DNA of 64,000 nt, from contig JAMOPY010000001.1 of the NCBI GenBank assembly GCA_027064305.1, positions 1 to 64,000 of the forward strand. Reading direction: 5' to 3'. A program made the position numbers and the translations under genes. This document shows, one piece after another, positions 1 to 64,000 of the stretch. The notes under the pieces were generated by a model. The model saw only the letters and a program-made list of their open reading frames with translations. It ran no database searches and was not told the origin of the DNA. The DNA is from Methanobacteriota archaeon. Its GTDB lineage: Archaea; JAADCQ01; Methanopyri; Methanopyrales; Methanopyraceae. Positions within the stretch are counted from its first letter, which is position 1, and every line of letters starts with the position of its first letter.

Positions 1-395
1 CCCAGAATCCACTCGAACGACATCCCGGCCGCGCTCAGCACGCAGGCCCAGCGGGCCCTCCGACCGAACCCGAGGCTGCGCGCCAGCGCGTACACGCCCA
101 GGCAGAACACCCACGCGGCCAGCACCAGCCCCACCGCGAACGCGCGCTCCCCACCGACCACCCCGGACAGCGGCGCGATCAGGTAGTAGGGCAGGAAGCA
201 GTACAGCGTCGTGTACGGGAACCCCAGGTACCAGTACGGGCACACGTCCGCGGGCGCCCTCCCCTCCAGGATCAGCCGGGCGTACTCGGCCCCGAACGCG
301 TGCGCGGGCGCGTCCCTCGGGAACAGCGGCTCCACCAGCACCGGCCCCGCACCCAGCAACGCCGCCAACAGCGCGACCCACCAGGCCCGGATCAT
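1..395 (-). CDS. Membrane protein, PTPS-related / GT-C-like fold (partial, runs off window start)
   Basis: Manual translation from ATG 395: MIRAWWVALLAALLG...CPYWYLGFPYTTLYCFLPYYL..., followed by TM segments. The WYxGxP...Y pattern resembles PTPS-related membrane proteins. Confidence 0.6.
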   Translation of the reverse strand, partial: MIRAWWVALLAALLGAGPVLVEPLFPRDAPAHAFGAEYARLILEGRAPADVCPYWYLGFPYTTLYCFLPYYLIAPLSGVVGGERAFAVGLVLAAWVFCLGVYALARSLGFGRRARWACVLSAAGMSFEWIL

Positions 396-667
396 CCCCG
401 CACCCACCCGTCGAATCCTCCGACGATTCCCATCCGCCCCGAGCCCCGCGCCGGGTGGGAACGGCGTCGCGACCCGAAGAAGACCCGGGCGGCGGGTCCC
501 GGCCCCCGGGTCACGGGCACAACGGCCCGCCTCAGCGCCCCTCGGCCCCCCGGACTTTTAAGCCTGTTAGTTGAGGACCGGCCCGCGGACGGGGCGCTCA
601 CCTCCTCGACGCCGATCGCCGACCGCGGCACGGGCCCGCGAGCGGAGGTCGTCGGGGGCCGGGGGAG

Positions 668-2629
668 GTGCTCCAGCAGGCGGTCCTGGCGACCCTCCTG
701 ACGCTATCCCCACCTCTCCAGTCCGCCCCGGGCTGGACGGAACAGCCCGACGTCACGGTCTACGTTCACGTTCATTCGTGGAGGGACGTTCTAACCTGCA
801 ACTGGAGGCTCACCGAACCGGGCACCCGCACGGCCGAGCGGACCCTGCACGCGGCCCTCTCCGAGCTCAACGTCTGTCACGAGATCGCCGGGTGCGACTG
901 GACCGTATCCACCCACTACATGGACCTGGACGTGCACCCGCGGCCCGGTGAGGTCAGAGGGTGGTGGGACGTCATCCCATTTTCGATCCGAGGCGAGGGA
1001 CGGCTCGAGTTCCCCGAACTCCGGGTAGTGGGCCGCTCCGCGGGTCCTGAGGGGCCCCGAACCGCCGACCTGACCCTGCGTCCCTCCGTCGAGGTCGTTC
1101 GACTCGGGAACCGGCGCGCGCTCCTATACGCGCTGCAGGGGTACCTAACGGTCCGAGGGACGGGCGGAGCGCGCCGGGTCGGGATCCGGCTGCGCGTGCT
1201 CATCGACCCGATCGATCCGCTGGAATCGGTGCTGAACGTTGGTGGCCCGGTGGTGGACCTGAGGAGGGCGAGCGTGACGCTGATCCCGGACGGCCTAACC
1301 CTGAGCGCTCAGCTCCTGGAGAGACTGCCCGAGGGTTCCTCCGCCTACGCGCTCGCCCGGATCGAATCCCCCGGCGGCACCCTGGCGCTCAGCACCAGGA
1401 AGCACCGCGAGGTCCGGCGCGAGCGCAACGGGGTGGTCATCGTCACCCACACGGAGCGGCCGTCGGGGGAGCTCTCCGGACTCCCCCTTCGCCCGCTCAG
1501 GATCCGGCTGGAGCTGCACGACGACGAGGGACGGATCGTGGGCACCTACGAGTACACGATCCGCGTCGGGCCCGCCGTGATCCACCCCTTCGGCCCCCGG
1601 TACCTGATCGTCTCGATCGAGGGCGGAGGGACCGGGTCGCCCGGAGTGACGGTCGCGGGCTGGCGCGCGATCGAGGGGGACGGGGAGCGCCCGGAGACCG
1701 TGCTCCTGTGGACCGCGTACCACGATGACCCGGGCGGCCGGCGCACGTTCACCCTCCTCCTCAGGCTGGCGGCCCGACTCCCGTGGACCCCACCCGACCC
1801 AGCCACCCTCCTCGACGGCCTGCTGGGAACCTCCACCACCCTCCTGACCCTCGCCCTCAGCCGGCTCCTGGGGGTGCCCCCGGAGGCCCTGTACGGGTGG
1901 CGAAGCGTTCCCCGGCTGCCCCCGAGGTACGCGCTCGCCGGCCTCGCCGCGTGCCTCACGGCCCTCGCCACCCGGCACTACCTGGGCCCGCTCACCTACG
2001 CGACCCTCGGCGTGTTCGTTCCCGAGGGCTTCCTCACCGGCGTACCCCTCGCCCTCTGGGGCCTCCGACTGATCGCCGCCGGCACCGGGCTGCCCCTCCC
2101 CGCGGTCGGCGCCCTCGGCTGGCTCGTCCAGTGGATCTTCGACGAGAACGAGGAGCCCGACGTAATCCCGCCCAACTACTGGTACCTGCCCAGGGTCGTC
2201 ATCTCCCGATCCCCGCTCTGGTACCTGGGCCGCGCGCTGGCCGACCTGGACGCGCTGCTGGAGTACCTCGCCACGGGCGCGATCCTCGTCAGCCTCCCAC
2301 TCCCGCTCGCCCAGCTCGCCTGGACCCTCCTCTGGGCCCCCACCGGCCTGACCGACCTACCCATCATCCTCCTCGCGCTGGCCCAGACGGCCCTTACCGA
2401 CCCGGGCTCCCTGGTCCCCACCGCGTGCTCGCTGCTCCCCGTACTCCCGCTCCTCGCGCCCCCACCCGCCTGGCTCACGATCCCGGCCGGCATACCCGCC
2501 CTCCTGGTCCACGCGGGCAGCGTCCTACTGTCCACGCGCCTCCTGACCGCGGAACCCACCACGACCGTCCGGGTCACCCTCACCGTCACCCGGGCCCGAT
2601 CCAACGGGGCCGCTCCCGACACCCAGTGA
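668..2629 (+). CDS. Lineage-specific membrane protein: signal peptide, extracellular beta-rich region, multi-TM C-terminus
   Basis: 653-aa ORF, GGGGGAG SD-like site, hydrophobic N-terminus and Leu-rich C-terminal helices. Confidence 0.7.
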   Translation: MLQQAVLATLLTLSPPLQSAPGWTEQPDVTVYVHVHSWRDVLTCNWRLTEPGTRTAERTLHAALSELNVCHEIAGCDWTVSTHYMDLDVHPRPGEVRGWWDVIPFSIRGEGRLEFPELRVVGRSAGPEGPRTADLTLRPSVEVVRLGNRRALLYALQGYLTVRGTGGARRVGIRLRVLIDPIDPLESVLNVGGPVVDLRRASVTLIPDGLTLSAQLLERLPEGSSAYALARIESPGGTLALSTRKHREVRRERNGVVIVTHTERPSGELSGLPLRPLRIRLELHDDEGRIVGTYEYTIRVGPAVIHPFGPRYLIVSIEGGGTGSPGVTVAGWRAIEGDGERPETVLLWTAYHDDPGGRRTFTLLLRLAARLPWTPPDPATLLDGLLGTSTTLLTLALSRLLGVPPEALYGWRSVPRLPPRYALAGLAACLTALATRHYLGPLTYATLGVFVPEGFLTGVPLALWGLRLIAAGTGLPLPAVGALGWLVQWIFDENEEPDVIPPNYWYLPRVVISRSPLWYLGRALADLDALLEYLATGAILVSLPLPLAQLAWTLLWAPTGLTDLPIILLALAQTALTDPGSLVPTACSLLPVLPLLAPPPAWLTIPAGIPALLVHAGSVLLSTRLLTAEPTTTVRVTLTVTRARSNGAAPDTQ

Positions 2630-2695
2630 TTTTGTTCCGTGAACGGAAAAACTTTCATGACCCAGAAGGACTCCTGGGTGACGGGGTGATCACCC

Positions 2696-5600
2696 TTGAC
2701 CCCCGCGGCGATCGTCCTCGCCGCGGCGCTGCTGCTGATTCCCGGCCCGACCGGCGCCGACACCGTGATCCGGGTCAGCAACTGCCCCGATCACGTCGTC
2801 GTCTGGGACGAGACGCACGACCGACCGGCCACCGTTAACCTGTGGAAAAACTACCTGTCGAACCCCCAGCAACCGGTGCAGGACGTCACCGTGAACAACC
2901 AAACCTACCACCTCGTCGAGTACAGTTTGAACGGCGACTACTTCGACTCACCGTTCGCCCACGACGTCGTGGCCCGGATCGTCGCCAAGGACGGCGGTGA
3001 CGAACCGGATCGGGACTCCGTGGATCACGTCGTGAGGAACCAGCCGGCGGGCTCGGCCGGCGACATTGAGCGGTGCCTCTCCCTCCTGGGCGTGTGCCTG
3101 TACAGCGAGGAGACCATCTCCACGCAGCAGGGTCAGTCCGTCAGGTACCACTACTTCGTGACGTGCGACGGGTGGGACGCGTACTTCGACGAGGACCTGT
3201 GGCCCACGCGGGACCTGAACGGGGACGGGCGCGACGAGCCTACCATCCTGTGGATGCCCGTGGGCTCCCGCCAAGTCCGAGAAACCGTCCCGTTCCTGAT
3301 CCAGCCCAAGAACGACAGGAACGCGGTCCTGATCGCGGAAAAGCCGGCGGACTGGAAGATCGACGTTAACGGGCAGGAAGAGAGCCTGTCCAACTGGATC
3401 GCGCGCGTCCGCCTGAGCCTGCCCCAGGTTCACGCCGAGAACGTGTACCTACTGTACGTCGTGGGCGGGCCCGCGGAGGAGCAGCCCAAGGCCACCGTTC
3501 ACGTGGACTACCTCGAGGGCGGCGAGACCACGGTCGGGTTCACGCTGCTGGACTGGTGCATCACGTCGGTCGACCCGAACCTGTTCGTGATCGACGTGAA
3601 CCGCGGCGTGGGCCTCTCCATGCCCCAACGGGTCCACCTCTTCTCCACCGGCGGTCCACCCCAGGGCAGCCACCGGGAGATCATCTGGACGCACATCCAC
3701 GCGATCAAGGTCCCGGTGGACGAGACGAGGACGCTGAAGAGCCTGTGGGTGGACGTCGACCTCTCCACCCTGAGCCCGGACCGACCGTACTACATCTGGC
3801 TGCTGGCGCTCACGATCAAGCGGGCCGACGGGACCTACCTCCTCGTTCTCGGACCCCAGCACTGGATCGAGATCGCCCCGAACCGCGGGATCAACCTGAC
3901 CGTCTCGTTCCAGAACCTGAGCACCGTCGGGAACGACCTGGCGTTCGACATGGAGGTCACGCTGGAGACCAACGACACCACCTTCGTGAACAACCTGGAC
4001 CGCGTGACCCTGTCGTTCTACGGTAACTGCACCGTCGGGGACCGGACCCGGCCGGTGCACCTGGAGGTCAGGGTCCCCCAGGACCTGGAGCGGCTGGTGC
4101 GGGACGGGCTCCGGAGCTCTTACGACCCGTCCCAGGGCAGGTCGGTCTACCGACCGCCGCAGGTCGAGTTGGGCGTGGACCAGGACGCCGCCAACGCCAT
4201 CGGCGCCAACGTTCAGAGCGTGAGCGACGTGCAGCCGGTGGAGATGGACCTGCGGGTCTGGTCGTACGACCTCACCGGCGTCCGCGACAACGCCGGTAAC
4301 GCGGTCCCCGTCTCCATCGTCGCGGTACCGGGACTGGTGCTGACGTTCACCGGGAACCCCATCAACATCACCAGCGGCAGCGTGGACTTCCTTTACTACC
4401 TGGAGAAGGGTGGGAGAGCCACCGTCGTCGCGGAGCTGACCGTCAACTTCAACACCGCAAGCGACGCCGTCAACGCCACCCGACTCCTGGTGAAGGCGGA
4501 GACACCCACCAGCCACCTGCCCCTCGCCATCGGGTACGTGGACTACAAGACCACGAACTACTCCTCCCTGAACACCGAGGACACGAAGCTCGGGGACGGT
4601 TCGGCCGTCATCCAGCCCGACTCACCGGCCGTCGACAGCGGCAGCCGGGAGCAGTCCTCCACAGGGAAGTATTACTACTTCAAGTCGCCGATCCACGTCA
4701 AGCTGTGGTTCGAAGGCCCCGCGGACGTGATCCGGAACGAGGGCATCAAGATCACCGTGTCCCTGTCGGGCACGTACGGGGCGGAGAGCAACGAGCTCGA
4801 CCTATCCCTGGACCAATCCGAGTTCGAAAAAATACCCAGGATCACCGAGTTCAAGTTCGCCAAGCACTACGACTCCCAGCAGGACAAGGCCGACATCAAG
4901 ATCGTGGCGACCGTGAAGCTACCGGACAACATGACGATCTCAGACGTGAGCACGACGGCCTCCGCGAAGGTCTACTCGAAGTCCGGCGAGCAGCAGCCCA
5001 CGCTATCCATGGTTTCACAGAGCAAGGTCGGGAGCGACAACAAGTGGGAGATCACGTACGAGGGGTCCGTCACCGGGGATCCGCTCCTGGCGCTGATCAC
5101 GTTCACGCTGGAGCCGGGCACCAGCTACACCGGGCGGGTCGGGTTCCACATCGAGTTCAACCACGTGTGGCCGGCCGACGCGTTCATCTCCGACATCAAA
5201 AGCTGCGAGCTGGTCACCTCGGACGGAACCAGGTACCTGAAGGTTGAGGCGAAGCTGACCTACTACGTCAGCGGGGACGTGACCTTAAGGTACGACGGGA
5301 ACCCGGTGCTGATGGAGGTGAACGGGCAGACCTACGTGGGAAGGTTCAGCGTTTCAACCAACAACCTCGGTCAAGGGAGCTCAACCAACAACACCGGTAA
5401 AGGGAGCAAGATTAATATCACAGAGAGCAAGGTTGACATCACACTATGGGTTCCGGCCGAGCCAGGAAAACATGTGATGGAGGTTGAATTCTCCGGTACC
5501 GTGATGAATGAGACGGTTGTCACCACGAAGACGTACTGCTACTGGGACATTACCATAACCGAACCGAAGGTCAAGGGAGCGTGGCAGGTATGGTACGATA

Positions 5601-7234
5601 ACCGAGACGGTAAAGTCCTGGTGTCGGTGATGGCCATGGATGGTCTGTCCATAGAGGCCGATCTTCAGTATCAGAGTAAGGTAGAGGAGACGAAGAAAGA
5701 GAACAACGTTGAATGGACGTATTACTACCTGGAGACTGCCAGCAAGTCTTTCCGGATATTCGCGTCCTCGGAGGAGCTGGAGCTACCCAACGGCGAGAGG
5801 ACATCAGTTCAGCGAGTGGGCGACTACGTGATCGCATGGATACCGATCAACTACGTCAAAGAGTGGATGGAGTCTGGGGGAGTGGCGACTTTCTATCTGG
5901 TGGAGAGACTAAGCAATGGGGATGAATGCAAGTACGGGTTCGGAGTTAGATTCACTAAGATCTCGTGGAGATCAGGTGACGTATGCGTGAACGTCATGCG
6001 GGTGGGAGACGTAATCGAACTGGACGTTTGGAGGGTGGATCTGGGTAACGATAACAAGGTCAAGAGTATCGATCACGTGGGGAGCAAGGTCCTGCACGGT
6101 TGCAGTGATCCGGTGTACTTAGGGGATAATCTGCTAGTGTATTACGATGGGGGTAAGGGTGCGCAGGTGTGTGGTAGGGTCGTGGTGGATGTGAACAATA
6201 AGAAGGTGGATGTGACGCCGTTGAGTGGTTTCGGTTCCGGCGTGGATGAGGATAACGATGGGCGCGCGGACTACCGGGTGCGCGCGTTCTACGACGGCGC
6301 GGATCTGGTGCTGATGGCGGTCTCGGTGGATGAGCGGGATCGGTACGCGTGCGAGCTGGTCCGTGAACCGGCCGACGTCGGCGCGGTGAGCGTGGTGGGG
6401 CCGCTGGTGATCGCACGACTCACCAACGGCACGGAACGCGCGTACTGGGTGTCCCGAAACGGTGTGAAGGAGGCGGTGGATTGCGAGGAGGTTCAGGGCG
6501 GGTTCGTGGTGTCCCTAGCGGCGGGCGGCGGGGTGGAAGTGCTGGAGGTGCTGAGCGGGAACGGGGTCGGCGTGATCGAGCGGCCGGTGGCCTCGGGTGG
6601 GAACGTGTTCCTCTTCCGGGATGGGGTCTTGGTGTCGGTGGACGATCAGGGCAAGATCGCGTCCGTGAGCCGTGCGAGCCACAGGGACGTGAGCGTCTAC
6701 GGGTCCGATGCGAGGGCGTGGGTGACCGAGGATGGGCTGGTGGTCGTCGTCAAGGGTGGTGAGGTGCTGGGCTCGTACAGGCTGCCCGGGAAGATCGTGA
6801 GCGTGGACGCCGAGCACGGGGTGGTCCTGTGTCGGGTGGACGGCGGACCGCGTCCGGTGTTGCTGACGGTGTCCGGAACGGTGTCCCCGGTGCTGCAGGG
6901 TTGGTCGGTGGATGGGAGGCGGGTGTTCGTGTTCGAGGTGGGCGGCCGGTCCGTGGTGGTGCTGGTCGCCGACGGTGAGGTGCTGGCGGTGGATGAGGCA
7001 CCGGGTCGGCCGGTGTTGTTGGAGGGTGGTGTGTTGGTGACGAGTGCGGGCGCGTGGTGGGTGACGTCGGGTGGGCTGGCGAGCCCGGAGCGGGTGAGCG
7101 GTGGTCAGGGTCGGGTGATGGGCAGGCCGGTGAGCGCGCGCGTGCGATCCTTGGGCGGTGGCGGTGGCGGCGGGGGCGGTCCGGTGATCCCGGTGCTCCC
7201 ACCCGTCCGACGCCGCCGACGGGCGACGGCTTAA
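2696..7234 (+). CDS. Large secreted/surface protein (1512 aa) with C-terminal Gly-PVIPVLPPV-RRRRR tail
   Basis: Signal peptide, beta-rich sequence, DLNGDGRDE and DEDNDGRAD Ca-binding-like loops, GGGGTGA SD. Confidence 0.85.
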   Translation: MTPAAIVLAAALLLIPGPTGADTVIRVSNCPDHVVVWDETHDRPATVNLWKNYLSNPQQPVQDVTVNNQTYHLVEYSLNGDYFDSPFAHDVVARIVAKDGGDEPDRDSVDHVVRNQPAGSAGDIERCLSLLGVCLYSEETISTQQGQSVRYHYFVTCDGWDAYFDEDLWPTRDLNGDGRDEPTILWMPVGSRQVRETVPFLIQPKNDRNAVLIAEKPADWKIDVNGQEESLSNWIARVRLSLPQVHAENVYLLYVVGGPAEEQPKATVHVDYLEGGETTVGFTLLDWCITSVDPNLFVIDVNRGVGLSMPQRVHLFSTGGPPQGSHREIIWTHIHAIKVPVDETRTLKSLWVDVDLSTLSPDRPYYIWLLALTIKRADGTYLLVLGPQHWIEIAPNRGINLTVSFQNLSTVGNDLAFDMEVTLETNDTTFVNNLDRVTLSFYGNCTVGDRTRPVHLEVRVPQDLERLVRDGLRSSYDPSQGRSVYRPPQVELGVDQDAANAIGANVQSVSDVQPVEMDLRVWSYDLTGVRDNAGNAVPVSIVAVPGLVLTFTGNPINITSGSVDFLYYLEKGGRATVVAELTVNFNTASDAVNATRLLVKAETPTSHLPLAIGYVDYKTTNYSSLNTEDTKLGDGSAVIQPDSPAVDSGSREQSSTGKYYYFKSPIHVKLWFEGPADVIRNEGIKITVSLSGTYGAESNELDLSLDQSEFEKIPRITEFKFAKHYDSQQDKADIKIVATVKLPDNMTISDVSTTASAKVYSKSGEQQPTLSMVSQSKVGSDNKWEITYEGSVTGDPLLALITFTLEPGTSYTGRVGFHIEFNHVWPADAFISDIKSCELVTSDGTRYLKVEAKLTYYVSGDVTLRYDGNPVLMEVNGQTYVGRFSVSTNNLGQGSSTNNTGKGSKINITESKVDITLWVPAEPGKHVMEVEFSGTVMNETVVTTKTYCYWDITITEPKVKGAWQVWYDNRDGKVLVSVMAMDGLSIEADLQYQSKVEETKKENNVEWTYYYLETASKSFRIFASSEELELPNGERTSVQRVGDYVIAWIPINYVKEWMESGGVATFYLVERLSNGDECKYGFGVRFTKISWRSGDVCVNVMRVGDVIELDVWRVDLGNDNKVKSIDHVGSKVLHGCSDPVYLGDNLLVYYDGGKGAQVCGRVVVDVNNKKVDVTPLSGFGSGVDEDNDGRADYRVRAFYDGADLVLMAVSVDERDRYACELVREPADVGAVSVVGPLVIARLTNGTERAYWVSRNGVKEAVDCEEVQGGFVVSLAAGGGVEVLEVLSGNGVGVIERPVASGGNVFLFRDGVLVSVDDQGKIASVSRASHRDVSVYGSDARAWVTEDGLVVVVKGGEVLGSYRLPGKIVSVDAEHGVVLCRVDGGPRPVLLTVSGTVSPVLQGWSVDGRRVFVFEVGGRSVVVLVADGEVLAVDEAPGRPVLLEGGVLVTSAGAWWVTSGGLASPERVSGGQGRVMGRPVSARVRSLGGGGGGGGGPVIPVLPPVRRRRRATA

Positions 7235-7292
7235 CGCTCCCCCTCAAGCTCAAGATTTTTGTTTTACGAACGCTGGAAAACCGGTCGGGGGC

Positions 7293-8540
7293 GTGGTGAT
7301 GAGGCCCGTATGGGCGGTAGCGGTGGCGCTTTCGGTGATGCTGGCCCCGGGGTTGGCGGAGAAGGTACCGTCGTCGGTGCCGGGCCACTTGGATCGGGCG
7401 CCTGCCCCCTCGATCGTGAAGTCGGGGAGCGTGTCGCTGGTCTGCTGGCTGGAGCGGGCTGGTTCCGGCGTGGAGCCGGCGGTGCTGGTGGGCCAGGTGT
7501 CCGGGAGCGGGCTGCAGGGTGCGGTGAAGCTGGTGGGGCCGCGGCTGTCGTCGAAGCAGACGTGGTGGTCGGTGGCGCCGTACCGGGCGTCGAAGGACTC
7601 GGTGGAGTTGATCTGGGCGCTGCCGGTCGGTGACGATCGGGTCGGCGTGTACCTGGTGCGCGTGTCCAAGGGCGGCAAGGGGTGGTCCGCGAGCTTCGAT
7701 CCGGTGCGGTTGTACGATCATGTGCCGGTGGTGGTGAAGGGCGGTGATGGGTTCCCGGTGTGCGCCGTGGCCAGCCTGGGAGGGGATCGGGTGCTGGTGG
7801 TGTACTACAACGGCGGCTCGATCCGGGCGCGGGTGCTGGAGTACGTGAGCGTCAAGCAGCTCGGGAAGAAGGTGTGGAGGTGGGCGCTGGACCAGAAGAC
7901 GGGGCTGCCCTGGGAGCTGGAGGTGTTGAAGGGGGTGTCGAAGAACGTGTGGCTGCGGGTGGCGAGCGTGACGGCGGGCAAGGAGGTGCGGTGGGTGCTG
8001 TCGGTGTTCGATCCGGTGAAGGGGGTGTCGAAGCTGGTGGTGCTGAGGCCGTCCGGGAGCGTCGTGGCCGTGGAGCGGGTGATCGACGTGCCCGGCAAGG
8101 GGCTGGCGGTGGTGTACCCGGGCCGGCTGCCGGTGCCGGTCCTGGTGTGCGCGGGCGGCGCCCTGAAGGCGTACGTGCTGACCGGCGGGTGGAAGCTGTC
8201 GGGCGGTGCGGCGCTCGCGCAGGGGCTGCCGGGATGGGTAAGGGTGCCGGGACTGGCAAGGTGGAAGGATGGGTACGCGGCGGTGGTAGGTGGTAACGGC
8301 CCGAGGGTGATCGTGTTCGGGCTGAGCGGTAACGGCGTCTCGAAGCGGTACGAGGTGAGCCTGCCGGTGAGTTTCCTGTACCGGGTGAGCGCGTCGAACT
8401 TCGGCGGGTGGATGCTGGTCGCGGGTTACGGCAAGGGTGGCCTGGAGGTCCTCCCGGTGAACGTTCAGCCGCCCTCGTCCGGGGGTGGCGGTGGCCCGGT
8501 GCTCCCGTTCGTGCCGGTGCCCCGGCGGCGGAGGGAGTAA
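7293..8540 (+). CDS. Secreted protein, beta-propeller-like, with C-terminal GGGGG-PVLPFVPVP-RRRR tail
   Basis: 415-aa ORF, signal peptide (AVAVALSVMLAPGLA), same tail as upstream gene. Confidence 0.8.
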   Translation: MVMRPVWAVAVALSVMLAPGLAEKVPSSVPGHLDRAPAPSIVKSGSVSLVCWLERAGSGVEPAVLVGQVSGSGLQGAVKLVGPRLSSKQTWWSVAPYRASKDSVELIWALPVGDDRVGVYLVRVSKGGKGWSASFDPVRLYDHVPVVVKGGDGFPVCAVASLGGDRVLVVYYNGGSIRARVLEYVSVKQLGKKVWRWALDQKTGLPWELEVLKGVSKNVWLRVASVTAGKEVRWVLSVFDPVKGVSKLVVLRPSGSVVAVERVIDVPGKGLAVVYPGRLPVPVLVCAGGALKAYVLTGGWKLSGGAALAQGLPGWVRVPGLARWKDGYAAVVGGNGPRVIVFGLSGNGVSKRYEVSLPVSFLYRVSASNFGGWMLVAGYGKGGLEVLPVNVQPPSSGGGGGPVLPFVPVPRRRRE

Positions 8541-8560
8541 GGGCTCCCCTCCACCCACCG

Positions 8561-8587
8561 GCTATGTTATGAAATTTGAAACGTTTG
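8561..8587. promoter_or_regulatory. Copy of recurrent AT-rich palindrome (core TGTTATGA-AAT-TTGAAACG, degenerate)
   Basis: Aligns with copies at 27320, 41978, 45075 and 52854; about 25 bp after a stop codon. Confidence 0.45.
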
Positions 8588-8668
8588 GGCGACCCGCGTA
8601 CGGGCCCCGGGTGCCCCGTCGACGGGGCGGCGCTGATCGTAAGTGGGCCGGTGCGGATCGAGCCCCGC

Positions 8669-8738
8669 GGGCGATGACGAGTGTGGCCCCGGCGGCGGCA
8701 TCGCTGACCCGATGAGGACCTCGGAGCGCTCCGAGCCC
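8669..8738 (+). ncRNA. Candidate C/D box sRNA
   Basis: GGGC stem, C box ATGACGA (8674), D' CTGA (8704), C' ATGAGGA (8712), 12-nt guide, D CCGA (8731), GCCC stem. Confidence 0.55.
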
Positions 8739-8775
8739 CTCCACACTGGGCTAGGGGCCCGGTCTTGCAAGGTGC

Positions 8776-9066
8776 GTTAACTCCGGAACAAATCACTGCC
8801 AGCACGTCGAGGGCCTTCGCACGCTCGCGCACGAACTCGTCGACGCGCTCGTCTACGGTGACGTCCCGGAGAACTCCGAGAAGCTCCCGCAAATCGTGCC
8901 CCCGCGCGTGCTCCCCGGCGAGCAGGATCTGGGCGGCCTTAACCCCGAGCTGCGCGGCCTGCTCCGCCATGACCAGCGCCGGGTCGGTGTCCCCCGCGCT
9001 TTAGGAACCACCTCGCGGCCTCCAGCAAGCGGCCCGCTCCAAAATCTTCCTTCTCAGCCTCCGCAC
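8776..9066 (-). pseudogene. Decayed HEPN-domain protein
   Basis: Fragments ILERAA/LLEAARWFLKRG/DTDPALVMAEQAAQLGVKAAQILLAGEHARGHDLRELL read across frameshifts; AEQAAQLxxKA...H.LxEL is the HEPN (MNT-partner) signature. Confidence 0.6.
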
Positions 9067-9099
9067 TGTGAGTCCCGGGATGCGTCGGGACTCCGTCGG

Positions 9100-9357
9100 G
9101 CTTGGGTTAACCGTCGGAATTACCGGAAGTTCGCGTCGCGGTGGCGGGATCGCGGAGGCCGCCTGGCGCGCAAGGAGGTCCGAGTGTTCGTGCTCGGGAG
9201 TGCGGTCAAGGGGGAGGAGCTGCCCGGGAGCGGCCTGGACGTGCTGATCGTGTCCGGGGAGGTGCCGGAGCGTCACCCGATCGAGTTCCGCCTCGCCACC
9301 CCGGAAGAGTGCGAGAAGGTCCGACGGGTGCTCCTCGACGGGTGCGAGGGGTTTTGA
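9100..9357 (+). pseudogene. Degenerate minimal nucleotidyltransferase (MNT)
   Basis: VRVFVLGSAVKGEELPGSGLDVLIVS...HPIEF.LATPEE: GS motif present, first catalytic Asp replaced by Gly, apparent internal deletion. Confidence 0.6.
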
Positions 9358-9401
9358 CCGACCGCGGTCGGTGAGAAACTCGGGAAGTGAGGGCGTTCAG
9401 G

Positions 9402-10717
9402 TCAGGCCGGAGCGCGCCGGACCCTCCTTACCGGGATCACCGGTACCACCGGGGCGGGCGCCTCGCTGTGGTTCCATCCCCCTCCCTCCACGCGGAACAC
9501 CGTCGAGGCCTGCGCCTTTCCGAGCGGCCCCTCGTACTCCACGATCAGGGTGTAAAGACCGGGCCGCCTCGGCGCCCGGAACTCGAACGCCACGCACCCT
9601 CCGAACCCGTAGCCTTCAGGCAGCCTCACCTCACCCAGCTTCCTCGTCGACCCCCGGTTATCTTCCAGCCTGAACCTCAGGACGCCCCTCGATGGGTAAC
9701 CCATGGGTTGGTAGTCCAGCGTCACCAGGTACGGCTGGGCGTACACGATCACCCGGGAGCCGGCGCTCACGCGATGGGGCGCCTTGATTTCAAGGTGCAC
9801 CTTCAGCCGCTGGACCCGATCACCGCAACCACGGGCACGTATGGGAACCCGAACCGCCGGGTCACCTGCGGCCACTCATACCGCATCACCTCCGCACGCC
9901 TCCGCTCGTACTCGTCGAGCGACTGACTCGCCGGGTTAACGCCGACGACGCCCACGCGGGCTTCCGGGAGCACAAGCACCAGGTGGTCCGTGAGGTACAC
10001 TTGATGAACCCCGTCGGACTCGAGGGTCACACCTCCCGGCCACGCAAAGAGCTCAACCCACGCCCCGATACCCTCGGGGTCGCTGCGCAGGTAGAAGCCG
10101 TTGTTGAAGCCCGGCTGCGCCGGGACCGGCCACTCGATGACCCCGTAGTAATACAGGCTTCTTAGCACTTCCCTGTAGTGCTTCGGGTAGTACATTCGGA
10201 AGTTTGGCACCCGGTGTACCGCGGGGATCTTGAGCCTCAGGACCAGCGCCGAGCAAGAGATCGGATCCTTGGGATCGTGCCTCGGGACGACTCGGAAGTC
10301 GAGTTGGATTCACTTCCATCTCTCGCCCAGGAACTCCCACGTAACCTTTGAGCGGCCCACGGGCTCGGCCCGCTCCCACCTCACGCCGAACCGGTCGGAC
10401 AGGACCGTGGTCGTCGGGCAGAACCGGGCCTCGAGCACCTCCGTGCCCTCCGGCAGGAGCACGTGCAGCGTCACCGGCTTCCCGGGCTCCTTGGCTCGGA
10501 TGTACGCCCGGTACTCCGCGATCACGTAGTCGAGAACCCTCTCGGTGCCGCCGTGTCCCGTAGCCACCGTTCTCTCGTGGACGTCCTTGATTACCAGCCA
10601 GCCCTGCACGCCCACGTCCAGGAGCGCCTCCGGGCCCGTCCAGGAGTCGCCGTGAGCGGGCGCCAGCAGGATCAGGGCGATGATCGGAACGATCGCGACC
10701 GGGGGCGCCCGCTCCAC
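9402..10717 (-). pseudogene. Interrupted secreted protein with C-terminal PVVPVIPV-RRVRR tail
   Basis: Signal-peptide ORF ends at in-frame TGA (10310-10312). The same frame continues through the 9803-10210 ORF, then a frameshift near 9815 leads into the ORF carrying the tail. Confidence 0.65.
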
Positions 10718-11625
10718 GATTTGACCCCTTTCCGCCGAGTGTGCGGTCGGCTAGGGGCCCAGATGCCTATCAGTTGCGTCGTCCAGCCTGTCCCGCCCTG
10801 GCTGCACGACCTTCGTCCTGAGGGGCGTCGGAAACCGCGTGAGCGGAAAGGTCAGCGACGGGAACGAGCCGCTCCCCTTGGATTCCGTCCCCGCGACGAC
10901 CCTGGCGGCCCCTCAAACATCCCCGCTGGGACGACGTCGTCGGTGTTGCCGCAACTTTGGCTCGCCGCGGCTAGGGTGCCGCTTTACTCACTTGGAGTAG
11001 ACCGCGTGGTACCGTCCGTCGGCGACCCGCCGACGCTCCATCAGGGAATCGGAAGCGTCAGGGGTTCGCGCCGGTAGCGCCTCACCCGCTTAATTCGCGG
11101 AAGGTCTCTAACCGGTCCCTAAGCGCTCGACCCACCCGTCGAAAGACTCTTCCAGCACGTCCAGTTCCCAGAGGCTCATCGAAGGTCTCCCTGGATGGAG
11201 GGTCGGAGCGCTCTCTCTACCGGAGGAGCGCGTTCCCGCTGGGACCCGGCGGTTGGGGAACTCAGGAGGGCCGAGGGCTGGGCGTTGGGGTACGGGAGCT
11301 GCCCGTCCCACGGCGTGGGAGGGGGTCTCCGGTGAGATCATGAGAGGCTGCTGGGGGATGATCTAAGTCGCGGAGGGTGTCGGGATGGTCAAGATGGCCG
11401 ACGGTGGGTGGGTGGCTCGAGACCCCCTCGGACGCGCTGTTCCGGGACTGGTCAGGGCCCTGCTGAACGCGTCGGTGTGGGGAACTGAGAGCCCCGATCC
11501 TAAGTGGGCTTAACTGGGTGGCCGATTCTTCCTCATGCTTCGGGGCAACCGGGTGGCGAAGCGCTGGATGGAAAGGAGAGGGTGAGGTGGGGAAGCGGGC
11601 CGAGGGGTTGGTCGTCCCTCCCTGA

Positions 11626-14600
11626 CTATTCCAGCTCCCTTTTGATTTCCTTGACCCGCTCGATCGTTTCCTCATCGGCGTTCCAGTAGCCACGCTCGTA
11701 GGCCTCGATCAGCCGGTCGGCGACCTCCCGGAGGGCGGCGGGGTTGAGCTCCTTCATGCGCTCCCGGGTGTCCTCGTCGAAGAGGTACTCGCGGGCGACG
11801 CCCTCCCAGACCCAGTCCTCGACGGTGTCGGTCGTGGCGGCGAGGCCGACGAGGTTCTCCACCCGCTTCGCGATCTCCCGGCATCCGTCGTAGCCGTGCT
11901 TGAGCATCTCCCGCTTCCACTTCTCGTTCAGGAGCCGGGAGGCGGCGCCGGAGCGGACGACGGTCTGCAGGTCCTGGACCTCGGGGTCCTCGCCGGAGCA
12001 GGAGTCGATGACGTAGGTGTCGGCGTCCTCGGCGGCCGCGGTCAGCCCGCCGAGGAACTCGTAGTAGTGGTCGAGGTCGATGACGTCGTAGGAGCGGTGC
12101 GAGCGGACCTGGGCGGTCGCGTCCTGGCGGCCGGCCACGGTCTCGAAGAGCTCGCGGGCCTCCTCCCCGTGGATTTCCTCGCCGTACGCGTAGCCCATGT
12201 CGTTGAGGTAGGCGTCGATCAGCTCGGCCTCGTCGTCCCAGTCCGAGGACTCGACCTTGGAGCGCATGTTGTCGGCCGCGTAGAGGTCGGGTCGGGGGCC
12301 GAACACGCGGGCCTCGGGGTGCTCGTGGCCTTCCTCGCGGAGCTCCCGGACGTGCTTCCTCACGGGGTTCACGTCCTCGGGCTCGTCGAGCTCGGCGACC
12401 TTCCGCACGGCCCGGTCGATTAGCTCGACCACGTTGGGGAACGTGTCCCGGAAGATCCCGCACATGGTGATGACGACGTCCACCCGGGGCCGGTCCAGCT
12501 CCTCGGCGGGGATGGGCTCGACGTCGATCACGTTGCCGGCGTCGTCGCGGACGGGTCGGACGCCGAGGAGCTCGAAGATCATCGCGACGGTCTCGCCGCC
12601 CGTCTGCATCGTCTCGAAGGCCCAGAGGACGAGGCCCACGGTCTCCGGGTACCGGCCGTGCTCCTCCCGGTAGCGCTCGAGCAGCTCCCTCACGGCCTTG
12701 CGGGCGCGCTCCTCGGCCTCGGGGGTGGGGATCCGCCGCGGGTTGAGGGAGGTGAGGTTCCGGCCGGTGGGCACGACCTCGGGGTTCCGCTCGATCTCGC
12801 CGCCGGGGGACGGCTCGAGGTAGCGGCCGCGGAGGGCGCGGACGAGGGACTCGGTCTCGCGCTCGTAGGACTCGACCAGCCCGTCGACGAGCCCTCGGAC
12901 GGCGTCGGGGTCCGAGAACGCCTCCCGGAGCCGGTCCTCGCCCTCCTCGACGTACTCCCGGACGATCTCGACCGCCTCGTCCCGGTCGGTGGCGAGCAGG
13001 TCCCGGGACTCGGCGTAGCTCACGGCCGTCTCGGCGATCAGCTCGGGGTCCGGGTCCGCGCCCACGACGTGCAGCCCGCACGGGATCCGGTCCCGCAGCG
13101 CCCGGCGGACCATCGCCTCCACCGCGCCCACGAACGCGTCGTCGTCCTCGACCTCGAGCCGGATTCCGGCGGCCTCGACGACCTCTCGGAGCTCCTCCAC
13201 GTCCGCCCGGCCCTCGCGCACGTCCTCGCAGAGGCGCAGGAGGTCCCGGTACCCCTTCAGCTCCGGGTCGGCGAGCGGCGGGTGCAGGTGGGAGACCATG
13301 CACGCGTACGCCCGGTGCTTGGCGATCGCGGCCTCGGACGGGTTGTTCACGTTGTACAGGTACACGTGCGGGAGCGGCGTGATGAGCAGGTCCGGGAAGC
13401 AGGACTCCGAGAGCGCCTTCTCCTTGCCCGGCAGGAACTCCAGGGTCCCGTGCGTGCCGAAGTGCAGGATCACGTCCGCCCCCCACTCGCGCCGCAGCCA
13501 CTCGTAGAAGCAGACGTAATGGTGCGTGGGCGGCGTGTCGTCGTGGTACGACTCCTCGGACTCGTGGAGGCCCCGCGTCGGCTGGAAGCCCACGAACACG
13601 TCGCCCAGGTCCAGCCCGAAGATGGGGAGCGCACCGTCCACGACCAGCGGGTCCTCCTCCGGCTTGCCCCAGGCCTCGAGCACCCGCTCCCTCGCCTCCC
13701 GAGGCAGTCCCTCGAACCACTCTCGGTACCGCCCGAGCGGGACCTCGTCCGCCCTCGGCACGTCCTCCGGGCGCCGGTGCCGCAGGTCCGGGTTCCCCAG
13801 CCGCCGCAGCGCGTCGTCCGTGACCCGATCCAGGTCCACCTTCAGCCCCAGCTCGTCCCGCAGCAGCCTCAGCACGTTCCGGAGGCTCGAGAACGTGTCC
13901 AGGTAGGCCGCCTCCCCCACGTTCTCCTCGCCCGGCGGGTAGTTGAACAGCACGATCGCCACCCTCCGCGGCCCGCGCCGGCGCAGGTCCACCCACCGGC
14001 GCACCAGCTCCGCCGCCCGCTCCACGTTCTCCCCGATCGGCTCCATCGCGTGCAGGGGCACGTCCCCGAACCGGCCCACCTCCGCCTGACACGCGACCGG
14101 GGGCAGGAAGATGGCCGAGTCCAGCTCCGGCAGGGACACGTTGATCAGCAGGCTCAGCGGGTCCATCCCGAACTCGCTCTCCTCCCACTCCTCCCGGTCC
14201 AGGTACCAGACCTGCGGGGCGACGAAGTAGGGCACGTCCCACCGTCGCAGCAGCTCGATCCCCCGCTCGACCTCGCCGCCCATCGGCCCACCCACGATCC
14301 GGAAGCAGGTCAGGGCGACCACCGCGTCCGGCCGCTCACCCTCGAAGAACCGGGTCAGCGTGCCGTACGCGTCCACCGAGCAGTACGCGCCGACGGCGCC
14401 CAGCCCCTCCTCCCGGAGCGCCTCGATGACCGCGTCCACGTGCTCCAAGTTCCCGTTCGAGTAGAATAACTTGTAGAACGTGACCGGGACGAGCGTCCCG
14501 TACTCCCCGCGCAGCTCCCCCAGAAAGTCCTCGTCCACCAGCCCACGCTCCGGGTCGTAGAGCGCGCGGCCCGGGATCTCGCGCGGCGGGTCCGGCTCCC

Positions 14601-15141
14601 GAACGTCCGCGCCCGCGAGCTCGCGAGCGAGGTACAGCAGCAGGTTCTCCACGTTGTCCACGCCACCGTAGTCCCAGTACCGGAACGCCCGCATCGCGAC
14701 CTTCAGCCGCCTCAGCGCCCCGAACCAGCCCATCCTCTCCGCGAGCTTGGCCCCGCGCTCCAGCGCCTCGTCCATGCGCACGCCCGACAGGTTGTCCCTC
14801 CGACCCTCCATCATCCGTCTCAGGAACCGGAAGAGCCGACTCTTTTCCAGCCCCAGGCTCTTGAACGAGGCCCGCATGACCTCGAAGCAGGAGTGCACCG
14901 CGACGAACGGCGTTTCCTCCGCGAGCCCGTCCAGATTCACCGATCTCGCCGCGGCCGTGTCCATCACGTTCAGTACCGCGAAGTCGGCCTCGCGCATCGC
15001 CTCCACGAACTCCTCCGACCGCTCGCGCAGGTCCCACGAGTAGAACATCCGAACGTCAACCTTGCCCCTCAGGCGCTCCGCGGCCTTCGCGACGCTGAGC
15101 GAGTACGGCTGGTGCCCAATCACTACGACCGCTTTAACCAT
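11626..15141 (-). CDS. CobN/magnesium chelatase H (ChlH/BchH)-family chelatase large subunit
   Basis: 1171 aa; LPELD, NYPP, HFGTHGTLEFLPGK, NNPSEAAIAK, PTGRN, RPRVDVVITMCGIFRD, DHYYEFLGG motifs. Confidence 0.9.
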   Translation of the reverse strand: MVKAVVVIGHQPYSLSVAKAAERLRGKVDVRMFYSWDLRERSEEFVEAMREADFAVLNVMDTAAARSVNLDGLAEETPFVAVHSCFEVMRASFKSLGLEKSRLFRFLRRMMEGRRDNLSGVRMDEALERGAKLAERMGWFGALRRLKVAMRAFRYWDYGGVDNVENLLLYLARELAGADVREPDPPREIPGRALYDPERGLVDEDFLGELRGEYGTLVPVTFYKLFYSNGNLEHVDAVIEALREEGLGAVGAYCSVDAYGTLTRFFEGERPDAVVALTCFRIVGGPMGGEVERGIELLRRWDVPYFVAPQVWYLDREEWEESEFGMDPLSLLINVSLPELDSAIFLPPVACQAEVGRFGDVPLHAMEPIGENVERAAELVRRWVDLRRRGPRRVAIVLFNYPPGEENVGEAAYLDTFSSLRNVLRLLRDELGLKVDLDRVTDDALRRLGNPDLRHRRPEDVPRADEVPLGRYREWFEGLPREARERVLEAWGKPEEDPLVVDGALPIFGLDLGDVFVGFQPTRGLHESEESYHDDTPPTHHYVCFYEWLRREWGADVILHFGTHGTLEFLPGKEKALSESCFPDLLITPLPHVYLYNVNNPSEAAIAKHRAYACMVSHLHPPLADPELKGYRDLLRLCEDVREGRADVEELREVVEAAGIRLEVEDDDAFVGAVEAMVRRALRDRIPCGLHVVGADPDPELIAETAVSYAESRDLLATDRDEAVEIVREYVEEGEDRLREAFSDPDAVRGLVDGLVESYERETESLVRALRGRYLEPSPGGEIERNPEVVPTGRNLTSLNPRRIPTPEAEERARKAVRELLERYREEHGRYPETVGLVLWAFETMQTGGETVAMIFELLGVRPVRDDAGNVIDVEPIPAEELDRPRVDVVITMCGIFRDTFPNVVELIDRAVRKVAELDEPEDVNPVRKHVRELREEGHEHPEARVFGPRPDLYAADNMRSKVESSDWDDEAELIDAYLNDMGYAYGEEIHGEEARELFETVAGRQDATAQVRSHRSYDVIDLDHYYEFLGGLTAAAEDADTYVIDSCSGEDPEVQDLQTVVRSGAASRLLNEKWKREMLKHGYDGCREIAKRVENLVGLAATTDTVEDWVWEGVAREYLFDEDTRERMKELNPAALREVADRLIEAYERGYWNADEETIERVKEIKRELE

Positions 15142-15369
15142 TAGATCATCCCCGTTTAAGCCGCCCGGTCTGAGCTAATAATTATTTCACACCGAGCCGC
15201 CGGATAGTAGGAGGTAGTGACAGAACGAAAGGCGATCGTCCGAGCCGTACCGGCGCGGCCCCGGCGTTCACGCTCGGTGATCACTTCTAGGAGATGAAAA
15301 ATACCTTACCTCCCGATCGTGCCGGTTCCACTTCCCCGTGGCCACGGGTCCCGGGGGGACCGCGGGCCG

Positions 15370-16077
15370 ATGGAGCCTCTGACGCTGGCCCTGCTCGTCC
15401 TTCCCGGGGACCCGAGCAACCTCACAGGGCCGGTTCTTGAGCACCCCGAGGTGCTCTTGGCCAAAGGGAGGGCGGGAGGTGGGGCGGGGAAGGTAGTGGT
15501 GAAGGTAGTCATAAAGCTCCTTCGGGCGCTCAGAAAGCGTAGGAAGCGTAGGCTCTCAGAGCTCCACGAGCTCTACCCGGAGTGGTGGGGAGTCTGGAGA
15601 TACGGCTCCGCCGCCCCCTACTGGAAGGTCCGAGTGTACTGCCGGGTGGTTCCTCTGTGCCTCCTGACCGCTTTCGCGACCCTACTCTCCGTAGGTTTTG
15701 GCCTCCTCGCGTTGCTCTGCGCGGGCGTGATCGAGAGTTCCTGGGGCTACACGGCCGCGATGTCGATCACCGCCGCCTTCGCCGGCGTCCTCCTCGAGCT
15801 GATGGGATCGTGTTACGCCATCAAGAGGTTCCTGGACGCCGCGCTCAGAGGCGAGGGCCTGAGGGGCTGTCTCCATGCTTTCAAGCTGTGCGGGGTCTAC
15901 GGCCTCTCAATGGCGCTAATCATGTACGTACTGGTCATAGCCGCAGCGATCGCGGTGGTCCGGGAGGACCTCCGTAGTCTCCCACTGCCAGTCCGGGCCT
16001 CGTCGCTGGCGGCGTTGATCGCTCCGGAGATTACGGGACTCTGGACCCTGTGGTGGGGTTTGTGGGTGGTAAGTTAA
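15370..16077 (+). CDS. Lineage-specific membrane protein (~4 TM)
   Basis: ATG 15370 with GGGGGG SD; N-terminal leader, basic patch, hydrophobic helices. Confidence 0.65.
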   Translation: MEPLTLALLVLPGDPSNLTGPVLEHPEVLLAKGRAGGGAGKVVVKVVIKLLRALRKRRKRRLSELHELYPEWWGVWRYGSAAPYWKVRVYCRVVPLCLLTAFATLLSVGFGLLALLCAGVIESSWGYTAAMSITAAFAGVLLELMGSCYAIKRFLDAALRGEGLRGCLHAFKLCGVYGLSMALIMYVLVIAAAIAVVREDLRSLPLPVRASSLAALIAPEITGLWTLWWGLWVVS

Positions 16078-16124
16078 GGGCAAGGACTCCCCCGTCGACC
16101 GAACGCGGGCCCGGGGCCCGGTGG

Positions 16125-16665
16125 GTGCTGGAGCCACTAACGCTGGTTCTGCTCGTCCTTCCCGGGGGACCCGGGGCGACTTCACAGGACCGGTTCCTGA
16201 GCATCTCGAAACGCTCCTGGCCAAGGGGGGCAGGGGCGGCGGTAGTGGCCGGGGTCAGGCTCTCCCGGGCCGGTGAAGTGCTGGAGTCCGGGGAGCTTTC
16301 CCGGGGCGCTCAAGGGGCGCCGGTTTCGGGGGCATCACTTCAGGCTGGAGCGCGAGCGGCTGCTGATCCTGCACCGGAGGGTGCGGGCTCACTACGTGGC
16401 ATCGTTCCTGTGTAAGGCTCTGGCGACTCCCGTGATGTTCCTCGCGTTCGTCGCCTTCCCGGGGCTGGCCGACGTCCTGGAGCGTGAGGACGCCCCGACC
16501 GCGTGCTTCTACGCCCTGATCGCGGCGATTTTCCTCCCCCAATTCAGACTCAGGGTCGAGGTGTCGGAGATGGAGGAAGCCGTCGAGGCCTTTTCGGACG
16601 CCGTGCTCGCCGGCAAGGGTTCCCAAAGACTGCCTCCGCTCCTTCCGAGGGCACGGCGTTCCTAA
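16125..16665 (+). pseudogene. Frameshifted paralog sharing the N-terminal leader of 15370-16077
   Basis: 16125-16235 is a diverged DNA copy of 15370-15480 (LEPLTLVLLVLPG/DPG.FTGPVPEHLETLLAKG); a TM-containing ORF follows in another frame. Confidence 0.5.
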
Positions 16666-16915
16666 GTGAATGCTCTCGGCGCTGCTCGTGGTGGTGCTGA
16701 CCTGGACGCCGCTCGGGAGGGTCAAGAGCCGGACCCTCCTGCTACGTCGCTGACGACGGCCGTGACTCATCCGGTGCTCCCGGGACTCTGGGTGCCGAGG
16801 TGGAGCTCGTGGGTGGTCGGATGAGCCGCCAGGGACGCCGACGTCCGCCCGACCGGCCCGCGGTCGTGAATCAAGCCCTTCCCTCGGGAGGCTGCGCCGA
16901 GGCGGGACCGCCGGT

Positions 16916-16972
16916 GGGAATGATGACCGCCTGGGTCCCCGAGCGGTGAGGAAACTGGGGCGGCCCTGACCC
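16916..16972 (+). ncRNA. C/D box sRNA (2'-O-methylation guide)
   Basis: GGG stem, C box ATGATGA (16920), 12-nt guide, D' CCGA, C' TGAGGA, 13-nt guide, D CTGA (16966), CCC stem; canonical archaeal spacing. Confidence 0.75.
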
Positions 16973-17386
16973 GAGGTGGGCGCGCCCGTCCGCGCGGCCG
17001 CCGCCATCATTAACCCGGACCCGCGTCGAGGCCCGGGGGCCGCCGCTCCTCCCGAGAAGTAGATGTGAGGTAGGGGTAAGCCGGGCTCGTAGTCGTAGGA
17101 GGGTCCCGACCGGTGGGCTCGAGTCCGGTCATTCCGGCTCGTTGTGGTCGGTACCTCGCGGGTCGAAATCACGTTCGATGGGTCGGAGACCCGTTGAGCG
17201 GTTCGGGTCCGGCCTTCGGTGTCGGGCCGGACGCCCGCGTTGGGCGTCGGGTACCGAACCCGGTCGGGGGCTGACGTCGCTTTCGGAGGCTCGGTATCGT
17301 GGTTTTCCGAGAACGACCGGGGCGTGCGCCGCGCTCCCGGTCCGGGAGTCTCACGTCTTACACCGACCGCCGCGTCGGGAGGCCTC

Positions 17387-17803
17387 CTACGCCTCCTCCC
17401 TGCTCACCGTGATCTCGCAGACGCCGTCCGACTTCCGGCATTCGGTCACCGTGCCGTTGTAGAGCTCTTCCAGGAGCCCGATCGTGACGCAGACGGCGTC
17501 GGTGGCTCCGCCGTCCCCCGCGATCGCCTCCGTGTTGCCCTTGAGCAGGTCTTCGACGACGCAGAAGGGACAGTCTTGAATGGTCACCCTCACCTCGTCG
17601 TCGCCCTCCTTTATCTTCACGTTGTCCCCGAAGAGGAGGTGAAGCTGTTCCTCCGGGTCCTCGTGCCCGAGTGTCCGGAGCTCCCGGGCCAGCACCCTGG
17701 AGAAGTACCTAATGAAGGCGGCTCGGGCCCGTCCCATCACCTCCCAGGAGGCTTCCTCGAGGGCCGCGACCGCGGCAATTAGCAGCTCCTCACTCCTGTC
17801 CAA
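17387..17803 (-). CDS. V4R / methanogen-output-like small-molecule-binding protein
   Basis: TTG start with GAGGGG SD; CPFC...VC...C...C pattern typical of V4R-like domains. Confidence 0.6.
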   Translation of the reverse strand: MDRSEELLIAAVAALEEASWEVMGRARAAFIRYFSRVLARELRTLGHEDPEEQLHLLFGDNVKIKEGDDEVRVTIQDCPFCVVEDLLKGNTEAIAGDGGATDAVCVTIGLLEELYNGTVTECRKSDGVCEITVSREEA

Positions 17804-18058
17804 AGGCGGCCCCTCGGGGGGGGGAATTCGGAACGAAATATTTTCCGGTTTAGTGTTCAACCAGAAAAATTAAATTGAAACTGGCTCGTTTCCCGGGCGG
17901 CTGGTAACTGTTTCTTGTTCTTGCGGCCCGAGATCGCGTCGTCGGTCCCGATTCGCCCGGTGGTGGGACGGCAAGGCTTGCGGTCTCGCACCTGGGCGTC
18001 GCCTCGGGGTCCGTGTGCGCTTTAAGCGGTGGGTGTGGTCGGGGGCGGGGGTGTTGGG

Positions 18059-20893
18059 TTGTCGGAGTCCCGTGAGGAGCGGTTGATGCGTGAGTGGGAG
18101 GAGGCGGGACTGTTCGAGGCGGATCCGGACGATCGGGAGCCGGTCTACATCACGGTCGCGTACCCGTACCCGTCCGGTTCGATGCACGTGGGGCACGCGA
18201 GGACGTACCTGGTGCCGGACATTTACGCGCGGTTCAAGCGGATGCAGGGGTACAACGTCCTGTTCCCGATGGCGTTCCACGTGACGGGCACGCCGGTGGT
18301 GGGGATCGCGGAGCGGATCAGGGAGGGTGACGAGGACACGATCCGGCTGTACCGGGACGTGTACGGGGTGCCGGAGGAGGAGCTGGAGCGGTTCACGGAT
18401 CCGGAGGCGATCGTGGAGTACTTCGCGCGCGAGTACGAGGAGAACATGCGGCGGATGGGTTACGCGATCGACTGGCGGCGGAAGTTCACGACGGTGGATC
18501 CGGAGTACCGGTCGTTCATTCGGTGGCAGTACCTGAGGCTGCGTGAGGAGGGGCTGGTGACGCGGGGTGAGCACCCGGTTCGGTACTGCCCTCGGTGCGA
18601 GAATCCGGTGGGCGATCACGACCTGTTGGAGGGTGAGGACGCGACGATCGAGGAGTTGACGCTCGTGAAGTTCCCGCTCGTGGATGGCGACCTGATCCTC
18701 GTGGCGGCAACGTTCCGGCCGGAGACGCTGTACGGAGTGACGAACGTGTGGGTGCGGCCGGACGTGGAGTACGCGGTCGTGGAGGTGGATGGGGAGCGGT
18801 GGGTGGTTTCGGAGGAGGCCTATCGGAACCTGCGGCATCAGCGGGACGGGGTTGAGAAGGTTGACACGATCTCGGGCGAGGAGCTGGTCGGTGAGCGGGT
18901 GAGGAACCCGGTCACGGGCGAGGAGGTCCCGGTCCTGCCGGCGGAGTTCGTGGACCCGAAGTTCGGGACGGGGGTGGTGTACTCGGTTCCGGCCCACGCG
19001 CCGGCGGACGCGGCCGCGTTGGAAGATTTGAGGGAGGATCCGTCGGTGCTGGAGGAGTTCGGGGTGGACCCGTCGGTCGTCGAGGGGCTCGAGCCGGTGC
19101 AGGTGATCGAGGTGGAGGGGTACGGGAGGTTCCCGGCCTACGACGCGCTGGAGGAGCACGGGATCGAGTCGCAGACGGACCCGGAGCTGGAGAAGGCGAC
19201 GCAGGAGGTGTACCGGGCGGAGCTGCACAAGGGTGTGATGGTTGTCGACGAGTTCGAGGGGGTGCCGGTGCGGGAGGCGCGGGAGGAGATCAAGTCGCGC
19301 CTGATCGAGTCGGGGGACGCGGACGTCATGTACGACTTCTCGGAGAAGCCGGTGATCTGCCGGTGCGGGACGGAGTGCGTGGTCAAGATCCTGAAGGATC
19401 AGTGGTTCCTGCGGTACTCGGACCCGGGGTGGAAGGAGCGGGCGCGGGAGCTGTTGGAGCGGATGGAGATCGTGCCGGAGGAGGTGCGGTCGAACTTCGA
19501 GGACACGATCGAGTGGTTGGAGGACTGGGCGTGCGCGCGTCGGGTGGGGCTCGGGACGCCGCTGCCGTGGGACGAGGAGTGGATCGTGGAGCCGTTGAGC
19601 GACTCGACGATTTACATGGCGTTCTACACGATCGCGCACCGGTTGAAGGGTAAGGGCGAGCTCCCGCCCGAGGTCTTCGATTACGTGTTCCTGGGTGAGG
19701 GGGATCCGGAGGAGGTCGCGGAGGAGTCGGGGTTGAACGTCGAGGAGCTGGAGGAGATGCGGCGGGAGTTCGAGTACTGGTACCCGCTGGACTGGCGGCT
19801 GTCGGCGAAGGATCTGGTGACGAACCACCTGACGTTCTTCATCTTCCATCACGCGGCGCTGTTCCCGGAGGACAAGTGGCCGAAGGGGATCGTCGTGTTC
19901 GGCATGGGCCTGCTCGAGGGCGAGAAGATGAGCTCGTCGAAGGGGAACGTGGTCCTGCTCTCGGAGGCGCTGGAGGAGTACGGGCCGGACGTGGTGCGGT
20001 TGTTCCTGGCGACGTCGGCGGAGCCGTGGCAGGACTTTGACTGGCGGGATGAGTACGTTCGGGGCGTGAAGCGGAGGCTGGAGCGGTTCGAGGCGCTGGT
20101 GAGGGATCACGCGGGGGAGTCGGTTGAGGGGAAGGACGCCGTTGATCGGTGGTTCCTGAGCGAGTTCGGTCGGGTGATCGAGGAGGCGACGGAGGCGCTG
20201 GAGCGGTTCCAGGTGCGGCGGGCGTACAACGAGGCGTTCTACGGGGTCCTGAAGCTGGTTCGGGATTACGAGCGAATGAAGGGCCACGCGCGGATCGTGG
20301 GCGAGATCGTGGAGGACTGGCTCCGGCTGCTGCACCCGGTGATCCCGTTCACGACGGACTACCTGTGGCGGGAGGTGCTCGGCAACGATTCGTTCCTGCT
20401 GGAGGAGGGGTGGCCGGATCCGGAGGAGTACCCGCGGGAGCCGGAGCTGAGCGTGGCGCGGGAGGTGCTGGAAGAGCTCGTGGAGGACGTGAGGGACGTG
20501 GAGCGGGTGATCGGTGCGGAGTCCGGGTACACGCTGCACGTGTACCTGGCGCCGGGGTGGCAGTGGGAGGCGTTGAGGATGGTGCAGGAGGGTAGGGAGT
20601 TCGGGGAGATCATGTCGGAGCTAATGAGGGACGAGAGGTTGAGGGAGAGGGGCGACGAGGTGGCGAGGGTCGTGCGGGACCTCATGAAGGAAGATCTGCC
20701 GGAGGACGTGGACGTGGAGCGGCTGCGCGAGGCGTTGAAGGAGTTCCTGGAGGCCGGGGCGCGGTTGCTGGAGCGGTCGACGGGTGCGGCCGAGGTCGTG
20801 GTGCACGGGGACGCCGAGGAGGCGCCCGGTCCGGAGGACCGGCGCGCGGCGGCGCGACCGCTGAGGCCCGGGATCTGGTTGGAGGAGGGGTAG
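18059..20893 (+). CDS. leuS: Leucine--tRNA ligase
   Basis: [11 protein letters not shown] (HIGH), KMSSSKGN, editing-domain [13 protein letters not shown]. Confidence 0.95.
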
Positions 20894-20902
20894 GGCGGGG
20901 CG

Positions 20903-21889
20903 TTAGTTACCCTGCTTCCGGTACAGCTCCACCCACGCCCTCATCCTCACCGTCCTCCAGCCGCGCTCCCCGACCAGCTTCGTAACGGCCTCCTGCACCG
21001 CGCGCCCGGGTAGCGGGGTGAAGTTCTTCACCGGTTCGCCCTCCGGGATCTCCCCCGTAGCCTCATCCACCCACGGCTTCATGTTCGAGTACGAGTACTC
21101 GATCACCTCCTCGTCCAGCGTGGCGAGGAGTCCACCGATGCCGCCCTCCTCGATCAGCGCGGCCAGGGTGTTGAGGACGGTCATCGCCTGCCAGTCGATC
21201 ATCTCCTGGGGCGCGCCCAGGCTTTTCACGGACTGGAACTCCTTCAGCGCCTCGACGACGCGTCGTACCAGCACGACCGACAGGTCGCCCGCGATGTGCA
21301 CGAGCTCGACCGTGGGCAGCTCGTACACCCGCTTGCCGGTCGACTCGAGCACCGATTTCAGGAGCTCGTACCGGTCCTTCTCGGCCATCTCGACGCCGTT
21401 GCCCGTGCGGTACGCGGTGAGGTAGGCGCGATGTCCCTCCGTCCCCGGGATCCCGGCCGGGTGAGCTGGGACCACGGAGACCTCGTCCGGCACCTTGCGT
21501 CCGGACTCGAAGAGGGCCTCCTGGATCTCGAAGACGGAGGAGGTGCAGGTTGGGGAGACGACGGTGCCCTCCGGCAGCGAGGGGGCGATTTCCACCACGA
21601 TCCTTCGGGTGACGCCGAAGGGAGTGAAGAGGATCACCACGTCCGCGTCGGACACGGCCTGAACGTCGTCGTCCGTGAGCTCAACGCCGGCGTCCGCGAC
21701 CCGATTCACGTGCTCCGGGTCCTGCTCGTCCAGATTAGGGTCGGACAGCACCACGTCGTGGCCGGCCTTGGCGAAGTCCATGGCCATGGCGGCGCCACCG
21801 AACGGGGGCTCGCCCCCCAGCTTCTCGGCCGCCCCGATCCGCTCGTACAGGCGCTGGTTACCGAACCCTAGCACGGCCACTCGGGCCAA
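20903..21889 (-). CDS. H2-forming methylene-H4MPT dehydrogenase-related protein (HmdII/III paralog)
   Basis: GNQRLY...GGEPPFGGAAMAxxFAxAGHDVVL, PTCT, HPAGIPGT motifs. Confidence 0.85.
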   Translation of the reverse strand: MARVAVLGFGNQRLYERIGAAEKLGGEPPFGGAAMAMDFAKAGHDVVLSDPNLDEQDPEHVNRVADAGVELTDDDVQAVSDADVVILFTPFGVTRRIVVEIAPSLPEGTVVSPTCTSSVFEIQEALFESGRKVPDEVSVVPAHPAGIPGTEGHRAYLTAYRTGNGVEMAEKDRYELLKSVLESTGKRVYELPTVELVHIAGDLSVVLVRRVVEALKEFQSVKSLGAPQEMIDWQAMTVLNTLAALIEEGGIGGLLATLDEEVIEYSYSNMKPWVDEATGEIPEGEPVKNFTPLPGRAVQEAVTKLVGERGWRTVRMRAWVELYRKQGN

Positions 21890-22015
21890 GCGCGGCACCC
21901 CCGTGTGGGCTGGGATTCGGAAACGCGTAAAGGTAAAATGGTTGTCTAGTTCGGGCGCCCCTGGTCTTTTCGCATGGTAACAGGGTCGGCGCGTTTTAAA
22001 TTAACCTTACGCTTG

Positions 22016-23488
22016 CTAACGGCGGTCGGCCAGCGCCTCCGACGCGAGCTCAAGCAGTGGATCGCCGTGGATGAACTCGCCGACCGCCCTGCGAAGCTCC
22101 GGATCCGAGGTCAGTGCCCGGGCGAGCTCCGTTCCCTCGAGGAGTCGGACCTTCCCCTCGGAGGCCCGGGCGAGATCCTTGCCGAACCCGTGGGAGATCA
22201 GGGTGTGCTCGTCCGCGTCCTCGAGGCGCCTCAGCAGGTCCTCGGGGCGGACGAACTTCCGCTTCGCGGCGGTGGCCAGGCGCCCGTCCTCCTCGACCCA
22301 GAACCGCTCGTGGGCACTTAGGAACCCGGTAACGCGGTCCTCCCGGGCCCAGGCGGGCGGGCCCGCGCGCCACTCGCGCTCCGGGAGCCCTTCGTGCTCG
22401 AACTCCAGCAGGATGTACCCGAGCTCCTCCCGGGAGTCTCGGGCGACGAGCCACCTTCGCACCTTGAATCCCTCGTTCTCGAGGACGTTGCGCAGGCTCC
22501 GAGCGGTCTTCTCGAGCTGCGGCCAGTAGATGTCCTCCACTTCGTCCGGTAGCCGGACCTCAAGCCCGATCACGTGGGCCGGGTACTTCCGGAGCCAGCG
22601 CTCGACCTCTCCTTGGTCGGGCTCGGGGGGTTCCACCCCCTCGAAGTAGCGGAGGGAGGGTTCCCTCAGGAAGGCCTTGGCGGCGAGGATGAACCGGGAG
22701 AGCTGTCGTCGGGAGAGGGCGGCCGCGACGTTCCGCTCTGGGTCGACGGGGTCGAGGACGATGAGGGCGGGGTTCTGGTCCTCGAACCGTTCCCTCACCT
22801 CGTCGTAGTCCCGGTACTCCTCGCCGACGAAGCCGGCCGGGTCCACCACGTACCCGGGGCGCCAGTCGCGCTCGGCGGCGCGGAGGACGCGCGTGAAGGA
22901 CCCGTAGTGGATGACGAGTAGCTCGCAGAGGTAGCCGGAGAACCCCTTGACGCGGACCTCCGCCCCGTAGGCGCCGATGCCCCGGGTGAAGGCCTTGAGG
23001 AGGCGGGCCTCGGCGGGGTCCTCGAGGTGCTCCCGGACGTAGCGGTTGTGGTGCGGGGTGCGGTCGACGGGGGTGAGGATCTCCCCGGGCTCGGTGTCGT
23101 AGCAGGGGACGATGTCGACCTCGAACGTGCGTCCCTCGTGCTCCACCTCGCCGCTGACGTACGGGTGGTGGGCGTACTCGCGCCGCGGCTCGCCGCCGAG
23201 CTCTCGAAGCACCTCCTCGCCGATCCTCAGGGTGGTTTCCACGATGTCGTCCAGGTCGAGGTCCTTCGGGAACACGCAGAAGACGTCGACGTCGGAGGCG
23301 CCGGGGAGCCAGGTGTCGCGGGCGACGGATCCGATCAGCTCGGCCCGGGCGTCCGGGCACTCCTCCCTGAGTCGCTCCGCGACGAGGTTCCGGACCCGCT
23401 CGGCGAAGCCCTCGACCAGTCGGCGCTCGCTCTCGTCCGGGGTGTAGCGCTCTCGGGCCTCGCGGAGGACGGCCTCGAGGTCCGTCAA
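22016..23488 (-). CDS. cca: CCA-adding tRNA nucleotidyltransferase (class I)
   Basis: GSVARDTWL..SDVDVF, YAHHPY, VDRTPHH, GFSGYLCELL, DPVDPERNVAAA; TTG start overlaps thpR stop. Confidence 0.95.
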   Translation of the reverse strand: MTDLEAVLREARERYTPDESERRLVEGFAERVRNLVAERLREECPDARAELIGSVARDTWLPGASDVDVFCVFPKDLDLDDIVETTLRIGEEVLRELGGEPRREYAHHPYVSGEVEHEGRTFEVDIVPCYDTEPGEILTPVDRTPHHNRYVREHLEDPAEARLLKAFTRGIGAYGAEVRVKGFSGYLCELLVIHYGSFTRVLRAAERDWRPGYVVDPAGFVGEEYRDYDEVRERFEDQNPALIVLDPVDPERNVAAALSRRQLSRFILAAKAFLREPSLRYFEGVEPPEPDQGEVERWLRKYPAHVIGLEVRLPDEVEDIYWPQLEKTARSLRNVLENEGFKVRRWLVARDSREELGYILLEFEHEGLPEREWRAGPPAWAREDRVTGFLSAHERFWVEEDGRLATAAKRKFVRPEDLLRRLEDADEHTLISHGFGKDLARASEGKVRLLEGTELARALTSDPELRRAVGEFIHGDPLLELASEALADRR

Positions 23489-24051
23489 AGCTTCACCTCC
23501 TCGACGGTGTGGTACTCGGGGCCTTCGGGGCGTAGGATGCTCTTCTTGAGGCGGATGGCGGTGACCTCCACGTCGCCCACCTCGACGCTGGATAGCTCTC
23601 GGATCGCCTCGACCAGTTGGGCCTTGTTCCGGCCGCTGCGGACGCGGGCGATGGTCACGTGGGGGACGAAGTCGCGGCGCTCGCGTCGGAAGCCGCGGCG
23701 GCCGAGCTCGTCCTCGAGGACGGCGGCCATGGCCTTGGTCTCGTCGGCGCCCTCGTCGACGCCGACCCACACGACCCGGATGTGGCGGATGTTGGGGAAG
23801 ACCCCGAGGCCCTTAAGCCGGAGCGTGAAGGGTTCCACGGTGTCGGCGGCCCGCTCCATCGCCTCGACGACCTCGGGCACGCGGGACTCCGGGATGTCGC
23901 CCAGGAACTTGAGGGTCAGGTGCACGTTCTCCGGCTCGACGAGCTTGAGGTCGGCGCCGGAGGCCTTGAGTCGGTCCTGTAGCTCCTGGATCCGGTCGAT
24001 CACCTCGTCCTTCTCGATGTCGATCGAGATGAACGCGCGGAACGTGGACAT
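23485..24051 (-). CDS. thpR: RNA 2',3'-cyclic phosphodiesterase (2'-5' RNA ligase family)
   Basis: Two HxT motifs (HLTLKFLG, PHVTIAR). Confidence 0.92.
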   Translation of the reverse strand: MSTFRAFISIDIEKDEVIDRIQELQDRLKASGADLKLVEPENVHLTLKFLGDIPESRVPEVVEAMERAADTVEPFTLRLKGLGVFPNIRHIRVVWVGVDEGADETKAMAAVLEDELGRRGFRRERRDFVPHVTIARVRSGRNKAQLVEAIRELSSVEVGDVEVTAIRLKKSILRPEGPEYHTVEEVKL

Positions 24052-24065
24052 GGGGGTCGCCCCCG

Positions 24066-25196
24066 GTGAGCGGGTACTACCGCCGGGATCCGGACGAGCT
24101 GCGGGAGGAGGGGTCGGGCGGTCTGAGCCTCTCCGGGCCCCGGAACCCGGTGCCGGACGCGAAGCTCGTGGAGTTAAAACCGTTGGGCTACCCGATCCGA
24201 GAGCCCGGGATGGGCAAGGAGGTGGTGGTGGACTCGTACGAGGCGTTCAACGCGTACGCCCGGGAGCAGTGGCTGGGGGAGATCGTGAAGGAGGGGATGA
24301 TCCTCTTCGATACGGGCATCGTGCACAGTTACGCGTTCAAGGTCGTGCGGGTCGTGCCGTCCGGGGCGGGTCGGGTCACCGCCAGCACCAAGTTCGTGCT
24401 GCGGCTGCGGTCCGAGGAGGATCGCATGGAGGTGCCCCGGCTCACCCTGGACGACGTGGTGGGGCACGCGGAGGTCAAGCGCGCGTGCCGGTTGCTGGTG
24501 GAGTACCTGAGGAACCCGGAGGAGCTGTCGGAGTGGGCGCCCCGGACGGTCCTCTTCCACGGGCCCACCGGCACGGGCAAGACCCGGACGGCCAAGGCCG
24601 TGGCGGGCGAGGCGAAGGTGCCGCTGCTTCGGATCAACGCGGCCGAGCTGCTGGGTAAGTACGTGGGGGAGGCGAGCGAGCGCATCAGGCGGGCGTTCAA
24701 GCGGGCGCGGGAGTCCGCCCCGTGCGTGCTCTTCGTGGACGAGATCGACGCGCTGGGGCTGGACCGCCGGTACCAGGAGCTGCGCGGTGACGTGGTGGAG
24801 AGCGTGAACTCCCTGCTCACGAATCTGGACCGGTTGAAGGAGCGGTCCGAGGGGGTCCTGTTCATCGCGGCCACGAACCACCCGGACCTGCTCGACCCGG
24901 CCCTGAAGAACCGGTTCGAGTACGAGCTGGAGTTCCGACCGCCGGACCGGGAGGAGCGGGAGGAGCTGGTTCGGTACTACGCGAAGCGACTCCCGCTACC
25001 CCTCAAGGTGGACCCGGCCTACATCGCGGCCCGGACCTCCGGCATGTCGCACCGGGAGATCAAGGAGCGGGTGCTCAAGCGGGCGCTGCTGGAGGCCCTC
25101 CGGGACGGGGCGGACGCCATCGAGAAGGAGCACGTCCGGCGCGCCCTGAGGGAGGAGGGGGGCGACAGGCGGGGGCGGCAGGTGTACCACGGGTGA
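24066..25196 (+). CDS. AAA+ ATPase (archaeal, COG1223-like)
   Basis: GPTGTGKT Walker A, FVDEID Walker B, AATN..DLLDPA..NRF. Confidence 0.9.
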   Translation: MSGYYRRDPDELREEGSGGLSLSGPRNPVPDAKLVELKPLGYPIREPGMGKEVVVDSYEAFNAYAREQWLGEIVKEGMILFDTGIVHSYAFKVVRVVPSGAGRVTASTKFVLRLRSEEDRMEVPRLTLDDVVGHAEVKRACRLLVEYLRNPEELSEWAPRTVLFHGPTGTGKTRTAKAVAGEAKVPLLRINAAELLGKYVGEASERIRRAFKRARESAPCVLFVDEIDALGLDRRYQELRGDVVESVNSLLTNLDRLKERSEGVLFIAATNHPDLLDPALKNRFEYELEFRPPDREEREELVRYYAKRLPLPLKVDPAYIAARTSGMSHREIKERVLKRALLEALRDGADAIEKEHVRRALREEGGDRRGRQVYHG

Positions 25197-25221
25197 GCCC
25201 GCCGCGTGCGCGGGCCCGATC

Positions 25222-25257
25222 CCCCGCCGGGTCCCCGTCCGGGGTTCCCCGGCGGGG
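25222..25257 (-). promoter_or_regulatory. Archaeal SECIS element in selD 3' UTR
   Basis: CCCCGCCGGG-GAA-CCCC-GGAC-GGGG-A-CCCGGCGGGG: GC stem, GAA/A internal loop and apical hairpin directly after the selD stop. Confidence 0.88.
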
Positions 25258-26262
25258 TCATCGGGGGTAGTCCTCCACCTCCTCGAGCCGGGCGTCCACG
25301 ACCACTCCCTCGCCCCGCTCCACCCGTCCAACGCGACGGTACCACACGTCCCGCTCCTCGAACGCGTCCTCCAGCTCCTCCGCCCTCCCCTCGGGCACCG
25401 CGACCAGCAGCCCGCCGGCGGTCTCCGCCGACTCGCCCCGCTCCAGCCCGTACCCCAACGCCCTGGAGACCTCCGGAGTCCCCGGGATCACGGGTATCCG
25501 CTCGATGACGACCCTGACCCCGCTCCGCTCGGCCAGCTCCCGCGCGTGACCTTTGAGCCCGAACCCGGTGACGTCCGTCATCGCCGTCGCCCCCGCCTCC
25601 ACCGCCGCCTCCGCCGCGTCCCGGAGCGGTTCCGTCATCACCTTCACCGCCACGCGCTCGATTCCCTCCACGTCCAGGTGGCCGAACATGGAGTCCAGGG
25701 TATCCTCCGGCATCCTCAACAGCGCCATCGCCGGCTGCGTGCCCAGCGGCTTGGTCAAGTACAGCAGGTCGCCCGGCCGGGCACCGTCCGCGGTCACGTA
25801 CCGCTCCGCCCACCCCGTCACGCTGCCGCCCAGGATCGGCCACGGGTTCAGGATCGTGTGACCACCGGTCACCGGCGCGTCCACCTCCCGGCACTGGTCG
25901 GCGAACCCCTGCAGCATCTCCCGGACGTCCTCCTCCGGCAGCTCCCGCGGGAACCCCGAGATCACCAGCACGGAGAGCACCTCGGTGGCGCCCATCGCGA
26001 ACACGTCGTTCAGCGAGTTGTTGGCCGCGATGCGCCCCTGGACGTACGGATCCGGATGGATGGGGGTGAAGAAGTCCAGGGACTGGACGAGGTAGCCGCC
26101 GTCCACGCGCACGATCGAGGCGTCGTCGCCCACGCCCACCTCGACCCGCTCGTCCTCCGGCAGCTTCACGCCCTCCAGCAGCCGCTCTAGGTCTCCCTGC
26201 GGCAGCTTGCAGGCTCACCCGTGCAGTTCAACCATCCTCACGAGATCCTTCCGCTCGTTCAA
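25258..26262 (-). CDS. selD: Selenide, water dikinase (selenoprotein; in-frame UGA = Sec at 26215-26217)
   Basis: Reads [22 protein letters not shown]...GDDA...DFFTPI...[10 protein letters not shown]...TDVTGFGL; SECIS downstream. Confidence 0.93.
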
Positions 26263-26447
26263 CGGCGCGCTCCCCCGGACGCACCCCCGCACCGCCCCGG
26301 AAAAACCGTTGCCCCGCGGTGGACCCGTACGTATCCGATTTCTCGATGGAAAGGCGTTCACGGTGGGTGGACTTCGGATGTGGAACGCCAGTATCATACC
26401 GTTTTGAGGGTCCCAATTCTCCCTAAGCCCGGGGAGGGGGCGATCCG

Positions 26448-26670
26448 GTGAGGCTGAGGGCGCTCGGGAGCCGGGGCAGCGGGATGGTGGATGAGCTGCT
26501 GCTGTGCGCGGTCATGGTCGCCACGGCCGCGGTGATGATCACCATGATATTTCCAGGCGGTGCATCAGATCGGCCGGGCCGTCACCAGCGAGGCCGCGAC
26601 CGCGGCCTCCATCGCCTCCCACCGCTCCGTTGAGATGTGGAGCCGGTACTCGCAGGGGCTGCCCCCCTAG
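26448..26670 (+). pseudogene. Small class III signal peptide (pilin-like) protein with +1 frameshift near 26550
   Basis: RG|SGMVDELLLCAVMVATAAVMITMI; removing one T gives FQAVHQIGRAVTSEAATAASIASHRSVEMWSRYSQGLPP* (TAG 26668). Confidence 0.45.
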
Positions 26671-26673
26671 CGC

Positions 26674-27300
26674 TCAGAGTTCCCTCAGGTCCTCCTCGTA
26701 CACGTGCGCGTTCGACGCGTAGACGGTGATCGTTGTGGGCGACAGCCCCACGCGGTCCGCCACGTGCTCCTGCAGCCGGCGCAGCGCGATCACGTTGGCG
26801 ACGAGGGCCTTGCCCACGTCCCAGGAGCGGTAGAAGGCGTGAAGTTCCAGCCCGTCCTCGCCGTCCGACTGCAGCTGCACGGTCACCAGGCACGGGACCT
26901 CCTCCTCCGTTAGGTCTCGGGTGGGGTCCCAGGTGACGGCGACCGCGCGCCGGGTCTCGGGGGCGCTCCGTAACCGTTCGATGAGCCTCCTTACCTGGTC
27001 CACGTCGAAGTGTCGGCGAAGCCGGTTCCCGTAGGTGTACTCGAACCCGTGTCGCTCGGGGTCCAGCAGCTGGTTCTCGTACTCCCGGACGGCCCCTTCG
27101 TCCATCGGGTAGTCCTCGGGGACGGTGAACGCGTCCTCGCCCCGGGGGTGAAGGTGCGCGATCAGTCCGCGGAGCTCGCGCACCGGGCCTCGCTCTCGCT
27201 CGACCCGCTCGCCCCGGACCTTCACCTCGGTAACGGCCCGCCGCCAGACCTGCTCCACGGTCCGTCCTCGCACGACCACGGGTCGTTGGGCCCTGAGCAT
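26674..27300 (-). CDS. thyA: Thymidylate synthase (archaeal ThyA-type)
   Basis: FEYTYGNRL, TRRAVAVTWDP, VPCL, YRSWD, NAHVYE. Confidence 0.88.
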   Translation of the reverse strand: MLRAQRPVVVRGRTVEQVWRRAVTEVKVRGERVERERGPVRELRGLIAHLHPRGEDAFTVPEDYPMDEGAVREYENQLLDPERHGFEYTYGNRLRRHFDVDQVRRLIERLRSAPETRRAVAVTWDPTRDLTEEEVPCLVTVQLQSDGEDGLELHAFYRSWDVGKALVANVIALRRLQEHVADRVGLSPTTITVYASNAHVYEEDLREL

Positions 27301-27315
27301 CGCGTCACCGCCCGA

Positions 27316-27342
27316 CTAACGTTACGAATGTCAAAACGATTG
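27316..27342. promoter_or_regulatory. Recurrent palindrome (core CGTTACGA-ATG-TCAAAACG) between pdxS and thyA
   Basis: Matches the copies after the three tRNA genes. Confidence 0.55.
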
Positions 27343-27361
27343 GCCGGGTGGCGTCGGGGGC

Positions 27362-28258
27362 CTAGTCGCCCCGCGTCTGCATCCGCTCCTCCTCCGGGAT
27401 CTCGGAGATGTCGAGGCCGCGCATGGCGACCTCATCGCCCAGGTTCTTGGAGACCTCGGCCACGACCTCGGGATCGTCGTAGTAGGCCGTGGCCTCCACG
27501 ATGGCCTCGGCCATCTCCTGCGGCCGGTCGGACTTGAAGATGCCGGACCCCACGAAGACGCCGTCCGCGCCCAGCTGCATCATGAGGGCCGCGTCCGCCG
27601 GGGTGGCGATGCCGCCGGCCGCGAAGTTCACGACGGGTAGCCGGCCCAGGCTGGCCACCTCCGCGACCAGGTCGAAGGGGACCCCGTACTCCTTCGCCTT
27701 CTGGTACAGCTCCTCCTTATCCAGGTGGGACAGCTCGGAGATCTCCCGCCGCATGATGCGCATGTGCCGCACGGCCTCGGCCACGTTGCCCGTACCCGCC
27801 TCGCCCTTCGTCCGGATCATCGCGGCCCCCTCGGCGATCCGGCGCAGGGCCTCGCCCAGGTTCCGCGCGCCGCAGACGAACGGGACGTCGAACTCCCACT
27901 TGTTGATGTGCCGCTCCTCGTCCGCGGGCGTGAGCACCTCGGACTCGTCGATCATGTCGACCCCGATGGCCTCCAGCACCTGCGCCTCGACCACGTGGCC
28001 GATCCGGCACTTGGCCATCACGGGGATCGTGACGTGGTCCATGATCTCCTCGATCTTGGCCGGGTCGCACATGCGGGCCACGCCGCCGGCCCTCCGGATG
28101 TCGGCCGGGACCTTCTCCAGGACCATGACCGCGACCGCGCCGGCGTCCTCGGCGATCTGGGCCTGCTCGACGTTGGTCACGTCCATCACGACGCCGCCCT
28201 TCAGCATGCGGGCGAAGCCCGTCTTCACCCGCCACGTGCCGGTCTTCACCCTTATCAC
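27362..28258 (-). CDS. pdxS: Pyridoxal 5'-phosphate synthase lyase subunit
   Basis: [41 protein letters not shown]. Confidence 0.96.
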
Positions 28259-28329
28259 CCCGTAGACGCACGCCCTCAGTCACCATCTAGTAAAAAAGCC
28301 CGGGTAAAAACGGTGTCGGGGCACCTAGG

Positions 28330-28833
28330 ATGCTGGAGGGGTTGGAGGACGGCAGGATCAAGATCGCGGTGATCGGACCGGAGGACGCGGGGAAGACGAC
28401 GGTGGTGAGGCAGCTCTCGGACAAGTTCGCGACCGTCTCGCCCAGGGGCCGGACGATCGGCATCGACTTCGGCCGCTGCAAGTACTTCGACGGGGTGTAC
28501 CTCTTCGGAGTGCCCGGCCAACTTCGGTTCAAGTTCGTCATGAAGCTGGGGGCCCGGAACGCCGACGGGTTGATCCTGGTGATCGACTCCGCCAACCCGC
28601 AGATCGATACGGCGGTGGAGATCTACGAGCTGGTCAAGGGGGTCGTGAAGAACCCGGACCGGCTGGTCGTGTTCGCCAACAAGCAGGACCTGGAGGACGC
28701 GCTCCCCCCGGAGCGGGTGGGGGAGCTGGTCAGCGAGCGGTTGGACCTGGATCCTCCGGTCGTCGGGACCGTCGCCATCGAGGGGAAGGGTCTGAAGGAG
28801 GGGCTCGGGTTGCTGCTGGAGGAGCTCTCGTAG
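28330..28833 (+). CDS. Small GTPase, MglA/Arf-like
   Basis: GPEDAGKTT, TIGIDFG, GVPGQLRF, NKQD. Confidence 0.85.
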   Translation: MLEGLEDGRIKIAVIGPEDAGKTTVVRQLSDKFATVSPRGRTIGIDFGRCKYFDGVYLFGVPGQLRFKFVMKLGARNADGLILVIDSANPQIDTAVEIYELVKGVVKNPDRLVVFANKQDLEDALPPERVGELVSERLDLDPPVVGTVAIEGKGLKEGLGLLLEELS

Positions 28834-28857
28834 GGGGACCGCGCCCTGGCCCTGCCG

Positions 28858-29772
28858 TTGGACAGCCGGGCCACGCTCGCCTGCCTGCTGCTCTCCTACG
28901 GGATCCCGGTGTGCGTGGAGCCCGAGGTGGTGCGGAAGATAAACGAGCTTACGAGAGGGATCGTTCCGACGGTGCTGGACGCGTCCGTGGACCTGGAGCT
29001 CGAGTACGAGGAGAACGTACTGTACACGGACCTGACCGACCTCGTCGCCTTCGATCCGGAGCTGCTGTCGTCGCTGCTGGACGTGCTCATCGTCGTGGAT
29101 GAGGAGGCGTTCACGGAGGAGCTACCGGAGGTGCTGCACGTGCTCGTGGTGTCCTCGAGCCCGGGCCGCGTCAGGTCGAACCCCTCCGTGCCGCTGCTCT
29201 CGTTGGGGAGGCGCCGCGCGTTCTACCTAGGCCGGGGTAACCGGCTGTCGATCCCGTACTCGGAGCTGCGGTATCTGGAGGACGTGGCCGTGTGGGTGAA
29301 CGCGCGCGACGTGCTGTCCGAGGATTACGCCTACAGGCACGACGACACGCTCCTGAGGCTCGCCCTGGACCTGGTGGAGGATCGGCTGAACCTGAGCGTG
29401 TCCGACCTCTCCAGAAGCCTCAGCGTGCCGAGTCACTGGGCGCGCATCCTGATCTTCCTGATCGAGAAGTCCGAGGAGCGCGTGGTGAGGCACCGGGTGT
29501 GGGACTGGATGGAGCCGGTGGATAAGACGCTGTTCTCCGTGAAGGAGTCCGTGGACGAGTCGTTCGTGATGACCGTGACCGACGAGCTGGGGGTGCGGTT
29601 CCAGGCGTGGGCCTACTCGCTGTATCAGGAGCTGAGTTCCGGCTACCTAACGTGGAAGGAGCTGTGCAGGAGGACGGGGCTGGGGCGGGGGGAGCTGGTC
29701 AAGGTACTGTCCCTGCTGAGCCGGTTCAACGCGCTAACGTACAAGTTCCGGTACACGCCCCCGTCCATCTAA
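28858..29772 (+). CDS. Hypothetical protein with probable winged-helix repeats
   Basis: 304-aa ORF with HTH-like segments LSVSDLSRSLSVP and LTWKELCRRTGLG. Confidence 0.6.
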   Translation: MDSRATLACLLLSYGIPVCVEPEVVRKINELTRGIVPTVLDASVDLELEYEENVLYTDLTDLVAFDPELLSSLLDVLIVVDEEAFTEELPEVLHVLVVSSSPGRVRSNPSVPLLSLGRRRAFYLGRGNRLSIPYSELRYLEDVAVWVNARDVLSEDYAYRHDDTLLRLALDLVEDRLNLSVSDLSRSLSVPSHWARILIFLIEKSEERVVRHRVWDWMEPVDKTLFSVKESVDESFVMTVTDELGVRFQAWAYSLYQELSSGYLTWKELCRRTGLGRGELVKVLSLLSRFNALTYKFRYTPPSI

Positions 29773-29794
29773 CCGACGCTGGGGGGTTTCCAGG

Positions 29795-30217
29795 GTGGCG
29801 TGGACCGTGATCGTTAGGGTCCAACCGGAGGGCTCCCCGGCCGCCGCGCCGGGGCTGTACGTGCTGGGACTCGCGTCGCATCACCACGCGCTGCCCGTGA
29901 CCCTGGCCGTGTCGGTGGCCGTCATCGGCGTCCTCTCCGCGTACAACGCGTACCGGGCCGCCTCCGCGGGAGATCGACCCCGGATGTTGCTCAACCTGGG
30001 CCTGGTCGTGAACGTGGTTGGGATGATGGTGGTCGGTTTCTCCGCGTACCGGTGGGGACGGTTGGTCCCCGTCACCCCGGGTCACGCTCACGAGGTTACG
30101 GTACCCTTGGGCCTGGGGACGGCGTGTTACCTCGCCTGGCTCGCGCTCTTCCTGCTGGGGAACGCGCTGGTGATCGTTGGGGTCGTGCTGCTGACGCGCC
30201 GGCGGTTACGGTTGTGA
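29795..30217 (+). CDS. Hypothetical membrane protein
   Basis: Three hydrophobic helices and a basic tail. Confidence 0.6.
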   Translation: MAWTVIVRVQPEGSPAAAPGLYVLGLASHHHALPVTLAVSVAVIGVLSAYNAYRAASAGDRPRMLLNLGLVVNVVGMMVVGFSAYRWGRLVPVTPGHAHEVTVPLGLGTACYLAWLALFLLGNALVIVGVVLLTRRRLRL

Positions 30218-30230
30218 GGGGGGCGGGCCG

Positions 30231-30989
30231 GTGGGCTCCGGTAAGGTGTACTTCGTGGGCGCGGGGCCCGGCGACCCGGAGCTGATGACGCTCAAGGGGC
30301 TGCGCGTGCTCCGTCGGGCGGACCTGGTGATCTACCCGGGCTCGCTGACGCCGGAGGAGACCGTGCGGGAGTGGGCGCCGGACGCGGAGCTGGTGGACAG
30401 CTACGGTCGCTCGCTCGAGGAGCTAGTTGAGCTGATGGTGGAGGGGGCTCGGGAGGGTGGGACCGTCGTGCGGTTGGTCTCCGGGGACCCGTTCATCTAC
30501 AGCTCCCTGTGCGAGCAGGCGCGGGAGCTGCGGCGGCGCGGGGTGGAGTACGAGGTCGTGCCCGGGGTGAGCTCCGTGAACGCCGCGGCGGCCGCGCTGG
30601 GGGAGGAGCTGACCAAGCCCGGGGTCAGCCAGACGGTCATCCTGACCCGGCCCGCGGGCCGGACGGGGAAGCCGGAGGGGGAGTCCCTGAGGGAGCTCGC
30701 CCGGCACGGCTGCACGATGGTGATCTTCCTGGGAGTGCAGAGGCTGAAGCGGGTCGTGAGGGCGCTCCTGGAGGGTGGGTACTCGGAGGATACGCCGGTG
30801 GCCGTCGTGTACAAGGCGTCCATGCCGGAGGAGAAGGTGGTTCGGGGCACGCTGGGTGATATCACGGAGAAGGTCCGAAGGGCGGGGATCGATCGGACGG
30901 CGCTGATCATCGTGGGGGACGTGCTCCGGGAGGAGGGGGAGCGCTCGTACCTGTACTCCAAGGAGTACGCGAGGAGCGTGAGAGGATGA
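30231..30989 (+). CDS. cbiF: Cobalt-precorrin-4 C11-methyltransferase
   Basis: GAGPGDPELMTLKG, SGDPFIY, PGVSS, SQTVILTR. Confidence 0.92.
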   Translation: MGSGKVYFVGAGPGDPELMTLKGLRVLRRADLVIYPGSLTPEETVREWAPDAELVDSYGRSLEELVELMVEGAREGGTVVRLVSGDPFIYSSLCEQARELRRRGVEYEVVPGVSSVNAAAAALGEELTKPGVSQTVILTRPAGRTGKPEGESLRELARHGCTMVIFLGVQRLKRVVRALLEGGYSEDTPVAVVYKASMPEEKVVRGTLGDITEKVRRAGIDRTALIIVGDVLREEGERSYLYSKEYARSVRG

Positions 30990-31672
30990 GGGTGGGGTTC
31001 TCGCCCAAGCGGCGCCTGGAGTGGGTCGTCGTCTACGACTTCCGCGGGCTCGAGGTCACGGACCGGGTGGTGGAGTTCTTCCGACTGCTTGGCGCGGACG
31101 TGAGCGTGCGGGACGAGTTCGGGTTTGAGGGGAGCGCGGACGCGGTCGTGTACGTTTCCTCCCCGGGGATCGCGGTGAGGGCGCTGAGGCTGAGGAAGAA
31201 GGGGGAGGATCCGGTGGTTCTCCTGGTAACCCCGGAGGCCGAGGTGATCTGCCTGTCCGGTCATCACTGGGGAGGTGAGGAGGTGGCGCGGGCCCTGGCG
31301 GGATGGTTAGGGGGTTCGGTGGGCGGTTCGACGGTGGCGGAGGCGGAGGGTCGGCCCCCGGTGGAGGACGTGCTGGACGTGTTGGGCATCGATCCGCGCG
31401 AGTACCGGGAGCGGATGGTGGAGCTGGTGCGGGCGCTGGAGCGGGGCGGCGTGTGGGTGGAGGACCCCCCTCACCCGGGCGTGCTTCGGTACCTGAAGGA
31501 GCTTGGGGTGAAGGCCGGGAGCCGGGAAGAGGCCGGTCTCGTGGTGTCGGTCTCGGAGGGAAGGGTACGGGTGCGGGGGTGTGAGCGTGGGGAAGGTGTA
31601 CGTGGTGGGGATCGGTCCGGGCGATCCGGAGCTGATGACGGTGAGGGCGAGGAGGGTACTGAGGAGCGTTGA
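30986..31672 (+). CDS. cbiG: CbiG N-terminal-like cobalt-precorrin-5A hydrolase protein
   Basis: GIAVR...DPVVL...ICLSGHHWGG motif; lies between cbiF and cbiH; true C-terminus uncertain. Confidence 0.7.
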   Translation: MRVGFSPKRRLEWVVVYDFRGLEVTDRVVEFFRLLGADVSVRDEFGFEGSADAVVYVSSPGIAVRALRLRKKGEDPVVLLVTPEAEVICLSGHHWGGEEVARALAGWLGGSVGGSTVAEAEGRPPVEDVLDVLGIDPREYRERMVELVRALERGGVWVEDPPHPGVLRYLKELGVKAGSREEAGLVVSVSEGRVRVRGCERGEGVRGGDRSGRSGADDGEGEEGTEER

Positions 31673-32348
31673 CGTGGTGATCGGGTACCGGTCGTACGTG
31701 CGCCACGCGCGCGAGGTGATCCCGGACGGCGTGGAGGTGCGGGAGTACGGGATGCGGGAGGAGAGGAAGCGGGCCAGGGAGGCGGTGCGGCTGGCGGCCG
31801 AGGGTCGGAGGGTGGCGGTGGTCAGCGGTGGGGATCCGGGGGTGTACGGGATGGCCGGTCTGGTGCTCTCGATGGCGGAGGGGGAGGGTGTGGAGGTGGA
31901 GGTGGTGCCCGGGGTCACGGCCGCCTGCGCGGCGGCGGCCCTGCTGGGCGCCCCGCTCATGCTGGACTTCGCGGTCGTGAGCCTCAGCGATCACCTGGTC
32001 CCGTTGGATGAGATCCTGGAGCGGGCTCGGGCGGCGCTGGAGTCGGACTTCGTGCTGGTCGTGTATAACCCGAGCAGCTCGGAGCGTCGGCACGCGTTCC
32101 GGGCGTTTCTGGACGTGCTGGAGGAGTCGGTGGAGCCGGAGCGGCCGGTTGGGGTCGTGTGGGACGCGTACCGGAGCCGGCAGCGGGTGGTGGTGACGCG
32201 GGCGGGTGAGCTGCGCTCGCTGGAGGATCAAATCAACATGCGCTCGATACTGATCGTCGGGAGCTCAAGGACAAAGGTGGTAGGGGAGAAGATGATCACG
32301 GAGCGGGGCTACTCCTCCCGGCGCACCGGGCGGAACTCGAGGGAGTAG
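31581..32348 (+). CDS. cbiH: Cobalt-precorrin-3B C17-methyltransferase
   Basis: GIGPG, VSGGDPGVYGMAG, DFAVVSLSD, YNP, MITERGY. Confidence 0.92.
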   Translation: MSVGKVYVVGIGPGDPELMTVRARRVLRSVDVVIGYRSYVRHAREVIPDGVEVREYGMREERKRAREAVRLAAEGRRVAVVSGGDPGVYGMAGLVLSMAEGEGVEVEVVPGVTAACAAAALLGAPLMLDFAVVSLSDHLVPLDEILERARAALESDFVLVVYNPSSSERRHAFRAFLDVLEESVEPERPVGVVWDAYRSRQRVVVTRAGELRSLEDQINMRSILIVGSSRTKVVGEKMITERGYSSRRTGRNSRE

Positions 32349-32716
32349 TAGATCACGCCGTCCTCCCCGTCCTCGCTGACGCGTCGGAAGGTGGCCTCGA
32401 CGGGCGTACCGATGTCGATCTCGCCGGGGTCGCAGTCCACGATCATCCCGGTGACTAGCGGGCCCTCCTCCAGCTTGACGATGGCGACCACGTAGGGCGC
32501 CTTCTCCTCGAAGCCTTCCGGTGGCACCCGGACCACCGAGTACGTGTAGATCTCGCCGCGCCCGGAGAGCTCGACCTCCTTCATCTCCCCCTCTCGGCGG
32601 CACTTGGGGCAGACGACGCGGGGTGGGAAGTAGACCTCACCGCAGTTCTCGCACCGGGTGCCCACGAGTCGGTACCGGTTGTCGATGCTCCGCCAGAAGC
32701 GCGGTACGCCTCCCAC
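32309..32716 (-). CDS. DUF35 Zn-ribbon/OB-fold scaffold of the thiolase/HMG-CoA synthase complex
   Basis: CENCG..YFPPRVVCPKC plus OB fold; adjacent to thiolase. Confidence 0.9.
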   Translation of the reverse strand: MGGVPRFWRSIDNRYRLVGTRCENCGEVYFPPRVVCPKCRREGEMKEVELSGRGEIYTYSVVRVPPEGFEEKAPYVVAIVKLEEGPLVTGMIVDCDPGEIDIGTPVEATFRRVSEDGEDGVIYYSLEFRPVRREE

Positions 32717-32719
32717 GGG

Positions 32720-33910
<1,191 letters not shown>

Positions 33911-34972
33911 TCAGAACTTGAGCTTGCGCTTCATCTTGGCGTACTCTCCGTAGGTCACGTACACGCGGTCCCGTAGGTACTCCTCCAGCAGCGGGGCCCG
34001 CTCTCGTACCTCCTCGATGCGATCGGTCACGACGAAGCTGAACGCGTCGCTGCCGGCGCCCGAGCCGTAGGAGACGAGCAGGATGCGGTCGCCGGGCTCG
34101 GCCTGGTCCAGGACCCGAACGAAGCCGAGCAGGGAGGAGCCGGAGTAGGTGTTGCCGATTCTGTCAACGACGATGGAGGGCTCGATCTGCTCGGGCTTGA
34201 ACCCGAGCTTCTGGCCGACGCGTCGGGGGAACTTCCCGTTGGGCTGGTGGAAGACGGCGTAGTCGAAGTCCTCGGGGGAGAGGTCCAGCTCCTCCATCAG
34301 GCCCCGGGCCGCGTTGATGATGTGCTTGAAGTAGGCCGGGGCGCCGGTGAACCGACCCCCGTGCCGCGGGTAGGGCTGTCCCTCGCGGCGCCAGAAGTCG
34401 GGCGTGTCGGTCGTGTAGGAGTATGTGCCCTCGAGCTCGGCCACCAGGTTGTCGCGGCCGATGATGAAGGCGGCCCCGCCCGCGGCGGCCGTGTACTCGA
34501 GCGGGTCGCCCGGGGCTCCCTGGGCCGTGTCCGCGCCGATGGCGAGCCCGTAGTCGATCATGCCGGCGACGACGAGACCCGTGCAGGTCTGGATCGCCGT
34601 GGTGCCGGCCTTGCACGCGAACTCGTAGTCGGCGGCGGTGAGGTCCGGGGTGGCGCCGATCGCGGCCGCCACGATCGTGGCGGTGGGCTTGACGGCGTAG
34701 GGTGGCGACTCGGAGCCCACGAAGATCGCGCCGATGTCGGAGGGGTCGATTCCGGCCCGGGAGAGGGCGTTCCTGGCGGCCTCCACGGCGATGGTGGCGG
34801 AGTCCTCGGTCTCGGACGGGACGCTCTTCTCCTCGATCCTCAGGCTGGACTTGATGGCCTCCGGATCCTCGCCCCAGACCGAGGCGATCTCCTCCACCTT
34901 GATCCGGTACCGGGGTACGTAGGCCCCGTACCCGACGATCCCGGCCCGTCCGTCCGGGATCAAGCGCGACAC
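33911..34972 (-). CDS. Hydroxymethylglutaryl-CoA synthase
   Basis: [41 protein letters not shown]. Confidence 0.94.
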
Positions 34973-34981
34973 CCCTCCGGG

Positions 34982-35689
34982 TCAGCGCGCTTCGGTGAGC
35001 TCCCTAAGCTTTTTTGATATTTCCGAAATAGGGCCCTGAGCGGTGGCCAGGTTGATCATTTCGCGCTCCGCGATCTCGATCCCCAGCTCGTCCACGTCCT
35101 CCTTGTCGATCCCGTGCAGCACGACCGCGCTGGGCTTGATCCCGGCCGCCTTAATGGCCACCATCGGCGAGCGCCCGCGATCGATCCGGGTGAAAACGAG
35201 CACCCGGCTCGGGCACTCCCCGTACACCCGTAGGAGCGAGCCCGCGGGCACCTCCAGGATGGTTTTCACGCTGTCAATGATCGTGTACCCGAACACGTCC
35301 ACGTCCCCGTGGTGCACCACCGGCTCGGCCCCGATCCGATCGTAAACCTCCGTCAGCTTCCTCGGGTAGGGGAACTCCCCGATCCCCACCAGGGTGGAGA
35401 GGACCTCCTCGGACAGCAGCGCGCTCTCCAGCGCGGAGAGGACCTGACCGCCCCGCTCCTCGTCGATCTTGATCAGCGCCTCCACGAACTTCCGAACGGT
35501 GTCCACCCGGGGTGAGCGCGTCTTACCCGTTTCGTACTCGCTGATAACCGAGGGGGAGACGCCCATCTTCCTCGCGACCTCGACCTGCGACGCGTGGAAG
35601 ATTTTACGCCACTTCCTCATGACCTCCCCGGGGCGCTCGGAGGCGGCGATGTCTCCCACGATCCGCTTCAACACCAGCTCCTTCGGCAA
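34982..35689 (-). CDS. XRE-type HTH transcriptional regulator (archaeal family often next to HMGCS)
   Basis: MRKWRKIF..SQ.E.A..MGVSPSVISEYE, GRSPMVAIK; TTG start with GGAGGTG SD. Confidence 0.85.
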   Translation of the reverse strand: MPKELVLKRIVGDIAASERPGEVMRKWRKIFHASQVEVARKMGVSPSVISEYETGKTRSPRVDTVRKFVEALIKIDEERGGQVLSALESALLSEEVLSTLVGIGEFPYPRKLTEVYDRIGAEPVVHHGDVDVFGYTIIDSVKTILEVPAGSLLRVYGECPSRVLVFTRIDRGRSPMVAIKAAGIKPSAVVLHGIDKEDVDELGIEIAEREMINLATAQGPISEISKKLRELTEAR

Positions 35690-35716
35690 GCGGAGCACCT
35701 CCCTGGGTGATCGGGG

Positions 35717-37393
35717 ATGCTCGACGGAGGACTCACGAGCCTGCTATTATTGCTCATGATACTGAGACGCCGGCGCGGGAAGGGTAGGCGGGAGTGGAAG
35801 GTGAGCGTCGTCATCCCGGCGTACAACGAGGAGAAGACCGTGGGTCGGGTCGTTCGGGCCGCCCGCAGAGTCCCGGTCGTGGACGAGGTGATCGTGGTCG
35901 ACGACGGCAGCGAGGACCGCACGGCCGAGCGGGCCCGGGAGGCTGGGGCCCGGGTCGTCTCCCACCCGGAGAACCGGGGCAAGGGGGAGGCGATGAGAAC
36001 GGGGCTCGAGCACTCCAACGGCGACGTGATCGCCTTCGTCGACGCGGACATCGAGAACATCCGGCCTGAGATGATCGAAAAGATGATTCGTCCCGTCCTG
36101 CGGGGCGAGGCGGACCTAGTCAAGACCAAGTTCCGGCGCAAGGCCGGCCGCGTGACCCTACTCACCGCCAAGCCGCTGCTGCGGTTCTTCTTCCCCGAGG
36201 TCTCCGAGCTGGAGCAGCCGCTGAGCGGTCAGATCTGCGCGAAGCGGGAGCTCCTGGAGCGCGTCGAGTTCGAGCCCGACTACGGCGTGGACATCGGGAT
36301 CATCCTCGACGCCGTCGCGCTCGGGGCCCGGATTAAGGAGGTGGACATCGGGGAGATCAAGCACGAGATGCAGCCCCTGGAGCGTCTCCACCGGATGGCC
36401 CTCCAGGTCGTCCGCACGATCCTGGACCGGGCGCACCGGTACGGGCGCATCGTCCTGCGGTGGAACGTGGGTAAGGCGCTGAACCGGGTCAACCTCGGCC
36501 TCTCCCTGGTCGCCCTGGGCCTCGCCGCGCTGTTCTACACGAACCTCCCGCTCCCCCTGGTCCTGTCGCTGGTGATCCTGGGTCTGGGCGTGGCGTTCGC
36601 CTCGCTCGTCGACTTGGTTCGGGAGCTGCTGAGGATCCAGCGGCGCCGGCGCACGCTGCGCCCCTTCCTTTACATGCACGCCTCCGTGATCATGTCCCTC
36701 TCCGTGGTCGCCGTGCTCGTTGGCGCCATGCTCTCCTCCATCCAGGTCACCGGGAGCAAGGTCGAGGTGAACCCGCTGCCGCGCAAGGTGATCTGGGGGC
36801 ACCGGGAGGTTAAGACCGAGGGCCCGTACCTCGTCCGGTACGGAGGGGGCGGTGACATTCTGCTGGGGGACAACGTGCTGCACGTCCTGAACCTGGAGCC
36901 CGGGGATCGGGTCATCTACCAGCGCTCCGAGTTCACCGTCAAGCGCGCCCCCAGGGATAACCTGGTCATCATTCCGCAGAGCCTGGCAAGGCAGCTAGGC
37001 CTCAAGCAGGGGAAGGCCACGGACTCGGAGCTCCGGCTGGCGTTCCGCAACCTGACCGTGAACCGGGAGCTGAAGGGTCAGGACGTTACGGTGAGGGTCT
37101 CCGCGGTGCTCTCCGCCACCGCGAACCCGGCCAAGGCCCTGGTGGTGAGCGTTGACGGGCGCCCCGAGGTCCGAATCCCCGTGGCCCCCCGAAACGGCCG
37201 GGTGTACGTGTACGTGTCCGGGTACGGGCTCATCCGGCTGGAGCGGGAGCGCGTCCTGTACCTGTACGGGCACCAGGTCAACCTGAGGCTGGAGGACGCC
37301 GGTACGGAGACGCTGCTGCTGTCGCCCCCGGAGCCCACGCCGCTGGCCATCATCGAGCTCAAAACCCCGTCTCCCCGGGCCGTGGTCGGATGA
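35717..37393 (+). CDS. GT2 glycosyltransferase (GpgS-like) with membrane and C-terminal extension
   Basis: VVIPAYNEE, VVDDGS, FVDAD, GRVT.L.AKPLL, QPLSG, YGVDIG; then 3 TM helices and an extra domain. Confidence 0.85.
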   Translation: MLDGGLTSLLLLLMILRRRRGKGRREWKVSVVIPAYNEEKTVGRVVRAARRVPVVDEVIVVDDGSEDRTAERAREAGARVVSHPENRGKGEAMRTGLEHSNGDVIAFVDADIENIRPEMIEKMIRPVLRGEADLVKTKFRRKAGRVTLLTAKPLLRFFFPEVSELEQPLSGQICAKRELLERVEFEPDYGVDIGIILDAVALGARIKEVDIGEIKHEMQPLERLHRMALQVVRTILDRAHRYGRIVLRWNVGKALNRVNLGLSLVALGLAALFYTNLPLPLVLSLVILGLGVAFASLVDLVRELLRIQRRRRTLRPFLYMHASVIMSLSVVAVLVGAMLSSIQVTGSKVEVNPLPRKVIWGHREVKTEGPYLVRYGGGGDILLGDNVLHVLNLEPGDRVIYQRSEFTVKRAPRDNLVIIPQSLARQLGLKQGKATDSELRLAFRNLTVNRELKGQDVTVRVSAVLSATANPAKALVVSVDGRPEVRIPVAPRNGRVYVYVSGYGLIRLERERVLYLYGHQVNLRLEDAGTETLLLSPPEPTPLAIIELKTPSPRAVVG

Positions 37394-38940
37394 TCCGGGA
37401 GCTGTCCACGCTGTCCCCGGACCCGAGCGCCGGGGCCCGGGTCTGCCTCCTGTACCCGAACGAGTACCGGGGCATGGCCTCAAACCTGGGGTTCCACATC
37501 GTCTGCCGACTGCTGAACGAGGACCCGGAGCTCTCCGTCGAGCGGTCGTACCTGCCCACCGACGCGTACGAGCGGCTGGGTCCCGAGCGCCGGCTCGTTT
37601 CCCTGGAGACCGGCACCGAGCTGTCCCGGTTCGACGTCGTCTGCGTCTCCCTGCAGTTTGAGCTCGACTACCCGCACGTCCTGGAGTCGCTCATCATGGG
37701 CGGGATCCCTCCGCTCCGCCGGGACCGCTCCGAGGGGGACCCGATCGTCATCGCCGGCGGTCCTTGCACCGTGAACCCCCTTCCCATGGAACCCTTCATC
37801 GACGCGTTCTACGTGGGGGAGGCCGAGGCCACGTTCCGGGAGGGCGTGCGCCGGGTCGTGGAGGCGGGGTCCCGGCGCGAGGCGCTCGAGGAGCTGGCCG
37901 ACGTCCCTGGGTTCTACGTGCCGGGTCACTCGGAGGGGACCGAGCGGGTGGGGCCGGACTCGCTGGAGGGGACGGACCCCCCGACCCTCGCGTTCGCCCC
38001 GGAGTCACCCGAGCTGAGCGGGCTCCGGGCGTACCCGGTCGAGCTCAGCCGCGGCTGCCCCTACGCCTGCAGCTTCTGCCTCGGGGGGCACACGGCCGGG
38101 GAGTGGAGGTGCCGCCCGCTGGAGCACGTGGACCGGGTCCTCCGGCACGCCCTGGACTCGCCGTACGATCGCGTGGCGCTGATCTCCGCCTCTCCCGCCG
38201 CCCACCCGGACTTCGAGACGATCGTGGACCGGTGCCTGGAGCTGGGGTTGGAGCTTTCCCTCCCGTCGCTGCGCGTGACCGACCTGGACCCGGACCTGCT
38301 GCCGACCCTCAGGGAGGCGGGCGTCCGCACGCTGACCCTGGCCCCGGAGTCCGGGTCCGAGCGGATCCGGGAGTTCCTGAACAAGCCGATCGACGAGGAT
38401 TATCTACTGGAGCTCGTGGAGACGGCCGGCCGGCTGGGGATGCGCGTGCGCCTGTACCTGATCGTGGGAGTGCCCGGGTTCCCCGTGGAGGAGGACGTGC
38501 TCGAGTCCGCCCGCCTCGTCCGCGCGTGCGCCGAGCGGGCGGAGGTGACCGTCAGCGTCAACCCGCTGATCCCGAAGGCGTTCACGCCGCTCCAGTACCA
38601 CCCGATGCTGCCGGTGCGGGAGATCCGGAGGCGCTATCGGCTGTTCGCCCGCGAGGTGAACGTCCGCGTCTCGACGGAGCGGCCCGAGCTGGCGCGCGCT
38701 CAGTCCCTGCTCTCCAGGGGTGACCGGGACGCGGCCCAGGTGGTGGAGCGGGTGCTCTGGAGGGCCCGCAGCCCGCGGGCGTGGTCGCGGGCGATGCGCT
38801 CCGTGAAGGCCCGGATCGACCCCGAGCGACCACCGAGCGGTCCGGAGGAGGTGCCGTACGATTTCATCCGCGCGGGGCCCGATCACGGAAGGCTGCACGC
38901 CCTGTACTCCCGGCTCGTCGGGCTCAGTGAGCCCCTATGA
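37390..38940 (+). CDS. Radical SAM protein (B12-binding-like N-terminus)
   Basis: YPNEYRGMASNLG, ELSRGCPYACSFC, TLAPESGSERIR, PKAFTPLQ. Confidence 0.88.
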   Translation: MIRELSTLSPDPSAGARVCLLYPNEYRGMASNLGFHIVCRLLNEDPELSVERSYLPTDAYERLGPERRLVSLETGTELSRFDVVCVSLQFELDYPHVLESLIMGGIPPLRRDRSEGDPIVIAGGPCTVNPLPMEPFIDAFYVGEAEATFREGVRRVVEAGSRREALEELADVPGFYVPGHSEGTERVGPDSLEGTDPPTLAFAPESPELSGLRAYPVELSRGCPYACSFCLGGHTAGEWRCRPLEHVDRVLRHALDSPYDRVALISASPAAHPDFETIVDRCLELGLELSLPSLRVTDLDPDLLPTLREAGVRTLTLAPESGSERIREFLNKPIDEDYLLELVETAGRLGMRVRLYLIVGVPGFPVEEDVLESARLVRACAERAEVTVSVNPLIPKAFTPLQYHPMLPVREIRRRYRLFAREVNVRVSTERPELARAQSLLSRGDRDAAQVVERVLWRARSPRAWSRAMRSVKARIDPERPPSGPEEVPYDFIRAGPDHGRLHALYSRLVGLSEPL

Positions 38941-39511
38941 GGTGGGTTACGACGCCCACGATCCCTCCCACCCCGGCCATCTCCAGGCCGCGTAGCAGCA
39001 GCCTGCCCCCTCGGTCCCCGCACAGCCGACCCAGGTACGCCCCGAGCAGGAACAGGGCGACGCCCGAGACGATCACGCACGGCACGGCGCCGGCCCGAGG
39101 GTCCCCGATCGCGATCACGGTCAGGATGGGGATCATCGAGGCCGCGAAGCTGGAGCCCCCGTGGGAGATCACGCTGGTGTAGATCCGGACCCGGGCCAGG
39201 TCGTGCACCCGGGTGCTCTCCAGCTCGCCTCGGTTCAGGATCATGCGGCGCTCCAGCCGCCGGATCTCGCGCAGCTCCTCGATCTTTTCGCCCAGGTAGG
39301 AGCCGAGCCCGTTCGACAGGGCCAGGGCGACGGCCACGCTCAGCCCGGAGGAGACCACGTCGTGCAGCGTGCCGCCCCGAAGGGACGCGCTGAGCACGGC
39401 GCCCAGGCTGGCCAGGAGGCCGTCCATCGAACCCAGCGCCATGTACCGGCCCGTGCTCAGGGCGCCCCGCAGCGCCTCCTTGATCAGGTCGAGGCGCCGC
39501 AAGCCCACCAC
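38924..39511 (-). CDS. VIT1/CCC1-like membrane protein (TIGR00267-like)
   Basis: RY..LGSMDGLL...ALSNGLGSY.GE pattern; paired with DUF211. Confidence 0.75.
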   Translation of the reverse strand: MVGLRRLDLIKEALRGALSTGRYMALGSMDGLLASLGAVLSASLRGGTLHDVVSSGLSVAVALALSNGLGSYLGEKIEELREIRRLERRMILNRGELESTRVHDLARVRIYTSVISHGGSSFAASMIPILTVIAIGDPRAGAVPCVIVSGVALFLLGAYLGRLCGDRGGRLLLRGLEMAGVGGIVGVVTHLIGAH

Positions 39512-39513
39512 CG

Positions 39514-39804
39514 TCAGTCATCCTGCGGGGTCTTAACCTCCTCCACAATTCGGGAGCCGGCCACGACCTCATCGATGCTGTGCACGACGCCGCCCATTTC
39601 CTCGATCACGTCCTTGATCTCCTCGAAGTCCAGGTCCGTGCCCTCCACGGTAACCTTTACGTTCTCCACGTCCCGGTCCACCTCGACCAGCACGATGTTC
39701 ACACCGTCCACGCCCTCCAGCTTGGCGAGCGAGCGGGCCAGCTCCGTCGTGTCCGGCTCGAGCGGCTTCATCACGTCCAACACCAACCGTCGGATCTTGC
39801 TCAA
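39514..39804 (-). CDS. DUF211 family protein
   Basis: IRRLVLDVMKP...GVDGVNI...GGVVHSIDEVVAG. Confidence 0.85.
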   Translation of the reverse strand: MSKIRRLVLDVMKPLEPDTTELARSLAKLEGVDGVNIVLVEVDRDVENVKVTVEGTDLDFEEIKDVIEEMGGVVHSIDEVVAGSRIVEEVKTPQDD

Positions 39805-39831
39805 CCCCCCACCCACCCCGGGGGCCCGTGA

Positions 39832-40881
39832 TTGACCACCTGGCACCCTAGGCCCGGTCCCATCCCGGCGGCCATGTACACGCTCAGAGACCTGCTGGCG
39901 GACGCCATTATCCTCCACGGCCCTAAAGGATGTTGCTTCAGGACCGCGCGCCTGCTGGAGAAGGACGGGGTGCGCGTGCTCGTCACGGGCATGGAGGAGG
40001 ACGACTTCGTCTTCGGCGCGCACGAACGGCTCGTGCGGGCGCTCAGGTACGCGGAGGAGCGGCTGGAGCCCGAGCTCCTGGGCGTCGTGGGCACCTGCGT
40101 CTCCTCCATCATCGGCGAGGACCTGGAGGCGGCCGTGGAGGAGGCCGACCCGAGCGCGACCGTCGTCACCGTGGACGTGCACAACGGCCTGGGCCCGAAC
40201 ACGGAGGGCGTCATCCGGACCCTCGAGCGCGCCGCGGAGGCCGGGGTCATCCCGGAGCGGGAGGTGGACCGACAGCGCCGGCTGATGCGGGCCGCCGCCG
40301 AGCTGGAGCGGAGGCGCGGGATGGCGAGCCGGGAGTACCTGGAACCGTGGTCCGGACACGACCCCGGGCGCGTGGCGCGCGTCCTCCTGGACTCCGAGGA
40401 CGTGCTGGCCGTGCTCAACGCGAAGAAGGAGACGGCCTACCTGTTCGCCGACCCGGTCCTGGAGCTCGGGCGCCGCGGCGCGCGGGTACTGGCCAACCTC
40501 TCCGCGGAGAGCGGGCTGCCCAAGGTCCGGAAGGACGCGCGCACGCTCGCCCGGATCTTCCGCCGGGCCGGGGTGGAGTTCGAGGTCACCGGGGCGCTGG
40601 ACGAGTACGCCGTCACCGGCGAGCTGCTGGCCGAGCGGATCGAAGAGCTCGAACCGGAGGCCGTCCTGATCGCTGGGATCCCGCACGCCGTGGCACCCGA
40701 GGAGCTGAGCGTCGACGCCACGTTCGTGGCCGTCACGGACGGGCTACGGGAGGCAACCGCGCTGCGTCGACTGGGCTACGACTACGTGGTGGTAGAGGAG
40801 GAGGCCCACGCCCGGGTCCTTGGCCACCGGGACGTCGTGCCCTCCCGGCTGGGGGACGCCCTCCGTCAGGTCGCGACGTAA
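39832..40881 (+). CDS. cfbD: Ni-sirohydrochlorin a,c-diamide reductive cyclase catalytic subunit (F430 biosynthesis)
   Basis: HPRPGPIPAAMYTLRDL, LHGPKGCCF, VVGTCVSSIIGEDL, NAKKETAYLFAD. Confidence 0.92.
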   Translation: MTTWHPRPGPIPAAMYTLRDLLADAIILHGPKGCCFRTARLLEKDGVRVLVTGMEEDDFVFGAHERLVRALRYAEERLEPELLGVVGTCVSSIIGEDLEAAVEEADPSATVVTVDVHNGLGPNTEGVIRTLERAAEAGVIPEREVDRQRRLMRAAAELERRRGMASREYLEPWSGHDPGRVARVLLDSEDVLAVLNAKKETAYLFADPVLELGRRGARVLANLSAESGLPKVRKDARTLARIFRRAGVEFEVTGALDEYAVTGELLAERIEELEPEAVLIAGIPHAVAPEELSVDATFVAVTDGLREATALRRLGYDYVVVEEEAHARVLGHRDVVPSRLGDALRQVAT

Positions 40882-41768
40882 TGCGCCACCGTGCCGAGGA
40901 CCAGGCAGGAGGCCTGCGTCAGCGCGTACGGTCGGATCCCGCCGCCGGCCATCCGCAGAGCGATGAGGTTGGCGATCGAGGCGACGGGGGTGCCGAACCC
41001 GCCCACCGTGACCCCGTGCAGGAGACTCACCCAGTCCCCGGTCCCGGGAAGCAGGATCACGGTGGCCGGAACGTTGCTGATCGCCTGTGACAGTAGGAGC
41101 GCGCTCAGGTACGGGTCCGAGACCTGGACGTGCCACCCCAGCCACCGGATCCCGTTGGGAAGGAGCACCGCGGCCGTGAGCAGCGCCACGACGACCCAGT
41201 CCACCTCTCGGATCGATAGGGGCCGGAGCGCGGCGTACCCGAGCATGAGCGGTGGGAACCACAGGTACAGTGGTACGTGCGCGATCAGGCAGGCGGCGGA
41301 GATGGAGATGGCGGCGAGCTCCCTGGGGCTGGGTGGGGGCCCGGTGGTGGACGGTAAGCGCTCCCCCTTGAGCAGCGCGTACGCCAGGCCCGGGATCGCG
41401 AGCGCCGCCGTGATGGGCGCCTGCGCCCGCAGGAAGTCCCACACGTTCAGGTGGTAGTGGGAGTACACGATCGCGTTCTGCGGGTTCCCGAGCGGGGTAA
41501 CGGCGCCGATGGAGTTCGCGGTGATGAGGGAGGGTAGGAGCACCCGGTGCGGTCGTCGGGCCGCGTGGGCCACCACGGAGCCGACGGCGATCAGCGCGGC
41601 GTCGTTGGTCAGCACCGTGGAGAGCAGGCCCGAGGCCAGCGCGACTCGGACCGTGCCCGGGTTGCGACCGAGCAGGACCCTTCGGATCCAGTGGATGGCC
41701 CCGGTTCGCGCCAGCTCCGCGGTCACCGCGGACTGGACGATCACGAAGCCCACCGCGTTGAGGTCCAC
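40866..41768 (-). CDS. ArsB/NhaD/CitM-family permease
   Basis: LTNDAA, ANSIG.VTPLGNPQN, SQAISNVPAT, GGFGTPVASIANL. Confidence 0.82.
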   Translation of the reverse strand: MDLNAVGFVIVQSAVTAELARTGAIHWIRRVLLGRNPGTVRVALASGLLSTVLTNDAALIAVGSVVAHAARRPHRVLLPSLITANSIGAVTPLGNPQNAIVYSHYHLNVWDFLRAQAPITAALAIPGLAYALLKGERLPSTTGPPPSPRELAAISISAACLIAHVPLYLWFPPLMLGYAALRPLSIREVDWVVVALLTAAVLLPNGIRWLGWHVQVSDPYLSALLLSQAISNVPATVILLPGTGDWVSLLHGVTVGGFGTPVASIANLIALRMAGGGIRPYALTQASCLVLGTVAHYVAT

Positions 41769-41793
41769 CCAGATCGACAGCCGTCCCCACCCC

Positions 41794-41809
41794 CGAAAAG
41801 CTTAATACC
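41794..41809 (+). promoter_or_regulatory. BRE/TATA promoter of tRNA-Glu
   Basis: GAAAAGCTTAATA about 30 bp upstream of the tRNA. Confidence 0.6.
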
Positions 41810-41839
41810 TAGGATCCGGCCGGGGTTGCCCGGAGGGAC

Positions 41840-41969
41840 GCCCCGGCGGTGTAGCCCGGTCAAGGGCCCGCGGATGACCGCGGGCCCGCCGATATCATGC
41901 GGGACTTTCGAGGCCCGTCCGGGCCGGAGACATCCCGCGACCCGGGTTCAAATCCCGGCCGGGGCACCA
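41840..41969 (+). tRNA. tRNA-Glu(TTC) with two introns (D-loop 41863-41893; 37/38 41911-41931), C8, encoded CCA
   Basis: Cloverleaf forms once both BHB-flanked introns are removed; anticodon TTC 41907-41909; TTCAAAT T-loop. Confidence 0.92.
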
Positions 41970-41972
41970 ACC

Positions 41973-42000
41973 CAAATCGTTACGATTATCATAACGTTTG
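41973..42000. promoter_or_regulatory. Recurrent palindrome (core CGTTACGA-TTA-TCATAACG) after tRNA-Glu
   Basis: Near-perfect inverted repeat just 3' of the CCA. Confidence 0.6.
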
Positions 42001-42010
42001 CCCGCCGGGC

Positions 42011-42706
42011 TCACGGGGAGACCTCCTCCGGGCTCCCCTCCTCCACGATCTGGCCGTCTCGGAGCACGATCACACGGTCGGCCCACTCGATGAGGGAGAG
42101 GTCGTGGGTGACCACGACGACCGTCTTCCCCTCGTCGCTTAGCCTCCTGAACACCTTTATGATCCGACGCGAGTTCCTGGTGTCCAGCTGACCGGTGGGC
42201 TCGTCCGCCAGGATCACTTCGGGATCGTTGGCCAGCGCCCTGGCGATGGCCACGCGCTGCCGCTCCCCACCGCTCAGCTGGTTCGGGAACTTGTCGAAGT
42301 GCTCCTCCGAGAGCCCGACCTTGAGTAGCAGGCGCTTGGCCAGCTCCTCGTCCTCGCGTCCCGCCAGCGTCATCGGGAACATCACGTTCTCCAGCGCGGT
42401 CAGCGTCTCGATGAGGTTGAACTCCTGGAAGACGAAGCCCACGTACCGGCTGCGGATGCGGGCCAGCTCCCGGTCGCTGAGCCTTGAGATCTCCCGGCCC
42501 GCGATCCTCACCCGACCGGAGGTGGGCGTGTCCAGCGCCCCCATGATGTGGAGCAGGGTGGACTTCCCGGACCCGGAGGGTCCCACGACCATCAGGAACT
42601 CTCCGCGCCGGACCCTCAGGTTCACGCCCTTGAGCGCCTCCACCCGGGTTGAACCCGAGTCGTAGACCTTCCTCACGTTCTCCAGCTCGATGACCGGGTC
42701 GGTCAT
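42011..42706 (-). CDS. ABC transporter ATP-binding protein (LolD/MacB-like)
   Basis: GPSGSGKST, LSGGERQRVAIARAL, LADEPTG. Confidence 0.93.
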   Translation of the reverse strand: MTDPVIELENVRKVYDSGSTRVEALKGVNLRVRRGEFLMVVGPSGSGKSTLLHIMGALDTPTSGRVRIAGREISRLSDRELARIRSRYVGFVFQEFNLIETLTALENVMFPMTLAGREDEELAKRLLLKVGLSEEHFDKFPNQLSGGERQRVAIARALANDPEVILADEPTGQLDTRNSRRIIKVFRRLSDEGKTVVVVTHDLSLIEWADRVIVLRDGQIVEEGSPEEVSP

Positions 42707-42716
42707 CGTGAACCCC

Positions 42717-43832
42717 CTACTCGTGCCGGAGGGCCTTCACCGGGTCGACCTTGGCCGCCTTCCACGCCGGGTACAGGCCGGAGAGCACGCCGATGCCGGC
42801 GGCCACCAGGAACCCCTCCAGTATGACGTCCGGCGTCACGCACACGGTGATCGGCTTGCCCTTGAACTTTTGAATCACCTGGACCAGCGCGTACGTCCCG
42901 GCGGTACCGATCAGGCAGCCCAGCGCGCCGCCCGCCAGCGAGATCAGCAGCGATTCCATCAGGAACACCTTCATCACGCGGGCCTTGGTGGCGCCCACGG
43001 CCTTCATGACACCGATCTCCCGACGCCGCTCGAGGACGGACATGAGCATGGTGTTGGCGACGCCGAGACCGCCGACGAGTCCCGCGATGCAGCTGAGCAC
43101 CAGACCCGCCACCTCCACGGTCCTCAGGCTGTTGACCATGTTGTGCACGGCCTTGCTGGTCTCGATCGCCTCCACCCCCGGCACCCGCCGCTCGATCTCC
43201 CGCTTCACCCGCCTCGGGTCCCGCGTCTGCACGAACACGCAGCTGATCCCGTTCCCCCGCAGCGGCTTCACGCTGTTCAACGTCGTGATCATGCACATGT
43301 TGGCCAGCTGGGAGGAGGTGCGGAACTCACCGGCGAGGCGGAGCCGCACCCCGCTCAGGTCCACCGGGTCCCCGACCCGGGGGCGCATCTGGTTCCAGAC
43401 GAGGCTGCCCAGCGCGGCCTCTCCGTCGCGCGGGAGCCGGCCCCGGATCGGCTGCACCTTGGACCCGACGACGAAGTCGTACTGGCCGCCCTCGACCGCC
43501 GCGATCATGATCGGGGTCCGGCGGTTCCCGATCGTGACCACCCGGTTGTTGAACCAGACGGCCACCGTGCGCTGCACGCCCGGGACGCGGCGGACCTTCT
43601 CCTCCACGGACTGATCCAGCGCGCTGGAGAGCGGGTCCGGGGCGGTCTTGGACTTGACGATGAGCGAGGCGGAGCCGCCGATCGCCACCCGGATGTCGTG
43701 CTGTAGCCCCTTGGCCACCGAGGACACGCCCACCACGGCCGAGATCCCGATCGCCACGCCCAGGATCGTGATCAGCGATCTCACCTTTCTGCGGGCGATG
43801 TTTCTAACCGCCATCTTCATTGTTATCATCAC
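42717..43832 (-). CDS. ABC transporter permease (FtsX/MacB family)
   Basis: RSLITILGVAIG, NTMLMSVLERRREIGVMKAVGA, YPAWKAAKVDPVKALR. Confidence 0.92.
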   Translation of the reverse strand: MMITMKMAVRNIARRKVRSLITILGVAIGISAVVGVSSVAKGLQHDIRVAIGGSASLIVKSKTAPDPLSSALDQSVEEKVRRVPGVQRTVAVWFNNRVVTIGNRRTPIMIAAVEGGQYDFVVGSKVQPIRGRLPRDGEAALGSLVWNQMRPRVGDPVDLSGVRLRLAGEFRTSSQLANMCMITTLNSVKPLRGNGISCVFVQTRDPRRVKREIERRVPGVEAIETSKAVHNMVNSLRTVEVAGLVLSCIAGLVGGLGVANTMLMSVLERRREIGVMKAVGATKARVMKVFLMESLLISLAGGALGCLIGTAGTYALVQVIQKFKGKPITVCVTPDVILEGFLVAAGIGVLSGLYPAWKAAKVDPVKALRHE

Positions 43833-43896
43833 CGTTCACCACTCCCGCAACCGCTCAAGTGTCCCCCCGCAACCCCGGGTGCTCCCGGTGAATTCC

Positions 43897-44613
43897 TTAA
43901 ATTGATTCCAGGGATTTCTTTGGCGTGCCCCGACGCACGGGCTTTCCATAAATCCTTTTAATCTCCTCAGCCTTGACCGACTCACCCTCCCGGCGGACCG
44001 TGGGTCGCCCGTCCGGCTTGATCGCGTGCACGCGGAACAGCATCCCGTCCAGCTCGTAGACCTCCCCGACGGTGAACTCCTCGTCGCGGTCCACCTCGAC
44101 CTTCTCCGAAATCGTGTACCCGGAGGGCAGGTTGATCGAAACGCCGATGCGGGCCGGGATGTCCAGCGAGACGGCCCATACGGACTGGATGTCCCGCACG
44201 AGAGCCCTCTTCACGCTGTCCTCGTCGTAGGTGGCGATGTTCGTGACCTCGACGCGCTCGCCCTCCACCTCCAGCTCGTCCCCGACCTCCAGCTCCTCCC
44301 ACGGGTCCAGCTCCACCTCCTTGCACTCGGACTCCTCGTACCGGCTGATCGTCACCTTCACCTTTTTGGGCCGGTAGAAGACCAGCCGGGCCGGGTTCAC
44401 GGTCCCGCAGCTCTCGCACCGGGCCAGCACGTTGGCGACCAGCCTCGGCACGCCCCGCTCGTCGGGCCCCTTCTCGTGCACCGTGGCCCGCACGACCTCC
44501 TGAGGTACCTCCTCGTCCGGGGAGCATCCGGAGCACGGCGCGTAGATGACGCGCCCCTTCAGCTCGTCGTCGGAGAGGTCCTTCACCGTGGTCTTCGTGT
44601 CGATCGTGATCAC
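43897..44613 (-). CDS. HVO_0476-family Zn-finger protein
   Basis: CSGC...CESCG and repeated beta modules ending IKRIY. Confidence 0.75.
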   Translation of the reverse strand: MITIDTKTTVKDLSDDELKGRVIYAPCSGCSPDEEVPQEVVRATVHEKGPDERGVPRLVANVLARCESCGTVNPARLVFYRPKKVKVTISRYEESECKEVELDPWEELEVGDELEVEGERVEVTNIATYDEDSVKRALVRDIQSVWAVSLDIPARIGVSINLPSGYTISEKVEVDRDEEFTVGEVYELDGMLFRVHAIKPDGRPTVRREGESVKAEEIKRIYGKPVRRGTPKKSLESI

Positions 44614-44642
44614 GTTCCCACCCCCTCCGGGGGCGGTTCGGG

Positions 44643-45059
44643 GTGGAGGTGCGGATCCGGGCCCGTGGTCATGAGAACGTAACGGGCCGGCACGGGAGCA
44701 CGTTCGAGATCACCCGGGAGCCGGAGATCGGCCCCACGGCCGACTGCATAATCGGGGTGAGGGCGGATCGGGCCTGCGCCGACCTGCCGGAGGGGTTCAA
44801 ACGGGCGCTGCGCTCCGGGGCTCGGGTGGAGGTGGAGCTGAGGTCCGGGGACCTTCGGGATCGGGTCGTGGGCCGCGGGGACCCTCGCCTTAAACTCTCC
44901 GACGAGGTTAGCATGGTGTTCCGGCGGAGCGATTACGTGGATGAGCGCACCGTGCTCGTGCGGTGCGATAAGGCGGCGCGCGACCTGGATCGGCGCCTGG
45001 TCCGGCGGCTTCGGGACCCGGACGCGGTGCTGGAGGTGCGGTTGCGGGTTCTGGGGTGA
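44643..45059 (+). CDS. DUF371 family protein
   Basis: ARGHENV.G.H.STFEIT...DCIIGVRAD. Confidence 0.85.
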   Translation: MEVRIRARGHENVTGRHGSTFEITREPEIGPTADCIIGVRADRACADLPEGFKRALRSGARVEVELRSGDLRDRVVGRGDPRLKLSDEVSMVFRRSDYVDERTVLVRCDKAARDLDRRLVRRLRDPDAVLEVRLRVLG

Positions 45060-45070
45060 CCCGGCGCCCC

Positions 45071-45097
45071 CAATCGTTAAGATTCTCGTAACAATTG
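45071..45097. promoter_or_regulatory. Recurrent palindrome (CAATCGTTAAGA-TTC-TCGTAACAATTG) after tRNA-Arg
   Basis: Imperfect 12-3-12 inverted repeat, 4 bp from the tRNA 3' end. Confidence 0.6.
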
Positions 45098-45101
45098 GCG
45101 G

Positions 45102-45179
<78 letters not shown>

Positions 45180-45224
45180 TTCCCCGTGCGCCCGGCACCG
45201 CGGGGCGCTTAATAAGATTGCGGG

Positions 45225-45836
45225 CTAGCGGCCGCGGCGACCGCGCCGTCCCTCCGGCACGAACACGCGGTACTTGTCCCTGGTCTCGCCCTTCAGCTCC
45301 GCCAGCACGCGCTCCTTGATCATGTCCTTCGGGTGACGGCGCAGGCCCTTAACCCGCTCCCGGATCTCGTCCAGGCTCTCGAACGGTTCCTTCTCCCGCT
45401 CCTCCAGGATGCGCTCGAGCGTCTTCTTTCCGATGCCGGGGAGCAGCTCCAGCTGGTGCAGCCTCGGGGTGATCGGGCGGGCCTCGTTGAAGAACCGGAC
45501 GAAGTCCTCCTCGTTCTCCTCGATGATCTTCTCGATCGCGTAGGGGAGCTCCTCCTTGGCCGTCTGCGTGAGGTCGTCGTAGTGGAGCCGGCGGTCCACG
45601 TGGTGGATCTTGTCCCGCTTGCCCCGGCCCACGTACACCTCCTCGTGCAGGTCCAGGTAGACGTCGTCCTTGGGCGTGAGTTCCAGGAGGATGAAGAAGT
45701 CCTTCCCGACCGCCTGGGCCATCGGCTTGCGCTCGTGCGGGGGGGCGTCGGGGCGGTAGGGGAGGAAGTCCAGGACGATCGCGTACTCCTCGTACGGTCG
45801 CCCTTTGGGGGGTTTCTTGTACAGCAGCTCCACCAT
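45225..45836 (-). CDS. DUF655 putative RNA-binding protein
   Basis: EEYAIVLDFLP, AQAVG..FFILLE, RLHQLELLPGIGKK. Confidence 0.88.
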   Translation of the reverse strand: MVELLYKKPPKGRPYEEYAIVLDFLPYRPDAPPHERKPMAQAVGKDFFILLELTPKDDVYLDLHEEVYVGRGKRDKIHHVDRRLHYDDLTQTAKEELPYAIEKIIEENEEDFVRFFNEARPITPRLHQLELLPGIGKKTLERILEEREKEPFESLDEIRERVKGLRRHPKDMIKERVLAELKGETRDKYRVFVPEGRRGRRGR

Positions 45837-45843
45837 CGCCGGG

Positions 45844-46251
45844 TCACTCCTCCGATCCTTCTTCCAGCTTGTCCCGGATCTCCTCGGTGACCTCAAGGAT
45901 CTCCTCGATCACGGACTCGTCGGCCCTTCTTAGTAACCTTTTACCGGCGGACTCGAGCACCGTCTTGACTTCTTCCTCGCTGCTCGGCAGCACGTCCAGG
46001 ATTCGGTGGACGAGGACCTCGATGGTCCGCTCGTTGGCGGTGAGGTCCCGGGCCACGGTGCGGAGCCGCTCCTTCGCCCGCTCCAGCGTCTCCTCGTCCA
46101 GCCGACCGAACTTTTTCAGGTACTTGACCGCCTCCCGCTGGTCGTAGGTGAGCTCCGGCTCCCGCTCCTCCAGGACCCGATCGACCGTCCTGCGCGCCTC
46201 GTGGACGCTGATGGGGCGTCGGCCGCGCACGCGGAGTGAGATGGGGGGCAA
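45844..46251 (-). CDS. rpoF: RNA polymerase subunit F (Rpo4)
   Basis: ELTYDQREA..YL.KF, ILDVLP...EV; conserved rpl21e-rpoF-DUF655 order. Confidence 0.82.
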   Translation of the reverse strand: MPPISLRVRGRRPISVHEARRTVDRVLEEREPELTYDQREAVKYLKKFGRLDEETLERAKERLRTVARDLTANERTIEVLVHRILDVLPSSEEEVKTVLESAGKRLLRRADESVIEEILEVTEEIRDKLEEGSEE

Positions 46252-46264
46252 GGGGGAGGCGCCC

Positions 46265-46573
46265 CTACTTCATTTCCGGCTGCTCCTGCGGTCGTAGGTG
46301 CTCCGGGCCCACGATCAGCTTCTTCTCCTTCCCGCCGTCCCGCACCTTGACGATGTACGCTCGGCCCTGGCGGCCGATCACCTCGCCCGTACGCCCGTGG
46401 AAGCGGGGGTGCGGCATGCCGCTGTGGACGCTGGGGTCGATGACGATGTGCACCTTGTCACCCTTCTCGTACTCGTACATCAGCGGGCTCAGCGGGGAGA
46501 GGCCGCGCTCCCGGGGCTTCTTCCGCAGCTTCTTCCGCGTCCGGCTTCGGAAGCCCTTGGACTTCCTAACCAT
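46265..46573 (-). CDS. rpl21e: 50S ribosomal protein L21e
   Basis: [35 protein letters not shown]. Confidence 0.96.
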
Positions 46574-46997
46574 CCGGGCTCACCCCCAGCTCGTGCAGGA
46601 CGATCGCGAGGGCGGCCAGCTCGCCCACCTTGGCGTTCACACCGACGGTGAGGTCCGGCTCCACGTCCAGCTCGTCCCGGCGCTCTACGGGCACGATCAG
46701 TAGCGTGTCGGACGGGTTTAATTTGTTCAGCCCGCCGCGCTCCTCGGGGTCGATCAGGGCGAGTCGTCCCTCCGCGAACCGGAGCGCGTCCTCTAGGGAG
46801 TCGGTGACCATCACGGGGACGCCGGCCCGCTCCTCCGGGTGCTCGATGACCTGCTGGATCCCGTCCAGGGCCGACTTGGAGGTAGGATCCGAGTAAACGA
46901 GCAGCTCGGCGCCCAGGTTCCCGGCGATGAGCGCCGCGTGGTTCACGCGGAAGTGGCTGAAGGGGCGGTGGTAGATGACGCGGACCACGGGGCTCAC
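46566..46997 (-). CDS. SPOUT-like hypothetical protein (COG4080-like)
   Basis: GTG start overlaps pgk stop; SALDGIQQV...V.DSLEDA...ELAALAIVL. Confidence 0.55.
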
Positions 46998-48211
46998 CCC
47001 GTGAAGGGACACGTCGCCACCGCGTCCAGGGCGGGGAGCCGCTCGCCCGCGAGGAGTCGGAGCATGGCGCCGCCTCCGGTGCTCACGTGGTCGATGCCGT
47101 CGTACGCCCCGCACGCCTTGGCGGCGGCGATGATGTGCCCGCCGCCGATGACGGAGAACCCGTCCGCGGAGGCGATGGTCTCGAGCACCTCGTACGTGCC
47201 CCGCTCGAAGCCGCGCTCCTCGTAGACGCCCATCGGACCGTTCGCGATGATCATGCCGGCCCGCCGGATCTCCTCCCGGTACAGGTCGATGGTCTCGGAC
47301 CCGATGTCATGGATGGGCTCGTCCGCCGGCAGCTCCTCGACGGGTACCTCTCGACGCTCGCCCCCGGCGTTCAGGGCCACGTCCCGCGGGAGCAGGATCT
47401 TGCCGTCATCCTCATCGAGGAGCTCCCGGGCCTCGTCCAGGTACCGGGTATACCCCTTCTCCTTCAGGATCCGGCGGGAGGGCTTGCCGATGTCCACGCC
47501 GGAGGCCCAGAGGAAGAGGTTGCCGACGAGGCCGCCCAGGAGGACCCGGAGCACGTTGTCCATCTGGAGGGCCCGGCGCACGACCTTGATCGCGTCGCCG
47601 ACCTTGGACCCACCGATGACGAGGACGCCATCCTCCATCTCGTTTTTGACCATGGTCTCCAGCACCTCGATCTCCCGCTCCATGACCCGGCCCACGCAGG
47701 AGGGGAGGCGGCGGGTGAAGCCGACGAGGGACGCGTTGGAGCGGTGGGCGGCGGCGAACGCGTCGTTCACGAACACGTCGAACAGCGGGGCGAGGTTCCG
47801 GACCAGGTGCCGCCGGGCGTGCCACTCCGGGTCCCGGTTCATGCGCTCCTCCGAGTAGAACCGGACGTTCTCGAGCAGCAGAACCTGGCCCGGGTCGAGG
47901 GATCGGATCTTCTCCTTGGCCGTGGGTCCGAACACGTCCGGCACGTACTCGAACTCGTCCAGCTCCCGCTCCATGATCTTGGCGTGCGGCTCCAGCGTGG
48001 TGAAATCGTCCTCGCCCGGGCGACCCTGGTGGGCGAGGATGGCGACCCGGGCGCCCTCCTCGACGAGCTCCCGGATGGTGATCAGATGGCGTCGGATGCG
48101 CTCATCGTCCTCGATCCTGCCGTCCACGATCGTGGAGTTGATGTCCACGCGGAGGAGGACCCAGCGCTCCTCGAACTCGAAGTCGTCCATCGTGCGCAGG
48201 TCCTCGTACAC
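46994..48211 (-). CDS. pgk: Phosphoglycerate kinase
   Basis: RVDINS, AHQGRPG, LLENVRF, NDAFAAAHRS, NGPMGVYE, HVSTGGGA. Confidence 0.96.
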   Translation of the reverse strand: MYEDLRTMDDFEFEERWVLLRVDINSTIVDGRIEDDERIRRHLITIRELVEEGARVAILAHQGRPGEDDFTTLEPHAKIMERELDEFEYVPDVFGPTAKEKIRSLDPGQVLLLENVRFYSEERMNRDPEWHARRHLVRNLAPLFDVFVNDAFAAAHRSNASLVGFTRRLPSCVGRVMEREIEVLETMVKNEMEDGVLVIGGSKVGDAIKVVRRALQMDNVLRVLLGGLVGNLFLWASGVDIGKPSRRILKEKGYTRYLDEARELLDEDDGKILLPRDVALNAGGERREVPVEELPADEPIHDIGSETIDLYREEIRRAGMIIANGPMGVYEERGFERGTYEVLETIASADGFSVIGGGHIIAAAKACGAYDGIDHVSTGGGAMLRLLAGERLPALDAVATCPFTG

Positions 48212-48223
48212 CCGGTTCTCCCC

Positions 48224-48790
48224 CTACTGGATCTTGGCGTGACGCTCCCACATGTCGGACTCATCAACACCCAGCTCCTCCGCCAACTGGGCGGCAAGAC
48301 CGTCCAAGAACGACAACATGAGCAGCTCGGAAAACGTCCGCAGGATGACCTCCTCGGGCTCCGGCAGCACGACCAGCACGTCCGCGCGCTCGGCGATCTT
48401 GGACTCGGCGTTCATCGTGACGGCCAGCACGTCCGCGCCCTCCCTCCGGGCCACGTCCGCGGCGTAGTTCACGAACTCCGTGTCGCCGGAGACGCTGAGC
48501 GCCACCAGCAGGTCGCCCGACTTGATCGCCCGCTCCGTGCTGTGCCCGACGACGTAGCACCGGGCCCCCATCTGCACCAGCCGGACCGCGAAGCACTCGC
48601 CGATGAGCCCGGTCCTCCCCATCCCCACGATGAAGATGCCCCGGTCCTCCCTGATCTTCTCCGCCAGCAGGTCCAGCGCCCGCCGCACGTCCTCCTCCGG
48701 AAGGTTCTCGCACGCGTGCTCGATCACTCGGGCCTCGTTCCTCATGATCTCAACCAGCCGTTTCAAGGTCCCCGCCCCGGTCGTCGTCAC
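48224..48790 (-). CDS. hxlB: SIS-domain 6-phospho-3-hexuloisomerase
   Basis: GMGRTGLIG..FAVRLVQMG, SVSGDT, terminal RHAKIQ. Confidence 0.82.
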   Translation of the reverse strand: MTTTGAGTLKRLVEIMRNEARVIEHACENLPEEDVRRALDLLAEKIREDRGIFIVGMGRTGLIGECFAVRLVQMGARCYVVGHSTERAIKSGDLLVALSVSGDTEFVNYAADVARREGADVLAVTMNAESKIAERADVLVVLPEPEEVILRTFSELLMLSFLDGLAAQLAEELGVDESDMWERHAKIQ

Positions 48791-49485
48791 TCCAGGCCGG
48801 AGATCAGGTCCAGGAGCGCCTCCTTGGGGTCCTCGGCCAGCACGACGCCCGAGGCCACCAAAACGCCATCGCTACCCAGCTCGACCGCCGCGCGCACGTC
48901 CGAGCCGTCGGTGATCCCCGCCCCGCACAGGACCGCGGTGTCCTCGGACACCTCCCGCACCGCCTCCACGCTCCGCTCCACCACCTCCGGGTCCGCCTTG
49001 GACACCGGAGTACCCGTCCCGATGAGCTCCGGGGGCTCCACCGCCACCGCGTGCGGCTGCAGCGCGCCCGCGGCCCGGGCCGCCATCGCGTCGCTCGCGC
49101 AGACGATGGTCAACAGCCCCTCGTTCATGCACGCCCGGCACACGTCCTTCAGGTCGTCCAGCCGCATCCGACGCTCCGAGTGATTCAGCAGCGTCCCGTC
49201 CGCCCCGGCCTCGACCACCATCTCGGGGGTCACGTGACCCGTCCGGCTCCCGGGCTCGGCCGCGTCCACGGCCTGCGCCAGCACGAGCACGCCGTCCCCG
49301 TCCACCGCCCGCGCCACCCGATACAGGTCCGTGTGCGCCGGGCAGACGCCGATCTCCACCCCGGTCTCCTCCGCCACCTCCACCGCGACCTTGGCGAGTC
49401 GGACGGCGCGGTCGCCCACCGCCTCCGAGTACGTCTTGAAATTGATCACGATGGGGGGAATTCGCAAGGGGATCGACCCCCTCAC
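48787..49485 (-). CDS. tpiA: Triosephosphate isomerase (alternative TTG start at 49467)
   Basis: INFKTY, LLNHSERR, AVEPPELIGTG, GVLVASG. Confidence 0.95.
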   Translation of the reverse strand: MRGSIPLRIPPIVINFKTYSEAVGDRAVRLAKVAVEVAEETGVEIGVCPAHTDLYRVARAVDGDGVLVLAQAVDAAEPGSRTGHVTPEMVVEAGADGTLLNHSERRMRLDDLKDVCRACMNEGLLTIVCASDAMAARAAGALQPHAVAVEPPELIGTGTPVSKADPEVVERSVEAVREVSEDTAVLCGAGITDGSDVRAAVELGSDGVLVASGVVLAEDPKEALLDLISGLE

Positions 49486-50126
49486 GCCCGCCCGACGATC
49501 AGCCTATCTACCTTGTCCCCCGGGAAGACTCCGGACTCCACGACGCCCGGAACGGACGCGAGCTCCCGCTCCAGCTCCCCGGGATCCCACTCCCCCTCCA
49601 CCTCCAGGTCCACGATCGGGTTGCCGTGATCCGACGCGACCGGTCCGTACTTACCCTCGCAGCGCCGCGGCCGCACCCGACCAAACCTCCGTAGCTCCCG
49701 CAGGGTCAGCTCGTAGCAGCCCCGCAGCACCTCCACCGGCACCGGCACCTCCCACAGGTCCTCCACCAGCTTCGACTCGTCCACGATCACCCAGAACTCC
49801 TCCGCCGCGTAGTCGAGCGCCTTCTCCAGCGCGTGGCAGGCGCCCCCACCCTTGATCAGGTTCCGGTCCTCATCCACCGCGTCCGCCCCGTCCACGGCCA
49901 CCGGGATCTCCTCCGGCGGCGTCGCCACGACCTCCAGCCCCAGCTCCCGGCAGACGGACAGCGTCCCCGGGATCGTCGTGAACACCCGGACCCCCGACCG
50001 ACGCTCCGCCAGCTCCCGGAGGAACGCCTCCACCGTCGTCCCCGCGCCCACCGCCACCAGGTCAACGCCCTCGGACTCCAGCGCATCCACCGCCCTCCGC
50101 GCCGCGTCCCGCTTCGCCTCCTCCAA
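49482..50126 (-). CDS. rpiA: Ribose-5-phosphate isomerase A
   Basis: GAGTTV, DGADAVD..LIKGGGAC...EK, SDHGNPIVD, PGVVESGVF. Confidence 0.93.
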   Translation of the reverse strand: MEEAKRDAARRAVDALESEGVDLVAVGAGTTVEAFLRELAERRSGVRVFTTIPGTLSVCRELGLEVVATPPEEIPVAVDGADAVDEDRNLIKGGGACHALEKALDYAAEEFWVIVDESKLVEDLWEVPVPVEVLRGCYELTLRELRRFGRVRPRRCEGKYGPVASDHGNPIVDLEVEGEWDPGELERELASVPGVVESGVFPGDKVDRLIVGRA

Positions 50127-50192
50127 CCCTCGCACCCCTCCCGAAATCATTCTAAGCGCTCGAGGGCGCGCTCGGCACGCGGGTGCGGCCGA

Positions 50193-51842
50193 ATGGGCGA
50201 ACCCCGGGATAAAATCGTGGTCATCGGCGCGGGCCCCAACCGCATCGGTCAGGGGATCGAGTTCGACTACTGCACCGTGCACGCGGTCTGGGCCATCCAG
50301 GAGGAGGGCTACCGGGCCATCATCGTCAACAACAACCCGGAAACCGTCTCCACGGACTACGACACCTCGGACAAGCTCTACTTCGAGCCCCTCACCCTAG
50401 AGGACGTGCTCAACGTCGTCGAGAAGGAGCGCCCCCTGGGCGTGCTCACCCAGTTCGGCGGGCAGACGGCCGTCAACCTCACCGTGCCGCTGGCGGAGCG
50501 CGGCGTCCCGATCCTCGGCACCGACCCGAAGGACGTGGACAAGCTGGAGGACCGGGACAAGTTCTCCAAGCTGCTTAAGCGTCTGGGCATCCCACAGCCC
50601 GAGAGCGGGACGGCCCGGGAGCCGGACGAGGCGGTCGAGATCGCGGAGCAGATCGGGTACCCGGTCCTCGTCCGCCCGTCCTACGTGATCGGCGGCCGGG
50701 CCATGGAGATCGTGTACGACGAGGAGGAGCTGCGCCGGTACATCGAGGAGGCCGCGCGCGTCTCGCCCGAGCACCCGATTCTGATCGACAAGTTCATCGA
50801 GGGCGGGATCGAGTGCGAGATCGACGGGGCGCGCGACGAGGCCGGGCACCTCCTCGTCCCGCAGATCATGGAGCACATTGAGGAGGCGGGCGTGCACTCG
50901 GGCGACTCGGCCTGCGTGGTGCCCCCGCAGACGCTGCCCGAGCACGCGCAGGAGACGATCCTCGAGTACGCGCGCGACATCGCCGAGGCCGCCAGCGTGG
51001 TCGGCCTGATCAACATCCAGTTCGTGTACGACCCGGAGGACGACACCGTCTACGTGATCGAGGCGAACCCGAGGGCGAGCCGCACGGTCCCGTTCATCAG
51101 CAAGGCCACCGGGGCGCCCCTGGCCAAGATCGCCACGAAGGCGATCCTCGGCCGTGAGATCCCGGACATCGTGGAGGAGATGGGGCTGGAGTACCCGGGC
51201 GACGCCCGGACCTTCGACCTCGACGTCGTCGCCGTGAAGGAGGCCGTCTTCTCCTTCGAGAAGTGGCCGGGCGTGGACCCGGTTCTCGGCCCGGAGATGA
51301 AGTCGACGGGCGAGGTGATGGGCATCGACCGCACCTTCGGCGCGGCCTACTGGAAGGCCCAGCTGGCCGCCGGCCACGAGCTACCGCTGGAGGGAACGGT
51401 CGTACTCTCCGTCGCCGATCGGGACAAGCCGGAGATCGTGCCCGTGGCCCGGAAGCTCAAGGAGCTCGGGTTCGACCTGCTCGCTACCCGCGGGACGGCC
51501 CGGTTCCTGCGGAACCACGGGATCGAGTGCGGGATCGTGAAGAAGGTCTCCGAGGGGCACCCGAACGTCGTCGACCTGATCCGCGAGGGTGAGGTCGACC
51601 TCGTGATCAACACGCCCACCCGGGGCAAGGACGCGCGCCGCGACGGCTACGCGATCCGGCGCGCCGCGGTCAAGTTTAAGGTCCCGTACATCACCACCGT
51701 CGCCGCCGCCAGGGCCGCCGCCGAGGCGATCGAGATGGTCAAGGAGAAGGGCGTCGCCGTGAACTGCCTGCACGACCTGCACGACGGGACCTGGACCCCG
51801 AAGCGCGTCAGCCCGGAGGAGCTCCGGGGGGCCTCCAATTGA
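50193..51842 (+). CDS. carB: Carbamoyl-phosphate synthase large subunit, C-terminal half (split CarB)
   Basis: Begins at GAGPNRIGQGIEFDYC; one ATP-grasp domain plus MGS domain. Confidence 0.93.
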   Translation: MGEPRDKIVVIGAGPNRIGQGIEFDYCTVHAVWAIQEEGYRAIIVNNNPETVSTDYDTSDKLYFEPLTLEDVLNVVEKERPLGVLTQFGGQTAVNLTVPLAERGVPILGTDPKDVDKLEDRDKFSKLLKRLGIPQPESGTAREPDEAVEIAEQIGYPVLVRPSYVIGGRAMEIVYDEEELRRYIEEAARVSPEHPILIDKFIEGGIECEIDGARDEAGHLLVPQIMEHIEEAGVHSGDSACVVPPQTLPEHAQETILEYARDIAEAASVVGLINIQFVYDPEDDTVYVIEANPRASRTVPFISKATGAPLAKIATKAILGREIPDIVEEMGLEYPGDARTFDLDVVAVKEAVFSFEKWPGVDPVLGPEMKSTGEVMGIDRTFGAAYWKAQLAAGHELPLEGTVVLSVADRDKPEIVPVARKLKELGFDLLATRGTARFLRNHGIECGIVKKVSEGHPNVVDLIREGEVDLVINTPTRGKDARRDGYAIRRAAVKFKVPYITTVAAARAAAEAIEMVKEKGVAVNCLHDLHDGTWTPKRVSPEELRGASN

Positions 51843-52714
51843 TCGTCCTCTCCACGGCCGAGGGGAACCGGCTCGCCCGCCGGCTGGCCGACGCGCTGGA
51901 CGCGGAGCTCGCCCCGGTGGAGGAGGACCGGTTCCCGGACGGGGAGCAGATCGTTCGGGTGCCGCCGGAGCTGGAGGGGACGGCGATCCTGGTCCACTCG
52001 ATGGTACCGCCCCAGGACGAGAACCTGGTCAAGGGCCTCATCGCGCTCGACGCCGCCCGCGAGAACGGGGCCGACCGCGTCATCGCCGTGATCCCCTACG
52101 TGGCCTACTCCCGACAGGACCGGCGCTTCGAGCCGGGCGAGCCCGTGTCCTTCCGCGCCGTGGCCCGCGCGATCTCCGCCAACGCCGACGCGTTCGTGAC
52201 CGTGGACCTGCACGAGCCCCGCACGCTCGAGTTCTTCGACGTGCCCGCCGAGAACGTGACCGCGGCCGAGGAGATCGGGAGGTACCTGCGGGAGCGGTTC
52301 GAGGGCGAGGAACTCGCGGTCATCGCCCCGGACGAGGGCGCCCGGGAGCTGGCGGAGCGCGTCGCCTCCGTCTGCGACGCGGAGCACGATCACCTGGAGA
52401 AGGAGCGGATCAGCGGCGAGGAGGTGCGCATCCACCCCAAGGAGCTGGACGTGGAGGGGCGGACGGTGGTGCTCGTGGACGACATGATCGACACGGGTGG
52501 AACCATGATCGAGGCCGCCAGGGCGCTGCGGGAGCAGGGGGCCGGGGAGCTCTACGCCGCCTGCACGCACGCGCTGCTCACCCGGAACGCGGCGTCCCGG
52601 CTGCTGGCGGCCGGCTTCCGGGACATCATCGCCACGGACACGGTCCCCACGCCGTACGAGCGGGTCAGCGCCGCGAGCCCGGTCGCGGAGGCGCTCCGCC
52701 GCCTGACGGGGTAA
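51839..52714 (+). CDS. prs: Ribose-phosphate pyrophosphokinase
   Basis: FPDGE, PYVAYSRQDR, APDEGA, VDDMIDTGGT. Confidence 0.94.
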   Translation: MIVLSTAEGNRLARRLADALDAELAPVEEDRFPDGEQIVRVPPELEGTAILVHSMVPPQDENLVKGLIALDAARENGADRVIAVIPYVAYSRQDRRFEPGEPVSFRAVARAISANADAFVTVDLHEPRTLEFFDVPAENVTAAEEIGRYLRERFEGEELAVIAPDEGARELAERVASVCDAEHDHLEKERISGEEVRIHPKELDVEGRTVVLVDDMIDTGGTMIEAARALREQGAGELYAACTHALLTRNAASRLLAAGFRDIIATDTVPTPYERVSAASPVAEALRRLTG

Positions 52715-52754
52715 ACCTTTAAAGCCTCCGTGGGGCCACCCGGGGACGGAGGAC

Positions 52755-52845
52755 GCCGGGGCGGCCGAGCCCGGTCCAAGGCGCGGGACTGCTAATCCCG
52801 TGGCCCGTATGGGCCGCCCGGGTTCAAATCCCGGCCCCGGCGCCA
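52755..52845 (+). tRNA. tRNA-Ser(GCT), C8, long variable arm, encoded CCA
   Basis: GCCGGGG-C-GGCCGAG...CGGGA-CTGCTAA-TCCCG, variable arm, TTCAAAT, CCCCGGC-GCCA; upstream TTTAAA box near 52718. Confidence 0.95.
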
Positions 52846-52849
52846 CCCG

Positions 52850-52876
52850 GGATCGTTATGACAGACATAACGTTTG
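52850..52876. promoter_or_regulatory. Recurrent palindrome (core CGTTATGA-CAG-ACATAACG) after tRNA-Ser
   Basis: Same motif and position as after tRNA-Glu and tRNA-Arg. Confidence 0.6.
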
Positions 52877-52892
52877 GGCGGGGGTGCCCCCG

Positions 52893-53156
52893 ATGGCCCT
52901 CAAGGTGGGTGACTACGCCCGCTACGTCCGGACGGGCACCGTGGGCAAGATCGTCGACGTGAAGGAGGAGGGCGGACGACGCTGGTACAAGCTCGACTCC
53001 ACGGGACTGTACTACCGGGAGGACCAGCTGGAGCGCGCGGAGCGGGTGAAGCGTAAGGAGCGCCGGGAGGACGTGCAGGACGTTCTAAAGAAGATCAAGG
53101 AGCTCGAGGAGGCGTTCAGCGAGGCGACGGGCGACCACGTCTGCGAGGGCGGTTAA
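52893..53156 (+). CDS. DUF2098-like methanogen protein
   Basis: GDYARYVRTGTVGKI...LDSTGLYY, C-terminal CEGG. Confidence 0.75.
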   Translation: MALKVGDYARYVRTGTVGKIVDVKEEGGRRWYKLDSTGLYYREDQLERAERVKRKERREDVQDVLKKIKELEEAFSEATGDHVCEGG

Positions 53157-53410
53157 CCGCCCCGCTCCTGCCGGAACCTGATCTTCTCCTCGTCCGCCAG
53201 GATGTACTTGCCCACGGCCAGCACGGAGCTCCACGGCACCTCCACGAACCCACGCCTGCCGGACCTCTTCTTCAAGTACTCCTTCGAGGGCTCGACCAGC
53301 AGCGCCCGGATGCACTTGTCCTTCCACGCCAGCTCCACCTCCATTACCACCCCCAGATCGTTCCCCTTGTTCGTGATCACATGCTTCCGGATGAGCTCAG
53401 AGACCCTCAT
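53153..53410 (-). CDS. PRC-barrel domain protein
   Basis: VSELI.K.V.T.KG..LG.V...VPWSSV.AVGKYIL. Confidence 0.8.
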   Translation of the reverse strand: MRVSELIRKHVITNKGNDLGVVMEVELAWKDKCIRALLVEPSKEYLKKRSGRRGFVEVPWSSVLAVGKYILADEEKIRFRQERGG

Positions 53411-54050
53411 CTCCCGCTTCCTGTTCGTCAAGACCGAGGAACCCCCGCACGCGGTTTAGGTCGTGAACGGTGTTAACGTTGCACGCGAGCCTGGGATCGT
53501 CGATCAGCACGCGATCCTCCGGGGTCTCCCGGACGCCACCCACCACATTGATCCCGGCCGGGACGGCCGGCACCCCTCCCACCCGGTCCGGGAACCGGCC
53601 CCAAAGGCTGAGCCCCAGCCGCACGACCCGTCGCACCGGAACCCAAACGGACATGGACGGGCGCGGGAGCGACGCCCACAGCCGCACGATCCGCTCGACG
53701 AGCCCGGGCGTCAGGGCGGGCAGGTCCGACCCGACCGTCAGCGCGGGCGTCCCGGTCCGATCGAGCGCCTCGCGCAGGTCGCGCACGTACCCGCGACCGG
53801 GGGTGAGCACGACCCTGACCCCCAGCTCCTCCGCGATCCTCCTCGTGACCCGGTGCCCGGGCGTGGTGACCACGTACACCTCGGATACGAGCCGACACCC
53901 GTCGAGCGCCCGGAGGACGCGGGCCAGCAGCGGCTCCCCACCCAACCGCACCGCCGGCTTTTCAACCCCGCCCATCCGACGGGCTCGTCCCCCGGCCATC
54001 ACCAGGGCAGGCAGCTGAGGGGGATCCCACTCAACGCCCGTGCGAGCCAT
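53397..54050 (-). CDS. cobY: Adenosylcobinamide-phosphate guanylyltransferase
   Basis: [42 protein letters not shown]; start uncertain. Confidence 0.85.
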   Translation of the reverse strand: MARTGVEWDPPQLPALVMAGGRARRMGGVEKPAVRLGGEPLLARVLRALDGCRLVSEVYVVTTPGHRVTRRIAEELGVRVVLTPGRGYVRDLREALDRTGTPALTVGSDLPALTPGLVERIVRLWASLPRPSMSVWVPVRRVVRLGLSLWGRFPDRVGGVPAVPAGINVVGGVRETPEDRVLIDDPRLACNVNTVHDLNRVRGFLGLDEQEAGDEGL

Positions 54051-54706
54051 ACCGCGGCACCCAGCACGTCCCCGTTCACGCCTCCGACCACCCGCTCCGC
54101 CAGCAGCAGGGAGAGCCACGAGGACGCGAGCGCGCACAGCGCGCAGACCAGCGTCGCCTCGGGCGAGTAGGGCAGGGAGAGGAGGATGGACACGACGCCG
54201 CCGAGCAGCACCTGGTCCGCGTCCACGTGCTCCGTGAAGACCCGCCCGGAGACGCTGTACCTCGGGGGTTCGCCCGCCGCGGCCAGGGGCAGCGCCGCGT
54301 ACCGGGACCACACCTCCAGCGGCACCAGCGCGTAGAACGGGATCGAGGAGAGGCACGCCGACAGCGTGATCAGGGCCAGCGCGCCTGCGGCCAGCCCGCC
54401 CACCCCGACGCGCGCGTCCTTCATCGCCCGCTCCGGATCCCCGCCGGCCATCCAGGCCAGGATCGCGTCCCCGAGGTCGACCAGGCCGTCCAGGTGCTGC
54501 GCCCCTTCCAGCAGGACGAGCGCGCCGACCACCGCCGGGCCCACGGCCGGGCTGCTCCGAAGCAGCCAGGCCACCACTCCCGCGATCAGGCCGCTGATCA
54601 GGCCGACGGTCGGTAGCCCCAGCCACGCGCGCCTGCCTACCTCCTCGGGCTCCGGGTGGGGACCGAGCGGGAGCACCGTCAGGAACCGGATCGCGCCCAG
54701 CGGCAT
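53999..54706 (-). CDS. cobS: Adenosylcobinamide-GDP ribazoletransferase
   Basis: [36 protein letters not shown]. Confidence 0.9.
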
Positions 54707-54718
54707 CGTCCGAGCCCC

Positions 54719-55789
54719 TCACTCCCGCTTGAACGCCGCGGCCATCGCTCCCCCGATCAGCCCGGCCAGCACGTCGTCGAGCGTGAGCCAGCGCTCGTCC
54801 ACCTTCCTCAGGATCCCGGGCTTCTCCCGATCGTACCGACCGAAGTTAAAGAGCCCCGCGAACCCGCCCAACTCCATCGCCACGAACTGCCCGAGCACCT
54901 CGTCGAAGTAGATCCACCCGGGGTCCTCCTCCACCCCCTCGCACTCCCGCGGTCGGGATCCCAGGCGCAGGAACCGATCCACGATCACGGCCGCGAACAC
55001 CGCCAGGGCCACGTTGGGGTTCCTCAGGGCGCGTTCGAGCTCCTCCCGCACCCGCTCCTCGCACTCCTCCGACCACTCTCCCACGAAGAGCGCCCGGCCC
55101 GCCTCGACGAGATCGTCCAGCGTGATCCCCTCCCGCTCCAGCAGCTCGGCGACCGACGGGGTGGGCGAGTACCCGGCGCGCTCGGCCGCGGTGACCACCG
55201 CCTCCTCCACGGCGCTCATCAGCCGCTCCCCGAGCCCGGTTGCGGGCCCGCAGAACACGTCCCGGTGCTCGCCCGGCGGGCACGCGACGAGGACGGAGTC
55301 CGTGGTCGTGCCGAGGCAGGGCCCCTCGTTCCCCAGCAGCAGCCGGAGGACCGCATGGCACTTGGCCTCCGTCGCCCACGCGAGCGCCTCGACCAGCGAG
55401 CGGCGGGAGAGCGGCCGCCCCACGACGACGATCACGTTCACCGTCCCGGGCCCGCACGACCCGGGCTTAGACCGGGAGCAGTAGGCGTTGCTGAACCCGG
55501 CCGTGGCCAGCGCGAAAACGTCACCCTTTTGAACCGTCGCCGCCCGCCCCACGTCCGCCGCGGTCAGGAAGGCGACGGTTTCTTCCGGATCCAGGTCCAG
55601 CTCCCGCAGCCGCTCTCGCACGTACGACCGCGGGTCCTCGTGCCTCCAGTCCCTCTCCACCCGCAGGTTCGCCACCCACCGGGCCCGACCCGTCCCCCGG
55701 GAGTAGAAGGCACTCGAAACGTACTTCACCGGTTGGTCGAACTCCACCACGACCGCGCGCTCGTCCTTCACCACGTGAAAGAACTCCAA
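54719..55789 (-). CDS. cbiS: Bifunctional adenosylcobinamide amidohydrolase / alpha-ribazole phosphatase (CbiZ-CobZ fusion)
   Basis: CbiZ motifs ATAG.SN, GTVN, TEAK, GTTTDS; CobZ motifs [26 protein letters not shown]. Confidence 0.85.
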
Positions 55790-55816
55790 CGAGCGAGCCC
55801 CCTGGGGGTTAACCGC

Positions 55817-57262
55817 GTGGCCGAGTCCGAGCGGCCCGAGGACGCCGGCAAGGAGTACACCACCATTTCTGAAATCTCCGGACCGCTGATGGTCGTTGAG
55901 GGCGTCGAGGGGGCCAAGTACGGGGAGGTCGTGGAGGTCGAGCTCCCCACGGGCGAAGTCCGGCACGGCCAGGTCCTGGAGACGCGCGAGGACGCCGCCG
56001 TCGTGCAGGTCTTCGAGGGCACGTCCGGCATCGACGCCACCTCGACCAAGGTCCGGTTCACCGGTGAGACGCTCAAGATCCCGGTCTCCACGGACCTGCT
56101 GGGTCGCATCCTTAACGGTCGTGGAGAACCCATTGACGGCGGCCCCGAGATCGTTCCGGAGGACGAGTTGGACATCCACGGCGCCCCGATCAACCCGGCC
56201 GCGCGCAAGTACCCGAGCGACTTCATCCAGACGGGCATCTCCGCGATCGACGGCATGAACACCCTGGTGCGCGGTCAGAAGCTGCCGATCTTCTCCGGCT
56301 CCGGACTCCCGCACAACGAGCTCGCCGCCCAGATCGCCCGGCAGGCCACCGTGCCCGGCGAGGAGGAGGAGTTCGCGGTCGTCTTCGCCGCGATGGGGAT
56401 CACGCACGAGGAGGCGGCCTTCTTCCGCCGAGAGTTCGAGGAGACCGGCGCCCTGGACCGGGCCGTGCTGATTCTGAACCTCGCGGACGACCCGGCGATG
56501 GAGCGGATCATCACGCCGCGGATCGCCCTGACCATCGCCGAGTACCTGGCCTTCGAGAACGACATGCACGTGCTAGTTATCCTGACGGACATGACGAACT
56601 ACTGCGAGGCCCTGCGTGAGATCTCGGCGGCGCGCGAAGAGGTGCCCGGTCGACGCGGCTACCCGGGCTACATGTACACGGACCTGGCCACCATTTACGA
56701 GCGGGCCGGCTGCATCCGGGGCCGGAAGGGCTCGATCACGCAGATGCCCATCCTGACGATGCCGCACGACGACATCACGCACCCGATCCCGGATCTAACG
56801 GGCTACATCACCGAGGGTCAGATCGTGCTGAGCCGGGACCTGCACCGGCGCGGTATCTACCCGCCGATCGACGTGCTGCCGTCGCTCTCGCGGCTGATGG
56901 ACGAGGGTATCGGTCCCGGCAAGACGCGGGAGGACCACGCGGACCTGGCGAACCAGCTGTACGCGGCTTACGCGGAGGGTCGGGACCTGCGCGACCTGGT
57001 GGCGGTGGTCGGCGAGGAGGCGCTGACGGAGCGCGACCGGAAGTTCCTGAAGTTCGCGGACGAGTTCGAGCAGCGGTTCGTGAAGCAGGGCCGCGACGAG
57101 AACCGGGACATCGAGGAGACGCTGGACCTGGGTTGGGAGCTGCTCGCGATCCTGCCGGAGCGGGAGCTGAAGCGGGTGAGTGAGGAGTACATCAAGAAGT
57201 ACCACCCGAAGTACCGGGAGAAGCGGGAGGAAGAGGAGGGGTTCGAGGGGTCGGAGGAGTAG
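55817..57262 (+). CDS. atpB: A-type ATP synthase subunit B
   Basis: [50 protein letters not shown]. Confidence 0.97.
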
Positions 57263-57295
57263 TCCCGGCCCCCTCCCACGCTCCGTTTCCCGGGG

Positions 57296-58006
57296 GTGTT
57301 CCCGGTGACCCAGGAGGAGATCTTGGAGGACGTGAATCCGACGCGGATGGAGCTGCTTAAGCTCAAGGACCGAATTGAGCTGGCCAAAAAGGGCCACAAG
57401 CTGTTGAAGGAGAAGCGCGACGCACTCATCATGGAGTTCTTCGATTTGGTGAAAAAGGCCTCGGAGGTGCGGGAGCGGGCCGTTGAGAGGCTGATGAAGG
57501 CCTACGAGAAGCTCGCGGCGGCGAAGACCACGGTCGGCGCGGCGGGCGTGAGGTGCGCGTCGATGGCCGCGGCGGAGGAGGTGCGGGTCGACGTGGGGTC
57601 CCGCAACGTGATGGGCGTCGTCGTCCCCATCCTGGAGCGGGTGAGCGGGGACGGCGGGGTGCGGCTGGCCTACGGCTTCGCGGACACGTCCGGGGCCCTG
57701 GACGAGGCGGCGCGCGCGTTCCGGGAGGCCCTGGACGCCGTCCTGGAGCTGGCCGAGATCGAGGAGACGCTGCGGCTGATGGCGGAGGAGATCGAGCGGA
57801 CGAAGCGGCGCGTGAACGCGCTGGAGCACATCGTGATCCCGCGGCTGGAGAACACGGAGAAGTACATCGAAATGAAGCTGGACGAGCAGGAGCGTGAGAA
57901 CTTCGTCCGGCTGAAGCGGGTCAAGAGCCTGATCGAGCGGAGGCGCGTGGAGGAGCTCGAGGAGCGGCTGCGCGAGTCCGGGGCCGAGCTGCCGGAGCTG
58001 GAGTAG
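57296..58006 (+). CDS. atpD: A-type ATP synthase subunit D
   Basis: NPTRMELLKLK, GHKLLKEKRDAL, TKRRVNALE, ERENFVRLK. Confidence 0.95.
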   Translation: MFPVTQEEILEDVNPTRMELLKLKDRIELAKKGHKLLKEKRDALIMEFFDLVKKASEVRERAVERLMKAYEKLAAAKTTVGAAGVRCASMAAAEEVRVDVGSRNVMGVVVPILERVSGDGGVRLAYGFADTSGALDEAARAFREALDAVLELAEIEETLRLMAEEIERTKRRVNALEHIVIPRLENTEKYIEMKLDEQERENFVRLKRVKSLIERRRVEELEERLRESGAELPELE

Positions 58007-58018
58007 GGGGATCCGGCG

Positions 58019-58396
58019 TTGGTCTTCGTAACCGTGGCCAAGCGCCGCGTGGCCGAGCGCGTTCGGCGGCAGCGGGAGCCGTACGATTTCAGGACAGATA
58101 CGTTCAAGGGCCAGTTCCGCCCGATCATCTCGGCCGAGGACGTGACCGTGGAGGAGGGTGAGGATCTGGTCATCGAGGTGGAGCCCATCGAGATCCCACC
58201 GCACACGATGGTGCTGTTGTCCCCGTACGCCCGTAACCCCTACGGTCACGTGATCGCCGTCGGCGAGGAGCACCCCAAGATGATGGAGATCGGGCGGAAG
58301 GTGGAGCGGGTTTACTTCGCCGCCGTGAGGCACGGGAGGATCCGGAAGGGCGACGTGCTGGGCGTGCTCATCCTAATCGACCTGAGAGGTGAGTAG
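58019..58396 (+). CDS. DUF22-like protein
   Basis: IEIPPHT...YARNPYGHVI...G.IRKGDVLGVL. Confidence 0.7.
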   Translation: MVFVTVAKRRVAERVRRQREPYDFRTDTFKGQFRPIISAEDVTVEEGEDLVIEVEPIEIPPHTMVLLSPYARNPYGHVIAVGEEHPKMMEIGRKVERVYFAAVRHGRIRKGDVLGVLILIDLRGE

Positions 58397-58398
58397 GG

Positions 58399-58857
58399 TT
58401 GCGCGACCCCTCCCCCTCCTCCCGCGACGCCCTCGATCGAAAGCTGATTCAGGAGATACTGCGGATCAACCGGCACCTGCCGCGCCGCCGGAAGACCCTG
58501 GACGAGCTCCTGCGGGAGGAGCGACCCCACGTCGTCAATCGCGACGGGACCCGGCACTACTTCCGGCGCGAGGAGCTCGAACTGCTCGCCGAGCTGCTGC
58601 CGAAGTACCTGCACGGTCGGCTGAAGCTGCCCATACTCATCGAGCTCGGGTACTCCGGCACGGCCATCGTCCGCGGGAGGGCCGAGGTTCGCGTCGTTTG
58701 CGAGATCCTGGGGGAGGAGTGGAAGTTCGGCCAGGAGCGGGTGGAGTTGAACTACCTGGACGTTCGGAAGGTGCGCCGGAGGCTGCCCACCACGACGCAG
58801 TACATGTTCAGCACGGAACCGCTGAGGCGGGCCGATCGCGTTGCGCGAGAGGGATAA
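58399..58857 (+). CDS. DUF61 (UPF0216) family protein
   Basis: INRHLP..RKTL.ELL.E..P....RDG..HYF, LKLPILIE, RRRLPTTTQY.F. Confidence 0.82.
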   Translation: MRDPSPSSRDALDRKLIQEILRINRHLPRRRKTLDELLREERPHVVNRDGTRHYFRREELELLAELLPKYLHGRLKLPILIELGYSGTAIVRGRAEVRVVCEILGEEWKFGQERVELNYLDVRKVRRRLPTTTQYMFSTEPLRRADRVAREG

Positions 58858-58981
58858 GCGGCGGCTGCTCGCGCTCGTGGTAAGGGTCGCTCCGCTGGCC
58901 GCCACGATTACGCTCGTGGTGGGTTTCCTCGTTCTGATCCTGCTGTTCCTAACCGGGCACGCGAAGCTGCCCGCGCGTTGA
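58841..58981 (+). CDS. Small single-pass membrane protein (46 aa)
   Basis: TTG start overlapping the DUF61 end, GAGGCGG SD; MRERDKRRLLALVVRVAPLAATITLVVGFLVLILLFLTGHAKLPAR*. Confidence 0.55.
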   Translation: MRERDKRRLLALVVRVAPLAATITLVVGFLVLILLFLTGHAKLPAR

Positions 58982-59097
58982 TCGGGTCAGATCCGAACAC
59001 CCCGGATACGGACGGAATGCACCCAAAACCTAAAGAACCCTGATTCCACGGAGGTACCGGACCCTGGCCCGGGAACACCGGATCCGGGGTGATCGTG

Positions 59098-59565
59098 ATG
59101 GCCGTGGAACTACCCAAGGCCGCCATCGAGCGGATCTTCCGGCAGGGTATCGGCGAGAGGAGGCTGAGCCAGGAGGCTAAGGACGTGATCTACGAGTTCG
59201 TCCCGAAGATGGCCCGGTACGCCGCCGACTCCTCCAAGGCCATCCTGGACGCTTCGGGCAAGAAGACGCTCATGGAGGAACACCTGAAGGCGCTGACCCA
59301 GGTCCTGATGGTGGACGGGGCCGAGGAGTACGACGGGGAGCTGTTCGGCCGGGCTACCGTGCGGCGCATCCTCAAGGAGGCGGGCGTCGAGCGGGCGAGC
59401 GCCGACGCCGTGGACCTGTACAACAAGCTGATCTGCCGGATCACCGAGGAGCTGGGCGAGCGGGCCGCCGAGTACGCCGACGAGGACGACCGGAAGACCG
59501 TGCAGCGCGAGGACGTGGAGCGGGCCATCACCTGCATCATGCCGCGCGCCGACGAGTTCCTCTAA
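59098..59565 (+). CDS. Doublet (tandem histone-fold) archaeal histone, HMk-like
   Basis: ELPKAAIERIFR...KKTLMEEH and ELFGRATVRRILK...RKTVQREDV: two histone folds. Confidence 0.92.
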   Translation: MAVELPKAAIERIFRQGIGERRLSQEAKDVIYEFVPKMARYAADSSKAILDASGKKTLMEEHLKALTQVLMVDGAEEYDGELFGRATVRRILKEAGVERASADAVDLYNKLICRITEELGERAAEYADEDDRKTVQREDVERAITCIMPRADEFL

Positions 59566-61820
59566 CCCCCGCTCCCCTCACGCCCCCACAGGAATCTTCT
59601 GATCTTCCTGGCCCTCCGCTCGCCGATCCCCTCCACCCTCTTCAGCTCGCTGACCTCCGCCGTGACCACCCGGCCCACGGATCCGAACCGTTCCAGCAAC
59701 CTCCTCGCTAGTTCCGGCCCCACCCCCGGGATGCACGAGAGCATCTCCACCCTCAGGTCCTCCACGTCCCTCCTGCGCCGGGGCTGCGCGGGACGCTCGT
59801 CCCGGGCCACCCGGCGCGCCATCCGGTACAGCAGCTCGGCCGTCTCACCCGGGCCCGACGACTGCAGCACGGTCAATCCGAAGTCCACCGCCAGCGCCGC
59901 GAGCGCCCCGTCCACGGACTCCGGCTCCACCTCCCGGCGCGGGTTCCCCTCCACGATCAGCACCGGACGCTCGAACTCCCGGGCCAGCTCCCGCGCCTGA
60001 TCCATCAACCGCCCGTCCTTTAGCGACTCCGCGAAGTCCCGCTCCGACTTCCGCTCCACCCCCACCCGCTCCCCGATCACGTAGTCCGCCACCTCCAGGT
60101 TATCACGCTCCAACCTCACCGGCCGCCGCCGAAGGTGCTCCACCACCCGCGTGTTCATCTCACGGGAATCCACCACGATCGTGGGCACGTGCGGCGGGAC
60201 CCCGTCCTCCTCACCGCCCTCACGCTCCCCCGAGGTGCCTTTTTCCTTCAGGAACCGCGTCAGGGAGACCGCCCGATCGCCGCCCCGCCTCCGGACCCTA
60301 CGACCGCCACCGGAGGGACGGTCCGATCGCTCGGACCGTAGCCGCCGCTGCACCCGCCGGACCGCCTTCAGCATCCTCCGCTCCCGGGCCCTTGACACGT
60401 GGAAGTAGATCTCGTCCAGCGTGGGGAACCGGCCCCGAGACACGAGCACGTAGGCCGTGCCCGAAGACCCGTCCCTAGCCGTGCGCCCGATCCGCTGCAC
60501 GGTCCGTATCTCCGAGGGGACCGGCTCGTACAGGATCACCCGGTCGCAGGCCGGTAAGTCGAGCCCCTCCTCACCCACGCTCGTGGAGACCAGCACCCGG
60601 GCCTCCCCGGACCGGACCCGCTCGACCGCCTTCATTTGCCCCTCCTCGCCCATGTGCTGCTTGCCGAGCAGGAGCGATGCGGGCACGCCCTCCTCGCTCA
60701 GGAACCGGTGTAGGAGGCGGGCCGTGTCCACGTACTGGGTGAACACGAGGACCGTCCCCGACCCGCCCACCAGCTCCAGCACCCGGGGAAGCTTCGGGTG
60801 GTCCGGGCGCCCCCGGTTCACGGCCCGCTTCGCCACCCGCACGGCGCGCTGCAGGTCCGGGTCCCCGAGCACGCGCCGGAGCGCCAGGCCCCGCTGCCTA
60901 TCCCTCAGCCGCTCCACGTACCGGAGGAACGGTCGCGTCCCCTGCGTCTCCAGGATCTCCCGGCCCTTGGCCAGCCGGATCGCCTCCGCCACCACCCCGA
61001 GCGCTCGGGCGTAGAAGTCCGACCGCTCCCGCCTTCGGGCCTTCAGCTCCCGCAGTTCCTCACGCAGCGAGAGCAGGCGACCCGTCCAGACCCCGGAGAT
61101 TCGATCCAGGACCCCCATGTCCCGGAGCGTCTCGAGCCGGCGCCGGTACGCCCGGTGCAGCCCCTCCCGCGCCTCCTCGAACCAGTCGGGTAGCTCCACG
61201 TCCACCCACTCCACCCGCACCCGGCCCAGGTAGGGCTTCACGTCCGGATCCTCCTCCGTCTTGACGATGATCCGCTCGATCCCGAGGTTCCGCACCACCT
61301 CGTTGATCCGGTCGACGTCGGAGCCGGGCGAGGCGGTCAGGCCCACGATCAGACCGTTCAGCTCCCGGGCCACGTACACGTACGGGTACCCTCCCACGGC
61401 CCGGTGCGCCTCGTCAAAGACCGCGACCGTAAACCGGTCCGGGGAGACCCGGCCCTCGATCACGTCGTTCCGGACGACGTGCGGCGTGGCGACCACCACG
61501 TCCGCCCGCTTCCATAGGGTCCCGCGCTCGTCCGGCCGGACCCGCCCCGTCAGCGCCAGGACCTCCAGCCCCTTCGTCACCCGCTCGATGAGCCGGGCGT
61601 GCTGCTCCACGAGCGGCACGGTGGGGGCCAGCATCAGGGCCTGACCGCCGCGCTCCTCCAGCGCGCCGGCGATCGTCAGCACCCCTACGACCGTCTTCCC
61701 CAGGCCGGTGGGCATCACGACGAGGGTGTTCTCCCAGCTCTCCAGGATCTCCCGGGCCGAGTTGACCTGGTACCTGCGCCGTTCCAGCACGTCCCAGCGG
61801 ATCAGTCTCCACCTGACCAT
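59562..61820 (-). CDS. hef: Hef helicase-associated endonuclease (SF2 helicase + ERCC4/XPF nuclease + HhH)
   Basis: PTGLGKT, DEAH, TASPG, QRIGRT.R, VDSRE, ERKS, HhH pair. Confidence 0.92.
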
Positions 61821-62572
61821 CGTCTCAGGACCTCCTCCGCCCGCTCTCGAAACCGCCTCACGGCCTCCTCCGGGTCGTCGCACTCGGACGCGATCTCCCG
61901 GCGGATGCGGCTCAGGATCTCTCCCAACCTTTGAGAGGCCTTCCCCTCCCTCGCGGCCCTTTTCATGATCTCACCCATCGCCCTCCTGGTGGCCCGGTCG
62001 ACCTCGTCCACGGACTCCGGGTGGGGCCGGCGCTCGCGCTCCTCGGGCCGGTGCACCGAGAGCCCCGATCGGACGAACCTCAGGACCCGGTCCGTGACCT
62101 CCGGCTCGGTCAGTCGCAGCGCGCTCCGCTCCCACCACCGGTCCGGGTTCGGCGGCTCGAACCGCTCGTGCAGCCGGCGCACCACCTCGTCGGGGACGGG
62201 GCGGCCCCGGTCGGCGTTCCGCCGGAGGCACTCCTCCAGCGGCACGTCCAGCCACGCGATCCCCCACGGGACCTCCCGCTCCAGGGCCAGCCGGGCCAGC
62301 TCCCGGCGCATGCTGGCGTAGTAATTGGTGTCGTCGGCGATGACCAGGTCCAGACCCTCCTCCAGCAGCGCTTCCACGGCGCGGAGGAAGGTCCTGCGGG
62401 CGACTCCCTCGAGCCGGGGCCTGAACCGGCCCCGCCAGAGGAACCCGCGGATGGCGTCCGCCTCGACGTGCGCCACGTCCCAGCCCTTTCGGCGGAGGGA
62501 GGCGGCCAGCTCGGTCGCGAAACACGTTTTACCGGAGGCCGGTGGTCCCGCCAGGATCAGCAGCCTGGTCAC
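61802..62572 (-). CDS. pstK: L-seryl-tRNA(Sec) kinase
   Basis: [28 protein letters not shown]...WE. Confidence 0.82.
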
Positions 62573-62598
62573 GCGCCGTCACCCCGGGGTGGTGCGGC

Positions 62599-63597
62599 TT
62601 GGGCATTCGCGAGAGGCTGGGGGGCTCGCGCGACCCTCGGTACCTGTTCTTCGGCGGCAAGGGTGGTGTGGGCAAGACGACCTGCGCGGCCGCGACCGCG
62701 GTCTGGCTGGCGGAGCAGGAGGGTAAGGAGGTGCTCGTGGTCTCCACGGACCCGGCGCACTCGCTCTCGGACTCGTTCGACCAGGACATCGGCTCGGAGC
62801 CGACGCCCATCGAGGGCGTGGAGGGGCTGAAGGCGATCGAGATCGACCCGGAGAAGGCGGCAGAGGAGTACGTGGAGACGATGCGCCGCGTCTACGAGAT
62901 GACGGACGACGAGAGCCTGAAGGAGATGTTCGGCGGCGAGGACATGCTGAAGGAGCAGGAGGAGCTGCTGAAAAGCTCGCCCGGTATCGACGAGGCCGCG
63001 GCCTTCCAGAAGTTCATGGAGCTCATGCGGGACGACTCGTACGACGCGATCGTGTTCGACACGGCGCCCACGGGTCACACGCTGCGGTTCCTCTCCATCC
63101 CGGACACGCTGGAGCGTCAGGTTAAGACGATGATCAAGGTGCGGAAGACGCTGCGGCAGGTTAGCAGGATGCTCAAATCCATCATCCCGTTCGCGGGGGG
63201 CGAGGACGAGAGCGAGGAGGACGAGATCCTGGACAATCTGGAGCGGATGAAGGAGGAGATCGAGGAGGTGCGGGAGATCCTCAGCGACGCCTCGCAGACG
63301 GCGTTCCGGCTGGTCGTGACGCCGGAGGAGATGGCGATCTACGAGGCCCGGCGGGCACTGAGGACGCTGAACCACTACGAGATCCCGGTGGACATGATCA
63401 TCGTGAACAAGGTGATGCCGAAGCGGGCGGAGGAGTGCGAGTTCTGCCGGACGCGGCGCGAGATGGAGGAGAAGCGGTTGAAGCTGGTGGAGAAGTACTT
63501 CGGCGACAAGGACATCGTGCAGATCCCACTGTTCGCCAAGGAGGTGCGCGGGCTCGAGCGCATCCGCGAGGTGGCGGAGGTGCTGTACGGGGAGTAG
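62599..63597 (+). CDS. ArsA/GET3(TRC40)-family ATPase
   Basis: GGKGGVGKTT, STDPAHSLSD, PGIDEA, DTAPTGHTLRFL, C-terminal CEFC. Confidence 0.92.
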   Translation: MGIRERLGGSRDPRYLFFGGKGGVGKTTCAAATAVWLAEQEGKEVLVVSTDPAHSLSDSFDQDIGSEPTPIEGVEGLKAIEIDPEKAAEEYVETMRRVYEMTDDESLKEMFGGEDMLKEQEELLKSSPGIDEAAAFQKFMELMRDDSYDAIVFDTAPTGHTLRFLSIPDTLERQVKTMIKVRKTLRQVSRMLKSIIPFAGGEDESEEDEILDNLERMKEEIEEVREILSDASQTAFRLVVTPEEMAIYEARRALRTLNHYEIPVDMIIVNKVMPKRAEECEFCRTRREMEEKRLKLVEKYFGDKDIVQIPLFAKEVRGLERIREVAEVLYGE

Positions 63598-63611
63598 GTG
63601 CGGGAGCGCCG

Positions 63612-64000
63612 TTGCGCCGGTACGAGCTGCACGTTCACACGTACCTTACGGACGGGGAGCTGCTGCCGGCGGAGCTCCTCCGGCGGGCTGAGGAGCTGGA
63701 CCACGAGGTGCTGGTGTTCGCGGAGCACGTGGACCCTTCGAACCTGGAGGACGCGGTGACCCGGCTGGCGGAAGCCTGCGACCGGCTGCGTGGCCACTAC
63801 AGGACCGAGCCGGTGCCCGGGGCGGAGCTGACGCACGTCCCGCCGGGTCTGATCCCGGACCTGGCGGAGGAGGCCCGGGACCACGGGGCCGAGCTGGTCC
63901 TGGTGCACGGAGAGACGCCGGCGGAGCCCGTGAAGGAGGGAACGAACCGGGCCGCGGCGGAGTGCGATGCGGTGGACGTGCTGGCTCACCCTGGGCTCAT
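63612..64000 (+). CDS. PHP-domain phosphoesterase (partial)
   Basis: ELHVHTYLTDGELLPAEL...EHVD...GAELTHVPP...VHGET...LAHPGL. Confidence 0.85.
   Translation, partial: MRRYELHVHTYLTDGELLPAELLRRAEELDHEVLVFAEHVDPSNLEDAVTRLAEACDRLRGHYRTEPVPGAELTHVPPGLIPDLAEEARDHGAELVLVHGETPAEPVKEGTNRAAAECDAVDVLAHPGL

Follow-up and report, generated by a model that had tools for sequence, protein, structure and literature searches.

What is the function of the AT-rich palindrome that recurs directly behind tRNA and protein genes in this 64,000-nt stretch of a Methanopyraceae genome (the window), and is it read in RNA or in duplex DNA? A preliminary description had placed a 27-bp element with a separate (A/T)TTG tail at five sites, and all five are present there when the sequence is read directly. 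The full palindrome, however, is 23 bp long (ATCGTTAYGA-N3-TCRTAACGAT, read at the five sites), and the tail, although its letters are there, is nothing separate, being palindrome positions 22–25 plus flank. With up to three mismatches allowed, GTTAYGANNNTCRTAAC has 6 matches in the window against 1.68 ± 1.32 expected, and none of 100 shuffles reaches 6. One of the six, at 44231, is GC-rich, looks like chance and was left out of the site count, as was a weak PWM match at 49430 (13.9 bits).

The element and its neighbors in the window

Copies 41976, 45073 and 52852 each lie 6 nt past the CCA of their tRNA gene (Table 1). The first is also 12 nt past the stop codon of the ABC-ATPase gene that converges on it, and the second, likewise between convergent genes, is 13 nt past the DUF371 stop. 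Behind the third, the 18-nt gap before the ATG of the DUF2098 gene was read and holds no AT-rich promoter; the order tRNA-Ser, palindrome, DUF2098 is found in a congener genome (G002) too, and expression of the DUF2098 gene presumably requires polymerase that started at the tRNA promoter and read through. Copy 27318 follows the pdxS stop by 21 nt, and the next co-directional gene (thymidylate-synthase-like) starts 17 nt later; G002 lacks a counterpart of this copy after pdxS. Copy 8563 is 22 nt past the stop of a gene that had been described as encoding a surface protein, for which there was no Pfam family and no ortholog match in G002. The tRNA-Glu gene carries two insertions, one in the D-loop and one beside the anticodon arm, and has its own canonical promoter, GAAAAGCTTAATAC, at ~41795–41810. 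It was missed by ARAGORN and Rfam, which called only tRNA-Arg and tRNA-Ser in the window. Protein genes were called with our own codon-score script.

Table 1. Palindrome copies and flanking genes in the window.
Feature	Position	Strand	Sequence, evidence or context
Palindrome copy	8563–8585	no strand	ATGTTATGAAATTTGAAACGTTT; PWM 27.8 bits
Palindrome copy	27318–27340	no strand	AACGTTACGAATGTCAAAACGAT; PWM 35.2 bits
Palindrome copy	41976–41998	no strand	ATCGTTACGATTATCATAACGTT; PWM 41.7 bits
Palindrome copy	45073–45095	no strand	ATCGTTAAGATTCTCGTAACAAT; PWM 37.8 bits
Palindrome copy	52852–52874	no strand	ATCGTTATGACAGACATAACGTT; PWM 31.8 bits
ORF, 415 aa, upstream of copy 8563	7293–8540	+	own ORF call
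pdxS (SOR_SNZ), upstream gene of copy 27318	27362–28258	-	Pfam, E 2.4e-109
tRNA-Glu(TTC) gene	41841–41969	+	manual reading against the intron-less tRNA-Glu given in Su et al. Table S1
ABC-transporter ATPase gene	42011–42706	-	convergent with tRNA-Glu; copy 41976 common to both
DUF371 gene	44643–45059	+	convergent with tRNA-Arg; copy 45073 common to both
tRNA-Arg(TCT) gene, CCA encoded	45102–45179	-	ARAGORN, Rfam
tRNA-Ser(GCT) gene, CCA encoded	52755–52845	+	ARAGORN, Rfam
DUF2098 gene	52893–53156	+	starts 18 nt past the tRNA-Ser palindrome

Distribution in the genome and the genus

The placement behind three tRNA genes and two protein genes is real, but it is neither tRNA-specific nor local. 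A PWM scan at a threshold of at least 14 bits gives 77 sites in the genome of this stretch (G000, 89% complete) and none in the reversed sequence, while G002, the congener compared throughout, has 108 sites against 3 in the reversed control. Such a scan and a check of other Methanopyrus genomes had been proposed at the outset; the sites of the scan lie behind stable-RNA genes and many protein genes, most of them highly expressed, and the motif is present in all five congeners searched (40–82 matches each, compared with 0–1 in each of 15 other archaeal genomes). It stands behind 25 of the 25 testable credible tRNA genes of G000, behind 35 of 36 ARAGORN calls in G002 (the 36th is missing from the published tRNA list, as far as that list was accessible) and behind 34 of 34 tRNAs in 30 loci of the four further congeners, in every case 5–10 nt past the tRNA 3' end. 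Two G000 tRNAs at contig ends were left out of this count, and seven ARAGORN intron-mode calls that have neither a CCA end nor the motif were treated as false. The motif is also found behind the 5S, SRP and RNase P RNA genes and beyond the 16S/23S processing stems, always 3' of the stable-RNA gene.

Some two thirds of all sites lie away from tRNAs. ORF ends that bear the motif number 34 in G000 and 47 in G002, often between convergent genes, and the stop codon lies 12–32 nt ahead of the motif in these ~35–47 protein genes, which are mostly highly expressed. In G002 they include S10, S15, L7Ae, L10, EF-2, EF-1beta and glnA, as well as thermosome, histone, mcrB, mch and rubrerythrin. At 23 of 37 ORF-linked sites the motif is retained at the ortholog's stop in G002, with near-identical distances.

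The motif itself has already been published. The accessible part of a 2017 paper (PMC5217627) gives CGTTA(N)9TAACG downstream of tRNA genes of M. kandleri AV19, as a palindrome ~10 bp past the genes that was not found in other genomes. Motif and genus are those treated here, the published pattern occupying positions 3–7 and 17–21 of the 23-mer. That account, in the part accessible, concerns tRNA genes only, whereas here the motif is located behind all stable-RNA genes and numerous ORFs of six species, with half-site behavior and with RNA ends mapped ahead of it. As far as searches show, neither the wider distribution nor the DNA-level reading had been described before.

How does the element relate to the usual oligo-T ends? 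Flanks of palindrome-bearing ORFs almost never carry T5 as well (0 of 46 in G000, 2 of 60 in G002). In these GC-rich hyperthermophiles, T5 tracts are found behind only ~3% of genes. A run of four or more T lies within 60 nt of 3 of 25 G000 tRNAs, and T5 occurs in none of 35 G002 tRNA flanks. The three tRNAs of the window were said to have no oligo-T terminator, and the flanks read indeed contain no T4 or longer. Nor is there a U run directly behind the stem: a preference for T is confined to position 24 (29 of 66), and the flanks are G/C-rich. Canonical promoters (GAAAGGCTTAATAG and AAATTTTAAATATA) are unlike the motif, those of the tRNA, 5S and mcr genes being CTTAATA, TTTAAATA and CTTTAAA. 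ORF starts do cluster 12–15 nt past the motif, but with the RBS directly behind it there is no space for a TATA box at -26. A reading as promoter was rejected on these grounds, there being no TATA-like sequence and the real promoters being different.

Half-sites, RNA ends and rival explanations

Is the element conserved as a hairpin or as a pair of binding sites? Six bases (G4, T5, T6 and A18, A19, C20) never vary among the 66 sites compared, while the center is free. The motif has drifted between the genomes, with C8/G16 in G000 and T8/A16 in G002. Watson-Crick pairs between the arms (202 of 250) are as frequent as after shuffling (202.5 ± 2.8), and a second set gives 252 of 350 against 248.9 ± 5.3. 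On the sense strand, C.A mismatches outnumber G.U pairs (16 vs 9; second set, 34 vs 20), and at 20 orthologous tRNA sites 57 changes affect a single arm, whereas 7 are compensatory. An AT-rich hairpin had been expected to be unstable near 100 °C, and the predicted fold energy at 98 °C is indeed 0 for all 185 sites (77 + 108), with means of -5.3 and -3.5 kcal/mol at 37 °C. Half-site 7-mers are rarely found alone in G000 (81 of 107 lie inside palindromes). These sequence comparisons support the view that the element behaves as two independently constrained half-sites rather than as a hairpin, and to that extent the dimeric DNA site suggested earlier gains partial support.

The arms are not equivalent everywhere. 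At tRNA sites only, deviations are fewer in the proximal arm than in the distal one (4 vs 16; second set, 14 vs 40), which a perfectly symmetric dimer would not predict. The spacing of the half-site cores, 14–16 bp or ~1.5 helical turns, also counts against the dimer.

Where transcripts end is less firmly established. RNA 3' ends 6–7 nt ahead of the motif were seen at 5S, one mRNA, one pre-tRNA and three C/D sRNAs, that is, at few sites, and from contigs or published ends. The contigs come from four libraries of one study and bear on four sites, and the end of an assembled contig is in itself weak evidence. The ends cited are drawn from 24 of 368 loose ends and 32 of 1578 pieces; uncovered stretches were not used. 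At one site, contigs of convergent RNAs stop 6–7 nt short of each edge. A-tailed 5S contigs stop 6–11 nt ahead of the motif, two other 5S contigs reach palindrome positions 7–8, within the left arm, which is U-rich (UUGUUAU), and one RNA contig runs right across a site; polymerase can therefore enter the motif. Among published ends, as given in the accessible material, those of C/D sRNAs 53, 59 and 69 are exactly 7 nt ahead and that of the SRP RNA ~5 nt ahead. (A general link to C/D box sRNAs was rejected, since in the examined part of the 126–132 sRNAs of Table S1 only a few adjoin sites, namely nos. 39, 53, 59 and 69.) Ends 6–7 nt ahead of the palindrome, from both sides, are thus weakly shown. 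The mcr cluster has the palindrome between mcrB and mcrD-mcrC, with a second TATA-like promoter further on, ahead of mcrG-mcrA, and the promoter-less genes downstream of sites (mcrD, DUF2098, aspartokinase) need read-through, which disfavors a tight block.

The reading that we prefer, with a probability of about 0.5, is that of a genus-wide, sequence-specific transcript-end signal, leaky and bidirectional, that closes the transcription units of all stable RNAs and many strongly expressed protein genes and is recognized in duplex form by a symmetric dimer; both this protein and the block are things that we infer. A symmetric dimeric protein would bind the half-sites ATCGTTA and TAACGAT in duplex DNA, and RNA polymerase arriving from either side would stop or be released ~6–7 nt ahead of the motif, so that tRNAs, 5S, SRP and some C/D RNAs would receive their 3' ends almost directly at the mature position. 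Its leakiness would allow lower-level expression, by read-through, of promoter-less mcrD-mcrC, DUF2098 and aspartokinase. Multisubunit RNA polymerases stall ~12–15 nt ahead of a roadblock's edge, and the observed 6–7 nt therefore fits only a roadblock protein whose edge falls within the motif. The preliminary description had named a roadblock terminator among its candidates. The terminator-like position (stable-RNA genes, ORF ends, exclusion of T5) speaks for it, but read-through tells against a tight block.

The same ends might instead be made in RNA. A protein-held hairpin could direct an endonuclease, possibly FttA/aCPSF1 or an RNase Z-like enzyme, to cut 6–7 nt 5' of the motif, which would free the upstream RNA, while any mRNA downstream would begin with the hairpin. 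We regard this as possible but rather doubtful. It would account for 3' ends at a fixed 5–9 nt ahead of the motif and for the read-through transcripts that must exist; a ribosome footprint fits both the clustered starts past the motif and the lack of any stop-to-motif distance of 0–11 nt (0 of 39, 0 of 55). A gene for an RNase Z-like protein is present, as is one for FttA/aCPSF1 (TIGR03675, 898 bits in G000 and 901 in G002, above the cut-off). On the other hand, there is no covariation, uncompensated mismatches are many, even a perfect copy is predicted to be open at 98 °C, and the loop and loop-proximal pairs, the usual target of hairpin-binding proteins, are least conserved. [quoted passage not shown] Still less probable is a factor-independent signal, an AT-rich island where the weak RNA-DNA hybrid lets polymerase fall off at ~100 °C as at oligo-T. 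(The genome background is 61–70% GC.) The near-replacement of T5 tracts by the motif and the two extended 5S ends in the U-rich arm agree with such an island, but weak hybrids need neither a dyad nor a fixed sequence with six invariant bases, and half-sites almost never stand alone.

Two further proposals we consider very improbable. One is a dedicated signal for tRNA 3' maturation, as speculated in PMC5217627 (in the part accessible): the motif does lie at 5–10 nt of every tRNA gene, and the proximal-arm bias is confined to tRNA sites, but the two thirds of sites elsewhere (rRNAs, SRP, RNase P RNA, C/D sRNAs, 34–47 protein genes) already contradict it as the sole function. The other gathers a mobile or recombination element (REP-like or att-like), a chromatin boundary and a promoter. 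An extragenic palindrome repeated at gene ends does recall bacterial REPs, and some ORFs start 12–15 nt behind the motif; yet the sites are kept at orthologous places with near-identical distances, the promoters known here are TATA-like, with the RBS directly behind the motif, and no Y1/RAYT transposase gene was found (PF01797, of IS200/IS605 type, in neither G000, 89% complete, nor G002; the control matched 6 of 14 known genomes). The recombinase site and chromatin boundary raised earlier thus found no support, with no Y1 transposase gene and with site positions conserved between species.

Relation to known systems and meaning

Roadblock terminators are familiar from the Reb1, Nsi1 and TTF-I sites behind Pol I genes and from mTERF1 behind mitochondrial 16S rRNA. 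The likeness lies in a specific DNA site directly behind highly transcribed stable-RNA genes and, going by the few ends mapped, in RNA that ends a short fixed distance upstream of it. Those sites, however, are asymmetric and polar, whereas the Methanopyrus element has dyad symmetry and is shared by convergent genes, and its binding protein is putative. Myb domains (PF00249) were found in neither of the two genomes, nor was mTERF (PF02536), for which the control was also silent everywhere and the result hence uninformative. In the histone mRNA system, SLBP and CPSF73 cut 3' of a stem-loop that stays on the RNA; a small sequence-conserved stem-loop as 3'-end signal and an available CPSF73-family nuclease are common ground, but the RNA ends mapped in Methanopyrus lie 5' of the motif. 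Bacterial intrinsic terminators and REP/BIME elements are likewise inverted repeats behind genes and between convergent genes and can attenuate downstream operon genes. The motif differs in that it has no U tail, its AT-rich stem is predicted to be unstable at growth temperature and it is fixed in sequence rather than in structure; no RAYT gene was found. Table S1 of Su et al., as accessible, does contain M. kandleri RNAs with oligo-T ends. Oligo-T with FttA, which is encoded here, has the same genomic role, but the motif lacks a T tract and U-rich RNA upstream and is nearly mutually exclusive with T5. A link to topoisomerase V was dropped: the pentamers in common sit in unrelated crystallization oligos (PMC9489208).

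What would the element mean for Methanopyrus? A fixed 23-bp dyad stands, in place of T5, behind all genes for stable RNAs and behind the most strongly expressed protein genes. To our knowledge, current understanding of termination in Archaea is limited to oligo-T tracts and FttA. If a protein reads the motif, this would be a new kind of archaeal terminator, like the Pol I and mitochondrial roadblocks in function, not in ancestry. Less likely than not, and offered tentatively, is the fuller proposal that a dedicated genus-specific DNA-binding dimer acts as a sequence-specific, bidirectional terminator, which would be the first protein roadblock of this kind in Archaea and would write mature 3' ends directly. 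Were this true, tRNAs, 5S, SRP and some guide RNAs would need little or no 3' trimming, and how strongly promoter-less genes behind tRNA genes and mcrB are expressed would depend on the leak rate. M. kandleri pre-tRNAs show no 3' trailers, and the accessible part of Su et al. places 3' processing first. A protein that reads the motif would explain these missing trailers, the CCA encoded in nearly all M. kandleri tRNA genes and the expression of promoter-less housekeeping genes behind tRNA genes. With a defined binding site, the factor can be fished out directly. The motif also sharply marks transcript ends and unannotated small-RNA genes in Methanopyrus genomes, which is of use for annotation.

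Occurrence of the dyad in the window and in the genus

A preliminary description had placed five palindromes behind three tRNA genes and two protein genes, and direct reading of the sequence finds all five in the window as it described them. The full element at each is a 23-bp dyad with the consensus ATCGTTAYGA-N3-TCRTAACGAT (see the table). A loose version of this pattern matches six times against 1.68 expected, and six matches were reached in none of 100 shuffles of the window. The tRNA-Glu among these genes was called by neither ARAGORN nor Rfam. Relative to the published intron-less sequence this tRNA-Glu(TTC) has two insertions, in the D-loop and next to the anticodon arm; the D-loop intron is already known for M. 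kandleri, according to the available parts of the small-RNA study of Su et al. (2013).

A genome scan and a comparison with other Methanopyrus genomes, both proposed in that description, bore the element out. With a symmetrised PWM trained on tRNA-linked copies (threshold at least 14 bits, reversed sequence as control), 77 sites were found in G000, the genome of the window (1.21 Mb, 50 contigs, 69.8% GC), against none in the control, and 108 against 3 in G002, the only congener compared whole (a single contig of 1,694,969 bp, 61.2% GC). Mismatches to the consensus are bimodally distributed in G000 (75 sites with 0–5, 15 with 6 and 132 with 7). Each of the five same-genus genomes searched has 40–82 matches with up to 3 mismatches, and each of 15 other archaeal genomes has 0–1 (reversed pattern, 0–2). 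The tRNA coordinates of G002 are those tabulated for M. kandleri AV19 in the available parts of Su et al., so that published RNA coordinates can be used on it.

Position relative to genes and RNA ends

The expected bias toward the 3' sides of tRNA, rRNA and highly expressed genes was found for all three. In G000 the motif starts 5–10 nt past the 3' end of 25 of 34 ARAGORN tRNA calls (introns up to 130 nt): at 6 nt in 14, at 7 and 8 nt in four each, and at 5, 9 and 10 nt in one each. Two more tRNAs lie at contig ends, one with the first 11 motif bases visible, and the remaining seven calls, with neither a CCA end nor the motif, were taken as false intron-mode calls. The motif follows 35 of 36 tRNA calls in G002 at 5–9 nt, the exception being missing from the published list of 35 tRNAs as available, and 34 of 34 tRNAs in four other congeners at 5–12 nt (30 of 118 Rfam tRNA loci examined). 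Where G002 tRNA genes encode no CCA, the distance to the discriminator base is correspondingly shorter. Most G000 tRNAs have a CCA-to-motif spacer of 6 nt; in another congener (G004) and many G002 tRNAs it is 8 nt and of a recurrent AACCGGGA type. Overall, lengths are bimodal with peaks at 6 and 8.

Other stable RNAs follow suit. The motif lies 6–9 nt past the 5S rRNA end, about 5 nt past the published SRP RNA end and about 15 nt past the RNase P RNA model end; behind 16S and 23S rRNA it lies about 75–85 and 146 nt downstream, outside the processing stems. It is also present at a few C/D box sRNAs and at several small transcription units that lack annotation and have TTTTAAGTAT-type promoters. 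Some of the latter, about 60–80 nt long with a conserved start (A/G)TGA(A/G)CTCGCTG and a terminal palindrome, may form a small-RNA family that has yet to be described. A C/D-box-like RNA immediately past the 16S rRNA palindrome is circular in RNA contigs ('goes back 71' joints); a second palindrome closes it in G000 and is absent in G002.

For protein genes, by our own codon-score gene calls, 34 sites in G000 and 47 in G002 lie within 80 nt past an ORF stop, some being common to two convergent genes, and only 3 and 2 lie within ORFs. Stop-to-motif distances have a sharp onset at 12 nt and are mostly 12–32 nt; none is 0–11 nt (0/39 and 0/55), and the few negative ones (1 and 2) may be ORF mis-calls. 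The G002 motif-bearing genes are mostly highly expressed ones (S10, S15, L7Ae, L10, EF-2, EF-1beta, glnA, P-II, thermosome, histone, mcrB, mch, rubrerythrin and an abundant TRAM-domain mRNA). Among the 37 ORF-site pairs of G000 that have a blastp match in G002, 23 keep the motif after the ortholog's stop, usually at the same distance within a few nt; the window's pdxS copy is not among them. In G000 a perfect (0-mismatch) palindrome lies one ORF past the FttA/aCPSF1 gene, probably by coincidence.

Where do the RNAs end? The RNA data are four small-RNA libraries from one 2013 study, which contain 42–50% of the words found in a 10-kb stretch of G002. They were read as contigs, whose termini give weak evidence of RNA ends, and the listing covers 24 of 368 loose ends together with 32 of 1578 pieces. 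Among the ends listed, 5S contigs with non-genomic A tails end 6–11 nt ahead of the motif, and two end within it, at positions 7–8. At a G002 site common to a plus-strand ORF and the minus-strand tRNA-Arg(GCG), the listed plus-strand pieces (two runs) stop 6–7 nt short of the left edge and a tRNA piece stops 6 nt short of the right edge; one contig crosses the site. The 3' ends of C/D sRNAs 53, 59 and 69, as given in the published material available, lie exactly 7 nt ahead of a motif. From these ends, the RNA 3' terminus seems to be placed about 6–7 nt ahead of the motif, whichever side transcription comes from. For tRNAs, the available parts of Su et al. give 3' processing as the first maturation step and list 5' leaders only.

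T5 runs are rare in the 80 nt past stops (33/1049 genes in G000, 42/1417 in G002) and accompany the motif in 0 of 46 and 2 of 60 flanks. Since M. kandleri has canonical oligo-T ends ('3' poly-T' entries in the available parts of Table S1 of Su et al.), the two signals coexist. A promoter identity was rejected: the tRNA, 5S and mcr promoters are ordinary BRE/TATA elements (e.g., GAAAAGCTTAATAC, AAATTTTAAATATA, CCCTTTAAAG), unlike the motif.

Half-sites on DNA or a stem in RNA

What reads the dyad? Positions 4–6 (GTT) and 18–20 (AAC) are the same in all 66 curated sites; conservation is strong at 1–7 and 17–23 and weak at 8–10 and 14–16, and the centre is free. Arm deviations are not compensated at the tRNA-oriented sites: Watson-Crick pairs number 202/250 in G000 and 252/350 in G002, against 202.5 ± 2.8 and 248.9 ± 5.3 when right arms are shuffled among these sites. 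Sense-strand C.A mismatches (16 and 34) are more frequent than G.U pairs (9 and 20). Across 20 orthologous single-copy tRNA sites of the two genomes, 53 of 57 one-arm changes make or break a pair, and double changes are compensatory in 7 cases and non-compensatory in 6. Mean ViennaRNA fold energies are −5.3 (G000) and −3.5 kcal/mol (G002) at 37 °C; at 98 °C, with extrapolated 1 M salt parameters, an open chain is predicted for all 77 + 108 sites, the perfect palindrome included, in line with the instability near 100 °C that the preliminary description had ascribed to an RNA hairpin. Lone half-sites are few: of 107 ATCGTTA/TAACGAT 7-mers in G000, 81 are in palindromes, 21 coding and 5 intergenic. 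Together, these observations indicate that both arms are read as sequence and not as pairing, which fits a symmetric dimer on duplex DNA better than an RNA stem.

The half-site behaviour fits the earlier proposal of a dimeric protein's DNA site, the symmetry less well. At tRNA sites the gene-proximal arm is better kept than the distal one (deviations 4 vs 16, p = 0.012; 14 vs 40, p = 0.0005), a bias at odds with a perfectly symmetric reader; ORF sites lack it (23 vs 21; 37 vs 53). As side observations, one G000 palindrome has a doubled left half-site (ATCGTTATCGTTATCGTAACGAT), resembled by overlapping matches on another contig, and three G002 stretches of about 65 nt, nearly identical to one another, contain a lone ATCGTTA. 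One of these is about 400 nt from a listed CRISPR cluster 5 spacer (1363370), and they may therefore be CRISPR leader sequences.

A putative dimeric DNA-binding protein would occupy the dyad and stop or release RNA polymerase a few nt ahead of it, the block being partial with some read-through. Roadblocked multisubunit polymerases keep a spacing of roughly 12–15 nt, however, and the 6–7 nt seen here is shorter; the polymerase is also evidently able to get into the site and past it. The chief alternative, a protein-held RNA stem with cleavage on its 5' side, accounts for the same end-to-motif spacings and for the ribosome-sized clearances of 12 nt, but fits poorly with the absence of covariation, the thermal instability of the stem and the unconserved loop. 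Moreover, FttA in Thermococcus cuts 22 nt back from the RNA 3' end (PMC11616081, as available), which would put the polymerase near motif position +15, with the second arm still absent. Genes for FttA and an RNase Z-like protein are both present, so that the standard machinery is in place.

Features named in the text
Feature	Location	Remarks
Palindrome copy	tRNA-Glu 41841-41969, window	starts 6 nt past encoded CCA
Palindrome copy	tRNA-Arg 45102-45179, minus strand, window	starts 6 nt past encoded CCA
Palindrome copy	tRNA-Ser 52755-52845, window	starts 6 nt past encoded CCA
Palindrome copies	pdxS and ORF 7293-8540, window	start 21-22 nt past stops
Motif-then-gene order, G000 and G002	window 52893	tRNA-Ser(GCT), DUF2098
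Motif-then-gene order, G000 and G002		tRNA-Ser(GGA), aspartokinase
Motif-then-gene order, G000 and G002		tRNA-Arg(TCG), small ORF
Motif-then-gene order, G000 and G002		mcrB, mcrD
mcr cluster	G002 (stretch L038) 611026-616281; G000 contig C25:4799-6200	split by palindrome after mcrB
60-80-nt unit family	G002 about 1104125-1104203, 1106745-1106823, 1357540-1357621; G000 contig C31:39700-39794
C/D-box-like RNA	G000 contig C40:12804 and 12963; G002 (stretch L033) 16593-16693	behind 16S palindrome
Doubled left half-site	G000 contig C46:41186-41208
Overlapping matches	G000 contig C40:12792/12804
Lone half-site stretches	G002 1112842, 1328991, 1363774
FttA/aCPSF1 gene, ORF, palindrome	G000 contig C15:25992-28995

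Read-through, operon layout and earlier reports

Many co-directional downstream genes have their RBS and start codon within 12–21 nt past the motif, with no AT-rich promoter between, and four such orders are kept in both genomes. The G002 mcr cluster runs promoter, mcrB, motif, mcrD, mcrC, a second TATA-like element (CCCTTTAAAATGA), mcrG and mcrA, which suggests three expression levels in one 'operon'. Lying between mcrB and mcrD-mcrC, the motif divides one abundant product from two of low abundance, the effect expected of a partial terminator.

The core observation is already in print: in the parts available, PMC5217627 (2017) describes the motif CGTTA(N)9TAACG some 10 bp behind the tRNA genes of M. 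kandleri AV19, calls it organism-specific and offers a speculative role as a 3'-maturation signal. The abstract, section 13 and Table S1 (parts 1, 2 and 4) of Su et al. do not mention the motif, and no other description or functional study was found in the full-text literature covered, which leaves out most subscription journals. The element is real and strongly non-random, a genus-wide, position-conserved and sequence-constrained dyad at transcript ends. What goes beyond the published tRNA-linked motif is its role as a general transcript-end signal of the genus, and its behaviour as a paired DNA half-site.
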